Shown: positions 1 through 64,000 of the stretch, in pieces
How the letters are laid out: each line of letters starts with the position of its first letter
Numbering within the stretch: position 1 is the first letter of the stretch
From: Azolla caroliniana
Lineage: Eukaryota; Plantae; Polypodiophyta
Reading direction: 5' to 3'
Assembly (NCBI GenBank): GCA_043228905.1
Contig: JBHGNT010000031.1
Location: 186,001-250,000 of the forward strand
Length of the DNA: 64,000 bases
Position numbers and translations under genes: made by a program
The notes under the pieces: generated by a model
Told to the model about the DNA's origin: nothing
What the model saw: the letters and a program-made list of their open reading frames with translations, nothing else
Database searches by the model: none

Positions 1-84
1 TCTTGTTCCAATGCGAGAAACTTCTCTTTCAAGCATTACAACTCCTAGAAAATGGATTGATATTCTTGAGCACTAATAGTGGCC
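1..84 (-). pseudogene. gag: 5' end of gag of a Tcn1/sushi-type Ty3/gypsy element (continues off the left edge)
   Basis: Minus strand reads MATISAQEYQS..., homologous to METVSAQEYQS of the gag starting at 24655. The leader resumes at 5495, after the nested copia. Confidence 0.75.
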
Positions 85-89
85 ATAGT

Positions 90-155
90 TGTAAAGAATC
101 AAGAGATGGATTCTTGTGAAGTGGAATAGGTGTGAACTATGTGTGTGTGTGTGTG

Positions 156-204
<49 letters not shown>

Positions 205-3200
205 GAGTATACACAAGGTTAAGTATATTAACAAAGGAGAAAGACACAACAACAGTACAAGGTGGGAGGAGGGTGCTTTATATAGTCACCCTCTCTCTTA
301 ATTAAGTACAAGACTCATGGAGCATGGGGAATGTGAAAGCTCATAAGTTATGTGTCATAGAATATGATTCTATGACTCATACTAAATGCTAGAATACAAA
401 GAGGCGACGTAATGGTGACTCTTGACCGTTGAAGTGTCTATTCACTCTCAAGGTGAGTTGACACACTAGACCAAGTTGAGCTTGATTCTCAACATGCCCC
501 CTCAAGCTCAAGTTGGGTCGGTTTCAGACGGTATCTGAAATCCGCTTCGACTCGCGTTTCGGAATCCACGTCGACTCGCGTTGACTCGCATTTATGCGGA
601 GTTGCGGAATCCGTGCTTCAACTTGCGTTGTGTGTAGTTGCGAAGTTTGTGCTTCGGCTTGCGGAATCCACGCGTTATTGCGTAATGTCTTTAGTACTCC
701 CCCTCAAGCTTGGTAGGTCAGGGATCGTCAATCTGAGATCGGTCATGAATTTCCACAACTTGTCGGCTCCTAAGGCTTTAGTGAAGATTTCGGCCGTTTG
801 AAGATTTGTGCTAATGTGTTGTAGGTCGACATCGCTAGCTAGAACGCGCTCTCGGATGAAGTGATAGTGCACTTTGATGTACTTTGTCTGTGCGTGGAAC
901 ACCGGGTTCCAAGCCAAATAAATACTGCTCATGTTGTTGCAGTAAAGGGAAGTCGGATCCTTGATGGGTACGCCTAGATCCTTCAAAATCCTCTTGAGCC
1001 ATACGGCTTCACACGCAGCTACGGCTACGCCTCCGTATTCCGCCTCTGTACTCGAAAGAGCGACGATAGGCTGCTTCTTGTTACTCCAGGATATTGCTCT
1101 GCTGCCGAGGGAGAAAACAAATCCAGAGGTTGATCTTCTATCGGCTTTGTAGCCGGCCCAATCAGCGTTTGTGTACCCCTCGAGTCGTATTGGCATCGCG
1201 GTCTTGTAGAGGATGCCGCAATCCATTGTGCCGCTCACGTATCGTAGAACTCACTTAGCGCAGTCCAAGTGAGTATCACGCGGTGTTTGCATGAATTGGC
1301 TAAGGAGACTGACCGGATAACTGAGATCGGGTCGTGTGATCGTGAGGTAGATGAGACTCCCGATGAGTTGCCGATACTGAGTCGGCTCACACGTTTTGGT
1401 GCTGGAGTTCGCATCGAGTTTGAGATTGCGATCGAGCGGGGTTACCGCGGATTTGCACTCAGCCATCCGGAACTTGTATAACAAGTTGAGGATGTAGTGC
1501 CATTGAGAGATCATGATTCCGACCGGAGTCCGAATTACCTCGATGCTGAGGAAGTAGTGGAGCTCCTTCATGTCCGTCATCTCGAACTTGTTGGAAAGGA
1601 GGGATTTGACCTTATTGATTTTGACGAGATGCTCACCTCCAATGACTACGTCATCCACATATAAGATGATGACGATCGAACTTGTGGAATCGCTTCGTAT
1701 GTAGAGGGAGTTGTCTGATTTTGACATACGGAAGCCGATTTGATGAAGATATTGCGTTATCTTTGAATGCCAAGCACGCGGTGCTTGCTTAAGGCTGTAG
1801 AGGGGCTTCTTGAGTCAGCATACAACTTTCGGAAGGGTGCTTGAGTTGAAGTCGGGTGGTTGTATCATGTACACCTCCTCTTCTAATTCACCTTATAGAA
1901 AGGCGTTCTTGACGTCCATTTGACGGAGGTGCCACCCTTTCGCCGTGGCAAGCGCAATTACGGTCCACATCGTCGTCATCTTTGCCACCGGGGCAAAGGT
2001 CTCTTCGTAGTCGATGCCATGCGTCTGAGTGTATCCTTTCGCTACGAGTCGAGCTTTGTAGTGGTTTATGGAGCCATCAACGTTATACTTCACCTTGTAG
2101 ATCCATCTGCATCCAATCGCCTTTTTGTGTGGTGAGGTGGGAACGAGATCCCATGTCTCTTTCTTCCATAGTGCCTGCATCTCCTCATTCATTGCTTCGA
2201 TCCATCGCGGGTCCTTCGCAGCTTCCGAAAAGGTTTCTGGCTCTCGTACTGTCGCTACCTTCATCATAAAGGTGTAATGGTACGCCATATAATCATTGTA
2301 GCCGAATCGGATTACGGGGTTCTTTTCACGGGTGGATCGTCGGAGTTTTTCATTTGCAGAGATGAGGGCTTTCTTAGCTCCGATTGGTACCTTGAAACCG
2401 CCGAACTCACTGTCGAGTGAGTGAGTTGACTCATCGTCATTGAAGCGATCATCTTCGTATTCTGACATTTTTGCTTTGCCTTTGTCCATCTTCGGGCTAG
2501 ACCGTGATGTGCTTTGATCGCTCAAAGGCTCTTGTGGTCCACTCAATCGGGTCGTGATCGGACTTTCTTCGAATATGCACGTAAGGAAATCTTTATCCTC
2601 GATCTCTTGTTCGGCAAATTTTGGGTCGAGCGGAGTCGGAGTCGGAGTCGTCTCTGGTGCGTACCAGGATGCAGACTTGTCAAAAACGACATCTCGACTT
2701 ACTCGAGATTTTCGAGTTGAAGGGTTGTAGCACTTGTACCCCTTTTGCTCCAATGAGTATCCTACTAGGATACATTTCTCTGACTTCGGGTCAAGCTTTT
2801 GACGCTTCTTGTCGGGGATGTGCATGTACGCTATCACTCTAAATATGCAGATGTGCGATAAGTCCGACTTCTTTCCGAAGTATTTTTCGTGCGGAGTGAC
2901 CTCATGCACGCTGGATGTTGTGCACCGGTTCATTAGGTAGATGACCGTATTTGCAGCTTCGGCCCAATATGACTTGGGCATATGCTTCTTGTTCATCATG
3001 GCCCGCGCTACTTCGAGGATGTGCTGATTTTTGCGCTCGGCTACCTCGCTTTGTTGCGGAGTGTGTCGGCAAGTGAATTATCGCCGAATTCCTTCCTTTC
3101 GGAGATACCTCATGAAGTCGTCCGAGAAGTACTCCTTGCCGCCATCCGATCGAAGACAACGTACATGTCGGCCCGTGGCTTTCTCAACTTCATTCTTGAA

Positions 3201-5489
3201 AGTTTGGAAGTGTTTGAACACTTCGCTCTTTTGCCGCATCGGGTAGATCCAAGTGTGCCTAGAGAAGTCGTCAATGAAGACCACGTAATATCGGCATCCG
3301 CCGAATGTAGCCGTTTGCGCTGGTCCCCATACGTCAGAATGGACTACGTCGAGTAGACCTTTGCTCACGTTCCGCTCTTTCGGGAATGGGTGTCGGTGTT
3401 GCTTGCCGAATTGGCACGCTTCGCATACACCTTCAATCTCCTTCTCTTTGAATGTTGGGAGGCCGATCACAACTCCTTTCGATTTCATTGCTTTGAGCTT
3501 TTGGAGATTTATATGGCCAATCCGCTTGTGCCATAACTCTATGTCGGAGTCGGCTTTCATGCCCTTTGCGAACATGGCGAATTTCATCTCGTGTGAGTCG
3601 AGAATGAACATTCGGCCCTCTCTTCGTCCGCGTGCGATGAGTCAACCCTCTTTTTCAATGAAGCAACTGCCTTGATTAAATCGAACTTGCATCCCTTGCT
3701 CTACAATTTGACCGACAGAGACCAAATTCTTCATAATGGTCGGTACATGCAAGATATTTTTAATGTAATTTTGCTTACCTTCTTTTCCGAATGGAACATT
3801 GCCAATGTGCCGAATCAGGTGCGTAGTGTCGTCTCCGGTTTCGACATAGCCGGGTTGGTCTGGCTCTCGAAGTTCTCGGAACCATTCTTGATGTGATGTT
3901 ATATGGTTCGAGGCATCGGAATCAACGAACCATACGTCTTTCGGACCGGAGGCACTAGTTGAGGTAGAGGCCGACATAGAGTTTGCTCTATCTTTCATCA
4001 TGAACATTCCGCCACGGTCGGAGTTGCGTGCATACATTCTGCCACGATCTTCGTAGTCGGAATTGTGTGCGTAATTCGTGAGTTGTCGGCTTGTGGAAGC
4101 CGATTCACGCATCTTCTTTCGGCACTCTTCTTCGTGGTGGCTGAGCTTTCCGCAATATCCGCATTCGGTTGCGTTTTGACGGCTCGAGCCGGAGTAGAAG
4201 CTCCTCCTTCTTGCGAAGGTTCCTCGTTGGCCTCCGTTTTGCGGCCGAAATTGGGAGTTGTTGTCATAGGTCGGACCTCGTCCGCCTTGTCCTTGGCTGA
4301 ATCGGCCTCTCGCTCGTCCGCGTCCTCTTCCTCCGTTAGAGTGCGTGTAGAGCATGTGGCCTTTCGACTAATTGCTCCTTGAACGCACGTGGTTTTCTTC
4401 GACCAATAGCATTGATTGGAGCTCGAAGAAGGAGGGAGATTTCTCGTGCTAGAACGGCGGTTCGCATCACACCGAACCGTGGTGCGAGGCCGCCGAGGCA
4501 TATTTGCACCATCTCATCATCATCTATACTTACGCTTATTGAGCTGAGCGAGTCGCAAAGCTCCTTGATCTTCAAGGTGTATGTCGTGATGGACATGTCC
4601 CTTTGTTGAATGTTGTTCAATTCTTGGCGGAGTTGAAGCTTCCTCGCGGTCGTGTTGGCGGCGAAAATCTTTCGTAGATTTTCCCACGCTTCCTTCGGCG
4701 TATTGGCTTCTTGAATGTAACCGAGCATGTGGTCGTGAACACATGTCGCCAAACAATACATCACGCGGCTTGCGGCTTGCTCCCATGTCGCGTATCTGGG
4801 AGCCGTGTCGACGGGTCGGTCTTCATGCGCTCCTTTGATGTAGCTCCAATAGCCTTGTCCGACAAGGTATTGGTGCATCTTGTACTCCCAAGATGCGAAG
4901 TTGTTTCTATCCAACTTCTCGGTAGGGAGAGTGCTCCCCATTTGAGTATTCATTATGTCGATTCTTCTTCTTCTTCTTCTCTCTTCGAATGCGAGCTATG
5001 TAGCGAAGCTACGCTAGTGATGAGCCGGTTCTTGGTCGTCAACGTGGAGCACAACACACGATCACGATGAGGCGAATGAGTTAGATCAAACTACCAAATC
5101 GCTCTGATACCATGTAAAGAATCAAGAGATGGATTCTTGTGAAGCGGAATAGGTGTGAACTGTGTGTGTGTATGAGATAGAGAGAGAGACACACACACAG
5201 AGTATACGCAAGGTTAAGTATATTACCAAAGGAGAAAGACACAACAACAATACAAGGTGGGAGGAGGGTGCTTTATATAGTCACCCTCTCTCTTCATTAA
5301 CTACAAGACTCATGGAGCATGGGGAATGTGAAAGATCATAAGTTATGTGTCATAGAATATGATTCTATGACTCATACTAAATGCTAGAATACAAAGTGGT
5401 GACATAATGGTGACTCTTGACCGTTGGAGTGTCTATTCACTCTCAAGGTGAGTTCACACACTAGACCAAGTTGAGCTTGATTCTCAACA
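90..5489 (-). mobile_element. Full-length, decayed Ty1/copia LTR retrotransposon (family A) inserted in the gypsy leader
   Basis: TG..CA LTRs at 90-494 and 5113-5489. TSD ATAGT at 85-89 and 5490-5494. tRNA-Met PBS (rc TGGTATCAGAGC) at 5101-5112. PPT at 495-512. Confidence 0.95.
675..4953 (-). pseudogene. gag-pol: Copia gag-pol (gag, CCHC knuckle, protease, GAG-pre-integrase, integrase, RT, RNase H), broken by stops and frameshifts
   Basis: Motifs [67 protein letters not shown] and SSTEAEY are spread across the ORFs 4336-4953, 3642-4355, 3078-3611, 1893-2999, 1251-1727 and 675-1238. Confidence 0.95.
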
Positions 5490-5571
5490 ATAGTATTAGA
5501 GAAAGGAGGGATAAGAGGATTAGTATGAAGGGAGGGAGGAGTAAGAAGAAGTAAGGTAAATCGGTTCAAAT

Positions 5572-6013
5572 GGTTAGGAATAGTACTGAAATAGAGAGGG
5601 AATTAGTACTAAGAGATAAAGATTAGTACTAAGAGGAAAAGAGGGTGTAGAATAGTCGAGAAAAAAGGAGAGAGGGAGAGATCGAGGGAGAGAGAATGAT
5701 GATAACAAAAGGATATATTATGTGAAAAGAATATACAAGGATATCTAGGAGGCTTAAGAATGGTGTTCAATCGATTGGTTCTCGATAATGCCATGTGCCT
5801 CTTTTTATAGTGGCTTTAGGAATACTCTTGACATTTCTAGAATGTTCCAAAGAAATCTAGAATATACATGGATTTTCTAAGTCAAATAATAAATGGAAAA
5901 AGAATAATGTTTTTTGTATTACAATGTATAACTTAATGGTAAGGCTTTTGCCCATGTACCACAAGGTCATGGGTTCAAATCCTTTTGAAGCCATACCATG
6001 CTAAATCATGACA
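5572..6013 (-). mobile_element. 5' LTR of the Tcn1-type gypsy element whose gag starts at base 84
   Basis: Homologous to the LTRs at 19809-20245 and 24751-25192. Ends ...ATCATGACA and is preceded by the same AAATCGGTTCAAA PBS-position motif. Confidence 0.8.
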
Positions 6014-9000
6014 TTGGCAAGGAAAGGCCGCAACAGACTATTGGTACTGTGGCCGGAAGGGCCACAGAGAGAACGAGTGCTGGAAAAAGCGAGCCGATTC
6101 GGACAGAGACGGATCGGGTTGAGAAGACACAGATAGGCGTCAAAGATTGCACTACGTCGAGGGCTCAAGAAGAGCCGAAAATGGATCGGGCCCAGTGTTC
6201 GTGATGAAGCACAAGGCCAACTCTATGGCGGCGAACACCTCAAGGTCGAATGAGGTGTGGTATGTGGATTTGAAGCCATGCCATGCTAAATCATGACATC
6301 GGCAAGGAAAGGCTGCAACAGACTATTGGTAATGTGGCCGGAAGGGCCACAGAGAGAATGAGTGCTGGAAAAAGCGACCTGATTTGGACAAAGACGGTGT
6401 CGTGGAGAAAACCGTCCCTAGGCGGAAACCGGGTATAACGTGCGTAAACTGGCCCTTACATGTGGGCACAAGTTGTTGTATAGTACGTAGATAGGTACAA
6501 GTCGGCTGAGGTGAAATCCTAGGTAGCACACATTCATTGGGGAGAAAATCGAGGCGTATCCATGTCCGAAAGGACAGGGAATAAACATGATGTAACGGGT
6601 GGTAACGACCTCCCTCCTTGGGCTATAAAAGAGAGGGAGAGGTATTGTAAAAAGTAGGATCGCGTTTTGTGGAGGACGAAGTGCTGCCGGACTGGAACCG
6701 AGCTCTTCTCCTCTGTTGTCTCCATAGTCGTTCTGTGCAGGTTTTCGGGAGGCTGACTCTGCTCCGTGGAACGCCCGAGTGCTTCCGGTAGAGTCTCTAT
6801 CTCATGTTCTGTGCGTGCGTGCGTGCGTGCGTGCAGGCGTCGGAGCCTATCACTCGCCGGCTTCCCGGTTGTAACTCCTTGATTTATGTATACATATACA
6901 TTCGTTCTGTCTCCATTGTTCAGAGTTAGTTGCAACCCCTGTGAATCTGTGTGTCTGTGTGCGCGTGAAGTATATTGGTAGTTTGCTTCCCCTCTTCTCA
7001 TTTGGTTATTTCTCGGTCCAAGGCCCTCGTGATCCCAGCTCGTTCTCCACGCACGCGCGTAACAAAGAGACAATGGATCGGGTTGAGGAGACACAGATAG
7101 GCGTCAAAGATCGCACTACGTCGAGGGCTTAAGAGGAGCCGAAAATGGATTGGGCCCAACGTTCGTGATGAAGCACAAGGCCAACTCGATGGCGGCGAAC
7201 ACCTCAAGGTCGAATGAGGTGTGGTATGTGGATTCGGGTGCATCGAACCACATGACAAATCACAAGGAGTGATTCTCGACTCTAGAGAAGCCAGAGCAGC
7301 CGAGGGTTGTTGAAACTGGTGATGACACCCCTCACCCCATCGAACACATCGGAGATCTCCCTCTGAGCCATGCCGGTCCGAGAGGAATAATGAGAAATGT
7401 CTTGCATGTGCCGACAATCACCAAGAATTTGGTGTTGGTCGAACAGATAGTCGACTAGGGCATGCAAGTTCGATTTACTCACCTCAAGTGCTTGATAGAG
7501 GAAGAATGCGAGATCATCGCGCAAGGGCACCGGGAAGGGAGGATGTTTATCCTCGAAACGAATGATGTAGGCCCCACAATGTTCACCAAGGGGCAAAAAG
7601 TAGAATCGGATATCGACTTGTGGCACAAGCGCTTCAACCACGTCAACTTCCCGCGGCTTTAGGAAATGCAGATGAAGAATATCGTTGTCGGGTTGCCGAA
7701 ATTTAGTGGCCAAAAGGGTCAAGTCTGCGAAGCTTGCTAGTAGGGAAGGGTCACTGATTTCCGTTCCCAAATGAAAGAAATCGGAGCCGAAACAAGCTCG
7801 ATTTAATCCATTCGGATGTATGGGGACTGACGCCGAATGTGAATATCGGTGGAAGTCGTTACTTTGTAACCTTCATTGATGACTACACTGGTACACTTGG
7901 GTGTGCTTGATCAAGAAGAAAAGCAAAGTCTTCTCCTACTTCTTGAAGGTGAAAAGCCTTGTTGAAAGATCAAGTGCCTAAGGTTCAATGGTGGAAATGA
8001 ATACTTTTCTGACCAGTTCTATAGCTATCTACAAAAGGAAGGAATTCAATGCAAATTCTCTTGCAGATACACACCGGAGCAGAACGGTGTGGCCGAAAGG
8101 AAGAATTGAATGATCGAAGAAGCGGCAAGGACAATGCTTAAGCAGAAGCATATGCCGATGTTTTATTGGGCAGAAGCGGTCAGAACTGCCGTTTACCTGC
8201 AGAATCAGATATCTGCAAATGGAGGAGTGTCGTCACGTGAGCTGTACTTCGGAAAGAAGCCGAATTTGGCACACTTGAGGGTATTCTTTTACTTGAAGAA
8301 TCGGACATGTGCATGTGCTGAATGGAAAGCGGAGGAAGCTAGATGCGAAAGTTGAGAAGTGTATCTTGGTCAACTACTCGGATGAGCAAAAGGGTTATAA
8401 ATGTTATAACCCATGAATGAAAGAGGTCGGAGTAAGCTGAGATGTCGTTTTTGACGAGTTGGCTTTGTGGTACTTGCCTTCACTTCCAACCCCCATGCAT
8501 TCCATTCCTGATTCTGAGGATGAGGCTAGTGAGGCCGAGATGCCCCTGGAGGACGAGGAAATCGGGACTCTAGAAGAGAGTCCGATCTCATTTCGGCTAA
8601 GTGGGCCGAATGAGCGACTGAGTCGAATGGACCAGTTAGAACCTATAGAATCGGACATCTGCAAATGGAGGAGTGTCGTCAAGTGAGTTGTACTTCGGAA
8701 AGAAGCCGAATTTGGCACACTTGAGGGTATTTGTTTACCTGCAGAATCGGACATGTGCATGTGTTGAATGAAAAGTGGAGGAAGCTAGATGCGAAAGCTG
8801 AGAAGTGTATCTTGGTCAGCTACTTGGATGAGCAAAAGGGTTATAAATGTTATAACCCCTGAACGAAAGAGGTCCAAGTAAGCCAAGATGTCGTTTTCGA
8901 TGAGTTGGCTTTGTGGTACTTGCCTTCACTTCCAACCCCCATCTACTCCATTCTTGATTCTGAGGATGAGGCTAGTGAGGCTGAGATGCCCTTGGAGGAC

Positions 9001-9445
9001 GAGGAAATCGGGACTCTAGAAGAGAGTCCGATCTCATTTCAGCTAAGTGAACTGAATGAGCGATTGAGTCGAACGGACTAGTCAGATGTTGAGTCGGTGA
9101 GTAGTGGAGACTCGGCCGTGCAGTCCACACGCCAAAACTGAGGAGATGGTTTACGCACAAGGAGAAGGGGAAGATGAAGATGCCAGAATATGGCAGTGAG
9201 GCCGATACATAAGATCGAAGCAAATTCGATGTGGCCAGGAGCATTGAGGGACCTCCGAAAACAAGGTCTACATTGGCCGAGAGGGCCATGAAATTGGCGA
9301 ACCAAAAGTTGTGCCGATCCACCTGCTAGAAGAATCCCGTGATTCGGTAAGGGTATGATGAGTATATGGCGCATCATTATGCATATATGGCAAAGGTGGC
9401 ATAAGTGCGTGAGCTAGAGAGCTACGCAAAAGCGGCAAAGGATGC
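6014..9445 (+). pseudogene. Decayed copia family A-like gag-pol fragment (knuckle to start of RT) with internal duplications
   Basis: Motifs WYCGRKGH..EC, WYVDSGASNHMT, DLWHKRFNH, FYWAEAVRTAVYL and QKGYKCYNP are present. A solo LTR interrupts it at 6398-7053, and the 8211-8640 segment is repeated from about 8657. Confidence 0.85.
6398..7053 (+). mobile_element. Solo LTR (gypsy, probably Phygy-like)
   Basis: Inverted termini TGTCGTGGAGAA / TTCTCCACG(-)CA and a TATA-like CTATAAAA. The TATA region resembles that of the LTRs at 25374 and about 51500. It interrupts copia gag sequence. Confidence 0.7.
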
Positions 9446-10730
9446 TGTCACGAGTAGAAGATATACACAAAAGAGTAGAAGATAATCAAAGGGATGAGTT
9501 GATTAATTGAAAGACTCGATAACTGGTGTTGTTCACCTTGATTGTAATCTAGGTGAACACACATATTTATACAAGTTCTGAGATTGAAAAACATAGTGGC
9601 GAAGCATAGTGGGGCTCGAGGAGGGAGACATGATAAACATCATGAATCTGGAAATGGGATGGAAAGGCCAGCCAAAAGGTGACAAGATTGATGCGTTCAA
9701 CTATACGGAATTGTCCCAACTTCTTGTAATCAAGTTTCTCACATGGACGGGTTGTAGAGATGTGTCGTTGTAATAACCAGAACATGTCACCAACGACAAA
9801 GGGCGGAGTGCTAGAGCGATGGCGATCAACATGCTTCTTGTATCGTTCACTAGTGAGACGAAGCTCCAAGGATAAGTCATGATGTAGCTCTTCTAAAACG
9901 CGGGCTCGACCCTCTACCGAAGGGTTCACAGAAGTGGTAGGGAGGGAAATGTTGAAGCGAGGATGTAAACCATAGTTTGCAAAGAACGGAGTGATGCTAG
10001 TCGATGCATGGACAGAATTATTGTAGGCGAATTCTGCGAGAAAGTAAGGTGACCCAATCATCTTGTTGGTAACTAACCGAGCACCGAAGATACTGCTCAT
10101 GGATTTGGTTGACGCGCTCTATCTGACTGTCAGTCTGACGGTGATAAGCGGAGGACAACTCGACAGAGATGCCTAAAGTTTGCAGCAGGTGCTGCCAGAA
10201 GTGAGAGACAAACTGGGGTCCGCGATCAGAGATGACATTGTCGGGGAGGCCATGCAATTTGACCACATGATTGAGGAGTAGATGTGTCATTCCTTCTCCG
10301 GAAATGGTTTTTGAGCATGGAGTGAAGTGAGCCATCTTTGTAAACTGATCAACAACGGCCAACACCGATTCATAACTATTGACCAAGGGTAGATTGGTTA
10401 TGAGGTCCATAGAGATAGAGGCCCAGGGACGACTAAGGAATGGAACTGGTTGGAGTAAGCCATATGGCCGATGATGAGCAACTTTGGAGCGAGCGCAAAC
10501 CTCACAAGTCTTGATGTATTCTTTGACCAACTTCCATGGTTGTGGCCACCAGTACCCTCGAGAGATTAGTTCAAGGGTTTTTGCAACTTCGAAGTGCCCT
10601 GCAAGGGGGTCATTGTGGCATTCCCGCAACACTCGGGTGCGACACGGGTCCTCTGGGACGTATAAGAGATGATCACGGAATAACAAACCATCTTGTATGG
10701 TGAAGTGGTCAAGGAAGTGTCTATTGATTG
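9446..10730 (-). pseudogene. Ty3/gypsy (Tcn1-type) LTR remnant plus integrase fragment
   Basis: TGTCACG at 9446. ORFs 10018-10773 and 9567-10100 carry H..PLAGH, YWWP, C..C, SMDLI, SDRGPQF and FAYNNS motifs. Confidence 0.85.
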
Positions 10731-11175
10731 TATCCAGCCTTATCTCATTACCAATATGAGTAGTAATGCTCATAGAGCCCTTACATTACTTCGCACTCGA
10801 TCTCACAAGTTAGGTATTGAAGTTGCATCATGGTATCAAAATGTAACGAATTTGAAGACATGTAAAGTATGCAATGAAGGAATGGTAGAGGATGCATGTC
10901 ACTTGCTCTTCACATGCTCGACATATAGTGCAGTTCGTTCAAGATATGCTAACATGCTAAGAGGGAGTGATAACTTAAGTGCCATACTTAAGACACCACC
11001 TAGAAGGTTGAGCTCATATGTGTATGCTTTACTAACACATAGAGACTTTGTGCATCAACGTATGAATACCCCTTCTTTAGGAAAGAGACATATATCAAGA
11101 ACACATGTATACACTGGTCCCATAGCTCAAAATTGGCCTCTTTATGGATGATAAAAATTCTTATTCTCTAATTCT
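10731..11175 (+). mobile_element. 3' fragment of a non-LTR retrotransposon (RTEX/L2-like C-terminal cysteine motif)
   Basis: Reads RTRSHKLGIEV..W....C..C....VED..HLLF.C, followed by a short TTATTC-type simple tail. Confidence 0.7.
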
Positions 11176-11179
11176 CACT

Positions 11180-12240
11180 CTCCAGCACTAATCTCCCGCT
11201 TAGAGGCGGGTAAGCGAGCATACTATGCATCTGAGAACACATGCAATCTGGGAGATATTAAGTGTTGGGTCCTCAAGAAATATCTTTTCGACACCTTGGT
11301 GACACCAGTTCTTCTCTATGGGGTGGAAGTATGGGGTGATAGCATCCCTAAATCTATGTGGAAAGAGTTTGAAAATGTCCAAAAACATTTTCTTACAAAG
11401 TTTCTACAAGTTAAGAAACAAACACCCTACACCCTCCTCCTTGAGACGGGATCGCTTCTCATTGAGATCATGGCCATGGAAAGGGTTGTTGAATACATGC
11501 TTAAGGTTCAAAAAAGTCCCTCACATTGACTTCCTAGAATTGCGTGGGAAGCAAACAAAAAGATCCAAAAGACGCACAAAAGTAAAATTTTGTGTTCCGG
11601 TTGGATGCAAGATATAGAAAAATGGTTTGGTAGATGGGATGCAAGACACTTGCTTCATGATGAATCATTAGATTCCTCTGTAAATGAGGCCTTTTTGCAA
11701 TGCCAATGTATCATGACATGGGACAAATGTGGAGGTTCACGCTTGACACATTATATTACACATGTTGCACCTAACCACAAAACTATATTCTTTGCGGAAT
11801 GAGGAAATCGTTCACATCAATACATGTTAGAGCCTATACCGTCATCTACCATTTGAACCATTGCTTCTATGCGACTTAGCTCGCATGCATTGCGATGTGA
11901 GACATGGCATTGGGGCACAAGTGATGAGAGTGGTCGGCTATGCACACTTTGCCCTAAACAAGTTCGCGAGTCTGAGTATCACACTTTGATACAATGCTCT
12001 GTCTTTGATCATATTCGACCATGTTTTCCACATCTCTTCGACCGAGCCCAATCCTTGCATGAATTCCTCTCACAACCACAATGTGCACTCTCGATTGCAA
12101 CATTCATTGGTAAAGTTCTTGAACATCGAGAGTCACTACTCACTTTCACACGTATCATGTGAAATGTAATATTTTTGGTCTCATAGGTCATATTTGACCT
12201 CCAAAGATGATAATATAATCTATCTATCTATCTCTCTCTC
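11180..12240 (+). mobile_element. Second LINE 3' fragment (post-RT region and cysteine knuckle), decayed
   Basis: Motifs LFDTLVTPVLLYGVEVWG and RLSSHALRCETWHW...C.LC....ESEYH.LIQC. Ends in an (ATCT)n/(CT)n tail. Confidence 0.8.
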
Positions 12241-12699
12241 GTTGCATATCTCTGTGTTGTATATGTGTCTCTCCCCTAACTCATCGCTTCGTTTTTGGGA
12301 TGGAAACCCTAGACCCTCGGAAGAAGTAATGAAGAAGAAATGTAGTAGCAACTTGGAAGAAGGAGAAGAAGGGGAAGGAAGAATGTTGCAATAGCCTCGA
12401 AGAAGTACAAATCTATCTAGTGGCAGAAAGACGAATCATATGCATGAGTGAAATTTGCATACTAGAGTCGGATCGATCCGCTTAGATTGGATTGCATCTC
12501 CGATGATCTCCATGCTTTGAGTCCTCTCCGTTTCCTCCTACATAGGAAGATTCGTGGACGGAAACCCCAGATCACCCAAATGATGGATGCGAGGCATTAT
12601 TTACAGTCAAAGAAGACTCATTGGGTGAGGATATAAATGACAATCCCCATTCCATATAATTCATGCTCCATCGTGTCAGATCCATGTTTCTTCAACAAG

Positions 12700-13100
12700 A
12701 GAGGATATTCCTTCTCTCATCGTGAAAGGTCAATCTGTTCCACTTGAAAGGTCTCCAAGGTCAGTGGATAATACTGTGTATCATATTACTAATGATATTT
12801 TGCAAGATAGATTATCACAAGCGAGTGCATGTATGCAGCATCTTCCATCTATGTTGTACACTTCCCTTCCCAAGTAATTCTCATGAGTGTGGCACAGTGG
12901 ATTCCATTTTAATTCCACCCTTGCATTTGCAAGAAAATATGTGTGGTGATGGATCATCATTCTCTTGCAATGATCATTGCCTTGATGGTTGTGACCTTAT
13001 AGGCTCTTGCTCCATCCCTCAATACCTCATTATGGCCAAACCTTTTGTTAGTTGAATCTCTTCAGGGATTGAAAAGAATTTTCGATAAAGATGTTGCCTT
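12700..13100 (-). pseudogene. Possible MULE/FAR1-type SWIM zinc-finger remnant
   Basis: The minus strand gives SCKCK..W...GIHC followed by HRWK, across a frameshift. Highly degenerate. Confidence 0.3.
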
Positions 13101-14092
13101 CACTACAACCTGGTGGGCATGTAGAACACATTATGCACATCAACGGATATTAGCAGAGCCATAATTAGCTCCAACAATAATTGCATCCATTCTCGAGAGC
13201 TCTACTCCTAGCATCCATGACAAGGACGATTACAACATCTTCAACAGAATGGTCCTTGAGATCAGCGCCGCCACCACAATCACTGTTGTCACCATCCGCC
13301 AAAATCGAAAGGACAAATGCCCACTGACTAGTTCAAAACTCCAAGAGCAACAAGAAGCCAAGCAAGAGCTGAGATGAAGAAGAGGAAAGAAGACTGAAAG
13401 GAATAAGAAGAAGAAGAAGAAGAAGACGAAAGTAGACAGAAAGAAAGGAAAAGATGCAGAAATTAGAAAGCATGGGGGATGAAAGGAAGAAAACAAGAAG
13501 ATGAAAGCAGATGAATGTAGATGGTAACCACTACCATCACCACCACCATAGAGGAGGGAGGGCATATAGAGAAATCCACAAACAGACAGAGAATAAAGGA
13601 AGAAAGAAGAAAAGTAGAGAAGAAGAGACTTAAAAGAAAGAAGGGCATCACATGAAAATTACAATAACTCGAGGGCACGCACTCGAATTTCAGAAACTCG
13701 AGGGCAAGCAAAAAAAAATTGGAAACAGAAGGGTTGGACAAGAGATTTCTAAAACCGGAGGGTACTTAATATAATTTTAGAAAAAACCTGAGGGGTAGGA
13801 CATACAATTTCGGAAACACAACTCATCACTACACATACTAAGGAAGAAAACATATATATATCTATATATACACACCCACAATTATTGATAAACCTAAATG
13901 ACGGTACCACAATGAATTTAAGCCGATTGCTGTGCGATCCAATCGTGCGATTATACTGACCGAACGAGAAGGTTCGTGTCAAGCCAGCTCCAATCGAAGT
14001 TATCAATCGTTAAGCAGTAATCTGGTCGAGGAATTTCCGATCGTGAGAGAAGACCGATGGAGTTCCAATCAACAAGAGTTTTTTCGGCAAGG

Positions 14093-14986
14093 GCTTGTGG
14101 GTCCGACGTTGTGTCGAGAAGATTGTGGTTGTGTGTCGCAACCGCCAGGGTTTTGTGACTTGGGGATGATCGAGGTGACAAGGCGTAATCACAGATGGTG
14201 TGATGACAAGAAGCCGAGAAGGCAAGATAAATGCGACGTTGTCGCAAAAAGAATTTTATTTGTAAAACAACCACTCACAATATTTATTTGCCAAAAGTTA
14301 CTTGGCAAGACTTGAACTCACAAACTCTATTTAAGAAAAATCATTTGAGATAAACCACTTCAATCTCTTTGATTTCTACTTATTTATCTCTCTTTCACTT
14401 TATATATACTAAATTTATATTACAAAATTTGATTACCAAAAGAAGTTTTTAGAGGATTCGAACCCGCGACCTTTTTCTTGTATTTCCTTTCTTTTCTTTA
14501 ACTCTTGTCTTGATTTATGCAAGCCACATTCTTTGGCAAGCTTTGCATCCCACACCCACGCAAGCTTCTTCACTCACTTTTCCTTCCTCTTCTTCTCCTT
14601 CTTCCCCCTCTTTAGCCACCATGGGTGTGGCTTATATAGGGTGGTCAACTGCCCTACCACCCTCTTGAGGCGGTTGACAAACTGCCTCATGTAGGCGGTT
14701 GGTATTTATTATTATTATTTACTATTATTTTATTTATTGATTCTACAAATTCGATTTTGTAGTTGTACATTTGAGAAATTATAGAAATATCCCTCATTTA
14801 ATTTTGACTCCCCCTTTTGACATAATTACATTTGTGTCCTAAGTAACATTAATCCTTCCGAAGCTTGTATCTTGGGCTCCTAAACTCCAATTCACAAACC
14901 GATAATTTACACATGCTCCTCGTCACAAGCTCCATATAGTAAATTTCTGACATTTTTTTGACATCGTGAAGCAATAACTTCACGAC
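14093..14986 (-). mobile_element. Solo or partial gypsy LTR related to 34519-35758
   Basis: The minus strand begins TGTCGTGAAG and contains AACCCTGGCGGTT..CAC..GTCGGA near its end, as in the 34519 LTR. The left boundary is approximate. Confidence 0.6.
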
Positions 14987-15359
14987 AACGTGCAATGCAC
15001 TATCCCACAAAGCGCGCTAGGTGTTATCCGTATAGGTGTATGGAGGGATAAGGTGTAATGTGTATGGTCTAAGGTGTTTAATGTATATGAGTGTGTGAGG
15101 ATGAGTATGTGTGAGCACATGCACAATTATGTGCATGTGACAAGAATGTAACGGTCTTCTTTGTGCAACGGTCATATTATTAACTGTTACATTATGTACT
15201 ATAAAAACCCCTTATGGGGCACATAATGAAGATATAGATTTTTCCCCTCTCATTCGGTGTCCTTTTCTATTTGTCTTTCTCTCTCTCTCTCTCTCTCTAA
15301 CTTAACCCCTTGGGAGGGGGGTGAAGCCATTCTATGGCTTCACCGCCACCCATCAACAA

Positions 15360-16476
15360 TCCTGTCGCACCTCAAGGTGTTCAGAAGCATTATGAATGTA
15401 CGCATCCCGAACAAAACCCGATGCAATGTCGGAGAAATGCATCCTTGTAGGATACTCATCCGAGAAGAAGGCATACCAGTGCTATAACCCTTCGACCCGA
15501 GCGGTTCGGCATCTTGGTATAAGCCCGATTCGGCTCCACCCAACCTGACCGAGGAAGAGTGGAATGTCAAGTCCTCTACCAAAAGACAATCCAAGCAAAC
15601 CCAACCTTCAAGCATTCCAAGCACTTCGCGGCCAAGTACGAACTTGGACAAAGGCAAAGGTAAGATGCCCGAATCGAAAGTCGACCACCCCGACAACAGT
15701 GATTCGGATGTGTCAGCTCGCTCACTAGACAGTGAGTTGGGTGTACCCATCATGCGAACACCTGGAGTAAAGAAGGCACTCATATCGACAAGCGAAAAAC
15801 TTCGATGCTCATCTAGAGAGAAGAATCCCGTCATTATGCCTTTGCGATGAAGGTAGCGGCCGAACAAGAGCCCGAGAGCTCTAGAGAAGTGGCTCGTAAC
15901 CCAATATGGGTGGAAGCAATCGGCCTTCACCCACTTCACACTACAGGCCTTCCTCATCGACTTGAGGGGGAGGAACCGATACTGCCTTGAAAAGGTAGAA
16001 GAAGCCGCTGAAACCCGAACAGAAGCCAACATCGAAAGCCGGACAACGCCGAAAGAAAAACCGAATGTCAGACGCCTCACACTTGAGCTTGAGGGGGCAT
16101 GTTGAGATAGCAAGCTCAATTTATTTTAGTTAGTTAGTCAACACACGTAACTTAGTAGTTACCTAGATAGAATCTAGTTAATGTGTTGACCTTAAAGCCT
16201 TAAATATGATTTTGTACTTGAGTGGGATACATTGTAGATCCTCCACTCCCATGTTCATTTAATATAGGACTTACACCTTTGTACCTATATTCTACTCACA
16301 CATGTGCACTTTTGCACATGAGATGTATATATACCTCATTGTGGGTATTTTTGTATTTGATGATGCTTTTTAATATAGTTAGTCATCCCCCATGTTGTCT
16401 CGTTGTTCATAAGTGTAACTTCCTCTCTCTCTTCCTTTCACACACATACACACAGATCACATAATCTTCCGTTGCT
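15360..16476 (+). mobile_element. Internally deleted copia family A 3' remnant with PPT and 3' LTR
   Basis: The DKGKGKMPE..SLDSE..KLR.S.REKNPV linker matches the element at 90-5489. PPT CTTGAGCTTGAGGGGGCA at about 16082-16099. The LTR starts TGTTGAGA at 16100. Confidence 0.8.
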
Positions 16477-16599
16477 TAACTTAATCACATAATTAGTTAC
16501 TAATTAACCCTTGCTTAATTACCTAATTATTAACAAAACACATAACATTTAAGGGAGATTCTAGAATTCCCATATTAAGCTTCTCTTTCAATAGTTCAA

Positions 16600-17200
16600 T
16601 GATCTTTGGTATATGGGCCTTTGGCATTGGATATATCTTTATAGGTTCCATGGCACATATGGCATTGTGAATATCACCATTGACTCTACAAATTTAGGAT
16701 CGAGACATCCTTATCTCTTGTTGGGAGGATGCAAAACTCGTTCCATGAATCTTGAGCATCACCTTAAACTTTGACTCCTCTTTGGGTTACAGGACTCACC
16801 TCACCAACTCAAAGCTTCCATCATGTTTTGTTTGTAAACACATGAACGTCAACTTGTACTTGTCTCTTAAACTGGGATCAACCTTTCATCCTTCTCAACT
16901 ATTTTTTGTGAAGTTTGCAGCCACATGCTTCAACCTTTTATCCACCATTTTATACTTTGTGTTTACTTGGACTTCACCTACCACAACACTTTGTGTGTAT
17001 TGTCAATGGTGGTGTACATAGCAATAGAATTAAATGGAATCATCCTAATTGCAAGATGTCTCACCACAATGACATTATCCATTTCCTCAAGCTTGTTGAT
17101 GAATGAAATTGCTTCTAAAGTACCACCAAATTATGTGTTCATCCTCAAGTATATTATGCTTTCATAGTTCTTCCTTAATGTCTTGTCCCATTTATTTTTC
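16600..17200 (-). pseudogene. Very degenerate Phygy-like pol remnant
   Basis: The minus strand reads VNTKYKMVDKK...DPSLRD, matching MKYKTVDRKVRPV...DPSLRD in ORF 42237-42758. Confidence 0.55.
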
Positions 17201-17929
17201 TTTCCCATAAAGATCATTTAGTTACTTTGTTTAAAGAAAACAAATTTTATTATTATTAATGGGATGAAAAAGCTTATTATAAAACTTAGGGGATTTAATG
17301 CACCCCACACTAATAGCCTGCGTTAAAAAGCATCTCGGTCACTAGCCTTAAGGGTATCACTATTTTTTTCGTGATTTCGTTAGACGATCAAGAACTATAC
17401 TAAGTTTTTTCCATCTTGGCTATGTACTCATGCATAACCCGAGATTGTCACGTAGTTTGTCTCTATCCAAGCCGACGTAATGTATAGAGGATCGATGATG
17501 ACAAAGTGTGATGTTGATTCCTACATGAAGATGTGTCGGTCTATTTCAACATCACCATCCTTCATTTGCATACAAGCCCCAATGCAACTCCTAGGTGGTT
17601 CTTGTGGCCTCTACAATCTTCCACCCATGCTTTGTATAAATCGTTCAATGCCCTCTCCAATACAAGTACATGGAGATGACATTGATTTCAGAGCAATCAT
17701 TAGTTGATGTCACCACCAAATATTTAACATGCACAATTTGTATTGGGATTTTAGTTCTCGCCCTCGTTTGATGCAGCCTAAAGTAGTGTTGTTAGCATAT
17801 TCTTCCTCAACCTCTCAGTTGTGATAATTCTGATAGACAGAGTCATGGGTCACACCCCTTGTGTCTTTGTAGATTGTCTTTTCTTTTTTATGAGTTTGGT
17901 GATGATATCATCAAATTCCATTTTTGCAG

Positions 17930-19808
17930 GTATTGTTGACATGTCCAATCATTATCTTATATTATTATTATTCTTAATTTTATTATTAGTATGTGTGAAA
18001 GGGCAACAAACACCCATTCTTTAGTTACCCCTTTTAGCTATTTTTTAAAAAGGGTCTATGTAAACGTTTCTTTTGTATGTGTGAAAAGAAGAAAAAAAAG
18101 GGAAGAAAAATAAAAACACAAGATGACCATTTTTGAAGTATAAGAAGAAAATGAGAAGAAGAGAGGGCATTGAGTGCAAAGCGGAGAACGACACACAACA
18201 AGCCTGGTGCTCAACTCCTCAATCTTCCAACTCCACTACTCAGCATGAGATCTATAGATTTACCACTCCGACTCGTGGACTTCGTCATATGGGTTTTTTA
18301 TTCTCTTTCACTCATGTGTTTGTGAGTGTGGTTGTCATTCCTTTGGGATTATTGTCCCCACTTTGTCAGTAGTATTATTTTCTACATATCTCTATTTCAC
18401 TCTAGAATATCTAGAGGTAGAGCTTGTGTCTTTGTTGATGGCGGATTATTTTGGATTTTGTCCCGTGGTTGTTTCCCTCATCGAGGGTTTTTCCACGTTA
18501 AATCTTGTGTCACCTATCTTGTATCATTTTTTGTGTTTTGTAGTCTTTATTTGATCATTTCTCCTTAATATTAGAGCTTAAACACAATGTTTGTTATATT
18601 CTTACACATCTATTAGAGCCGAGGTTTTATTTTTTGCTCGATTATAAATGGAGGCAAACACATCAACAATGGTTGTTTTAAATGGCACGAACTATAAAAA
18701 ATGGAAAGGTAAAATGAGAGATTTGCGTTTCGTCGTGAAAAGAAAAGTGATGAGGGAGACCTCTTTTGAGAATCAATGGGGGTGTGGCTTCATTTCTCAC
18801 TGGGTAGGAGATAATGTCTTGAATCATATTGTGAATGAAACAAATGCAAAGACATTATGGAATAAATTAGAAACCTTATATGGTTCTAGAAACGGTAACA
18901 ATAAGTTGTGTTTGATTAAACAAGTGATGCATTTCACCTATAAAGATAATAAGTCCATTTTTGTTCATTTGAATGAATTTCAAGGTTGTTTTGATCAATT
19001 GCCTGGCATGGGTATGAAGTTTTTTCTTTTTCTATTTTGCACAAAAACTATACTCCATTGGTATTAAAATTAACAATGCCAAAGGCAATATACAATTTGT
19101 ACATAATAGTTTCTACTCCACAAGTGTCTATAAAAAAGACCAAATATAAACGATGGCGTTTGGCAAGACACTAAAATAGTCCATGATGCACCTGACGCTT
19201 GGGTAAAACGTGATGGGCTGCCATGGATAGCCCCCATGTATCATCTCCCAAATCAAAAGGACCATGTCTTTCATCTCCACGAAAATTGAAATGTATTTGT
19301 AATAATATCCCTATAAACAAGATGATCTATGTCCTCCACACCTCACACCATTTGCTTCGATCCCCACACCATCTTCACTCTTAAGAATAAACAAATTGCT
19401 TCATTTAGTCCACATCAACCATCTCGCCGAATACCACCAATGTCCTGTGCAATTAACAACAACATAAGTGAAAAATGATTCCTCATCCCCTCATGATCTG
19501 CTTCAGTCACCCCCCCCCCCCCCCCCCCCCACCACCATCATCATTCCTAAAAGTAGACAAATTGCTTCATTCAATCCACATCCACCATCTCGCTAAATAC
19601 CACCAATGTCCTGTACAATTAACAACAAAATAAGTGAAAAATTATTCCTCATCCCCTCACGATCTTCTTCAGCCCTCTCCCCAACACCACTCATCCTCTC
19701 ACTGTGACAAACATGCTTCAAATCTCGGCATGGGTATGAAGTTTGAAGAAGAAGTTGTTGCTTTATGGTTGCTAAATACATTTCCTAAGTCACAGGAAAA
19801 TTTTAGGG
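17930..19808 (+). mobile_element. gag: Old copia element: LTR, degenerate PBS and gag, interrupted by a LINE and a gypsy element (gag resumes near 25198)
   Basis: TATTAGAGCC PBS remnant at about 18611. ORF 18648 reads LNGTNYKKWKGKMRDL..AKTLWNKLETLY..HLNEF and continues as ALWLLNTFP. The left boundary is approximate. Confidence 0.7.
19023..19726 (-). mobile_element. 5'-truncated L1-like LINE insertion
   Basis: Flanked by the 18-bp direct repeat GGCATGGGTATGAAGTTT (19005-19022 and 19727-19744). A T-rich end on + corresponds to a poly-A-like tail on -. Confidence 0.7.
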
Positions 19809-19908
19809 TGTCAGGAACAATACTAAGACAGAGAAGGGATTAGTACTAAAAGAAGTATTAGTACTAAGAGAGGTGAAGAACTCTCGAGAGAAGGAAAGAG
19901 TGAGTGAA

Positions 19909-19945
<37 letters not shown>

Positions 19946-20245
19946 GTGATGATAAGAGAAGATTTATATTATGTGAAGAGAATGTACAATAGTAGCTAGG
20001 AGGCTTAAGACTGGCATTGAGCCGATTTGGTTTGAAATAATGCCTTGTGCCTCCTTTTATAGTGTTCTAAGGAATACTCTTGAAGTTTCTAGAATGTTCA
20101 AGAGAAATCTGGAATATACATCAATTTTCTATAATAAAACATAAATGAAAATAATATTCCACGTATTACAATGTATGGTCTAATGGTCAAGAGCTCGACC
20201 CATGTAGCATAAGGTCATGGGTTCGAGTCTTGCCATATCATGACA

Positions 20246-23200
20246 TTATCCCCCCTTTAAACGACGAGTGTAACGAGTCGTTTTGGATTGAGGACCCAGT
20301 TTGTCTGGATATTGACGATGGAAGTCTTCAAGAAGAGCACGAGCATTGGTGACATTCTCTATTGGTTCCCAAGTACGCTCGTTGGGACTATATCCTAGCC
20401 AATCGACTAAATAGTAGAACTTGTTGCGAACAATCTTGGAATCAAGGATGGCGGCAACCTCGTACTCAGGTCCATCTTCAAGCTCGATCGGGGGTGGAGG
20501 CTGTGTAATACGTCCTTGGATGGTGCTCTCTTGATAGGGTTTGAGGAGAGAACTATGAAACACTGGATGTATCCGAAGTTGCGGAGGTAGATTGAGATGA
20601 AAAGCGACATCATTAATCTTTCCTATAATACGGAAAGGACCTAATCGCTGATAATCCAACTTCTCGCATGGGCGAGTAGTCTTGATGTGTCGTTGTAGTA
20701 GCCATACCCGATCTCCAATGTTAAAACTGGATGGGAGTTGATGACGATCCACATAAACCTTGTATGTTTGTTGAGCTTGTTGGAGATGCGCTTGTATCTT
20801 GCGTAACCGCTCCAAACAATCCTCCGCGCAAGGATTTGTGGACACCTCGGGGGTTTCAAGTACACACCATTGGGGGTGACATCCCGTATAAGCATAAAAT
20901 GGCGTAACTTTAGTCGATGCGTGGATAGAGTTATTATAGGCAAATTTGGCGAAGTGGAGAATATTTGCCTAGTCATCTTGATGATAGCGGAGAAAGCACT
21001 GCAGATCTTGCTCCAGCGTTTGATTTGTTCGTTTGGCTTGGCCGTCGGTTTGTGGGTGGTAGCCGGAGGAGAGGCTACAAGTGACCTTGAGCATTTTAAA
21101 AAGGTGCTTCCAAAATTTTGACACGAACTGGGGTCCACGGTCGCTGATGATAGTATCGGGAAGTCCCTGATGCCGACATACTTCACGCATGACAATTTCG
21201 GCAGTGTCTTCACTGGAGATTTCCTTAGTACATGGCAAGAAATGAGTCATCTTCGTATATCGATCTACCACTGTTAGAATCGCATTGAACCCCTTAGAGA
21301 TTGGAAGATCTGTGATGAAGTCTAGAGCAATGGATTGCCACGGCTTGCTTGGAATTGGTAATGGTTCTAATAAACCATATGGATGATTGCGACTGTGAAC
21401 ACGATGCTCGAGAGGGATCAATTTGTGCTACTATAGCTTGGGCGAAAGCATCTGTCTTCAGGTCCGCATGTATCATATTGATAACGTGGGAATCCATGGG
21501 CATGCCAAAGACCCGTGTTGCTTGCAGTCGTGCTGGTCCCAAGATTACTTGCTTCTGGTTATCGAAAGCTGGCTCGCCAGGACGCGGTGCTAGGTACGAA
21601 CGCCGTGATAACGCATTTGCTTTCCCTTGATGCTTCCAGGGTCGATATGTAATCTTGAAGTTGAAACGCGTGAGAAAATGGGCCCACCAAGCTTGACGTT
21701 GATTTAACACACGAGCGTCTTGAAAATAGGCGAGGTTTTGTGGGCACTAAATACAGTGACTTGATGAGAAGATCCCTTTAGAAAATGCCTCCATTGCATA
21801 AAAGAGTCCACTATAGGCAATAGCTCTTTATCATGAATTTCGTAGTTGATTTTGGCGGCGTCAAACTTGCGTGAGTTAAAAGCCATAGGATGTATCTTTT
21901 CATCATTACCTCGTTGTGATAGAATGCTCCCCAATGCAAAATCTGATGCGTCCGCTTTGATGATGAATGGTTTTTCTGGATCAATGTGAGCTAGAATCGG
22001 AGCCGATGTAAATGCCTGTTTAAGATTCTCAAAAGCCATGTCTGCTTCTTTAGACCAAACGAACGATTGTCCATTCCTAGTAAGTTCTGTAAGAGGCAAA
22101 ACGAGCTTTGAGTAATCCTTTATAAACTTCCGGTAAAAATTGGCAAAGCCTAGAAAGCATTGCACATCCCGCACCGAACGCGGAGTCTACCATTCTACCA
22201 CCGTTTTGACCTTAGCTGGGTCCATGGAGATGCCTTCTGAGGAAATGACATAGCCGAGAAATTCCACCTGGTTGCACCCGAAACTACATTTTTCCAGCTT
22301 TGCATAAAGACAATGTTCTCGAAGTCGTTTTAGTACTAATAGTACATGAGAATCATGCTCTTCTTGGGTCTTTGAGTAAACCAGTAGATCATCCAAATAG
22401 ATGATTAGACACACATCCAAGAGATCTCGGAAAATATCATTTGCCATGTGTTGGAAGACTGTTAGCGCATTAGTGAGGCCGAATGGCATGACCGTATACT
22501 CGAAGTGCCCATATCTGGTGCGGAATGCGGTCTTCCATTCATCTCCTGGTCGGATCCGTACGAGATTATAGGCTCCCCGTAAGTCGATCTTCGTGAAGAA
22601 CCTGGCACCATTAATCTGTTCTAAAAGACTTGAGATAAGGGGGAGTGCATACCTATTTCGGATTGTAACCTTATTCAAGCCACGGTAATCTACAACAAGA
22701 CGAAGTGAGCCATCCTTTTTCTTGGCTGGAGATTTCGAATGTCGTATGAAACCATTCTCCAAATTCTCCTCTATATAGGCTCGAAGGACTTCCAGTTCGG
22801 TTGGTGACAGATTGTAGATCGGTCCCCATGGTGGCTCTTTCGAGGCAATCATATGGTCGATGGTGAGGAAGCGTATTGGCTTGTACTTTATCAAACACAT
22901 CGGCATAATGAGGATACTTCTCTGGAAGTTGAACGGTGGATTCCTCTTTAGTGGTGCTGGAGGGTTTTACTAATATTGCGAAGAGGAACATTTCTTCCTT
23001 GCATCCTTCCTCATGCAACTGATGTACTAAAATTGTTGCAATCTCATGTGTAGACCGTCGGGCTTTTCGATGCCGGATTTCTCTTGTCCGCCAATCTACG
23101 TCTGGGTTATGTAATTCGAACCATGGTAATTCTAAGTCAATGGGGTGTTCTGGGACGCTAATTATATTAAATGATACGACACATGTTAAATTATCTAGGA

Positions 23201-23490
23201 CAACATTAACGGGCTCTGACTCTTCTATGATATTTCCGGAAGCAATGGGACGACCATCAATGACTACTACAGAGGCAAGACACGGGAGTTTTCTAAGAGA
23301 TATCTGATGAGCTTGGGCAAATTTCCTATCCATGAAGCAAGAATTAGCTCCGGAATCTAGAAGTGCTAAGACATGTATTGGAGGAGTACTTTTAGTACTA
23401 ATTGTTACTTGGGCTACGAACACATTGCTAACTTGCTTAGAGGGAATGGAACCACTAATGGGCTGCACAAATCTGGGGCTACCCAACCAA
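20246..23490 (-). pseudogene. pol: Gypsy pol: protease, RT, RNase H, integrase (zinc-binding part deleted) and chromodomain
   Basis: Motifs [40 protein letters not shown], and the chromodomain YEVAAILD..YLVDWLGY..ERTWEP. Confidence 0.93.
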
Positions 23491-23659
23491 ACGACTCCTA
23501 TTTTGGCTGGACTCAGTTGTTTAACTCTTCCTCTAATTGACTAAGGACATCAAATTTTTTCGCTAGATTTGGGCTATTAGTACTATTAGGACTAGCAGAT
23601 ATCCCTACTAAAATAGACTGGGGTTTAGTACAATCAGAACTAGCAACTATTTGGTTTAC

Positions 23660-24655
23660 CTGCCTTCTTGGCCTATGGGGACAGTTTACCGCGATATGCC
23701 CTGGTCCACCGCAATAAAGACATAGTCAGTTTGCTCGACATCGTTGCTTTTCTTCTTCCGATAGCGGTCCACGACGACGTGTGGTGTCAATTTCCATCGG
23801 AGTTGGAGTACTTATTGGAGGCGCATTATATGGCTCCCTCAGAAAAGGTTTCGCTACCACTGAGGCGTAGGTAGGCTCTGATCTTGCCCTCGGAATTTGG
23901 AATTGTCTTTCCGAATGTCGTTCGAAGAGGCGGTTGTCGCATCTCACCACGCGACTAATTGCTTTTGTTAATGACTTTGGCTCTTCGGGGAAGGTTAAGA
24001 GTAAATCCTTGACATCGTTGCGTAAGCCATAACGGAATTGCTCCATCAATGCGTGATCATCCCAAGGGATATCGACAGTGAGTAGGCAGAAATCTGCAGC
24101 GTATGCGGAGGCTGGACGATCACCTTGGCGTAATTGCCGGATTTTGTTGATTGCAGTCCTTATACTGTCAGTATCTCCAAAACAGGCCTTAAACTCACTT
24201 ATAAATTCTTCAAAACTGTTTAGTAATGGAGATTCCTTTTCCAACAATGGAGCAAACCATGCTAACGTTGAGTCACTAAGGAGAGTGCCTACTAGTCCCA
24301 CTCGTGATGCATCGGTGGGATATCGAGAAGGATGCATTTGTATCACTAAATGTACCTGATTCAAAAACCCTCTAAACTGTGATCGGGTCCCATCAAATTT
24401 TGTAGGAGGACCGATCTTGGGTTCTTTGTGAATCCCTTGAGTGCTTGATCCTTGTTGTTGTAATGATATGATAGTCGCTTCAAGTTGTTGTACACGTAAC
24501 GTCAGCTCCCCATGTTGTTGTTGTTTTTCCAGCGCTATTTGTTGAAGATCCCCCAACAAACGATGATTTTCTTGTTCTAGTGCGACAAATTTCTCTTTTA
24601 AGCACTGGAGCTCTGAGAAAACAGATTGATATTCTTGAGCGCTAACAGTTTCCAT
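23660..24655 (-). pseudogene. gag: Gypsy gag (PEG10/sushi-like capsid, CCHC knuckle)
   Basis: Motifs EPKI.PP.KFDG.R..FRGF and PMEID. The knuckle CLYCGGPGHIAVNCP follows a premature stop at 23726. Confidence 0.9.
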
Positions 24656-24850
24656 TTTACTAGGAAGGTTAAGAGGATTAATAAGAAGATAAAAGGAAGA
24701 GGAGGAAAGGAAGATACGGAAGGAAGTTCGACCACAAAATCGGTTCAAACTGTCAGGAACAGTACTAAGACAGAGAAGGGATTAGTACTAAAAGAAGTAT
24801 TAGTTCTAAGAGAGGTGAAGAACTCTCGAGAGAAGGAAAGAGTGAGTGAA

Positions 24851-24899
<49 letters not shown>

Positions 24900-25373
24900 T
24901 GATAAGAGAAGATTTATATTATGTGAAGAGAATGTACAGTAGTAGCTAGGAGGCTTAAGACTGGCGTTGAACTGATTTGGTTCGAAATAATGCCTTATGC
25001 CTCCTTTTATAGTGTTCTAAGGAATACTCCTGAAGTTTCTAGAATGTTCAAGAGAAATCTGGAATATACATCAATTTTCTATAATAAAACAATGAAAATA
25101 ATATTCTACATATTATAATGTATGGTCTAATGGTCAAGAGCTCAACCCATGTAGCATAAGGTCATGGGTTCGAGTCTTGCCATATCATGACATAAGGTTT
25201 CTCTAGCTAATGCATACAGCTCCTAAGGGAGGTGTAACAATGGAGGATGAGATGGGATCATAAAGCTATGCAGAAAGACACCGAGTGGAAAACAAAAAAA
25301 ACAACAAAATGGACAAAGAATGCACAATACACATTAGTTTATATGGAAACCCTAAAACGGAAAAAAACCACGG

Positions 25374-26260
25374 TGTTGTGGGGAATTCTGGCCATAAGAA
25401 GAAACTTCGTCGGGATGCATGTGTGCGAGTATGCACAAGAACATGGACTAATGTACTAGGTGGAGCATTTATAAGTATAGGTAGAGTAGTTAATATAGGT
25501 AGAGCATTTATAAGTACTAGGTAGAGTAGTTAATGGGTACTTTAATGAATAGAAAGAGAGGAATAATAGGATATGATGTGAGGGAGAATCGCTGAAAGAA
25601 AATGGTTATCTTTATTCGTGATGTAACAACCTCCCCTTGTGCTATAAAAGGGGAGGTTTTGAATTGTTAAGGGGATCCATCATTTTGGACAACGAAGTGC
25701 TGTCAAACTGAGCTCTGTAGGTTTCGGCTTTCTGTTCTGAGTTTTCAGTGCTTGTCTTTATTCGTGATGTAACGGCCTCCCCTTGTTCTATAAAAGGGGA
25801 GGTTTTGAACTGTTAAGGGAATCCATCGTTTTGGACAATGAAGTGCTATCAGACTGAGCTCTCTAGGTTTTGGCTTTTTGTTTTGAGTTTTCGGTGCTGC
25901 TAGTGAACCCTTTGTTTCGTGTTGGAAGCCCAAGTGCTCCTGATCAGAGGCTCAGTAGAGCCTGCATGAGTGTGTTAAGAGCTTGAAGCTCTGTTCCGAC
26001 TGTGCTCGGCTGTATTCCTCTCTGCTACTGACTAATTGATCACCTTTGTTGCTATTAAGATCCCTCTGTGTCATAGAGTGTCTCTCTCTGTTTGGTCCAC
26101 ATTCTCATCTTTTGTTTTCCTTCATTTGCATGTTTAGCTAAGTCTCAGGGCCCGTGTGCTCATCGTCTGGAATTTGACGACGGGTCCGGAGCAGTATATA
26201 CGTGTCTGAGCCCATTGTCGTGAAGATTTCCGGCCATAAGAGGAAAAAGGGGTCAGATGT
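25374..26260 (+). mobile_element. Gypsy LTR fragment(s) with a roughly 147-bp internal tandem duplication; a second LTR start lies at 26216
   Basis: TGTTGTGGGGAATTCTGGCCATAAG at 25374 and TGTCGTGAAGATTTCCGGCCATAAG at 26216. The TATA segment is duplicated at about 25609 and 25756. Confidence 0.6.
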
Positions 26261-26460
26261 TGTTGAGAGTCGAATTCAACTTCCCATAGATAGGTTTCAC
26301 ACTAGCTCATGGACATATTGGGCTAGTTTAGTAAATAGTAGAAAGGGCACTCACCCTAGCTTAGTTGGTATATAAATCAACGCATTGTAACTTAGTTACT
26401 GTTGGATGTTTTATGTTTGATGTATTTTTCGTTAATATACAGTTTTTCGATCTCTTCCTT

Positions 26461-26510
<50 letters not shown>

Positions 26511-27339
26511 GCCTCACACACACACACACACACTCTCTGAATCTTCTTCCGTTGCATTGCAATCACTCTTGCCTCCCATTCCGTTACATGGTATCAAAGC
26601 ATGTGGTTGCCTGATTAAGCCTATTCGACTGTGTTGTGCTGCACGCCGATGATCAACAAAATTGACCCATCAACAGAGAAGAAATCACCATGAATACTCA
26701 AATGGAAAGCACTCTTCCTACTGAGAAGCTTGACAGAATGAACTTTGCATCTTGGGAATACAAGATGCATCAATACCTTGTTGGACAAGGCTCCTGGAGC
26801 TACATCGAAGGAGCGCACGAATCACAACCCAACCCAACACACGCTGACTATCCCGCTTGGGAGCAGGTTGCAAGCCGTGTGTTGTATTGCCTTGCATCAT
26901 GCGTTCATGATCATATGCTTGGATACATTCGAGAGGCAAACACGCCGAAGAAGGCATGGGAAAACCTCAAGAAGATTTTTGCAGCCAATACGGCCGCATG
27001 AAAGCTCCAACTTCGACAAGAGTTGAACAATCTTCGACAAAGGGACATGTCAATCGGCAACTACACCTTAAAAATCAAGGAGTTCTGCGATGCCCTTGGA
27101 TCAATCAATGTTAGCATTGACGATGAAGAAATGGTGCAGATATGCCTTGGTGTCTTGGCACCGCGATTTGGCGCAATAAGATCGGTCGTTCTCGCAAGAG
27201 AGAATCCTCCCTCCTTTTTTGATCTCCAATCATTGTTGCTAGTTGAAGAGAATCACGTGTGTCAAAGGAACAACGTGCATGATGGACAAATGCTATATTC
27301 GAACTTCGATGTGTTAGGAAACAGGTCCCTCCGGATGGG

Positions 27340-27600
27340 AAGTGAGAAGAACCGGATGACAAGTACCCAGCTACGGAAGACCCGGTGAGAACCGGATGAC
27401 GAGTACCCGGCAAGAGCCTGATGGTGAAGACCCGGTGAGAACCGAATGTGGAGTACCCGGCAAGAGCGGGATGGTGAAGACCTAGTGAGAACCGAATGAT
27501 GAGTACCTGGCAAGAGCCGGATGGTGAAGACCTGGTGAGAACCGGATGATGTGTGCCCGGCAAGCGCCGGATGATGCAGGCCCGGTGAGGAGCATTCATC
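27340..27600 (+). repeat. 50-bp tandem repeats in the U3 of the LTR (also at 31325-31630)
   Basis: Unit GAGAACCGGATGTGGAGTACCCGGCAAGAGCCGGATGGTGAAGACCCGGT with period 50 (31416, 31466, 31516). Confidence 0.9.
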
Positions 27601-27754
27601 GGATGAAGGGACATATTCGTAAATATGTTTTTGAGAGTCCATCGGGGCTATATTTGTAAATAGCCGAAAAGTCATATTAGTATAAATATGACTTAGGGCA
27701 AATTTTAACTAGTTCTTGTCATTCTTGTTGGCGCAAGATTCGAGCGCAATAGTG

Positions 27755-27793
<39 letters not shown>

Positions 27794-28088
27794 TCTAGAC
27801 GAAGAGCTCGTATCTCTGTTGTAACCGCCGCCTGTGGCGAAGACAGTGAACAAGAGCTTGTTGCCTCTGTGTTCATCTATTATATATTGCTACATAGTGA
27901 TAGTTAGCAGTCAATGGACTGCCATGGTTTTTCCCGTGGTTGGGTTTTCCACGTAAACATCCTGTGTACTCTTCTCTCCATTGTGTTGTGCATTCATTCC
28001 TGTTTTGTGTGCTAGATTCTAAGCTTGGTTGTGGCCGAGCATTGTTCATCAGAGCGTGTAGTTCCTGTCAAAGTGGTATTAGAGCGAA

Positions 28089-31000
28089 ATGACACAGAAA
28101 ATGGACGAATCGTTGGGAGGCATGTACAAGCTCACCGACTCCAACTATTCGGTGTGGAAGTCGAAGATGAGGGACATGCTCATGGTTAAAGATGTTTGGT
28201 TGCCGGTTCAGTTCGGGGACAAGAGACCAGACAAAATCGACGCCACGATATGGGAGGTGATGGGGAATGAAGGTACATGCCGAATCGTCGGCATAGGAGA
28301 CGTGTGGCTAGCAACACCAACCGGATGCAAGCTGTTGCTGAAGGATGTCTGACACGTTCCGGAGGTTCGTCTGAACCTGATATCAGCCGGTCGGCTAGAT
28401 GATGAAGGCTTCACGGGTAGCATCCGGAACGGTGTTATGAAGTTCAGCAAAGGGAGCCTGATTGTGGCTCGGGCCCGGAAGGTAAACACGTTGTACCTGA
28501 TGAATGCCCGGTTATGTCCGGAGGAAATGAACGTGGCATCCGACACTGCAGGTGAGCTGTGGCACAAAAGGCCGTGTCACATGAGCGAGAGGGGGATGAA
28601 GAGGCTTGCAGACGACAACCTCATTCCAGTGAAGAACGTGCACTTGGAGAAGTGCACTGATTGTTTGGCCGGTAAGAAAAACCGGACCTCCTTCCGACCA
28701 AGGCCACCGATGAGACGTAATGCACCACTAGAGTTGGTGCATACTGATGTGTGTCAAGTGGACACGAAGTCACATGCAGGATCGCAGTACTTCGCGACGT
28801 TCATAGATGACCACAGCCGGAAGCTGTGGGCCACACCGTTGAAGACAATGGATCAGGTGCTATCTGTCTTCAAAGAGCTCCACGCGAGAGTGGAAAGAGA
28901 AACCGGCCGAAAGCTGAAGGCGGTTCGAGCAGATAACGGAGGTGAATACCGAGGGTAGTTCAAGGAGTACTGTCGCTCGAAGGGAATCCGACTTGAATTT
29001 ACCGTGCCAAAGACGCCGGAACTAAACGGGCTGGCTGAGAGGATGAACTGGACCATAATGGAGAGGGTTCGGAGTATGCTGGCCCATGCAAAACTACCCA
29101 AGAAATTTTGGGTTGAGGCACTGTCGACGACGACATATATGATAAACAGATCACCCTTAGTACCCTTGGACGGAGACACACCATAGAGAGTCTGGACCGG
29201 TAAGGAAGTGTCCTACCGGTATTTGAAAGTATTCGGGTGTCTTGCATTTGTGCATGTTGCTAAGGGCCGGAGAGGAAAACTAGATCCGAAGAACTGGCCA
29301 TGCATATTCCTCGGTTACCGAGTGTGGGACCTGGTCGACAAGAAGGTATTCCGGAGTCGAGATATTATCTTCATGGAGGCCAAGACGCTCGCCGACTGGG
29401 AGTCGGAGAAGAAGATAATGAACTCTGAGTCGATCGGTAAGGATCGATTCTACGATGAGCAGACCCAACCAGCAAGAGACCGGTTAGCAATCGAGGAACC
29501 AGCCGGTTACGGTGAGGATACCAAACCGGCAGAAGAAGAAGTAGAGCAAGCTGAAACCGGAACCGGCCAAGACCCCAAATCGGATTCAGATGAAGAGCAA
29601 ATGGAGGGGCCGGTTACCGAAGCCCAAAGACGGAGATATCCTCTCAGAGAGAGAAGGCCCTCCCGGAGATTTCCGGATGTAGAGCATGTGGTGCTAACTG
29701 ATGAGGGGGAGCCAGAAAGCTTCGAAGAAGCGAAGGATGACACCCACAGTTGCAAATGGTTAAGTGCCATGCAGGATGAGATGGATTCCCTGCATGAGAA
29801 CCATACGTACGAATTGGTGGAGTTGCCGAAAGGAAAGCGGGCAATCCGAAACATGTGGGTGTACAAGTTGAAACTAGGAGATGCCGACAACCCCCCGAGA
29901 TACAAAGCCAGGATCGTGGTGAAGGGGTTCCATCAGAAGAAGGGCGTGGACTTCGACAAGATATTTGCCCCGGTAGTAAAGATGACCTCCATCCGGATGG
30001 TGCTGAGTATAGCGGTAAGCATGGATCTCGAGGTAGAGCATCTGGACGTGAATACGACATTCCTTCACGGTGACCTTGAAGAGGAGATCTACATGCAACA
30101 ACCGGAAGGATTCGTGGAGAAAGGGAAGGAGCACCTGGTATGCCGGTTGAAGAAGAACCTGTACGGATTGAAGCAGGCTCCCCGACAATGGTACCGGAAG
30201 TTCGACTCCTTCATGACCGATCAAGGGTACCACAAGACGCAGGCCGATCACTGCGTGTTTGTGAAGAAGTTCGAAGGAGGCGACTTCCTGATACTCCTTT
30301 TGTACGTGGACGACATGTTGATCGTCGGGCGGGACCAAGCCAAAATAAGGATGCTGAAGAAGGCTCTCAACTGGACCTTCTCAATGAAAGACTTGGGTCC
30401 GGCAAGACAGATGTTGGGGATGCATATCATCCAAAACCGGCCAACGAAGCAACTGTGGCTGTCACAGGAGAAATACATGACAAAGGTGCTTCATCGGTAC
30501 AACATGTTAGAAGCGAAACCGGTCGGATCGACACTCCCGGAAAACTGTAGATTATCTAGTAAGCAAAGCCCGAAGACGAAAGTAGAGAAGGCTGATATGA
30601 CGAAGGTTCCATATGCCTCTGCCGTCGGGAGCTTGATGTATGCAATGGTGTGTACCCGACCGGATATAGGATACGCAGTCGGAGTGGTGAGCCGGTTTAT
30701 GAGCAATCCCGGCAAGGAGCACTGGAACGCTGTCAAATGGATACTCGGATACCTGAAGGGCAGATCAAATATGTGTCTCCGATTTGGCTCTGGTAAACCT
30801 CAACTTGACGATTTCATCGATTCAGACATGTCAGTTGATGTGGATACCAGCCGGTCTACATCTGGATATGTAATGACATATGCAGGGGGAGCTGTGTCGT
30901 GGCAATTGAGGCTGCAGAAGACGGTTGCGTTGTCAACCACGAAGGCGGAGTACATGGCGGGTGAGGAAGCCGGCAAGGAAATAATATGGATGAAGGAATT

Positions 31001-31280
31001 CATCGGAGAGCTCGGTATTCGGCAAGATGAATATCGGCTCTATTGCGACAGTCAAAGTGCCATCCACCTTGCTAAGAATGCAGCCTACCATTCCCAGACG
31101 AAGCATATCCAACGCAGGTATCACTGGATCCAGGAGCGAGTAGAAGATCGAGAGTTCGTGCTGACGAAGATCCACACGGCTGAGAACGGGTCAGATATGC
31201 TGACCAAAGTACTGCTACCCGACAAGCTAGATGCATGTCAGAAGCGGATCGGACTAGTAAGACATCCCATGCCGAAGTGA
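28089..31280 (+). pseudogene. gag-pol: Copia gag-pol with deletion and stops; 690-aa RT-RNase H ORF at 29208-31280
   Basis: Motifs LWHKR..H, VHTDVC, ADNGGEY, YKARIVVKG, LLYVDDML and SRSTSGY. Confidence 0.93.
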
Positions 31281-32998
31281 AGGGGGAGTTTGTTAGGAAA
31301 CAGGTCCCTCCAGATGGGAAGTGAGAAGAACCGGATGACAAGTACCCGGCTACGGAAGACCTGGTGAGAACCAAATGACGAGTACCCGGCAAGAGCGGGA
31401 TGGTGAAGACCTAGTGAGAACCGAATGTGGAGTACCCGGCAAGAGCCGGATGGTGAAGACCCGGTGAGAACCGGATGTGGAGTACCCGGCAAGAGCCGGA
31501 TGGTGAAGACCCGGTGAGAACCGGATGTGGAGTACCCGGCAAGAGCCGGATGGTAAAGACCCGGTGAGAACCGAATGACGTGTGCCTGGCAAGCGTCGGA
31601 TGATGTAGGCCTGGTGAGGAGCATTCACTGGATGAAGGGACATATTCGTAAATATGTTTCTGAGAGTCCATCGGGGCTATATTTGTAAATACCCGAAAAG
31701 TCATATTAGTATAAATATGACTTAGGGCAAATTTTAACTAGTTCTTGTCATTCTTGTTGGCGCAAGATTAGAGCGCAATAGTGTACAGAGAGTGAGAGAG
31801 AGACAGAGAGAGAGAAAGAGACGAAGAGCTCGTATCTCTGTTGTAACCACCGCTTGTGGTGAAGACAGTGAACAAGAGGTTGTTGCCTCTGTGTTCATCT
31901 ATTGTATATTGTTACATAGTGATAGTTAGCAGTCAGTGGATTGCCGTGGTTTTTCCCGTGGTTGGGTTTTCCATGTAAACATCCTGTGTACTCTTCTCTC
32001 CATTGTGTTGTGCATTCATTCCCGTTTTCTGTGTTAGATTCTAAGCTTGGTTGTGGCCAAGCGTTGTTCATCAGAGCGTGTAGTTCCTGTCACGATGGAG
32101 GAAGAGGAGAGAGCCGCGGAAGGAGAGGTCGATTCGGCCAAGGACGATACAACCAAGAGCGTAACTCCCACGAATGGCAAGAGGACAGAAACAACCCCAG
32201 AGAGTTCGGCGGAAGGGGGAGTCATCACGCCGGACCAAGCAACTGTAGGAACCCAGTTGAGTGTGGGTACTACGGAAAACCCGGCTACTACGAAGAGGAG
32301 TGTCAAAAGGAGCGTGAGAAAAGCCGACAACTAACAAATTATGCGACGAACTCCGACTACAGTGACCGCGGCAGAATGTTCATAATGAAGCACGAAGTGC
32401 ACTCAATGTCCGCACTTGCGTCAACTATCGATTCCACTCCGAACAACGTATGGTTTGTCGATTCGGGAGCATCCAATCACATGACGTCCCATGAAGATTG
32501 GTTTCGGGAACTACGGAAGCCCGAACATCCCGAATATGTCAAAACAGGATATGACATGACTCACCCAATACAGCATATCGGGAACGTCCCATACGGAAAC
32601 GATGGCAAATAGACCTACCTCAATAACATGCTGCATGTCCCCACTATTACGAAAAACCTGGTCTCGATTGGCCAGATTGTCGAAAACAAGGAATGCAAGT
32701 ACGCTTCAATAACGATGGGTGCTTCATCGAAAAAGGCGATCAAGTCATAGCTCACAGCCGTCGTGAAGGCTGTATGTTCATCCTTGAATCGAGCGAGGTA
32801 AAGTCGACCATGTTTGCAAAGGGCCAGAAAGTCGAAACCGACTTGAAACTGTGGCACAAGAGAATCAACCACATCAATCTCCAAAAGCTCCAGAACATGC
32901 AATCGAAAGGAGTTGTAATTGGACTCCCGAACTTTACGGCGAAGGAGATTACAGGCGTATGCGAAGCATGTTAGTTCGAAAAGCAACATCGTCACCCA

Positions 32999-33815
32999 TG
33001 TTGAGAACTCAAGGCTCCTTTTGCACCACGCTCGGCCACAACCGAGCTTAGGATCATACACAGAAAATGGGAAAGAAAACACGACACGAAGAAGAGAAGA
33101 GTACGCGGGATGTTTACGTGGAAAGCCCCAAACTAGGGTAAAAAACCACAGCAGCCCACAGGCTGCAAACTATCACTATGTTAGAATGTACAACAGTGAG
33201 TTCACGGAGGCAACGACCTCATGCTCACGATCTTCGCCACAGGCGGCGGTTACAACAGAGGCAACGACCTCTTTCTCTCTCTCTCTCTCTCTCTGTACAT
33301 AGTTACACGCTCTCTCTCTTTCCTTGCGCCAACAAGAATGACAACAACTATTTCTAGAAGTTTGCCCTAAGTCATATTTATACTAATATGACTTTTCGTC
33401 TATTTACAAATATAGCCTCGATGGACTCTCAGAAACATATTTATGAATATGTCTCTTCATCTGGTGAGCATTCCTCACCGGGTCTGCACCATCCGGCTCT
33501 CTGTAGCCAGGTACTCCTCATCCGGTCTTCACCGGGTCTACACCATCCGGCTCTTCGTAGCCGGGTACTCCTCATCCGGTCTTCACCGGGTCTGCACCAT
33601 CCGGCTCTCCGTAGCCGGGTACTCCTCATCCGGTCTTCACCGGGTCTGCACCATCCGGTTCTCCGTAGTCGGGTACTCCTCATCCGGTTCTCACCGGGTC
33701 TGCACCATCCGGCTCTCCGTAGCCGAGTACTCGTCATCTGGTTTCGGCCTCGGCCGAGTTTGTTCATCGGCACTGTTCTTCTCCCTTCCCATCTGGAGGG
33801 ACCTGTCTCCCAACA
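32999..33815 (-). mobile_element. Solo LTR related to the 27312 copia, in reverse orientation, with 54-bp tandem repeats
   Basis: TG..CA ends and TSD ACCCA (32994-32998 and 33816-33820). Reverse-complement similarity to 27312-28070. Confidence 0.92.
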
Positions 33816-34518
33816 ACCCATTCCCTAAAGAGAGGAATGTGAGCAAAGGAAACCTGGATGTCATACATTCAGATTTGTGGGGACTAGCTCAGACACCAAC
33901 ATTCGGTGAATGCCGATACTATGTCACGTTCATTGACGACTTCTCCAGGAACACTTGGATCTATCCGATGAAGCAGAAGAGTGAAGTGTTCGGGCACTTC
34001 CAGACATTCAAAGCCGAAGTCAAGAAAACTACGGGTCGACATGTACGCTGTCTTCGATCAGATGAAGGCAAAGAATATTTTTTTGATGAATTTTCAGCAT
34101 ATCACTGAAAAGAAGGAATCCGAGGAGAGTTCTCGTGTCGACACACGCCTTAGCAAAACGGCATAGCAGAGCGTTAAAATTTCCATGTAGTAGAAGTCGC
34201 ACAAGCCATGATAAACGAGAAGAACCTGCTGAAATCATATTGTGCAAAAGCGGCAAATACAACTGTATATCTCGTGAATAGGTGCACAACCTCAGGAGTA
34301 CACGATATAACTCCGCATGAGAAATTCTTCGGAAAGAAGTCGGACTTGTCACATGTCCGCATTTTCGGTTCTATCGCCTACGTACATATTCCCGACGATA
34401 CACGACAAAAGCTTGACCCAAAGTCGGGGAAATGTATCCTCGTAGGTTACTCACTCAAACAGAAGGGGTACAAATGCTACAACCCATCTACCCGTAAGGT
34501 TCGAACAAGTCGAGACAT

Positions 34519-35758
34519 TGTCGTGAAGATTTTCGGCAATGGTGTGAAAATCGCATAAAACATACGAAATCGAGTATGAATCATATAAAAAAATAATAGC
34601 GAAGATACTAATTTAAAGTAAGTTTAATATCTTAATACAAAAACATGGAGGTCTTGAAGAGCTTTCGGATGCACTTTTCTACATAAGAAACAAACATCTA
34701 AGTGTCAACGTATGTGGGAAGGAAGTTTACAAAGACGACGAGAAAAATAAAATTGTGAGATATCCCACATAGACAGGAAATAAGGATCTCACCATATATA
34801 AGGTAGAGCAAAAGCTATTATCTTTGTGTCTATGTGTGGAGCATAGAGAGTTCAAGGTGACTTGAACTAAGCTATTGGATGAATGGGTGTGGCTTGGCTA
34901 CTTGCTAAGGTTTTGCCCAACCAAAACCGGATTGGCAACAGAACTGGGATTCGGCGACGAAACCAGATGGTATCCGGCATCCGGTGATGGAGCCGGTGAG
35001 CTGGCGGCAACCGGCAATGTAACCGGGCTTCGGCATCCAGCGACCGAACCGGGATACGGCGATCGAATAGTAACCGAGATCCGGCATCCGGGGACCGAAC
35101 GATAACCGGCATCCGACAACCGGTGATCGGCGGTTAGATGGATAAATAAATAAATAAATATTTATACATGTATACACAAGGAGGGAAAGTAAGAAATTGA
35201 ACCTTGCACCTCCAAGTTGAGAGTCAATAAGCTTACCACTAGGCTATGACATTTCCTTAGAATTTTTTTTCTTATCATTAGTTTTACATGTAAATTCTCA
35301 TATTAGAGCTTGATTGAGTGACATGTGATGCATGAGCGCCAAATGGCAAACATGCATCACATGCATTCCATGCATTGTATGCATGTCTTGTACCCACATG
35401 CATCATATGCATGGGAGCATCTATAAAAGGATGAATGAAAAAGATCAAAAGTATGCTATGTATGATTCAAGAATTTAAGAAGAAGAAAAATTTGTTCTCC
35501 ATTTGCTTATATATCTTGTCTCTCAAATCTAAAGTTAAAAGTTCGATCTTATCTCTCTCACTCTCTATCTCTCTTTCACCATATTAATCTTAATCTCTCT
35601 CAATCTAAAGTCAAGTGTTCTATCTTATCTCAATCTCTCTCCGTCAATCTACCTTAAATCCTTTCTAGCTAAAGCTAGTGCGTGCTTCGAGTCCTTCCGG
35701 TCCAGAACCCTGGCGGTTCCGCCTCAAGATCCACACATAGTGTCGGATCTTCACAACA
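34519..35758 (+). mobile_element. Solo gypsy LTR (Phygy-like)
   Basis: Inverted ends TGTCGTGAAGAT / ATCTTCACAACA and a 4-bp TSD ACAT/ACGT. The copia frame (SRDVVF) rejoins across it. Confidence 0.88.
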
Positions 35759-37781
35759 ACGTAGTCTTCTACGAATACGCATCCTAGTACGCACCAGAGA
35801 ATACTTCGACTCCAACCCCGTTCGACGCGGATGACACTGAAATAGAAATAGAAGTTGAGGATCGGCTCACACAGATGTTAGAAGATAGCCCAATTATGAC
35901 GCGACTGAGTGGGCCATCAGAGTCGCCGAGCGATGAAAGCACATCTCAATCGAGTCCGAAGCTGGATAAAGGGAAGGCAAAAATGCGGGAATATGAAGAT
36001 TAGGAAGAGACCGAGATGCTTCACTCTCTTGACAGTGAATTTGAAGATCTCGACATCCACATAGATGGAGCGAAGAAAGCCATACTCCCCACGGATCGAG
36101 AGTTATGCTGATCCACACGTGAAAAGAACCTCGTAAACCGCTACGGCTACGAAGAGTACATGGCATATCAATACGCTTTTATGATTAAAGTAGCATCAGT
36201 ACGGGAACCGGAAATAATTTCCGAAGCCGCAAAGGATCCGCGATGGGTCAACAGGATGAATGAGGAGATGGAAGCTTTATGAAAAAACGAGACATGGGAT
36301 CTCATTCCTCTCCCCCCAAACAAGAAAGCGATTGGCTACAGATGGATATACAAAGTAAAATACAATGCTGACAGATCCATAAATCGCTTCAAAGCACGGC
36401 TCGTTGCGAAAGGCTTCTCGCAAATGCATGGGATAGACTACGAAGAAACCTTTGCCCCGGTGGCAAAGATGACAACTGTATGGATAGTAATTGCACTCGC
36501 CGCAACGAAGGGATGGCACTCCACCAGATAGACGTGAAAATTTCTTTCCTCCAAGGAGAGTTAGAAGAAGAGGTGTACATGATACAATCACCCGGATTCA
36601 AATCACGTAAACATCCGCACGCCGTGTGCCGACTCAAGAAGCCACTCTACGGCCTCAAATAAGACCCGCGTGCTTGGCATTCGAAGATCACACAGTATCG
36701 TCATCAAGTCGGATTTCAGATGTCAAAATCCGATACTTCTCGGTACATCCGAAATGAGTCGGATAGCCTGATCATCATCATCCTATACATGGATGACTTG
36801 GTCATCGGAGGAAAGGTTCTCTCCAAGATCAACAAAGTCAAAACACTTCTCTCTGGTAGATTCGAAATGAAAGACCTGCACGAACTCCATTACTTCCTAG
36901 GCATTGAAGTAATTCGGACATCAGTCGGGATAATGATCTCACAATGGCACTACGTCCTAAACTTACTCTACTAGTTCGGAATGACCGAGTGCAAGCCTGT
37001 GTCTACCCCTCTCGATTGTAACCTAAAGATTGATGCCAATTCTGGAACCGCAGAGAGCGAGCCGACTCAGTATCGACAACTGATTGGTAGTTTGATCTAT
37101 CTAACCATTACGCAACCCAACCTCAGTTATTCGGTAGGCCTACTTAGCCAATTCATGCAGAATCTTTGAAACATTCATCTTGATTGTGCTAAGAGGATAG
37201 TACGACATGTCAGTACGACAATGGCTTACGACATCATGTATAAGTCAAACACAACTATTCGACTCGAAGGGTACACCGACGCAGACTGGGTTGGCTATAA
37301 AGCGAATGGACGATCCACCACCGGATTTGTCTTCTCCCTCGGCAGCGGAGCAATCTCTTGGAGCAGCAAGAAACAGCCGACAGTCGCACTGTCGAGCACG
37401 GAAGCCAAATATAGGGGCGCCGCAGTCGCCGCATGCGAAGCCGTATGGCTTAAACGAATACTAAAGGATATGGGCATTCCCATCAAGGATCCAATTCGTC
37501 TCTACTGCGACAACATGAGCAGTATCTACCTCGTGCGGAACCCCGTATTCCACGTGCGGACTAAACATATCGAAGTGCATTACCACTTCATCTGCAAGCG
37601 CCTACAAGCTGGCGAGATCGATCTACAACATACCAGTATGCACCTCCAAGTCGTTGATATATTTACGAAGGCCTTAGGAGTCGACAAGCTCGGGAAATTT
37701 GCACCGGACCTTGGTCTCATGACATCTACATTGCTGAACTTGAGGGGGAGTACAGGTACATGCGACATGGAAGCAATATGC

Positions 37782-38698
37782 TGTCGTAGTGTATTTCGTA
37801 CAATACATGAAAAACTTATAAAGTACCGATTTAATAAATATGAATAAATAGTAGAAAATATTAAAATATATATAACATGCATAGAGCAAGATTCAAACCT
37901 TGTACCTCCATGTTAATAATGTGAAACCTTACCATTACACTAGCATTTCATTAGTGTTAAAAAGTAGATGTCCCACATAGAAAGCTAAGTTCACCTAGGA
38001 TAAACTTTAGTTAAAAGAAAATGTATGCTAAAAGAAAAAAAAAAACTACGCATGCACCTCTAGCGTGTATGAACGCTATAGTTTAAAAAAAAACGCACAA
38101 GTTAGAAAAAGCATGATCACTTTAGATAAAGCATATAGTCTATCTATAGAAAAAGCATGGAGTCTATAGTTAGAGAAAACGCATGGGTTGGAAAAGACTC
38201 TCTCATCTCTATATAAGGATAAGGAGCACAATGTAATGGGGGTGAAATACTTGGAAATTGGATATATTTCCGAAAACACCAACCAATTAATATAATCGTG
38301 GGATTCACGAAAATAATATAATCTATACTTGTGGGATTCACAAGTTTCTTATATCTTTCTTTAAATCTAAATACATATTCTTATCTAAATATTGATTAAT
38401 CGAATACAATACACTCATGGGATTCATGAGTTTGCTATAACTGTTTCTTACAACATATTTATATTCTTATTAGCCTTAAAACTCTCCTCTTCCTAGTCCA
38501 AAACCCCAACGGTTCCCACCCGACTCACACAAACGATCTGGCGCCGAAAGGCATGACACAAGTGGTGAACCCAACGTGAAGAGGGGTGGTAAGGAGATGG
38601 AGAATCAACAAGAAGCGATGAATATGATGATGATGATGATTAAGCGGATGCAAGAAGAGCAACGCACAATGTCGGAGATGAAATCAGCAATAACGCGG
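37782..38698 (+). mobile_element. Truncated Phygy-like gypsy: 5' LTR, tRNA-Trp PBS and gag start (continues briefly at 44889-44910)
   Basis: LTR TGTCGT..ATGACA at 37782-38558. PBS TGGTGAACCCAACGTGAA at 38563-38580, matching plant tRNA-Trp with one mismatch. ATG at 38597 gives MENQQEAM..AITR|LVQRNEEF. Confidence 0.8.
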
Positions 38699-41600
38699 TG
38701 TCGAGGTATCCCTCGCGGATGCGTGGAATGAGGCGGGACCTTGGGGGTCCTGTACCGAAGAGCAAGGGAGAAAAGGGGAGGGGAAGAGACCCACAAGGTG
38801 CGAGCGTAGATTCACAGGGACACGGCCCTTCGACACAGAGACGCGAGTGCGACAGCGACACAGAGAGACACGAATGTATGTAGAAATATATATAAACGAG
38901 ACAAACAACAAGCACGAAGTCGGTTACAACCGAACAGGCCAGCGAACAGATGCCGATGCCTGTTCGTAAACGTACAGAAAGGAAGAAGTGGGTTGGAGGT
39001 GCTGCTGGAAGCACTCGGGCATTCCTCAGAGCAGCGCGAGCCTCCCGAAACCTGCACAGAAAGAAGCTATGGAGTTTGGAAGAGAGAGAAGCCTTCGGCC
39101 CACAATCCGACAACACTTCGTCCTCCCTTACTTCGCGACCCCCTCGCCCCTCCTCGTCTCCCTCCTTTTTCTCAGCAAGGAAGGAGCCGTTTCCCCTTTA
39201 CTTCCTACCTACCGAATCTACCAGCCTAGGATCTCCTATGTACAACATAAGGCGCACGTGCATGAAGAGCCGGTTCCTACGCCCCGGTGCACCGATTCCG
39301 CTTGTGGACGGTTTTCTTCACGACATCCGCCCCCACCTAACCGCGCATCCACCGGCATGCGCCAAATTGGGTTGGGACGGAGAAAACCGGTCCAGCCTTT
39401 ATTCCCCGCCCGTCGGTTCTTCGTCGGTTTCGGATCGTTCGTCGTCCCGGTCCAGGTTAACCGGGTCCGGCTCGTCGTCGTGACGCTTCTTGAACGCTTT
39501 GATCCACTTCCCAGCTACCGGTATCGCCATTCTCGTGTCGTCGAGCTCCGCCAGATGGTACGTCCCGTTGTCGTTGGCGCTTTGGACCACGTAAGGCCCG
39601 AACCAGCTTCTTGCGAACTTCCGTGTCGCTCGGTGCTGGTTGTCGAGGCTGCTGTCGTAGACTAGCACCCAGTCGCCTTCCTCGATCTTCTTTGGTCGGA
39701 GCCGGTGCGTCCGGTCGAACCGGGCTTTGTTCCTCATCCTTGCCATCCGAAGCTTTTCCGTAGCTCGCTCTACGTCCTCCGGTCTTCGCTCGAGCTGCCG
39801 TATGCGCGCCGTCAACAGTTCCTCCCAGCTCATCTCGTCTCTCCAGTCCACGGTTGCCCATGAGGAGATCGTACGTTCCATTGGCATGATCGGCTTCTGC
39901 CCAAACATGAGCTCTACCGGCATGAATCCGGTTACCGAACTGTGCGTAGTTCGGTCCGCCCACAATGCGTAAGGCAACAGCTGCGGCCAGTTCCCGACTT
40001 GACCTCCGCATGCCCGAACTAACGCCTTGACGATCGGTCCGTGTCCGCGCTCCACCTTCCCATTCGCCTCCGGATTGTACGCAGTGGTAAGCGAGAGCTT
40101 GACTCCTAGCCGGTCGAACAGCTCCTCGGCCTCTTCGGCGTCCAACTCCCCGCGATCAGCCACGATCTTCCCGACGCACCCGTACCGGCATATCACGTCC
40201 TCGATCAGGAACCGACATACGGCCGCGGTCGTTTTGTTCTGAAGGGCTCGGCCTTCCACCTGGTTCGTCAGATCTTCCCGAGCTAGGACCAGATACCGCA
40301 TCTGTCCTACGCCCATCGGCATCGTCACCAGATCTACCATCCATTTGAAGTGGATAGTCGGAGGGTACGTAGGGTGAAGCTCGTTCCGATGCCGGAATAT
40401 GGAGTGCATCTGACAGCTCTCGCAAGTTGTCACGAACCGATGCACGTCCCGGTACAGTCCCGACCACCAGTACTTCCCCTTTATCTTCTCGAATGTGGCC
40501 CACGTTCCACGGTGTCCGGCACAAGGGCTGTCGTGGTAGCCCGTCAGCAGCTCCTCCTGTTCTTCCTTCATCGCCAGCACCCGGAGCGGGACGCCGTTCC
40601 TCTTCTTCGGGTGCTTCCATAAGTATCCGTCCAGGAGAAAGAATCGGTAAGCTTTCTTCCGGATCCGGTTGGCCTCGTCCTTCGTCCACGACACATCCGG
40701 CGTCATCGTCCTCAAAAATCCACCGATCTGGAACCACTCGCTGTCGTACTTGCTCTCGTCGAAGTCGTTAAGTGCCGGAGTGCTCGTCCCATCGGTCGTC
40801 ACGTACGCTGCCTCGAAGAAGTCCACGCCGACTTCTTCGTCCTCCGAAACCATGCCGCCCTCGTCATCAAACCTCGCCCTCGAAAGCATGTTGGCCATGG
40901 CGTTGTCCTTTCCGGAAATGTGCCGTATTTCCGGGTCCAGGGACTTGATGTACGCTATCCACCTGAGCATCGCCAGGTCCGGTGTCGCGCATCCGGAAAC
41001 CATGCCGAGAATTGGCAGGCAATCTGTCTCGATAATCACTTCTGTCCCGATCAGGTAGTCTTTGTCGGCCTTTACTCCCGAAACGATACCCCAGAGTTCG
41101 CGTTTAACCTGGGCGTACCCTCGCTGTCGCTCACTGAGGACCTTCGCGCCGAATCGGATCGGGAACCGAATGCCGTCCTCGTCTTCTTGGTTGACGACCC
41201 ATCCGATACCGGTCGGACTCGTATCCACCGTTATGTATACCGGGCTACCCTTCTCGTAGACAGCCTTCCGGAGCGCCGGTGCTGCCGCAAGAGCTTCCTT
41301 CAGCTTCCGGACCGACTCCGTGTGCTCGTCTCGCCACTCGAATTTTCTCCCTTTCTTCAGCAACCCGTATAGCGGCTCCGCAACGTGGGCGTAATGCGGG
41401 ATCCATATGTGGTAGAACGCGTATGCCCCCAGGAACCTCCGAACTTCCGTAACCGAGCTACAATCGGTCTTCATCGCGGAGATGGCTTCTACCTTTGCCG
41501 GAGACGGCTTCCGGCCATATGGTCCACATAGGTGTCCGACTACCAGGATTTCCGATTGCCCGAAGGCCGATTTCTCCCCGGAGAAGGTGAGCCTCGCATC

Positions 41601-44600
41601 CTCTAGCCTTTGTAGCACCTTCTCGCAGTCGTCGATGTGTGTCGCCACGAATCGCCGGCATCCGTCCGGCCCGACTGTCTCGTCCTTCTCCTCCACCGGG
41701 CACCCCTTGATCGGGATGTTGTCTAGAAACGGCATGGTGATGTCTGGGATGCAATCCCTCAGTACCTTGTTCATTGCATTCACCATGTGGGCTACCGAGT
41801 TGGTCCCTCCTTCTGGCAGGGTACACATTCGCACTAGGCCGAGGGGGGTTCGCATCGTCGTAATGTCTCTGCTCTCCACGGCTAGCTGGAACTGGTCGTA
41901 CCCCGAGTACAGATCACCGACCGAGTAAATCGACCTTCCGGCGAAGGCCTCTGCGAACTCGTCTATGGTCGGTCCGATTCCTGCGTTCCGAATGGTCACT
42001 CTGTTGACCGGCTGCAGGTCCTGAATGAAGCGCAATGTTCCGTTTTTCTTTGGTACGGTAAACTATCGGTTCGAGTATGGGGCACTCGACGGTTCGAGAA
42101 TGCCCATATCAACTTTTTGCCTCAATAGCTCCATCAACTTCGGGATGTGGGCTCTCGGTACTGGAATCGGCTTGAGATTCCATGGCACATGTGGTACCGT
42201 GAATATCACCATCCGCTCCACAATCATCGGGTCTACTCACCCGATCTTTTCCGGCGAAAACACGAAGGCTTTCCCGTGCCTTCCGAGCATTCTCCGAAAC
42301 CGGTCTTCCTCCGCCGGCAGTAGGAACCCGCCCCCACCGATCTTGAGCTCCCGGAGCGTCCCGTCGGTGAAGGTGTGTCCTATGCAGGCCGGATCTCGTA
42401 AACTGGGGTCCGACGCAACCCCTCTGATTCGGGACTCGCTGCCCTCCGGTAAGGGTGCCGCGACGGGTCTTACCTTCCGGTCCACAGTCTTGTACTTCAT
42501 GCTAACTCGGGCCGTCTGATCCGACCCGAGCCCACGACTGAAGTTCGCGATGACTTTGTACATCTCTTCGGAACATACCGGTATTGTCCGGTCTTCATTA
42601 AGGTCTTCTCCGGCTACCTCCCCCAGCATTCCCAAGGTGTCGTCGAAGGAGACCGCCTCCACGGCTCCGCTGATTTCCTCGTCCGGGCCGAGAACTCCGC
42701 ACGCTCGAAGTCGCACTTCCGCCCTTGTCTTTTCTCGGCCGACGATGCCGACTATCATACACCCTCCATTGTTGGAGAAGCAGAATTTCCTACTTATCGT
42801 ACAGGGTTCCTTCGGTTTCGGTTCTATCGTACAGTCGTGGGGTCTTTCCCGAGTGTCCGGGCTGTCTCGGCCCCACGCCTTGGCAGCCCTCTCTAAAAAT
42901 CCTCCTGGTTCTCGCCACCGAGGGATTCACAGTTTCTCTCGTGGTTCGGCCGCACCGTCAGAAATTGAACCGAATGGCGCCCATCCTGGCTTTTGACCCT
43001 CGCGTAGGCCGAACCGTTGTCCAGCACCTTGGTCTCTATTCGCGCCGCCGTGATGTATGGTTCCCCTAATATGACCGGGTGCGAGGACGTCTCCTGTACG
43101 AAGAAGTGCTGGTCAATCTCGACGTCGCCGATCTTGACTCGCACGTTCGGGCAGGCCCCGTGCAGTTCCTCGGTGGCGCGCGTCGCCGCCCGTATCTTCC
43201 ACCCGTGCTTGGTGTTGATCGGCCACTTTCCCTTCTTATAGAAGTCCATGGACATCAGGTTTATTTCCGAACCGTGGTCCACCAATGCCACCACCGGTTC
43301 CTGAACATCTCTGATCTTTACCGAGGTCTCCGTGGTCGCTCAGGCCCAGTGCGGCCTTGAATAGTGGCTCTCCGGCCACTCATCTTTCAGCGCCATGTCG
43401 TCGGTGTGCATCGTCCGCACCTCCACCGGTCTTTCCGGTTCCGTCTCCGTCGACAGCCTCTTCCGTTTCACCAGGTCCACAATGGAGTCGTGGAACTCCT
43501 TCTTTGCGATCCCTAGCACCTCTCGCAATGACAGCTCCACTTTGCTGTCGAGGATCCGTTCTTCTAGGACCTTTCGTAGGTTCGTAGTCCTTTCTATTTC
43601 CGTCCCCAATCGGTATCCGCCCTTCCTGGGGTTATCTTGTGCGCTGGACCCACCGGCATCGTTTCGTCGTTGCCCGAATCGGGTCTCGTACCGTTGTGAG
43701 GGCCCGGCCGCTCCGGCTTTCCCCACTCGTTTGTCTTCTACCAGAGCCTCGTAGTTCCGGCAGGCGGCTTCTACGAAGCCCGTCTTCTCCTTGACCGGAT
43801 CGCTCCACCCGGTTATTTCCCGGAACCGTCTCTCAGCGCGGTCCGTTTCATCTTTCCCTAGCCGTGCGCCGGCAAGACCTTCCAACATTGCCGACCAGAA
43901 TCCGTCTTTGCCCTCTGTTCGGGCCTCGCTGCCCCCGACCCGAATTCCGGCCGACGCCGAGTAGTGGATGGCCTCTACGTGTCGGGCCGCTGCCTCTTCC
44001 ATCAGTCTCTTCATACCTCCTCGCCCGTCGTTTCGGTTCAGGGCCCTCCTGGTGTCGCCGGCGTGCACCCGGCCTTCCTACAGGTACACCACCCGGTTCC
44101 TCAACGCCTCTGCGAAATCGCCGCAGTCCTTCCGAATGTGGCCGACCTCATCGCACCACATGCACCTGTTCCCCGCTGCCGGCCGTCGGTCACGAGCCGG
44201 TTCGCCGCCTTCCCTTCGAGTCTGGGCGATCTGGAGATCCTTTATCACCCACGTCAACTCCTCCAGCGCTGCTCCTCCGGACGAGCCATTGACCATGCCG
44301 GTCGAAGCCGGACCGGTTTCGAGCCATTCCCGGGTTTCTTCCCTTCGCACTTGCGGTGCCGGTTCAAGCCTCCTTGCTGTGACAGAGCCCGCACCGGCCG
44401 CCCCGTTGTTAGCCCATTCTCGCCGTTTGTCGAAACGGCCACAGACTCTCTTAACCGAGACAAACAACAAGCACAAAGTCGGTTACAACCGAACAGGCCG
44501 GCGAACAGATGCCGATGCCTGTTCGTAAACGTACAGAAAGGAAGAAGTGGGTTGGAGGTGCTGCCGGAAGCACTCGGGCATTCCTCAGAGCAGCGCGAGC

Positions 44601-44884
44601 CTCCCGAAACCTGCACAGAAAGAAGCTATGGAGTTTGGAAGAGAGAGAAGCCTTCGGCCCACAATCCGACAACACTTCGTCCTCCCTTACTTCGCGACCC
44701 CCTCGCCCCTCCTCGTCTCCCTCCTTTTTCTCAACAAGGAAGGAGCCGTTTCCCCTTTACTTCCTACCTACCGAATCTACCAGCCTAGGATCTCCTATGG
44801 ACAACATAAGGCGCACGTGCATGAAGAGCCGGTTCCTACGCCCCGGTGCACCGATTCCGCTTGTGGACGGTTTTCTTCACGACA
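38699..44884 (-). mobile_element. Non-chromoviral (Phygy-like) Ty3/gypsy element; a deletion removed the 5' LTR end, PBS and gag N-terminus
   Basis: 3' LTR at 38699-39325 and partial 5' LTR at about 44456-44884. TSD GCGG at 38695-38698 and 44885-44888. PPT at about 39326-39337. Confidence 0.92.
39399..44455 (-). pseudogene. gag-pol: Gypsy gag-pro-pol: knuckle, protease, RT, RNase H and integrase; 878-aa RT-RH-INT ORF at 39399-42035
   Basis: Motifs CMWCDEVGHIRKDC, ALVDHGSEIN, DLYSGYDQ, PFLDNI (FLDD mutated), VDTSPTGIG, ADRGE, NGKVER and WFGPY. Confidence 0.93.
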
Positions 44885-45022
44885 GCGGCTTGTGCAAAGA
44901 AACGAGGAATTCCCGTAGATAGGTTTCACACTAGCTCATGGACATATTGGGCTAGTTTTGTAAATAGTAGAAAGGGCACTTGCCCTAGCTTAGTCGGTAT
45001 ATAAACCAACACATTGTAACTT

Positions 45023-45875
45023 AGAATAGGGTGGAGATAATCTAAAGGAGATGTGAGAGTAGGACTCTTACTTTCAGCCACATTGGCAGCAATATCCTCA
45101 TTTGTTGTAGTGTCATCAGCACCAGACATATCATGTGCCGTCCTTAATCCACAAGATTCTACAATAACATGGCAGCTATTTAGGATAGCTAATTAGCTAC
45201 TTTACTAAACTATGGTAGAAGCTAGGATAGCTAATTAGCTAGTACGATAGCTAATCAGGATAGCTAATTAGCTAGTACGATAGCTAATTAGGATAGCTAA
45301 TTAGCTAGTACGATAGCTAATTAGCTACTTTACTCAACTATGGTAGTAGCTAGGATAGCTAATTAGCGTAAAGTAGCTAATGGTAGTAGCTAGGATACTA
45401 CTTTACTCAACTATGGTAGTAGCTAGGATAGCTAATTAGCTACTTTACTCAACTATGGTAGTAGCTAGGATAGCTAATTAGCTACTTTACTAACTATGGT
45501 AGTAGCTAGGATAGCTAATTAGCTACTCTCAACTATGGTAGTAGCTAGGATAGCTAATTAGCTACTTTACTCAACTATGGTAGTAGCTAGGATAGCTAAT
45601 TAGCTACAATGATAGCTAATTAGCTACTTTCTCAACTATGTAGTAGCTAGGATAGCTTATTAGCTACTAGGATAGCTTATTAGCTACTTTACACAACTAT
45701 GGCAGTAGCTAATTAGCTAGTAGGATAGCTAATTAGCTTTTTTACACAACTATGGTACTAGCTAATTAGCTAGTACCATAGCTAATTAGCTGCCAATAGC
45801 TAATTAGCTACTAGGATAGCTTATTAGCTACTTTACACAACTATGGCAGTAGCTAATTAGCTACTAGGATAGCTC
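45023..45875. repeat. Displaced copy of the exon/intron junction and palindromic satellite found at about 60061-60900
   Basis: AGAATAGGGTGGAG..CACCAGAC..AAGATTCTACAATAACATGGCAGCTATTTAGG is followed by the TAGCTAATTAGCTA array, colinear with 60061 onward. Confidence 0.92.
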
Positions 45876-48800
45876 TGTCGAATACAAGTGTATAATGGAC
45901 GTATTCACACTATCCCTTTGTATAGCTCAAGTTTGGGCCATTTGTGTAATTAGCATAAATGGTAGTTGCCCTAAGTCGTCACTATATAAAGTGACCTAGT
46001 AACCTTTTTGTAAGGTTGGGTTGTATTATTGTTTCTATTGAATAGAAAGACTCATTGTGTGCCTCTCTCTCTCTCTCTCACTCTCTCTCTCTCTGTCTCT
46101 GTGCACGATCTTGCAGAATGTCATACGTAGGTACTCAGCACAAATCGAATGCTATTTGATCTTCCGCATTGACGACACGGCCTTTGTCCCCAACATCTGG
46201 TATCAGAGCCTGCACAGTATTCGGTCCTTCAACTCGCTGTCGGCCGTCGTCTCAGCTTGCACAACATTCGGTTTCCTGCGTCATTCGAAGAAGAGAGAAG
46301 AAGAAGAAAAAAAAAAACGAGGCTTGCATCTCATCGCGTTAGATCATCTTCGCTTGGAGTAAGCCAGCCGGTTGTACTCTGTTCCTTGTGATCGTAACTG
46401 CTCGAGGTGAAATCCCCTTGCGCAACATTGACACGATCGTGCTCCACTCGGTTAAACGGCATCCGAAGAGGTCATCAAACGCTGCTCGCCGCTCATTGTA
46501 ACCACTCGGTGCAGATCGGTCTCAAGACAACAACCCAAATTCGTGCTTCATCCGGCTGATCGACATTCGGGAGGATCAGTTGGATCCGTCTCTCTCGTCG
46601 CTGCAGTCACCCGAAGCAGAATCGGTCCAGACAATCGGTTTCAATAATCGGTATTTGGCATATATATTCGGAAGCGAACCGGGCTCACTCCGACTCGGCA
46701 ACATTCGGGAAGACCAGTCGGTTCTGTCCCTCAAGTTACCGGAGTCAATTCGAGCAAGTTCAACAATACATATATCCGAAGCCGAACCGACTCGGGTTCA
46801 AATCCGACTAGAACGATATCGGGTGAGCCAACCGGCTGCACTCCAACAAGGTTCATAGTCAACTCCGAACCGAGCTTCGTCAACCGAAACCAAATTTGAT
46901 GGCATCAACATCCGGCTCGTTAGAAATGAGTCTACGAAAGTTCGATGGATCGAACTTCAACTTCTGGAAAGAGCAAATGCAGGACTATCTCATAGTCAAG
47001 GGGCAAATCGATCCCATCGAAAATGAAGAACCTCCAGAAGGATACAAACCAATTGAGTGGCAGAAGCTGGACAGAATCGTCCGCGCCACGATTCGGATGC
47101 ACCTATCGGAATCGGTATACTTTACGGTGCAATCGTGTACGACAGCATTCGAACTGTGGAAAACACTGTCGGACACTTACGAAAAGAAGGTCGCCGCAAC
47201 GAAGATGTTTCTGATCCGGCGCCTCTACAACTTGCGGATGAAAGAATCCGATTCGGTTCAAGCACATCTCAATGAGTACGAAAGCATAAGCTCCCAAATC
47301 TCATCTCAGGGGACGGCAATCGAGGATGAACTTAGAGCAATGATACTCATGAGCAGCCTTCCCTCATCATGGGAAACTTTCGTCACAACCGTGTGCAACG
47401 CGTCAACCACGGCTGTTAAATACTCCGAAGTCACGAGCGCAATCCTGACCGAAGCAGCTCGGAGAAAGTCTTTCGCCAAAGACTCAACAGACGACGCTTA
47501 CGTAGTACAAGGTTCGACAGACCGATCGAACATACGAGGAAGAGATTCCTCACGGCAGCCGAACAATCAGCGAAGACGGAGCCAGTCACGGGATAATCGA
47601 ATCTGCAATTATTGCAAGAAATCCGGACACATCAAAGCCGACTGCCGCGCACTCAAGAACAAGAACGACAAGTCTCAGAAATCAGACAAGAAGAGTGGCC
47701 GGCATGAGGAGATCAATTACGTCAGCTTCTCAGCTGATGTGCTACCAAACGACCCGAATATACTATCAATCGAAAATCCAGTCGGATCAGAAGTTCTGCT
47801 CACGACTGAAGAATCGAGCACATGGCTCTTAGATTCGGGCGCGTCATTTCACGTGACTCCTCATCGATCCCAATTTCGGCAATATACGATCCGTCACTCC
47901 GACTCAGTTCGAGTCGGCAACTCGCAACACTGTGACATCATTGGAATCGGCACAGTAGAGCTCAACCTTGCAGGTGGCTCTACACTTGTACTTCACAATG
48001 TCCGACATGTACCCGAGCTCTCAAGGCCATTGATCTCAGTCGGACAACTAGATGAAGACGGCATTCGTGCCGGTTTTTCTTCGGGAGGGTGGACACTCCA
48101 CAGGGGGAACCTCCTGCTTGCTAGAGGACCCAAGATACACTCACTGTATCTGTTACATGTTACGCTCAGAGAGGGTAACCTGTTTTTGGTGGATATTCCT
48201 GTGTCATCACTATGGCACAGAAGATTAGGACACCTCAGCAAGGCCGGCATTACGCACCTATCTAGAGCCGGATACATCCCTAAACTCTCCTTCTTGGACC
48301 ATCAATTCTGCGAACATTGCCAGTATGGCAAACAAGCAGCCGCATCACACCCGACATCAGCACCAAGAGAAACGAGACCTCTCGATTTAGTTCACTCGGA
48401 CGTCTGTGGCCCAATGCCGCATCAGTCTCTCGGTGGTGCCTCTTACTTCGTCAGTTTTATTGACGATTCGACTCGAAAGGTGTGGGCTTATCCAATTCGC
48501 ACCAAAGATCGTGTCTTCTCGATCTTCTCCGATTGGCTTGCTATGGTAGAAAATCAAACTGACCGAAAACTGAAATGCTTTCGGACCGACAATGGGGGAG
48601 AGTTCAAATCAGAAGAATTCGTCAAATTCTGCCGACAACGCGGCATCCGACGTGAATTTACGGCACCACACAGTCCGGAGCAAAACGGGATTGCAGAACG
48701 CATGAATCGGACAATCCAAGAACGGATAGTTTCCATGCTCCAACACTCCGGACTGTCGGATGGCTTCTGGGCAGAGGCTCTACTCACGGCAGTACACATA

Positions 48801-51449
48801 ATCAATATGTCGCCAAGCAGACCTCTAGGACTTCAAATTCCTCAGGAACTATGGATCGGCAGTAAGCCGAATTACGACAAGCTGAGGATCTTCGGATGCG
48901 AGGCGTACGCCCTTATTCCGAAAGATGATCGCCGAAAACTTGCACCTCGGTCCAGGAAATGCATTTTCCTTGGATATGGATCAGACGGCGAAATGGGATA
49001 CCGACTCTGGGACCCCGAACGCAGACAAATCGTTCGAAGTTCGGACGTTGTGTTCAACGAGTCGGCTATGAATCCATCAGTCGAAAAACCGATCGAAGTC
49101 CGAAGGGTAACATTTTCCGATGTGCCGACCCTTCAAGAAGGCCCCGCTCTTAACACACGGTCAGCTTCACGGGTAGCTGAACCTTACACCACCGACTCGG
49201 ACAACTCTGACTCGGCACAGCAGAATAATTCGCTTTCGGACCATCCGACCTCGATACCCGCTGCGACCAGTCCAATCATACCTCGACGATCCGAGAGACT
49301 GTCGCAACCTCCGGAGAGGTATTCTCCTGGAATTTTCTTCACCGACGCCGGCGAACCGACGTCTTACGAAGAAGCATCGACATCTGTCGATTCAGCCACC
49401 TGGCATCTGGCGATGGAGTCGGAAATGCACTCCATCCGGGCAAACAAGACTTGGGATCTGGTCGAACTACCTAAGAATCGACGTGCTCTTCCTTGCAAGT
49501 GGGTTTATCGACTAAAAGAGACGTCTGATTCGACCACCCCAAAGTACAAGGCCAGATTAGTTGCGAAGGGCTTCCGACAAGAATATGGCGTCGACTTCGA
49601 CGAGATTTTTTCACCAGTGGTGAAAATGACAACCCTTCGTTTTCTACTCGGCGTAGTGGCAGCCGACAACTTGGAGCTGATTCAGCTAGATGTCAAAACA
49701 ACCTTCCTCCATGGTGATCTTAAAGAGGAAATTTATATGGAATAGCCAAAAGGCTTCGTGGCAACTGGCCAAGAACATCTAGTCTGCCGACTCAGGAAGA
49801 GTCTATACGGCCTCAAACAGGCACCGCGACAATGGTACAAGAAGTTCGACGACTTCATCCAATCGATCGGCTTCTCAAAAAGCGATGAGGACCATTGTCT
49901 TTTTACCAACACAACTCAAGATGGATCACCCATCTTCCTCATCATTTACGTGGACGACATGCTAATTTCTGGACGCCACGCGGGCGAACTTGCCGATCTC
50001 ATTCGGCAACTGCGGTTGAAGTTTGCCATGAAGGACCTCGGTCCGGCACGACACATACTTGGCATGAAGATTAGTCGGCATCGCGATAAACGACATCTTT
50101 TTTTGTCTCAGACCAACTATATCGGACGTGTCTTGGAACGCTTCAACATGCAATCAGCCAAATCTGCTTCAACCCCGCTCCCCATGAATCTTCGGCTCTC
50201 TCAGCGAGACTGCCCGACATCCGGTCCGGAGGGGGAAGATATGAAGTCGGTACCGTATGCACCGGCAGTCGGCTCCCTTATGTACCTGATGGTCGCGACA
50301 CGGCCTGATATCTCTCATGCCATAGGAGTCGTTAGCATATTTATGCACAATCCTGGCCGATCGCATTGGAACGCAGTCAAGCATGTGTTCAAATATCTGG
50401 CTGGCACAAAAGATCACGGCATTCTCTTCGGTCCGAACTCAACCTCAGGCGTAGTCGGTTACACCGACTCGGACTTCGCCGGCTGTATAGACAGTCGGAA
50501 ATCAACAACTGGATACTGCTTCAAGTTCGGCAATGGAGCAATTTCGTGGAAGTCGAAACTTCAGGAGTGCACAGCGACCTCAACGACCGAAGCAGAATAT
50601 GTAGCTGCGTCCGACGCTGCAAAAGAAGCTTTGTGGCTCGGCCGGCTGGCGCACACGTTCCGACAAGTCGACCATGACTCGGCCCCAGTTGTCTATAGCG
50701 ACAGTCAAGGTGCTGTTGCCTTGTCGAGAAATCCGGTTCACCACAACGCCTCCAAACATATCGACGTTCGATATCACTTCGTTCGGGACTGCGTCATTTC
50801 AGGGAAAATCGGTCTAGAGAAAATATCCACAACCGACAATGTCGCAGATGGAATGACCAAGTGTCTTTCGGCAGACCGCTTTCGGTCCCTTCGGCATCAG
50901 ATGGGCGTAACGAAAAACCAGTCCGGTTAGAGCCGGACACAGCGCAGGATGGTTTCAGACAACCGACATCAGTTCCCTAATGATCGGCTTCAACTCTTCC
51001 GAGCCGACCAGTCCGGTCTTCTGCCTTCGGACCCTGCCGACTCGAACAAAACTGATATGTCCAAGAACCTAGGTTTATACCTGTAATCTTAGATAACCCA
51101 TGTATACGCCCATTACGGGGGAGTGTCGAATACAAGTGTATAATGGACGTATTCACACTATCCCTTTGTATAGCTCAAGTTTGGGCCATTTGTGTAATTA
51201 GCATAAATGGTAGTTGCCCTAAGTCGTCACTATATAAAGTGACCTAGTAACCTTTTTGTAAGGTTGGGTTGTATTATTGCTTCTATTGAATAGAAAGACT
51301 CATTGTGTGCCTCTCTCTCTCTCTCACACTCTCTCTCTCTCTCTCTCTGTCTCTGTGCACGATCTTGCAGAATGTCATACGTAGGTACTCAGCACGAATC
51401 GAATGCTATTTGATCTTCCGCATTGACGACACGGCCTTTGTCCCCAACA
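45876..51449 (+). mobile_element. Young, full-length Ty1/copia element
   Basis: Nearly identical LTRs at 45876-46195 and 51124-51449. TSD AGCTC. PBS TGGTATCAGAGC at 46198. PPT at 51117-51123. Confidence 0.97.
46896..50930 (+). CDS. gag-pol: Copia gag-pol polyprotein with a single in-frame TAG (49743-49745) in RT
   Basis: ORFs of 949 aa and 390 aa lie in the same frame. Motifs CNYCKKSGHIKADC, WLLDSGAS, VHSDVCGP, IYME*PKGF, IYVDDML and DSDFAG. Confidence 0.93.
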
Positions 51450-51499
51450 AGCTCATACAATTTTTCGATCTCTACCTTAAGAGCTCTCTCTCCCTATGA

Positions 51500-51884
51500 A
51501 TGGGAGTGTGCAAGGATGCACACGAATTAGGCCTTATGTGGACATAAAACATTGTAAATATTCTAGGACTAATAAGTACTAGGAAATATTATTTGGATGG
51601 GTACTTTAATGGCCCACAAAACAAGAGGAATAAGAGTGTGTAGGGAGGAAAACGAGGGAAGAATCTTTGACCAAATTGGTTGCCTTTAACATGATGTAAC
51701 GGCCTCCCTTTGTGCTATAAAAGGGGAGGTTTTGAACTGTGGGGGGATCCATCATTTTGGAGAAGGAACTATTGTCCGTTTGAGATCCGGAGCCATATCG
51801 TTCTCTCTCTGTTTTTCACTCTATACTAATTTAGGTTGTAAGGTGAGGCCTCTGCACATGTGTTCCCGATCGGAGGCTCATCGT

Positions 51885-51950
<66 letters not shown>

Positions 51951-52225
51951 CAAAACGCGAAGCCCTGTTGCCGACTGAGTATGGTTTTATTCCGTTGTTG
52001 TTCAATCCATTTGTTTGTTGTGTTTGATTCTTCTCTGGGTGTTGTGCCTACATTCTCCTTTTAAGTTTTTCCCATTCCCCTTGCGCGGTGTCTGTGTTTC
52101 TGAGCCCGTGCACTCATCATTTGGTATCCAGCCGTTGGTCTGGAACAACATATGCATCAGAGCCCATGTGCTGATTGTTCGGTAGCCGGTGACTAGTCTG
52201 GATCAGTAGTGTGCTGAGCTCGTGT
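51500..52225 (+). mobile_element. Gypsy LTR fragment with (TG)n, related to the LTR at 25374
   Basis: Shares the TGTAACGGCCTCCC..CTATAAAAGGGGAGGTTTTGAACTG motif. Boundaries are approximate. Confidence 0.6.
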
Positions 52226-52229
52226 GTCA

Positions 52230-53697
52230 GTGAAGTTATCCGGAAGCGGTCTAGTTAAACTCCTCACTCTCTCTTATCGGCTCCTTCGTTCAAGACCTCG
52301 ATGGTCCCGCCCCATTCCGACGCATACACGTGGATTTCCGCGACGTCTTTGGTGAACTCGACGTGAAAGGGACAACAACTGAGTCCAAAATTGTAATAAC
52401 CATGATCATTAATCCTAAAATAAAGACATAAGTGACACAATCATACTGAAAATACGCGTTACCACCCATCTGCCCCTGGGCCAGATTCGACAGCACAAAC
52501 GAGGAATCCCGATCTGTCCCATACCAACGAGGATCTCCACATAAGGACCATGGTAGATGACTAGTTCACATCAAAGAGAGCTTCGTCAGAACCACTCATG
52601 GGGCCCATCCTGACTAAGGAGAGTATCCCCTATCTATATGACCTTGGCCATGTAATGACATCTACTTGACCAATCATGTGTGGGGAACCCAATGACACAC
52701 ATTAGGTCAGTCCAATAAAGCCAACGACTCAGATATTACAGTATGATAGCCCCCAAATAAGCATGTCTAAACCAATGAACATTACAAACTCCCCCCCTTT
52801 GTTTAATTGCACTCTTGCAATGGGAAGTTACGAAAATGTTTGCGTAATGTGTCTCCAGTTTCCCACGTGTTGTCTTCTTCCAATCTATCCTTCCACTTAA
52901 CCTTATACCAATGAACAACCTTTGACCTTAGGTTTCTTGACCTATGGTCGGGGATTTTCTCAGGTTCATGTGGAGCAAAATGATCATTCCTCGAATGTTG
53001 ATAAATTAGACGGTGATACAACATTATCATCATAACCAATCGCCTCATTTAATCAACTCACGTGGAATACGGGATGAACCATAACATTGGAAGGCAAATC
53101 CAAACGATAAGCATTGGGACCTATACGTTTTAAAAATTTATATGGTCCATAATACCGTGGGGCTAATTTTGCACATGATCCTGTTCTCAATGTTTCTGAG
53201 TTCTTAGAAACCCGTAGAAAAACCTGTTGTCCTACGTATCATGATTCTGAGTTTTCTATCATGATTCGCATAAAAGACATTTCTATCTCGTGCCATCCTA
53301 AGGTTTTCTTCTGCTAATTTACGTGCTTCAAGCATATCAGAGAGAAAATCGTTTGTACTATCCAAAGTATGCGAATCAAACGAAACATCAATAGGAGGAT
53401 ATGACGTATAACCATACATCAACATGAACAGACTTTATTTTGTTGATGTATGCTTAGCGTTGTTGTAGGAAAATTCCACCATAGGAAGGAAAGTCTCCCA
53501 TAATGAGAGTTTTTGCGCTACATATCCTCTAATATTTGATTCACTCTCTCAGTTTGCCCATCTGACTGAGGATGATCAGACGAATTGAGACTCAAGGTTG
53601 TTTGCAGTTTCTGCATAACGTCTGACCAAAATGTACTTGTAAACTTGGAGTCTCAATCACACTTACAATCTCGATTGGTAGACCATATAAGCTATAA
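52230..53697 (-). pseudogene. Chromoviral gypsy 3' end: LTR remnant, PPT, chromodomain and integrase C-terminal half
   Basis: The LTR edge ..ATTACA lies at about 52786, followed by a C-run (PPT on -). Motifs YKVKWK....DNTWE, PRYYGPY, HPQSDGQTE and LYGLP. It breaks off abruptly at 53697. Confidence 0.8.
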
Positions 53698-54059
53698 GGG
53701 GGAAAGCATGCGAGTGGAAACAATTAGCTATGTCCTTGACATAGCTAATTAGCTATGCAAAAAGCTACCATTGATAAATAGTCATTTTAGTAAAAAGCCA
53801 TCATTAATAAATTAACTATGCAAAAAATTACCATTGAAAATACTAGAGTGTTTTAATTACATATGCAAATGAGTGCCATAAATGTGCAACATAAACGTGC
53901 AACATAATTTGATATGTGCACCATAAATGTGTACCATAAATTATATATCAAATTCCTAGGTCCATTATGCATGATCCTTTGCCACATCATGTAGGCCATC
54001 TCTAGTTGAGTATTGTGGGTTAGTTTCTACCACTGTCGCTAAACCCTATCGAGTCCACC

Positions 54060-54720
54060 TGCCACCACTCTACACTCAAGGGCCGCTACTGTGCGTTCCA
54101 AGCATCATCAAAGAGCTGCTCAATCTGACGGGGTTCTCTTCTCTGTGCCACTCTACACTCAGGGGCCGCTATTGTGCGTTCCAAGCATCATCAAAGAGTT
54201 GCTCAATCTGACGGGGTTCTCTTCTCTGTGCCACTCTACACTCAAGGGCCGCTACTGTGCGTTCCAAGCATCATCAAAGAGTTGTTCAATCTGACGGGGT
54301 TCTCTTATCTGTGCCACTCTACACTCAAGGGCCGCTACTGTGCGTTCCAATCATCATCAAAGAGTTGTTCAATCTAACGGGGTTCTCTTGTCTGTGCCAC
54401 TCTACACTCAGGGGCCGCTATTGTGCGTTCCAAGCATCATCAAAGATCTGTTCAATCTAACGGGGTTCTCTTGTTTGTGCCACTCTACACTCAGGGGCCG
54501 CTACTGTGCGTTCCAAACATCATCAGTAATTGTTCAATCTGACGAGGTTCTCTTCTTTGTGCCACTCTACTCTCATGTGCCTTCTCTGTGCGTTCCAAGC
54601 ATCATCGGTAACTGTTCAATCTGACGGGGTTCTCTCCTCCATTGCCATCATTCTACACTCAGTTGCCGCTATTGTCCAGTCCTGGATTGCCTCCACATTT
54701 CGATTTGACGGAGTTCACTC
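54060..54720. repeat. 83-bp tandem array, about 7 copies, decaying to the right
   Basis: Unit CCACTCTACACTCAAGGGCCGCTACTGTGCGTTCCAAGCATCATCAAAGAG..CAATCTGACGGGGTTCTC. The ORF starts at 54091, 54174, 54257 and 54340 show the 83-bp period. Confidence 0.95.
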
Positions 54721-54967
54721 ATCCAATGGCAACATTCTACACTCAATTGTTGCCATTGGTCGGTCCTGGATCACCTCCTCAACTGTTCGATCCAATGGAG
54801 TGAACTCCTCTACTGTTCGGTCTTGGATTGCAATAACTTTTCTATCTATTGATTATCTTGTGTATTGTTGTGTCTAATCTTGTGTATTGTGGAATATTGT
54901 TGTGTATTGTTGTTGCCGATGGCCATCTTAAATACTTGTTTTTTTTCTGGAAATTTAGGGTTTTAAC

Positions 54968-57900
54968 ATGTCCAGCCAAATGGAAGGGGAAGAAGGGTGT
55001 TTAGAATTACCCTTCAATGATCATAAGGATAGGGATGATGCTATCAGGACACAACAAGCCATACGAAACTATTGGGCAGAAAAAAAAAAGGAAACATCGT
55101 CAATTGTTGAAGGATACGAAAGCCACACTCAGTAAAGGTAAGGATAGTTTAGCTGAGAATGTAAGTAATGCGAAAGAAAGGTTGTAGACTATTTCAATGT
55201 TCAAACCAAGCACATCAGCAATGAAGAAAAGAAGGTAGTACTTTATGGAATATGTAATGATCCATCGATAAAGGACTTAGTTGATTGTGATGGTCTTAAT
55301 GCAAACATATCATCTATTTTAGTAAATAATCTTCGTAATAGTTTCGTATCCATGAGCAGGTCAGAAGATGATCTTGTCTTAAAAAGGTCTAGTCTAATGA
55401 TGTTACTTAATAGTGATGTTGACGATATAAACATCAGTGAGCTATCTAAGGTAATTAGTGTTAGTAGAAAAACAGTGTACAATACAATGAACCGTATAAT
55501 TTCCTCGGGTGAAGGAACTAGTCTACTAAAGCTAACTACAAGATGTAAGCCAATCACACCCATAACATTTGAAATCAAGGATGTAATCACAATGTTTTGG
55601 ACTAATGAGAGTAGGGTTTCACCCAATAAAAAGGATTGATGCAGGAAACGTGTTGGAAGAAATCAATAGGAGGAGCATCCCATTCATCTTCTTGATGTAC
55701 CTCAGGTATTTACATTTATCTCAACATTTGTTTTGACTCTACACGGAAAGTTAATTAGCTCAGTTAGCAGAAAAGCTAATTAGCTTATCAGTTACATTTA
55801 CCTCAGTTAGCTACTAGGATAGCTACTACATAGGTAACTGGCTACTCTCAATAGCTACTACCATGATAGCTAATTAGCTATTCTCAATAGCTAATTTAGG
55901 TACTACCAGATAATTAGCTGTCTTGGTAGCTAGTTAGCTATCATGGTAGCTAGTTAGCTATTTCGTTATTACCAGCTAATTAGCTACTAGGAAAGCTAAT
56001 TAGCTACCATGATAGCTAATTAGCTTACTAGGATAGCTAATTAGCCACTGTGATAGCTAATTAGCTACTAGACCAGCTAATTAGTTACTAGAAACCTAAT
56101 TAGCCACCATGATAGCTAATTAGCTACTAGGACAGCTAATTAGCCACCATGATAGCTAATTAGCTACTAGACCAGCTAATTAGCTACCATGATAGCTAAT
56201 TAGCTACTAGACCAGCTAATTAGCTACCATGATAGCTAATTAGTTACTAGGAAAGCTAATTAGCCACCATGATAGCTAATTAGCTACTGACCAGCTAATT
56301 ATCTACTAGACCAGCTAATTAGCTACTAGAATAGCTAATAAGCTACTAGAATAGCTAATTAGCTACTAGAATAGCTAATTAGCTACTAGGATAGTTAGCT
56401 AGTTACGTGAATAACTAATTCCCCTTTATTACGTAGGTCGATTTATTTATTAGGTTCAAACGAATGCATCCAACTATCAAAGTTCAACTAAGAACATTCG
56501 AGTCTCTTAAGCCACACTTTGTGAGACACTTAAAGGATCGATACACATGTTGCATTTACCATGTACCGATGGGTTTTCTGAAGGACTCTATTAATCTACT
56601 ACGTCACCATAGCGCATCCCTAACTAATACAGTTTGCACATGTGGGTGCCCAATCTGTCGATCAAGCCCGCAAGAGGAGTGTAAATCATCTGAGCACATT
56701 ATCTCTTCCATGAGTTATTTATTAGATTCAATATTGTGTCTGAGAGAAACTGACACTATCTTCCATATTCATAAATGTGTCATGGGTTTATGTCAAGATT
56801 GTGGCCCTACTAGATTTAGGTGGTGTCCAAATGAACTGAGTAGTGAAATATTGATCTTTGTGAGGTTCTTTGAGTCAGTGAACACCAATTTCGAAGGAAA
56901 GGTGTGTAAAAGAAAGGATCTAGTTCGGAAGATGCTTAAACCAAGGGATTTGGTGTCTCTGTTTGTAGTATCTCTAGGAAAGTTCATTAAACACAAGTTC
57001 ATTTATTCATGGCAGGCCCATCAGTTTAAGACTTACATATCTAATTTCCCAAATGATGTAGTAGTCTCAGTAGTAGATTTCGCAGAGAATTATACTTTCA
57101 AGCAGCAGAATGAAATTCAATCTATGCATTGGTGTTCAGTTCAGGTAACCATTTTTGTGCACATAAAATATTTTCGAGTTTCAGGTGATGTTAAAAAAGT
57201 AATTCATTTCTTTATTTCCGATGATAAGAAGCATGATACCTTGTTCGTCCAACACTGTTTTAAGTTACATTGGCAGTGGTTATTAGCTCAACGTGCATCA
57301 CATGTAGTTGAATTTTTAAGAACAAATATGTCAACGAGTGCAACAGGTGTTTATTCCTCGCAAGTCCGAGATATCAAACATGAATTTTGGGAAGTGAAGA
57401 TAGATGAAGTAAATAGAGAGAAGACCTGGGAGTGCCAAGGAATTCCCGAATTGCAATCTTTGCATGTTGTTCGCGGTTATTCCAGGTTGGATGGTCATTG
57501 TATTGCGGTTAGAGAATTGACTTGTTTTTGCTTCCATTGTGTGTAGAGAAATTGGAGATATTGTCTAAACAAAGCATAGATTCAGAACTGGGAGTATCAC
57601 ACTCTGAATGATAAGGAAGCAGTTGATGGAGAAACAAGGCAGAATGCTAACTTCACATATGAGGGACTTGGAGATACTTTGAGTGGTGTCCTAAACGTTG
57701 GGGATAACTTCGCTGTAAATGCTAAAGAAGGCAATTCAAAGGGTGTTGATTTCTATATATTGAAGTGCACGGTTAGTAAACAGTGTGCAAGGCAGAATAT
57801 TGTAGATGCATGGGGAAATTTTGTATCTGCCGGGACATTCTACATCGAAGGCATTTTTTATGCAAAACTAGATGACTACGAATATGTGTACAGGCTGTTA

Positions 57901-58047
57901 GAAGACAAACCAACGGCGTACATGTACTCTCATTTGGTCAGGTACATCAACGTCCCAATGTCAGAATACAATAGCTGCTCAGGTTTATACACTGTTGGTG
58001 CTAATGTGTATGAATGTATTTACAATAGTATGCCATGGAATTTGTAG
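54968..58047 (+). pseudogene. Spliced Sola2-like DDD transposase; intron at 55706-56436; carries stops and an internal deletion
   Basis: SPNKKD..LLDVPQ|VDLFIRFKRMHP..F..LKP is in frame across a GT..AG intron. A Cys-rich region is followed by VDFAENY..QNEIQSMHW...QVTIF, SDDKKHD, IP...SLH and CFC..C. Confidence 0.7.
55750..56410. repeat. Intronic array of the palindrome TAGCTAATTAGCTA
   Basis: Dozens of copies with short spacers (CTAGGA, CCATGA, CTAGAC), bounded by the donor at 55706 and the branch point/acceptor at 56413-56436. Confidence 0.95.
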
Positions 58048-58395
58048 CTACAAGTAGCACTTACCATGTTCTCTTGTAAAACAAACATGTATTTCGCGAA
58101 AACAGTTAAATAAATTCGTTTGAGAATCAATTTCTTGTATATAGTCTGCTTTCTGTGCTTCTTTCTCAATAAAATCATGTCTTTTTTGTTAAGTTATAAG
58201 TTATAAGTTATATCGAAATAGTCATCAGTAGCTAATTAGCTGTACAAATGCAGCTAATTAGTTGTCAATAGCTAAATAGTCATCAATAGCATGAAATCAA
58301 CAATCTTCAACATATTCCTCAAATTACACAGTAGATAAGTACAGTGGGAACAATTAATTAAATTCTCCATTGAATAATGTCATCTCTTTACATAT

Positions 58396-59411
58396 TTATA
58401 AATTACCATTGGAAATGTCTACAAATCTCCTACAAACAACTAAGCTCTTATTAGTCAGTGGAACGAGTCTACATATATTATCCGCATATCGAGCTCGGTA
58501 TGGAGTCCACAACCATGCACCTAGTTGGCAGCTCACTGTCTGCACCAGGTACTGTTCAGGCATTTCCTCGGGTAGAATGAAACAACATCTCCGAATATTG
58601 AAGTAGTGCCGGAAATGTTCTGTATCCAAAATCAATGTATTGTCGGCATTATATTCAAGTCAAGTAGCCCAAAAATCAGAAAGTCTCTTGAATCTTGCAA
58701 CTTCCATTTGCTCACAATTTTCTTGTGCCCATTGACCTTTAAAACGACTTTGCCATTTTGGGAAGAATCTTGCTAAACACTTCCACATATCTGATTTTGG
58801 TTTTTCACTCCAAATAAACAAATCAAAGTATTGCACAACCCACTCTAGAAACTGATTCGTGTCCCTCCTTGGCTGCATATATCTCACACTCATCAAGACT
58901 TTATCAAGCTCAAAGATCAAGGCTCTTCTTTCGACTTCTAGTGGTTTAGGTTTCCATTCCTGAAACTGAGCCGTTGTTACACCATTTTCTGGTAGGACAC
59001 GATCAATCTCAATCAGCTCAGGTTCGGCCGACACAACTGGCGTCCTTTTCCTCTTCAAACCCCTAGTCGACTATGTTGGGCCTGGTTTCACATTCTGGTG
59101 CTCTTGTTTTGTTGACTTAGTTATCAATACTTGGATTACCTCGGTGCATGTAGCTACTAATCTGTTCGATATCAGTCCACTAGTATCACGTGCTGCATCT
59201 ACCTGCAACACCAAGTCATCCGTGCAACATGCAACATCTACCTGCAACACCAAGTCATCCGTGCAACATGCTTGATCAACTTGTGTGACCAGATCACTTG
59301 TGTCAGTTGCTACATCTACTTTCAAGATGGGGCCCTTTAAACATGCCGCAACATCAACAATATCCACACTGCCATTGGCCTTACGAGCAATAGAATCAAA
59401 CCGTTTAGACT
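58396..59411 (-). pseudogene. FCP1/NIF-like HAD phosphatase-domain cargo gene with N-terminal 13-aa repeats and a basic patch
   Basis: ORFs 59071-59490, 58660-59058 and 58396-58635 are in one frame, separated by single stops. Motifs LIFELDKVL, R...QFL.W....FDLFIWS, FKRL..FW and NTLILD. Acceptor TTGCAG at 59412. Confidence 0.6.
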
Positions 59412-60209
59412 CTGCAACATCAGAAAACACCAACATATTCACACTCACAAAGTAACTAACATTCTCACAAAACAACATCCTGAACATCAAAGAGTTTCAG
59501 TCATAGAACAACACTCTTCAAATTATCTTGGAAAAACATCATAGAGTTCCATTACATAATGTGGATCAAGCAACAACCAATCTAAGGTTTTACTTGTCCA
59601 ACAGGATAGTAAAACTTCATAAAACCCTAGCAAAATCCCTAAGCTAACAATCATATCCAACTAAACAGTATTTCGCTCCACTACGTCTAGGCCCCTTGAC
59701 CGAGTAACTGGTCTTGTTCCCGATCGTGGCCCCTTCTTCAGCCTTTTTCTGGTCGGTTCCCCATTTAGCCTTGCTTCTTTCACCCAATGCGCAAGTGTGT
59801 CCTCCTCCAACAACCTTCCCATCGCCTCAGCAGCTAATTGCACATCAACCGTTTCTTGAACTAGCTTTTCAAGTACAGAGGGATTTGTTTGGACATTTTT
59901 AGTAGTTGGGCTCGATGGGGTGGAATCAAGGTCTTGAGATTCGAAGAAATGTTGCATCAGGTGTTCATAAACACTGTTGTTGTGAACCTCAATTTTACAT
60001 GTTGTTTCCACTATTTCATGGCATTTCACATCGTTGCCTAATTCAGTACACTGTTCCAAAAGAATAGGGTGGAGCTGATCTGAAGGAGATGTGATAGCAG
60101 GACTCTTACTTTCAGCCACGTTGGCAACAGTATCCTCATCTGTTGCAGCGTCATCAGCACCAGACACATCATGTGTCGTCCTTAATCCACAAGATTCTAC
60201 AATAACATG

Positions 60210-61500
60210 GCAGCTATTTAGGATCGCTAATTAGCTACTTTACTAAACTATGGTAGAAGCTCGGATAGCTAATTAGCTAGTACGATAGCTAATTAGCTAC
60301 TTTACTCAACTATGGTAGTAGCTAGGATAGCTAATTAGCTACTATGGTAGCTAATTAGCTACTATGGTAGCTAATTAGCTACTTTACTCAACTATGGTAG
60401 TAGCTAGGATAGCTAATTAGCGTAAAGTAGCTAATGGTAGTAGCTAGGATACTACTTTACTCAACTATGGTAGAAGCTAGGATAGCTAATTAGCTACTTT
60501 ACTCAAATATGGTAGTACCTAGGATAGCTAATTAGCTACTTTACTAACTATGGTAGTAGCTAGGATAGCTAATTAGCTACTCTCAACTATGGTAGTAGCT
60601 AGGATAGCTAATTAGCTACTTTACTCAACTATGGTAGTAGCTAGGATAGCTAATTAGCTACTTTACTCAACTATGGTAGTAGCTAGGATAGCTAATTAGC
60701 TACAATGATAGCTAATTAGCTACTTTCTCAACTATGTAGTAGCTAGGATAGCTTATTAGCTACTTTACACAACTATGGCAGTAGCTAATTAGCTAGTAGG
60801 ATAGCTAATTAGTTGCCAGTAGCTTAGCTAGTAGGATAGCTAATTAGCTTTTTTACACAACTATGGTACTAACTAATTAGCTAGTACCATAGCTAATTAG
60901 CTACTAGGATAGCTTATTAGCTACTTTACACAATTATGGCAGTAGCTAATTAGCTAGTAGGATAGCTAATTAGTTGCCAGTAGCTAATTACCTAGTGGGA
61001 TAGCTAATTAGCTAGTAGGATAGCTAATTAGTTGCCAGTAGCTAATTACCTAGTAGGATAGCTAATTATCTTTTTTACACAACTATGGTACTAGCTAATT
61101 AGCTACTAGGATAGCTAATTAGCTAGTAGCTCATTAGCTGCCAGTAGCTAATTAGCTAGTAGGATAGCTAATTAGCTACTTTACACAACTATGGTGATAG
61201 CTAATTAGCTACTCATAGCTAATTAGCTAATAGCTAACTAGTTGGCATTAGCTAATTAGCTGCCAGTAGGATACTTAATTAGCTAGTAGCAAACTAGCTG
61301 CCACTTAGCTAATTAACTACTGTAGTAAACTATGGCAATAGCTAATTAACTAATAGGATAGCTATTAGCTGCTTTAATCAACTATGGTAGTAGCTAATTA
61401 GCTACAACAATAGCAGCAATTACGGCTTAGCTAATTAGAAAAGACTAAGCTTATTAGCAGCAATTACGGCTTAGCTAATTAGAAAAGACTAAGCTTATTA
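60210..61500. repeat. Intronic array of the palindrome TAGCTAATTAGCTA (intron 60197-61517)
   Basis: Higher-order unit of roughly 45 bp (CTACTTTACTCAACTATGGTAGTAGCTAGGATAGCTAATTAG), bounded by minus-strand CAG|GTATAC and TTGTAG|. Confidence 0.95.
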
Positions 61501-62949
61501 GCTACAGTATGGTATACCTGTTAGTTTTCTCCACTCATTTGGTAGAGCTGTACTGCAATCTCCCAAACAGAATGCAACAATTCGACAGGCATGTTGAAAA
61601 CAAAGCAGATGGTATGTGTGGTTGCATGGTTGTAGGTGAACCAACAAAGACGCAATTTTGTCCTCCACACCTAACCCGCAAGCGATGCAACGTGCTTGAA
61701 CTGTCAATAAATCATTTTCTGGTTCTGCTTCATTTGGTAAGGGAGCAAGAATGTTCAGGTCCAAATCCTATCTAGTCCTTACCATTCCCTCCACAAAATG
61801 TAGCTGCTTCTTAAGGCAGCTAACTACCTGTTCTTGATGAATGTATTGTTCCTTCAACGCAACAGAGAAATTTACAGATTAATTATTCCTATTGTTGAAT
61901 GATACACCAACTTTGCTCAAGAATCGTTAACTTAATTGAAGCTTATCCAAATTGTAATCTGCAACAGTATTTACACCTAGAAGGTCCAGGTTCATTGAAA
62001 GAACCTGGATCTCTATTTGCAGTTGTATTTTACGTTGGGGATCCAGTGGCCCCTCTAATTCAAGCTCCTGTTGCGCAACCTATTCCAGATAATGCTTGAT
62101 TAGCACATTTTACCCTTAAAGTTATTTATAACACAATCACATACCAGCAAAACAATAGTTACCTGAATCTTATTTCTAATCGTTGTAACAACGGAAGTAA
62201 CTTTGCTCTCCATTGCAAAAGCCATTGTGGCTTTCTCTAAATCAGTCTTAAAAAATGCCAATGTCTCACAGGCTTCATGGACATTTTTTAGCATATAGCC
62301 AACCAATGTCTCACCTGTATCATCGACATTGGCTTTCCTTGGGTGTCGGTGTGGTGTATGCCCCCGGTCTTGCTGGGAGTCAGCAGTTGCATCAACAGCT
62401 GCCATGCTCCAAAATCTGTCTATTTTTTTTGCCAAGGTCCCCATCTTTCGGCATCTTTTTACCGATGCCTCACCATAGACTGCCCAAGCTACACTATACA
62501 TTTCAGGGTCTCTGGATTCCTTCGTTGTTTTGCAGTACTCATATGCAAATGCTCTAGCAAATGAAACTGACAACTCATTGTTGACTGGGATGTCCTGATG
62601 AACTTTCTGGTGCAGCGTCATGCAGTCATCGTACAAGTCGGCTCGTACATGCTTCAACTTGACCTTGCCTTTGACTCTAGGCACTATATATACTATCATC
62701 CAGTCTACATCACTGATCAATTTATCACTTAGGACAGCAGGGTCAACACCCTCGAGTGACAGACCATAGGTGTTGTGGAAGTCCTCCTTTGTCTCGCAAA
62801 ATTTTGCGAAGTTTAGCACTCTCGGATACAAAGGAACGAGCCATCTGAAATATCATTTCAGAAATAAGAAATACTGCAAAATCCGAATATGTCAGAATCA
62901 AAAACCCCAATCAACAACAACAAAAATGGTGCAAAATCTTTAACTTAGC

Positions 62950-63770
62950 AAATCAGAAACCCTAATCATAATTTGTATTCAGAAATTTGAAATCAGAAAC
63001 CCTAATCAAAATCTGTAATCAGAAGTTTGAAATTAGAAACCCTAATCAAAATCCGTAATTAGAAGTTTGTAACCAAAAACCCTATTCAGAAATTCTAATA
63101 AAAAATTTATAATCAAAAACCCTAATAAAAAATTTCAATCAGAAACCCTAATCAGAAATTTCAATCACAAACCCTAATCAGAAATCCTAAACAGAAATTT
63201 ATAAACAAAAACCCTATTCAGAAATTCTAATTAGAAATTCTAATCTGTAATCAAAATTTGTAACCAGAAACCCTATTCAGAAATTCTAATAAGAAATTTA
63301 TAATAAAAAACCCTAATCAGAAATTTCAATCACAAACCCTAATCAGAAATCCTAAACAGAAATTTATAAACAAAAACCCTATTAAGAAATTCTAATCAGA
63401 AATTCTAATCTATAATCAAAATTTGTAACCAGAAACCCTATTTAGAAATTCTAATCAGAAATTTATAATAAAAAACCCTAATCAGAAATTTCAATCAGAA
63501 ACCCTAATCAGAAATTTCAATCACAAACCCTAATAAAAAATCCTAAACAGAAATTTATAAACAAAAACCCTATTCAGAAATTCTAATCTGTAATCAAAAT
63601 TTGTAACCAGAAACCCTATTCAAAAATTCTAATTAGAAATTTATAATCAAAAACCCTAATCAAAAATTTTAATCAGAAACCCTAATCAGAAATTTCAATC
63701 ACAAACCCTAATCAGAAATTTATAAACAAAAACCCTAATCAGAAATTTCAATCAGAAACCCCAATCATCA
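62950..63770. repeat. Intronic telo-box (AAACCCTA)-rich tandem array (intron 62845-63812)
   Basis: Repeated AAACCCTAATCAGAAATTT(C/A)..AATC units with higher-order structure, bounded by minus-strand CAG|GTGTGT and TTTCAG|. Confidence 0.9.
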
Positions 63771-64000
63771 CTAAAGATAGGATTAAACACAAAAAAAGTA
63801 ATATAAACACACCTGCTGCTACTCCCCGATCTGGGAGACATCCTTGTATGGGACTCTAAGGACTTCACCTTATTCGATTTTGGGGAAATATGAATCGGCA
63901 CCAAAGTTCAGACAGTAGTCAAAAAGAAAAAACAAATGTTTGGGGTTTCTGTAACTGAAACATACCTGGATGATGATCGAGTAGGTTCTGTGTTGTAGCT

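What the first reader, a model, noticed from the sequence alone, without database searches (positions are those of the whole stretch)
53698..64000. Large cargo-carrying Sola2-like DNA transposon with convergent spliced genes
Seen: a gypsy integrase is cut at 53697, and a new sequence begins GGG. It contains an 83-bp array, a spliced transposase with DFAENY..EIQSMHW..Q.T motifs, and two convergent minus-strand genes (FCP1-like and RING). The whole segment shares one signature palindrome and exceeds 10 kb without reaching a second end. Knowledge: as I recall, the DF(A/S)ENY motif and G-R-G termini with 4-bp TSDs characterise Sola2, which is normally described as a compact, transposase-only element. 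Inference: this may be an undescribed family of giant plant Sola elements carrying chromatin or transcription effectors, possibly for anti-silencing (analogous to VANC of VANDAL).
Basis: partly seen in the sequence, partly recalled or inferred. Interest (0 to 1): 0.85.

Follow-up and report, generated by a model that had tools for sequence, protein, structure and literature searches.

The report
Two-gene Sola2 transposon of ferns
This is a broken copy of a many-copy cut-and-paste jumping gene, likely from a fern, whose family carries beside its transposase what is likely one long partner gene, and that gene's protein likely binds a 12-letter palindrome arrayed in the element's non-coding parts and would help keep the element switched on.

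Summary
Real, high-copy element; reading partly corrected. Unrelated flanks join position 53698 in four of four runs laid, and contig depth stays high from there to 64000, for transposase and cargo alike. Intact relatives keep the Sola2-type D-D-D motifs; this copy lost two of the three in a ~76-codon deletion. Its C-terminal domain is predicted to be BAH-like (moderate support). The 'two' minus-strand genes are likely one spliced gene (unknown-fold N-domain, coiled coil, RING-H2, FCP1-like domain lacking the catalytic Asp), because fern proteins hold these parts in one chain and order. AGCTAATTAGCT occurs 42 times, never in coding DNA, and also beside a candidate right end that shares a 25-bp terminal repeat; that end is not physically linked, so the TSD is untested. 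Large cargo-carrying Sola elements are already in print (Sola2-Fanzor; 21.5-kb Ectocarpus Sola1). This scan noted the same design on another piece of this genome (e1-10618503). I found no paper on this cargo. Binding and anti-silencing are untested inferences.

The parts
53694..53697 (+). Left target-site 4-mer ATAA (candidate TSD; duplication untested)
   Evidence: flanks of other ends
53698..53722 (+). Left terminus, candidate 25-bp TIR (window GGGGG..., the 7 loci read GGGTG...)
53745..53757 (.). Subterminal AGCTAATTAGCT palindrome
54065..54780 (+). 83-bp tandem array (7.3 copies plus decayed units) upstream of the transposase; unit number differs between copies
   Evidence: joint skipping 250 bp
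54969..55705 (+). Transposase first coding exon (start codon inferred; frameshift near 55080, two stops); weak HTH match
55706..56436 (+). Transposase intron with palindrome array (15 exact copies)
56437..58047 (+). Transposase second exon: Cys-rich region, DFAENY (D1), ~76-codon deletion at 57293/57294 removing D2 and D3, two stops
57664..58020 (+). Transposase C-terminal domain, predicted BAH-like fold
58048..58395 (.). Spacer between the convergent 3' ends, with 1 exact and 1 near palindrome
58396..59411 (-). Cargo last exon: low-complexity linker, basic KRKR stretch, FCP1/NIF-like domain with E-L-D-K-V in place of DxDxT; two stops in this copy
59661..60196 (-). Cargo acidic exon (inferred; 3' splice point not fixed)
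60197..61517 (-). Cargo intron with the largest palindrome array (25 exact copies)
61518..62079 (-). Cargo coiled-coil and RING-H2 exon(s); a small internal intron is possible; three stops in the read-through frame
62163..62844 (-). Cargo N-terminal domain exon (confident model, no PDB fold match) and start of coiled coil
62845..63812 (-). Cargo first intron with AAACCCTA (telobox-like) array, 22 copies
63813..63841 (-). Candidate cargo start exon (phase matches the N-domain exon; inferred)
63966..64000 (-). Candidate upstream exon; the element runs on past the window

Best explanation
It is a decayed, non-autonomous copy of a high-copy Sola2-type DNA transposon, likely of a fern, that carries a transposase gene and what is likely one convergent partner gene, whose protein likely binds the element's own AGCTAATTAGCT arrays and would keep the element's chromatin open for transcription and transposition. 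Steps: (a) shown: the element inserted into a gypsy integrase; many copies share this left end; transposase and cargo are co-amplified; intact relatives keep D-D-D; this copy lost D2 and D3. (b) inferred from family knowledge: an intact transposase, supplied in trans, cuts at 25-bp TIRs and inserts into AT-rich 4-mers. (c) predicted: the transposase's BAH-like tip reads histone marks at donor or target chromatin. (d) inferred: the cargo is one protein (N-domain, coiled coil, RING-H2, FCP1-like pseudo-phosphatase); a coiled-coil dimer of the N-domain would fit a palindrome, the RING would ubiquitylate a chromatin factor, and the dead phosphatase would bind rather than dephosphorylate a phosphoprotein such as the Pol II CTD. 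My odds: architecture (a, one cargo gene) about 0.85; Sola2 membership about 0.8; cargo binds the palindrome about 0.4; the effect is anti-silencing about 0.3.
For: Terminus: loose ends before 53698 in 4 of 4 runs, agreement 0.44-0.50, i.e. unrelated flanks; 2 of 7 metagenome loci are this left end in new flanks, 5 of 7 a second end class sharing 25 bp. Co-amplification: single contigs of run X4 have depth 349-417 on the transposase, 283-363 on three cargo parts, 292 at 63738-64000, and 14.7 on the gypsy flank (the tool warns depth is no copy number). Transposase: 71 relatives; 50 of 50 stored relatives of 550 aa or more keep all three motifs; motifs match the published Sola2 alignment by eye. 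One cargo gene: P0205 hits all three parts in order (E 1e-19, 2e-9, 1e-17), P0271 carries N-domain, RING core and NIF, 10 of 133 N-domain relatives carry the RING core; splice phases fit at three of four junctions. Cargo is kept intact: relatives at 93, 88, 82, 72%, domain better conserved than linker in 6 of 6 pairs. Motif: 42 copies, 0 in about 5.1 kb of coding DNA, commonest spacing 20 bp (31 of 66 gaps under 100 bp), then 33 and 42, and present beside both end classes; VANC motifs lie in the same kinds of places (PMC5735166, passages). BAH-like tip: the top 17 VIA rows are all BAH-containing chains, Z 5.1-7.2, rmsd 2.7-4.5, 77-96 aligned, next rows 4.9 or less (9 titles name BAH, the other 8 I know as BAH proteins from memory).
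Against: No binding, expression or methylation data. The right end is outside the window and the second end class is not physically linked to it, so TIR pairing and TSD are unproven; 3 of 8 flanks read are not all A/T (TTTC, TTTC, TGCA). The RING-to-FCP1 link rests on two annotated gene models (P0205, P0271) and one by-eye match (P0179), and the splice point between the acidic and last exon could not be fixed. The palindrome sits next to both ends, where transposase binding sites are expected, so the transposase may be its ligand. The N-domain has no recognisable DNA-binding fold; its link to TRP28 is a lead only (score 0.88). BAH Z-scores are under 8 and Foldseek's best E is 0.06. The element's coding DNA is CG-depleted (observed/expected 0.52-0.58) like the old gypsy flank (0.65) and unlike the nearby copia (1.15), and 17 of 27 listed coding differences are C>T or G>A in this copy (drawn from the 40 rows shown of 536), so the family has been methylated.
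Confidence: 0.4

Rival explanations
1. The palindrome is the transposase's own subterminal binding site, spread into introns by slippage; the cargo protein is a transposition cofactor or regulator of the transposase (as MURB for MuDR or the Myb-like partner of Harbinger, recalled), for example an E3 ligase that limits transposase levels.
For: The palindrome lies about 48 bp inside the left end and at positions 33-44 of the second end class; exon 1 of the transposase has a weak HTH match (E 6e-5, below Pfam's cut-off); arrays are tandem with 20-bp and longer units.
Against: Only 1 of 42 exact copies lies near the left end; 40 lie in two introns kilobases inside, which is not where end-binding sites are needed.
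Confidence: 0.3
2. The cargo is kept by selection for a host-level effect unrelated to the arrays (for example a dominant-negative FCP1/CPL-like decoy that raises Pol II CTD phosphorylation generally), and the arrays and telobox repeats are host transcription-factor sites serving as enhancers.
For: NIF domain above Pfam's cut-off but without the catalytic Asp in 18 of 18 close-family proteins checked; 26 telobox-type 8-mers against 0.46 expected; TRB proteins recognise the telobox (PMC11287191, start of abstract in search listing).
Against: The conserved N-domain and RING are unexplained; the N-domain, not the NIF part, is what the 133 relatives share.
Confidence: 0.15
3. The cargo is a passively captured host gene (Pack-type) with no role for the element.
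For: Nearest named relatives are annotated Adiantum genes; this copy's cargo has five stops in the frames read.
Against: Intact reading frames in several diverged subfamilies, depth equal to the transposase, introns filled with the element's own motif, and at least nine diverged paralogues in one Adiantum species, with other relatives annotated as fused to gag or protease pieces, which fits a mobile gene family.
Confidence: 0.1
4. The transposase belongs to another or a new DDE superfamily, not Sola2.
For: No profile-level test against Repbase Sola2 was possible; the Atlas also lists DUF7869 clusters at 0.93; the C-terminal domain is absent from P0061 and P0064.
Against: All catalytic and Cys/His motifs match the published Sola2 alignment by eye; no Pfam transposase family matches P0001, P0030 or P0064 at E 0.01, as reported for Sola (PMC5751038, passage).
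Confidence: 0.08

Closest known systems
Sola2 DNA transposons (Repbase group; alignment in PMC3627910 Additional file 10, both parts read)
   Same: DFAENY..Q.EIQS.HW...Q, HD, SDG.A.Q.K, W.FF..GHGK...DG.G..KR motifs; upstream C.C..H and C..C..C; short TIR; mostly AT-rich 4-mer flanks
   Different: Convergent multi-exon partner gene, BAH-like C-terminus, internal palindrome arrays; HGKGEHDG in place of HGKxPCDG
Sola2-Fanzor1 chimeras of Dictyostelium fasciculatum and Polysphondylium pallidum (PMC3627910, passages)
   Same: Sola2 with a second gene in its 3' part, 12-21-bp TIRs, AT-rich 4-bp TSDs, transposase often deleted
   Different: Cargo there is a TnpB-like nuclease, unrelated to this one
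Sola1-1_Ec32 of Ectocarpus (PMC12477816, passages)
   Same: Giant Sola (21.5 kb) with an accessory gene on the opposite strand, proposed to bind and modify its own element
   Different: Sola1, and the cargo is a ParB-like/methyltransferase fusion
VANDAL/VANC of Arabidopsis (PMC5735166, passages)
   Same: Element-specific short motif in tandem arrays in introns, intergenic and terminal non-coding DNA; extra element-encoded gene
   Different: MULE host element; binding and demethylation shown there, untested here; homology to VANC not tested; motif here is a perfect palindrome
Maize En/Spm TnpA (recalled, no call)
   Same: Second element-encoded protein that binds repeated 12-bp subterminal motifs, aids transposition and reactivates the methylated element
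   Different: CACTA superfamily; motifs are subterminal only; no RING or phosphatase-like domain
Plant mobile domain proteins MAIN/MAIL and TRP28 of Retand retroelements (PMC5418596 and PMC11963269, passages; bioRxiv 10.1101/2024.09.27.615353, abstract)
   Same: Transposon-borne helical domains; antisense to the main gene and near tandem arrays (TRP28); PMD-C proteins associate with DNA motifs and oppose Polycomb; MAIL3 is fused to a phosphatase domain
   Different: Homology of the cargo N-domain to TRP28 is a sub-threshold lead (0.88); described from flowering plants; not on Sola

Membership tests
Sola2 | D-D-D catalytic triad in Sola2 motif context | tested here: met
   50 of 50 stored relatives of 550 aa or more; compared by eye with the published alignment. 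This copy keeps D1 only.
Sola2 | Upstream C.C..H and C..C..C motifs | tested here: met
   By eye
Sola2 | Terminal inverted repeats on one element | tested here: inconclusive
   Two end classes share 25 bp but no contig links them; the second could be a sister family's left end
Sola2 | 4-bp AT-rich target-site duplication | tested here: inconclusive
   Right end not available; 5 of 8 flank 4-mers are all A/T; majority flank letters ATAT, TAAT, TTAT, ATAT in four runs
Sola2 | 5'-GRG terminus (criterion recalled; the original paper was not held) | tested here: met
   GGG in the window and in 7 of 7 loci; the search pattern required GRG, so the loci are not an independent test
Sola2 | Profile or tree placement with Repbase Sola2 transposases | not testable with these tools
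   No Repbase or Dfam library; published sequences could not be entered
VANC-type anti-silencing system | Element-specific motif in tandem arrays in non-coding regions | tested here: met
VANC-type anti-silencing system | Encoded by a VANDAL (MULE) element | tested here: not met
   Transposase motifs are Sola2-type; no MULE Pfam match
VANC-type anti-silencing system | Sequence homology to VANC | not tested
   No VANC sequence was at hand
VANC-type anti-silencing system | Protein binds the motif and removes silencing | not testable with these tools
   Needs bench work
FCP1/SCP CTD phosphatases | NIF (PF03031) domain | tested here: met
   23.7 bits for the window part, 31.5 for P0144, cut-off 21.8; weak match to UBLCP1, E 0.019
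FCP1/SCP CTD phosphatases | Catalytic DxDx(T/V) motif (requirement recalled) | tested here: not met
   E-L-D-K-V in 18 of 18 close-family proteins checked; D-L-N-G in P0205 and P0271
RING-H2 E3 ligases | C3H2C3 ligand pattern | tested here: met
   Window and 5 of 133 relatives fit the strict pattern, 10 the core; Pfam scores are below cut-off; ligase activity untested
BAH domains | BAH fold | tested here: inconclusive
   Top 17 VIA rows all BAH-containing, but Z 7.2 at best; Foldseek E 0.06
PMD / TRP28 (PF10536, PF04195) | Profile match of the cargo N-domain | tested here: inconclusive
   Atlas 0.88 with a homologue; neither family among the 25 shown of 57 in a Pfam scan of 69 members

The most novel reading that the evidence does not exclude
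Fern Sola2 elements encode a self-addressed chromatin effector of a new kind: a DNA-binding domain of undescribed fold, dimerised by a coiled coil, reads helically phased palindrome arrays in the element's introns and brings in an E3 ligase and a Pol II CTD-binding pseudo-phosphatase, while a BAH-tipped transposase steers insertion by histone marks. It would be an anti-silencing system evolved independently of VANC, in seed-free plants, and a portable sequence-specific de-silencing module.
Probability: 0.25. Interest if true: 0.85.

Novelty: new variant of a known kind. Interest (0 to 1): 0.55.

Why it matters
Few transposon-encoded, sequence-specific anti-silencing proteins are known, and those I could read about are from flowering plants or are only proposed (algae). 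This family offers a defined protein and a defined 12-bp candidate site, so the idea can be tested by one binding assay and one reporter. The N-domain folds confidently yet matched no solved structure in three searches. Contigs assemble at high depth from runs of only 71-83 million letters, so the family is abundant and may matter for the size of a fern-type genome. A BAH-like reader on a Sola2 transposase would bear on how such elements land in retrotransposon-rich chromatin.

Tried and rejected
No whole genome is held, so the right end could not be followed. No relatives in viral contigs (0 of 55 candidate stretches); 2 of 53 in prokaryote genomes, both partial, not informative. No RNA holder listed among the runs, so splicing and expression are unchecked. 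Search for fused forms longer than the cargo alignment covered only 1396-3985 aa and found none: uninformative. Cargo N-domain: no fold match in PDB by Foldseek (best E 2.4), by VIA (best Z 2.5) or in viral models (best E 0.88); this does not show the fold is new. Sequence searches of PDB: coiled-coil noise only for the N-domain alignment, nothing for the transposase. Bao et al. 2009 and Yuan and Wessler 2011 were not held. Paper searches that found no description of this element: Sola2+transposon+plant (17 listed), Sola+DNA transposon+TIR+Physcomitrella (3), Sola/fern/transposase/cargo (25 of 738 listed), Adiantum+Sola (0), six-term cargo search (20 of 95 listed), BAH domain+transposase+Sola (0), Sola2 with seed-free genera (15 of 2,218 listed, none holding Sola2); Repbase entries and subscription papers are not covered. 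PMC7156037, PMC12973397, PMC4455052 and bioRxiv 2021.09.26.461848: passages read, no bearing on the cargo beyond Sola being rare among active plant elements (9 of 3203 clusters with Ginger). Rejected: two separate cargo genes (less likely than one); cargo as single-copy host genes next to the element (depth and motif-filled introns); active phosphatase (motif); the 45023-45875 stretch as a second end (it is an internal fragment). No complex prediction was run, since the open question is protein-DNA binding. The script stopped after printing the motif table; the rest was rerun. Exon limits used for the motif counts differ by 1-3 bases from the final ones.
Full report
Setting. The window is a nest of copia and gypsy retroelements. 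No whole genome is held. The nearest named relatives of the cargo are Adiantum proteins, so the source is likely a fern; this is an inference.

The left end is real. A gypsy integrase with its SH3 domain runs on the minus strand up to 53697. Contigs from four runs (three samples) laid on 53600-53900 show 6-12 loose ends per run just before 53698, with agreement of 0.44-0.50, so many copies start here in unrelated flanks; in three runs a contig instead continues the gypsy sequence past 53697, the empty site. Summed depth rises about tenfold or more at this point and stays high to 64000 in 4 of 4 runs. A scan of metagenome contigs for the terminus gave 7 loci: 2 are this left end in new flanks and 5 are a second end class that shares the first 25 bases and then diverges, with the palindrome at positions 33-44. 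The second class is the likely right end, giving a 25-bp TIR, but these contigs end within 135 bases and do not link to the window, so a sister family's left end is not excluded. Flank 4-mers are ATAA, AATA, TTAT, ATAT, TTAA, TTTC, TTTC and TGCA: 5 of 8 all A/T. The TSD itself is untested.

The transposase. The second exon has 71 relatives among 591 candidates, the closest 93% identical and intact (P0001). All 50 stored relatives of 550 aa or more keep DF(A/S)ENY, SDG.A.QFK and GKG.(H/W)DG. These, and the upstream Cys/His motifs, match the Sola2 alignment in Additional file 10 of PMC3627910, which I read in both parts and compared by eye. No Pfam family matches P0001, as reported for Sola (PMC5751038, passage). 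The window copy lacks about 76 codons at 57293/57294, including D2 and D3; other copies carry sequence there (loose ends at 57293 and 57294). It also has four in-frame stops in the frames read and a frameshift near 55080, so it cannot move itself. The intron 55706-56436 falls where intronless relatives read through. The C-terminal 155 residues fold with pLDDT 84; the top 17 rows of a wide structural search are all BAH-containing chains (Z 5.1-7.2; DNMT1, MTA1, EBS, ORC1, AIPP3 and others), followed by Tudor/SH3-type rows at 4.9 or less, and Foldseek's best rows are polybromo BAH and EBS at E 0.06. I call it BAH-like with moderate confidence; an earlier scan note on another family (e1-10619578) gave me the lead.

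The cargo is likely one gene. The frame at 62163-62852 has 133 relatives. P0205 (752 aa, an Adiantum gene model) matches the N-domain, the coiled-coil/RING part and the FCP1-like part in the window's order; P0271 has the same three parts; 10 of the 133 carry the RING core, two of them (P0250, P0256) from unannotated contigs. GT-AG sites with matching phase exist at 63813/62844, 62163/62079 and 61518/60196; the junction into the last exon could not be fixed, and no RNA was available. The FCP1-like frame has intact relatives at 93, 88, 82 and 72% in clusters of 6, 4, 25 and 17 members; the domain is better conserved than the linker in 6 of 6 pairs. Its first motif reads E-L-D-K-V in 18 of 18 close-family proteins checked; from memory the first Asp is the nucleophile, so it is likely a pseudo-phosphatase. 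The N-domain folds with pLDDT 93 and pTM 0.86; a language-model search with a homologue points to TRP28 (PF04195) at 0.88, a lead only. In run X4 single contigs on the transposase (349-417) and on the cargo (283-363) have similar depth, against 14.7 on the gypsy flank, so the cargo is part of the amplified unit.

The motif. AGCTAATTAGCT occurs 42 times in 53698-64000 (shuffle mean 0.005, maximum 1): 1 near the left end, 15 in the transposase intron, 1 between the genes, 25 in a cargo intron and none in about 5.1 kb of coding DNA; outside the element it occurs only in an orphan fragment at 45023-45875. With one mismatch allowed, the gaps are mostly 20 bp (31 of 66), then 33 (7) and 42 (6), near whole helical turns, though tandem units alone could give this. 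A second array of 22 telobox-type 8-mers fills the cargo's first intron.

Mechanism. Shown: a multi-copy element with a defined left end, a Sola2-type transposase and a co-amplified, conserved partner gene. Inferred: cut-and-paste movement by intact copies in trans; a cargo dimer binding the palindrome arrays and using RING and dead phosphatase domains to hold the element open; a BAH-like tip reading histone marks. The placement of the arrays matches that of VANC sites in VANDAL elements, in introns, intergenic and terminal DNA (PMC5735166, passages), and PMD-C proteins act through DNA motifs against Polycomb (bioRxiv 10.1101/2024.09.27.615353, abstract). Against it: the palindrome also flanks both ends, where the transposase would bind; coding DNA is CG-depleted (0.52-0.58) and 17 of 27 listed coding differences are deamination-type in this copy (from 40 rows shown of 536), so silencing has acted on the family; nothing shows binding.

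Comparison and novelty. Cargo and large size are known for Sola: Sola2-Fanzor1 in amoebae (PMC3627910, passages), elements over 15 kb in a review (PMC10741241, passages), and the 21.5-kb Ectocarpus Sola1 with an opposite-strand accessory gene (PMC12477816, passages; I was led to it by notes e1-10587314 and others). Seven paper searches showed no description of this cargo, of a BAH-tipped Sola transposase or of fern Sola2 elements in the rows listed; Repbase, subscription papers and most supplements were not covered. This scan already noted a complete 9.9-kb two-gene Sola2 with RING/pseudo-phosphatase cargo on another piece of this genome (e1-10618503); it agrees with my reading but is an unreviewed note, not support, and a sequence look-up found no look-alike, so it may be a sister family. 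Verdict: a new variant of a known kind, interest 0.55; the architecture is well supported and the function is an open, cheaply testable hypothesis.

Noticed in passing
window 45023-45875: Orphan 853-bp piece of the same element (end of the acidic cargo exon plus palindrome array; 92% over the first 158 non-array bases, 87% overall, 17 exact palindromes) with no terminus, ending where a copia element begins.
   Followed up: partly
window 45876-51449: Near-intact copia element, LTR parts 97% alike over 326 bp, 5-bp duplication AGCTC, one in-frame stop near 49745.
   Followed up: partly
window 38893-44884: Gypsy-like element on the minus strand with 433-bp direct repeats 98.6% alike and an 887-aa pol frame; likely young.
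   Followed up: no
window 62950-63770: Array of AAACCCTA telobox-like 8-mers (22 copies) filling the cargo's first intron; more lie just upstream of the transposase start. Could recruit TRB-type factors.
   Followed up: partly
window 53768 and 53788: Contigs that share the first 70-90 bases of the left end and then diverge into other conserved sequence: sister families or non-autonomous derivatives.
   Followed up: no
L002:1032-1037 and L003:1788-1793: Two ends of the second class share the same six flanking bases (GGTTTC) in otherwise unrelated flanks; unexplained.
   Followed up: no
L002, L003, L004, L007 flanks: Flanks of 4 of the 7 end-bearing loci match repeats of this window (L003, L004, L007 retroelement-like parts; L002 shares sequence with L007's flank), in line with insertion into repeat-rich DNA.
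   Followed up: partly
proteins P0075/P0298 and P0078/P0296: A transposase and an FCP1-like protein list the same longest-contig length (10,576; 8,892), hinting at shared contigs; a third protein (P0102) also lists 8,892, so this is only a hint.
   Followed up: no
protein P0066: A Klebsormidium transposase relative aligns over the catalytic and C-terminal (BAH-like) parts, so this lineage is old in streptophytes.
   Followed up: partly
proteins P0061, P0064: Related intronless transposases without the C-terminal domain; the P0064 cluster has 420 members on contigs up to 35 kb and could give full elements.
   Followed up: no
L008:860-1569 and L009:1038-1574: Partial Sola2-like transposase matches (40% and 33%) in two bacterial MAG contigs; the L008 match is broken and sits among bacterial genes; contamination or chimera not excluded.
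   Followed up: partly

Follow-up and report, generated by a model that had tools for sequence, protein, structure and literature searches.

The sequence analyzed here (hereafter, the window) is a 64,000-nt stretch of an Azolla caroliniana contig. It contains a dead copy of a Sola2-type transposon with two convergent genes, one for the transposase and one for an accessory protein, each of which has an intron bearing repeated copies of the same palindrome. Both genes are broken by stops, frame disruption and deletion; the frame is nonetheless intact at both intron junctions, and the first-pass annotation, which described the reading frames as exactly preserved, was right for the junctions and wrong for the rest of the two genes. 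The left terminus (53698..53797, + strand) starts with GGGGGAAAGCATG and was set by aligning four termini, those of the window and of the related loci L002, L003 and L009, outside whose left ends the flanks are unrelated. Two features lie in it: a short inverted core that is conserved from family to family (53730-53742), and a single exact palindrome copy (53742-53755). Sola2 elements have terminal inverted repeats and a 4-bp target duplication; here the right end of the element and its target duplication lie past base 64000, outside the window. Upstream of the transposase gene is an 83-bp tandem repeat without the palindrome (54065..54778), and between the 3' ends of the two genes lie three degenerate motif copies (58225..58290), including a match at 58229. 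A fragment of a sister copy (45023..45875, - strand) comprises part of the post-RING exon of the accessory gene and 715 nt of its array intron; this fragment contains a third motif array (45160-45875) and carries at its end a copia insertion that has a 5-bp target duplication. The motif copies at 53742 and 58229 and the third array had been passed over earlier, as had the accessory introns that lack the palindrome.

Transposase exon 1 (54968..55705, + strand), located by tblastn with the intact exon 1 of L001, has a frame disruption around 55090-55170 and, close to its end, two stops; it is predicted to encode a helix-turn-helix, the Pfam HTH matches being below the curated cut-offs. Exon 2 (56437..58047, + strand) is of Sola2 type and 92% identical to the intact sister P0001 (from L001), relative to which a 76-codon in-frame deletion at 57294/57295 has removed catalytic Asp motifs two and three; further on there are stops at 57544 and 57577. 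In P0001 the motifs DF(A/S)ENY..Q.EIQS.HW, SDD..HD, SDG.ASQ.K and WNFF..(S/G)HGK..DG.G are present, among them the three-Asp catalytic motifs of Sola2 as judged by eye against the published alignment (PMC3627910). P0001 has no MULE match in Pfam, and we do not class it as a MuDR/MULE transposase. As to an RNase H-like catalytic fold, the transposase model (pLDDT 78.5) has integrases, RNase H, P-element and IstA transposases among its best Foldseek matches, none of them at E <= 0.001.

The intron between these exons (55706..56436, + strand; 731 nt) is a phase-0 intron with GT..AG borders that joins PQ to VD. We examined 80 related loci, and both flanking exons are visible in 52 of them: 27 are gapless at the exact 55705/56437 junction, and 25 have an intron there, of 86-3487 nt. 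Because the intronless relatives fix its position exactly, the segment is an intron by homology, in agreement with the first-pass annotation. RNA contigs on the stretch (5 from run X1 and 0 from run X2, both chosen by species label and of presumed kind) include none that spans a splice junction and are uninformative on splicing.

The accessory gene, on the - strand, encodes a helical domain of no known family, a coiled coil, a RING and a NIF-like domain. L007, L009, L011, L014 and L018 also have an accessory gene, encoded on the strand opposite the transposase gene, and in a named fern gene model (P0262) a single chain includes N-domain, RING and NIF-like parts. The exon for the conserved helical N-domain of ~150 residues (62163..62844, - strand) adjoins an intron (62845..63812, - strand) with a different array, of 13-bp period and containing 22 telobox-like AAACCCTA words; this intron and one of 83 nt are among at least two further accessory introns without the palindrome. 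The exon for the coiled coil and a RING-like finger (61518..62079, - strand) has three in-frame stops and weak Pfam RING matches, and aligns with residues 290-454 of the transcript-derived fern protein P0168. Next comes the palindrome-bearing intron (60197..61517, - strand; 1321 nt), a GT..AG intron of phase 1 across which the frame of the RING exon continues into an open exon of 177 codons, as had been claimed; no homologue aligned across the 61518/60196 junction. The post-RING exon (59664..60196, - strand) is acidic and of low complexity, with a 3' boundary that is not fixed. The last exon or exons (58400..59480, approximate, - strand) contain in-frame stops and encode a low-complexity stretch and then a NIF/FCP1-like domain (Pfam NIF 23.7 bits, cut-off 21.8) without DxDxT, the catalytic signature of this domain.

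The N-domain is the candidate DNA-binding part of the accessory protein. Among 83 aligned members it matched no Pfam family at E <= 0.01, DUF1985 and PMD included, and it shows no profile likeness to transposase exon 1. Foldseek searches with its model (pLDDT 94.8) gave nothing at E <= 0.001 among solved structures, a set that may lack that of VANC; the best VIA Z was 2.5, and a new fold is not proven thereby. A search of the sequences of solved structures with the accessory protein matched the coiled coil only, and an ESM Atlas search for the N-domain gave no usable match.

In the 64-kb window the palindrome occurs 74 times with at most one mismatch, versus 0 times in each of 100 shuffles, and all 74 matches fall in the element or the sister fragment. 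The palindrome noted earlier is thus far above chance; the description of both introns as nearly entirely perfect palindromes is an overstatement, since the exact 14-mers (8 in the transposase intron and 23 in the accessory intron) cover 15% and 24% of the two introns, and matches with up to three mismatches cover 56% and 49%. The arrays are built from 20-, 33- and 42-bp repeats that combine the palindromic core with differing spacers. The period is 20 bp in the transposase intron, where the array is densest at 55974-56394, and all three unit lengths occur around the same core in the accessory intron; the spacers of the latter are mostly unlike those of the former, and the core is kept in both. 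Helical phasing was not taken as evidence: although spacings of 20, 33 and 42 fall close to full turns, others of 15, 18 and 25 occur too, and the units are few and related. Nor do the arrays stop at the splice signals, as had been reported, because in the transposase intron 161 nt separate the donor from the first exact copy, and another 51 nt follow the last one before the acceptor is reached. The proposal built on that report, expansion under selection for spliceability, calls for no special mechanism: an array in a working gene would persist only in non-coding DNA, and such selection cannot act here because the window copy is dead.

The arrays change quickly. Sister copies have transposase introns of 731 versus 1000 nt, yet only 6 differences over the first 141 nt, and unit order and array length also differ between the third array and the accessory intron; both comparisons indicate rapid gain and loss of repeat units. 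A variant that breaks the palindrome has been amplified five times in L001, a short-read contig whose array may represent several copies assembled into one. Within the 20-bp units the core is less variable than the spacer, a borderline difference (p about 0.04-0.08) for a core that was picked post hoc.

Among relatives, the motif at the same intron differs from family to family, and some motifs are not palindromic: it is AGCTAATTAGCT in the window and L001, ACCATTAA(TGG) in L002, AGTGGTAATTAGTA in L003, TTGGTAC in L005, TAGCATAC in L007, AGGTGAAA in L009 and TTTCCTGA in L011. The motif test covered 15 long homologous introns, leaving out four partial introns under 500 nt (L006, L010, L012, L017) and the introns of 86-258 nt; 8 have a clear array, 2 are marginal and 5 have none. 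L005 and L006, which are 71% identical, have a motif in common, whereas families at 60-61% identity have different ones (L008 was excluded from the identity values owing to a frameshift). In the L025 family the first intron is short and the array is in the second intron instead. Arrays are not required family-wide, as 27 relatives are intronless at this position and a clear array is missing from 5 long introns.

Each family's motif recurs elsewhere in its own element. Downstream of the same locus's transposase, the intron-derived motif exceeds all 100 shuffles in 5 of 7 testable array-bearing loci (window, 329 vs 10.9; L002, 68 vs 2.5; L003, 12 vs 3.8; L005, 25 vs 1.5; L007, 11 vs 1.8) and stands at background level in exon 2. 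It is not enriched downstream in L009 (0 vs 1.3) or in L011 (18 vs 6.1, no higher than the shuffle maximum), nor in 4 loci without clear arrays, and some cross-locus comparisons also passed, namely the L003 motif in the window and AT-rich words of L043. The same holds at the termini: in each of the four elements whose left end is clear, the terminus that matches the intron best is the element's own, and its 8-mers occur in that intron at 211, 57, 64 and 38 per kb versus 4-7 for shuffled ends, and the first 100 bp outscore all other 100-bp tiles (upstream, coding and available flanking DNA). L068, a fifth candidate left end, gives 19 vs 5.7 (p 0.012), and the candidate right end of L014 does not match its intron (p 0.17); other matches to the terminus pattern were not counted as ends. 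The specificity is only partial: at 60 per kb the L002 terminus has matches in the window intron too, and that of the window has matches in the L003 intron (40). Within the first 100 bp the motif is present in few copies; the dense clusters are intronic.

Such a pattern might arise without function if a piece of the end were copied into non-coding parts through repair or template switching, amplified by slippage and retained wherever it does the genes no harm. A terminal piece copied into introns would yield the same co-variation, and turnover of this kind fits the variable length and unit order in sister copies, the unrelated 83-bp and telobox-like arrays in the same element, the many relatives without arrays and the borderline conservation of core over spacer. 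We nevertheless consider it unlikely, as it needs at least four separate families, each taking a word from its first 100 bp into several regions, and the core is kept although the spacers differ between the two introns.

The first-pass annotation had offered two functions for the introns, a protein-binding platform and a source of hairpins or dsRNA through which the two genes form a regulatory circuit. The second, in which intron RNAs fold or pair with one another, give small RNAs and regulate the element, could physically occur in the window copy: its first intron has a folding z of -16 and forms a 39-bp helix if G-U pairs are included, and the two introns share a 24-bp perfect duplex and 71 starts of 24-nt duplexes with at most one mismatch. 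The arrays of L001, L007 and L009 also fold strongly (z -18, -9 and -8.8), and in L002 both converging genes have the motif on the same DNA strand. However, shuffled sequences fold as well as the dense L003 array does (z -1.4), and z is +1.2 for L011 and -3.6 for L002; for L002 and L003, neither a single intron nor a pair of introns contains a 24-nt Watson-Crick window with up to 2 mismatches, and the intact sister L001 has no helix longer than 18 bp. The circuit is not conserved, because relatives L002 and L003 reach at most 12-14 Watson-Crick bp, and the long near-perfect duplex of the window copy is absent from L002, L003, L011 and L025. The motif is also in the terminus, where a role in intron RNA is inapplicable, and an Rfam search gave 0 matches. 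Pairing is thus possible in this copy, and we regard an RNA circuit as very improbable. The tandem palindrome pattern was found 0 times in viral contigs.

The platform idea gains comparative support from the family motif common to terminus, introns and 3' intergenic region. A rival view, that the arrays are intronic enhancers in which amplified sites recruit host transcription factors and not element proteins, draws on TAATTA, TTAAT or GTAC in several motifs, which we take to be homeodomain and SBP-box cores. The telobox-like array likewise matches a word known to be host-bound, whose consensus is given in 10.1101/2024.09.27.615353. We hold host recruitment to be improbable, since the motif changes between families at 60% identity and tracks each family's terminus, a turnover that would not be expected from host factors.

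We favor the reading that this dead two-gene Sola2-type copy carries arrays that are probably dense double-stranded DNA binding platforms for a predicted element protein, by which a family would recognize its own copies and stay active; we put the probability at slightly over one half (about 0.52). The repeats are likely protein landing pads and not RNA hairpins because each family's intron repeats recur at the element's own end. Intact copies would make a protein that binds the arrays as double-stranded DNA, and the palindrome of the window's family would mirror a symmetric site, not an RNA function. This protein would be the accessory one and not the transposase, because between L001, L002 and L003 the array motif shifts while the recognition helix of the transposase and the inverted core of the terminus hardly change. 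The arrays may grow by slippage or unequal exchange, and binding would result in activation or anti-silencing, as it does with VANC and TnpA. Comparable family-specific motif patterns have been tied to binding by experiment for VANC21 (PMC5735166) and for TnpA (10.64898/2026.08.24.746577).

More tentatively, and with odds we would place below even, Sola2 elements of seed-free plants could represent a third self-recognition system, independent of VANDAL/VANC and Spm/TnpA, in which an accessory protein with a new helical DNA-binding fold, a RING and a dead phosphatase-like domain binds a family barcode that stands in the terminus and is multiplied in introns, and co-evolves with it against host silencing. 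The literature searched documents transposons with sequence-specific anti-silencing in flowering plants only. If the proposal is right, it would mean that a further superfamily, in a plant lineage of much greater age, had converged on anti-silencing, making it a general strategy; it would help explain the persistence of DNA transposons in large fern genomes and would define a new family of DNA-binding domains programmable by evolution. The matched sets of motif and protein (window/L001, L002, L003, L005, L007, L009) make the reading directly testable by swaps. Our literature search, mostly of papers outside subscription, found nothing on motif arrays in plant Sola2 or on the palindrome; such elements may be described in Repbase entries or bioRxiv supplements.

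Among known elements, Sola2 shares the catalytic motifs, those of P0001 matching the published alignment, and Sola2 elements with a second gene (Fanzor1) are known; the conserved phase-0 intron, the converging RING/NIF gene and the motif arrays are not in the accessible part of that account (PMC3627910). Sola1-1_Ec32 of Ectocarpus, another Sola element, likewise has its accessory gene in the opposite orientation, but it is a Sola1 with a ParB-methyltransferase, a domain absent here, and "palindrom" does not appear in the main text of its description (PMC12477816). Spm/TnpA and AtMu1, whose self-activation shows that a transposase may itself act as the binder, have family-specific terminal motifs in dense clusters that are required for binding; those clusters are terminal, whereas here the terminus has one or two copies and the arrays are intronic (10.64898/2026.08.24.746577). 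Pfam and fold searches found no likeness of the accessory protein to TnpA. VANDAL elements differ in their MuDR transposase, the present one being Sola2-type, and in their VANC proteins, which are described as dicot-specific (PMC13547354); here the accessory protein combines a helical domain, a RING and a NIF-like domain with no DUF1985 or PMD match in Pfam, the motif is in the terminus too, and binding is predicted. The likeness to VANDAL/VANC lies in an extra gene beside the transposase and in a family-specific short motif that forms fast-changing tandem repeats in non-coding DNA, including the introns of both genes (PMC5735166, PMC10398659).

Two introns of the window element carry arrays of a perfect 14-bp palindrome. 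The transposase intron (55706-56436, plus strand) is 731 nt long, with GT and AG ends and an in-frame PQ|VD junction; the RING intron (60197-61517, minus strand) is 1321 nt long, also GT..AG, and keeps its frame in phase 1. This confirms the splice signals and reading frames described in the first-pass annotation, which had also called both introns “nearly entirely” palindrome arrays. The feature is real but that wording overstated it: exact copies cover only 15% of the transposase intron and 24% of the RING intron (56% and 49%, respectively, with three mismatches allowed). Across the window we count 47 exact copies and 74 with at most one mismatch, versus 0 in shuffles (n = 100). Repeat units are 20 bp in the transposase intron and 20, 33 and 42 bp in the RING intron, with a common core and mostly different spacers. 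The motif recurs at positions 53742 and 58229 and within a third array (45160-45875), which is a piece of a sister copy's RING intron together with its acceptor and some of the following exon. A near-intact copia element (45876-51449; LTR parts about 97-99% identical, 5-bp target duplication) is inserted at the end of this array.

The plus-strand gene of the element encodes a transposase. Its intact sister, P0001, is 92% identical to it and carries the alignment motifs published for Sola2 (PMC3627910, additional file 10); by these catalytic motifs, we classify the element as Sola2. The window transposase lacks 76 codons, a loss that runs through two of its three catalytic motifs; both exons contain stops, and the frame of exon 1 is disrupted. 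Alignment with three other left ends, with unrelated flanks, places the element's left end at 53698; its right end lies beyond the window. An 83-bp tandem repeat (about 7-9 copies, 54065-54778) separates the left end from the start of the transposase. Outside the element, its left end abuts a fragment (53053-53434, minus strand) that resembles, in our interpretation, a Ty3/gypsy integrase tail.

The accessory gene converges on the transposase gene from the minus strand and contains several stops. Its protein has a conserved helical domain together with a coiled coil, a RING-like finger and an NIF/FCP1-like domain. The named homologues are a transcript-derived protein from Pteridium and gene models from Adiantum, which points to a fern as the likely host; one fern gene model, P0262, carries the helical, RING and NIF-like domains in a single chain. 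The N-terminal domain (62370-62846, minus strand) has a confidently predicted fold (pLDDT 94.8) with no clear match among solved folds, and the wider profile gave 255 library matches. Another intron of this gene (62845-63812) contains a different array of 13-bp units, in which 22 telobox-like AAACCCTA words lie on one strand; its folding z-score is -11, and it could recruit host telobox-binding proteins.

A single scan yielded 80 related loci, of which 28 were uninformative on the transposase junction. Among the 52 with both flanking exons, 27 are uninterrupted exactly there and 25 bear an intron at the same junction, so homology fixes the transposase intron. The RING intron is predicted from its GT-AG ends and preserved frame, the fragment of a sister copy and the order of the domains; no aligned homologue or read crosses it.

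Clear arrays occupy 8 of 15 long first introns (window, L001, L002, L003, L005, L007, L009 and L011); two more are marginal and five have none. The motif varies by family, being palindromic in window/L001, L002, L007 and L009, and non-palindromic with a single-strand orientation in L003 and L011. L005 and L006 (71% identical) have a common motif, as do L007 and L008; L001, L002 and L003 (60-61% identical) do not. In one family (L025, 3205-4130; L026; L065) the first intron is short, at 86-92 nt, and the array, of TTAGTACTAA words, lies instead in a second transposase intron, after residue 306. In a distant family, the intron after the RING exon (L014, 5550-6460) has an array of GGAAT-type pentamer words, and L024 (1900-2600) has a long ATGACT/ATGATT microsatellite upstream of its transposase. 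CG sites make up 1-8% of cytosines in the arrays of the window, L001, L002, L003, L005, L007, L009 and L025, versus 8-12% in four exon-2 sequences, a deficit that ordinary decay of methylated non-coding sequence may explain.

We then took top words from each intron alone and counted them 3' of the same transposase. They exceeded all 100 shuffles in five of seven array-bearing loci with downstream DNA (window, L002, L003, L005 and L007; not L009 or L011), in none of the four testable loci that lack a clear array, and stayed at background in exon 2. Some pairings between loci passed too, notably L003 words in the window (TAATTA in common).

The first-pass annotation had also proposed that the two intron RNAs pair with themselves and each other in a self-regulatory circuit. 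Because their units are palindromic, the window's intron RNAs can indeed fold and pair: the fold of the first is far stronger than that of shuffles and includes a helix of 39 bp when G-U pairs are counted, and a perfect 24-bp duplex can form between the two. Arrays of L001, L007 and L009 also fold strongly, so some families could produce small RNAs; tandem repeats have been discussed as silencing targets in VANDAL (PMC10398659). However, this is not general among relatives: for L003 and L011, folding of the array does not exceed that of shuffles, and Watson-Crick helices reach at most 12-14 bp in L002 and L003 and 18 bp in the intact sister L001. We consider an RNA circuit very improbable.

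For four clear left ends, the best match to each intron was its own family's first 100 bp, and this tile scored above all other upstream, coding and available flanking tiles in each element. A fifth candidate (L068) was weakly positive, the candidate right end of L014 was negative against its intron, and cross-matches linked the window with L002 or L003. At L003, the element's left end breaks into a LINE-like frame. Selection on the motif core has borderline support, a point in favor of functionless copying and slippage, which we regard as somewhat unlikely.

We favor, at slightly better than even odds (about 0.52), intronic arrays as sites of a putative element-made protein that keeps cognate copies transcribed. 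Intact copies would make a sequence-specific DNA-binding protein whose putative site has one or two copies in the terminus and many more in introns and between the genes, where repeats would be tolerated at no cost to coding; site density would supply specificity, and the bound protein would maintain transcription of cognate copies. The earlier suggestion of protein-binding platforms finds support in the observed layout and in the co-variation of motif with terminus, with binding, binder and outcome all predicted. That the arrays are instead enhancers for host factors seems improbable. The weakest step concerns the binder. A short inverted core within the termini is nearly constant, as is the predicted transposase recognition helix in L001, L002 and L003, whereas the array motif beside it changes; we infer that the transposase recognizes the constant core and that the variable motif is more probably a site for the accessory protein. 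By analogy, the transposase itself is an alternative candidate (10.64898/2026.08.24.746577).

Specificity through density has been shown for VANC21 (PMC5735166) and for TnpA (10.64898/2026.08.24.746577). The element is Sola2 by its catalytic motifs and is not a VANDAL; its accessory domain found no match in a Pfam search. In layout it is like the VANDAL/VANC system.
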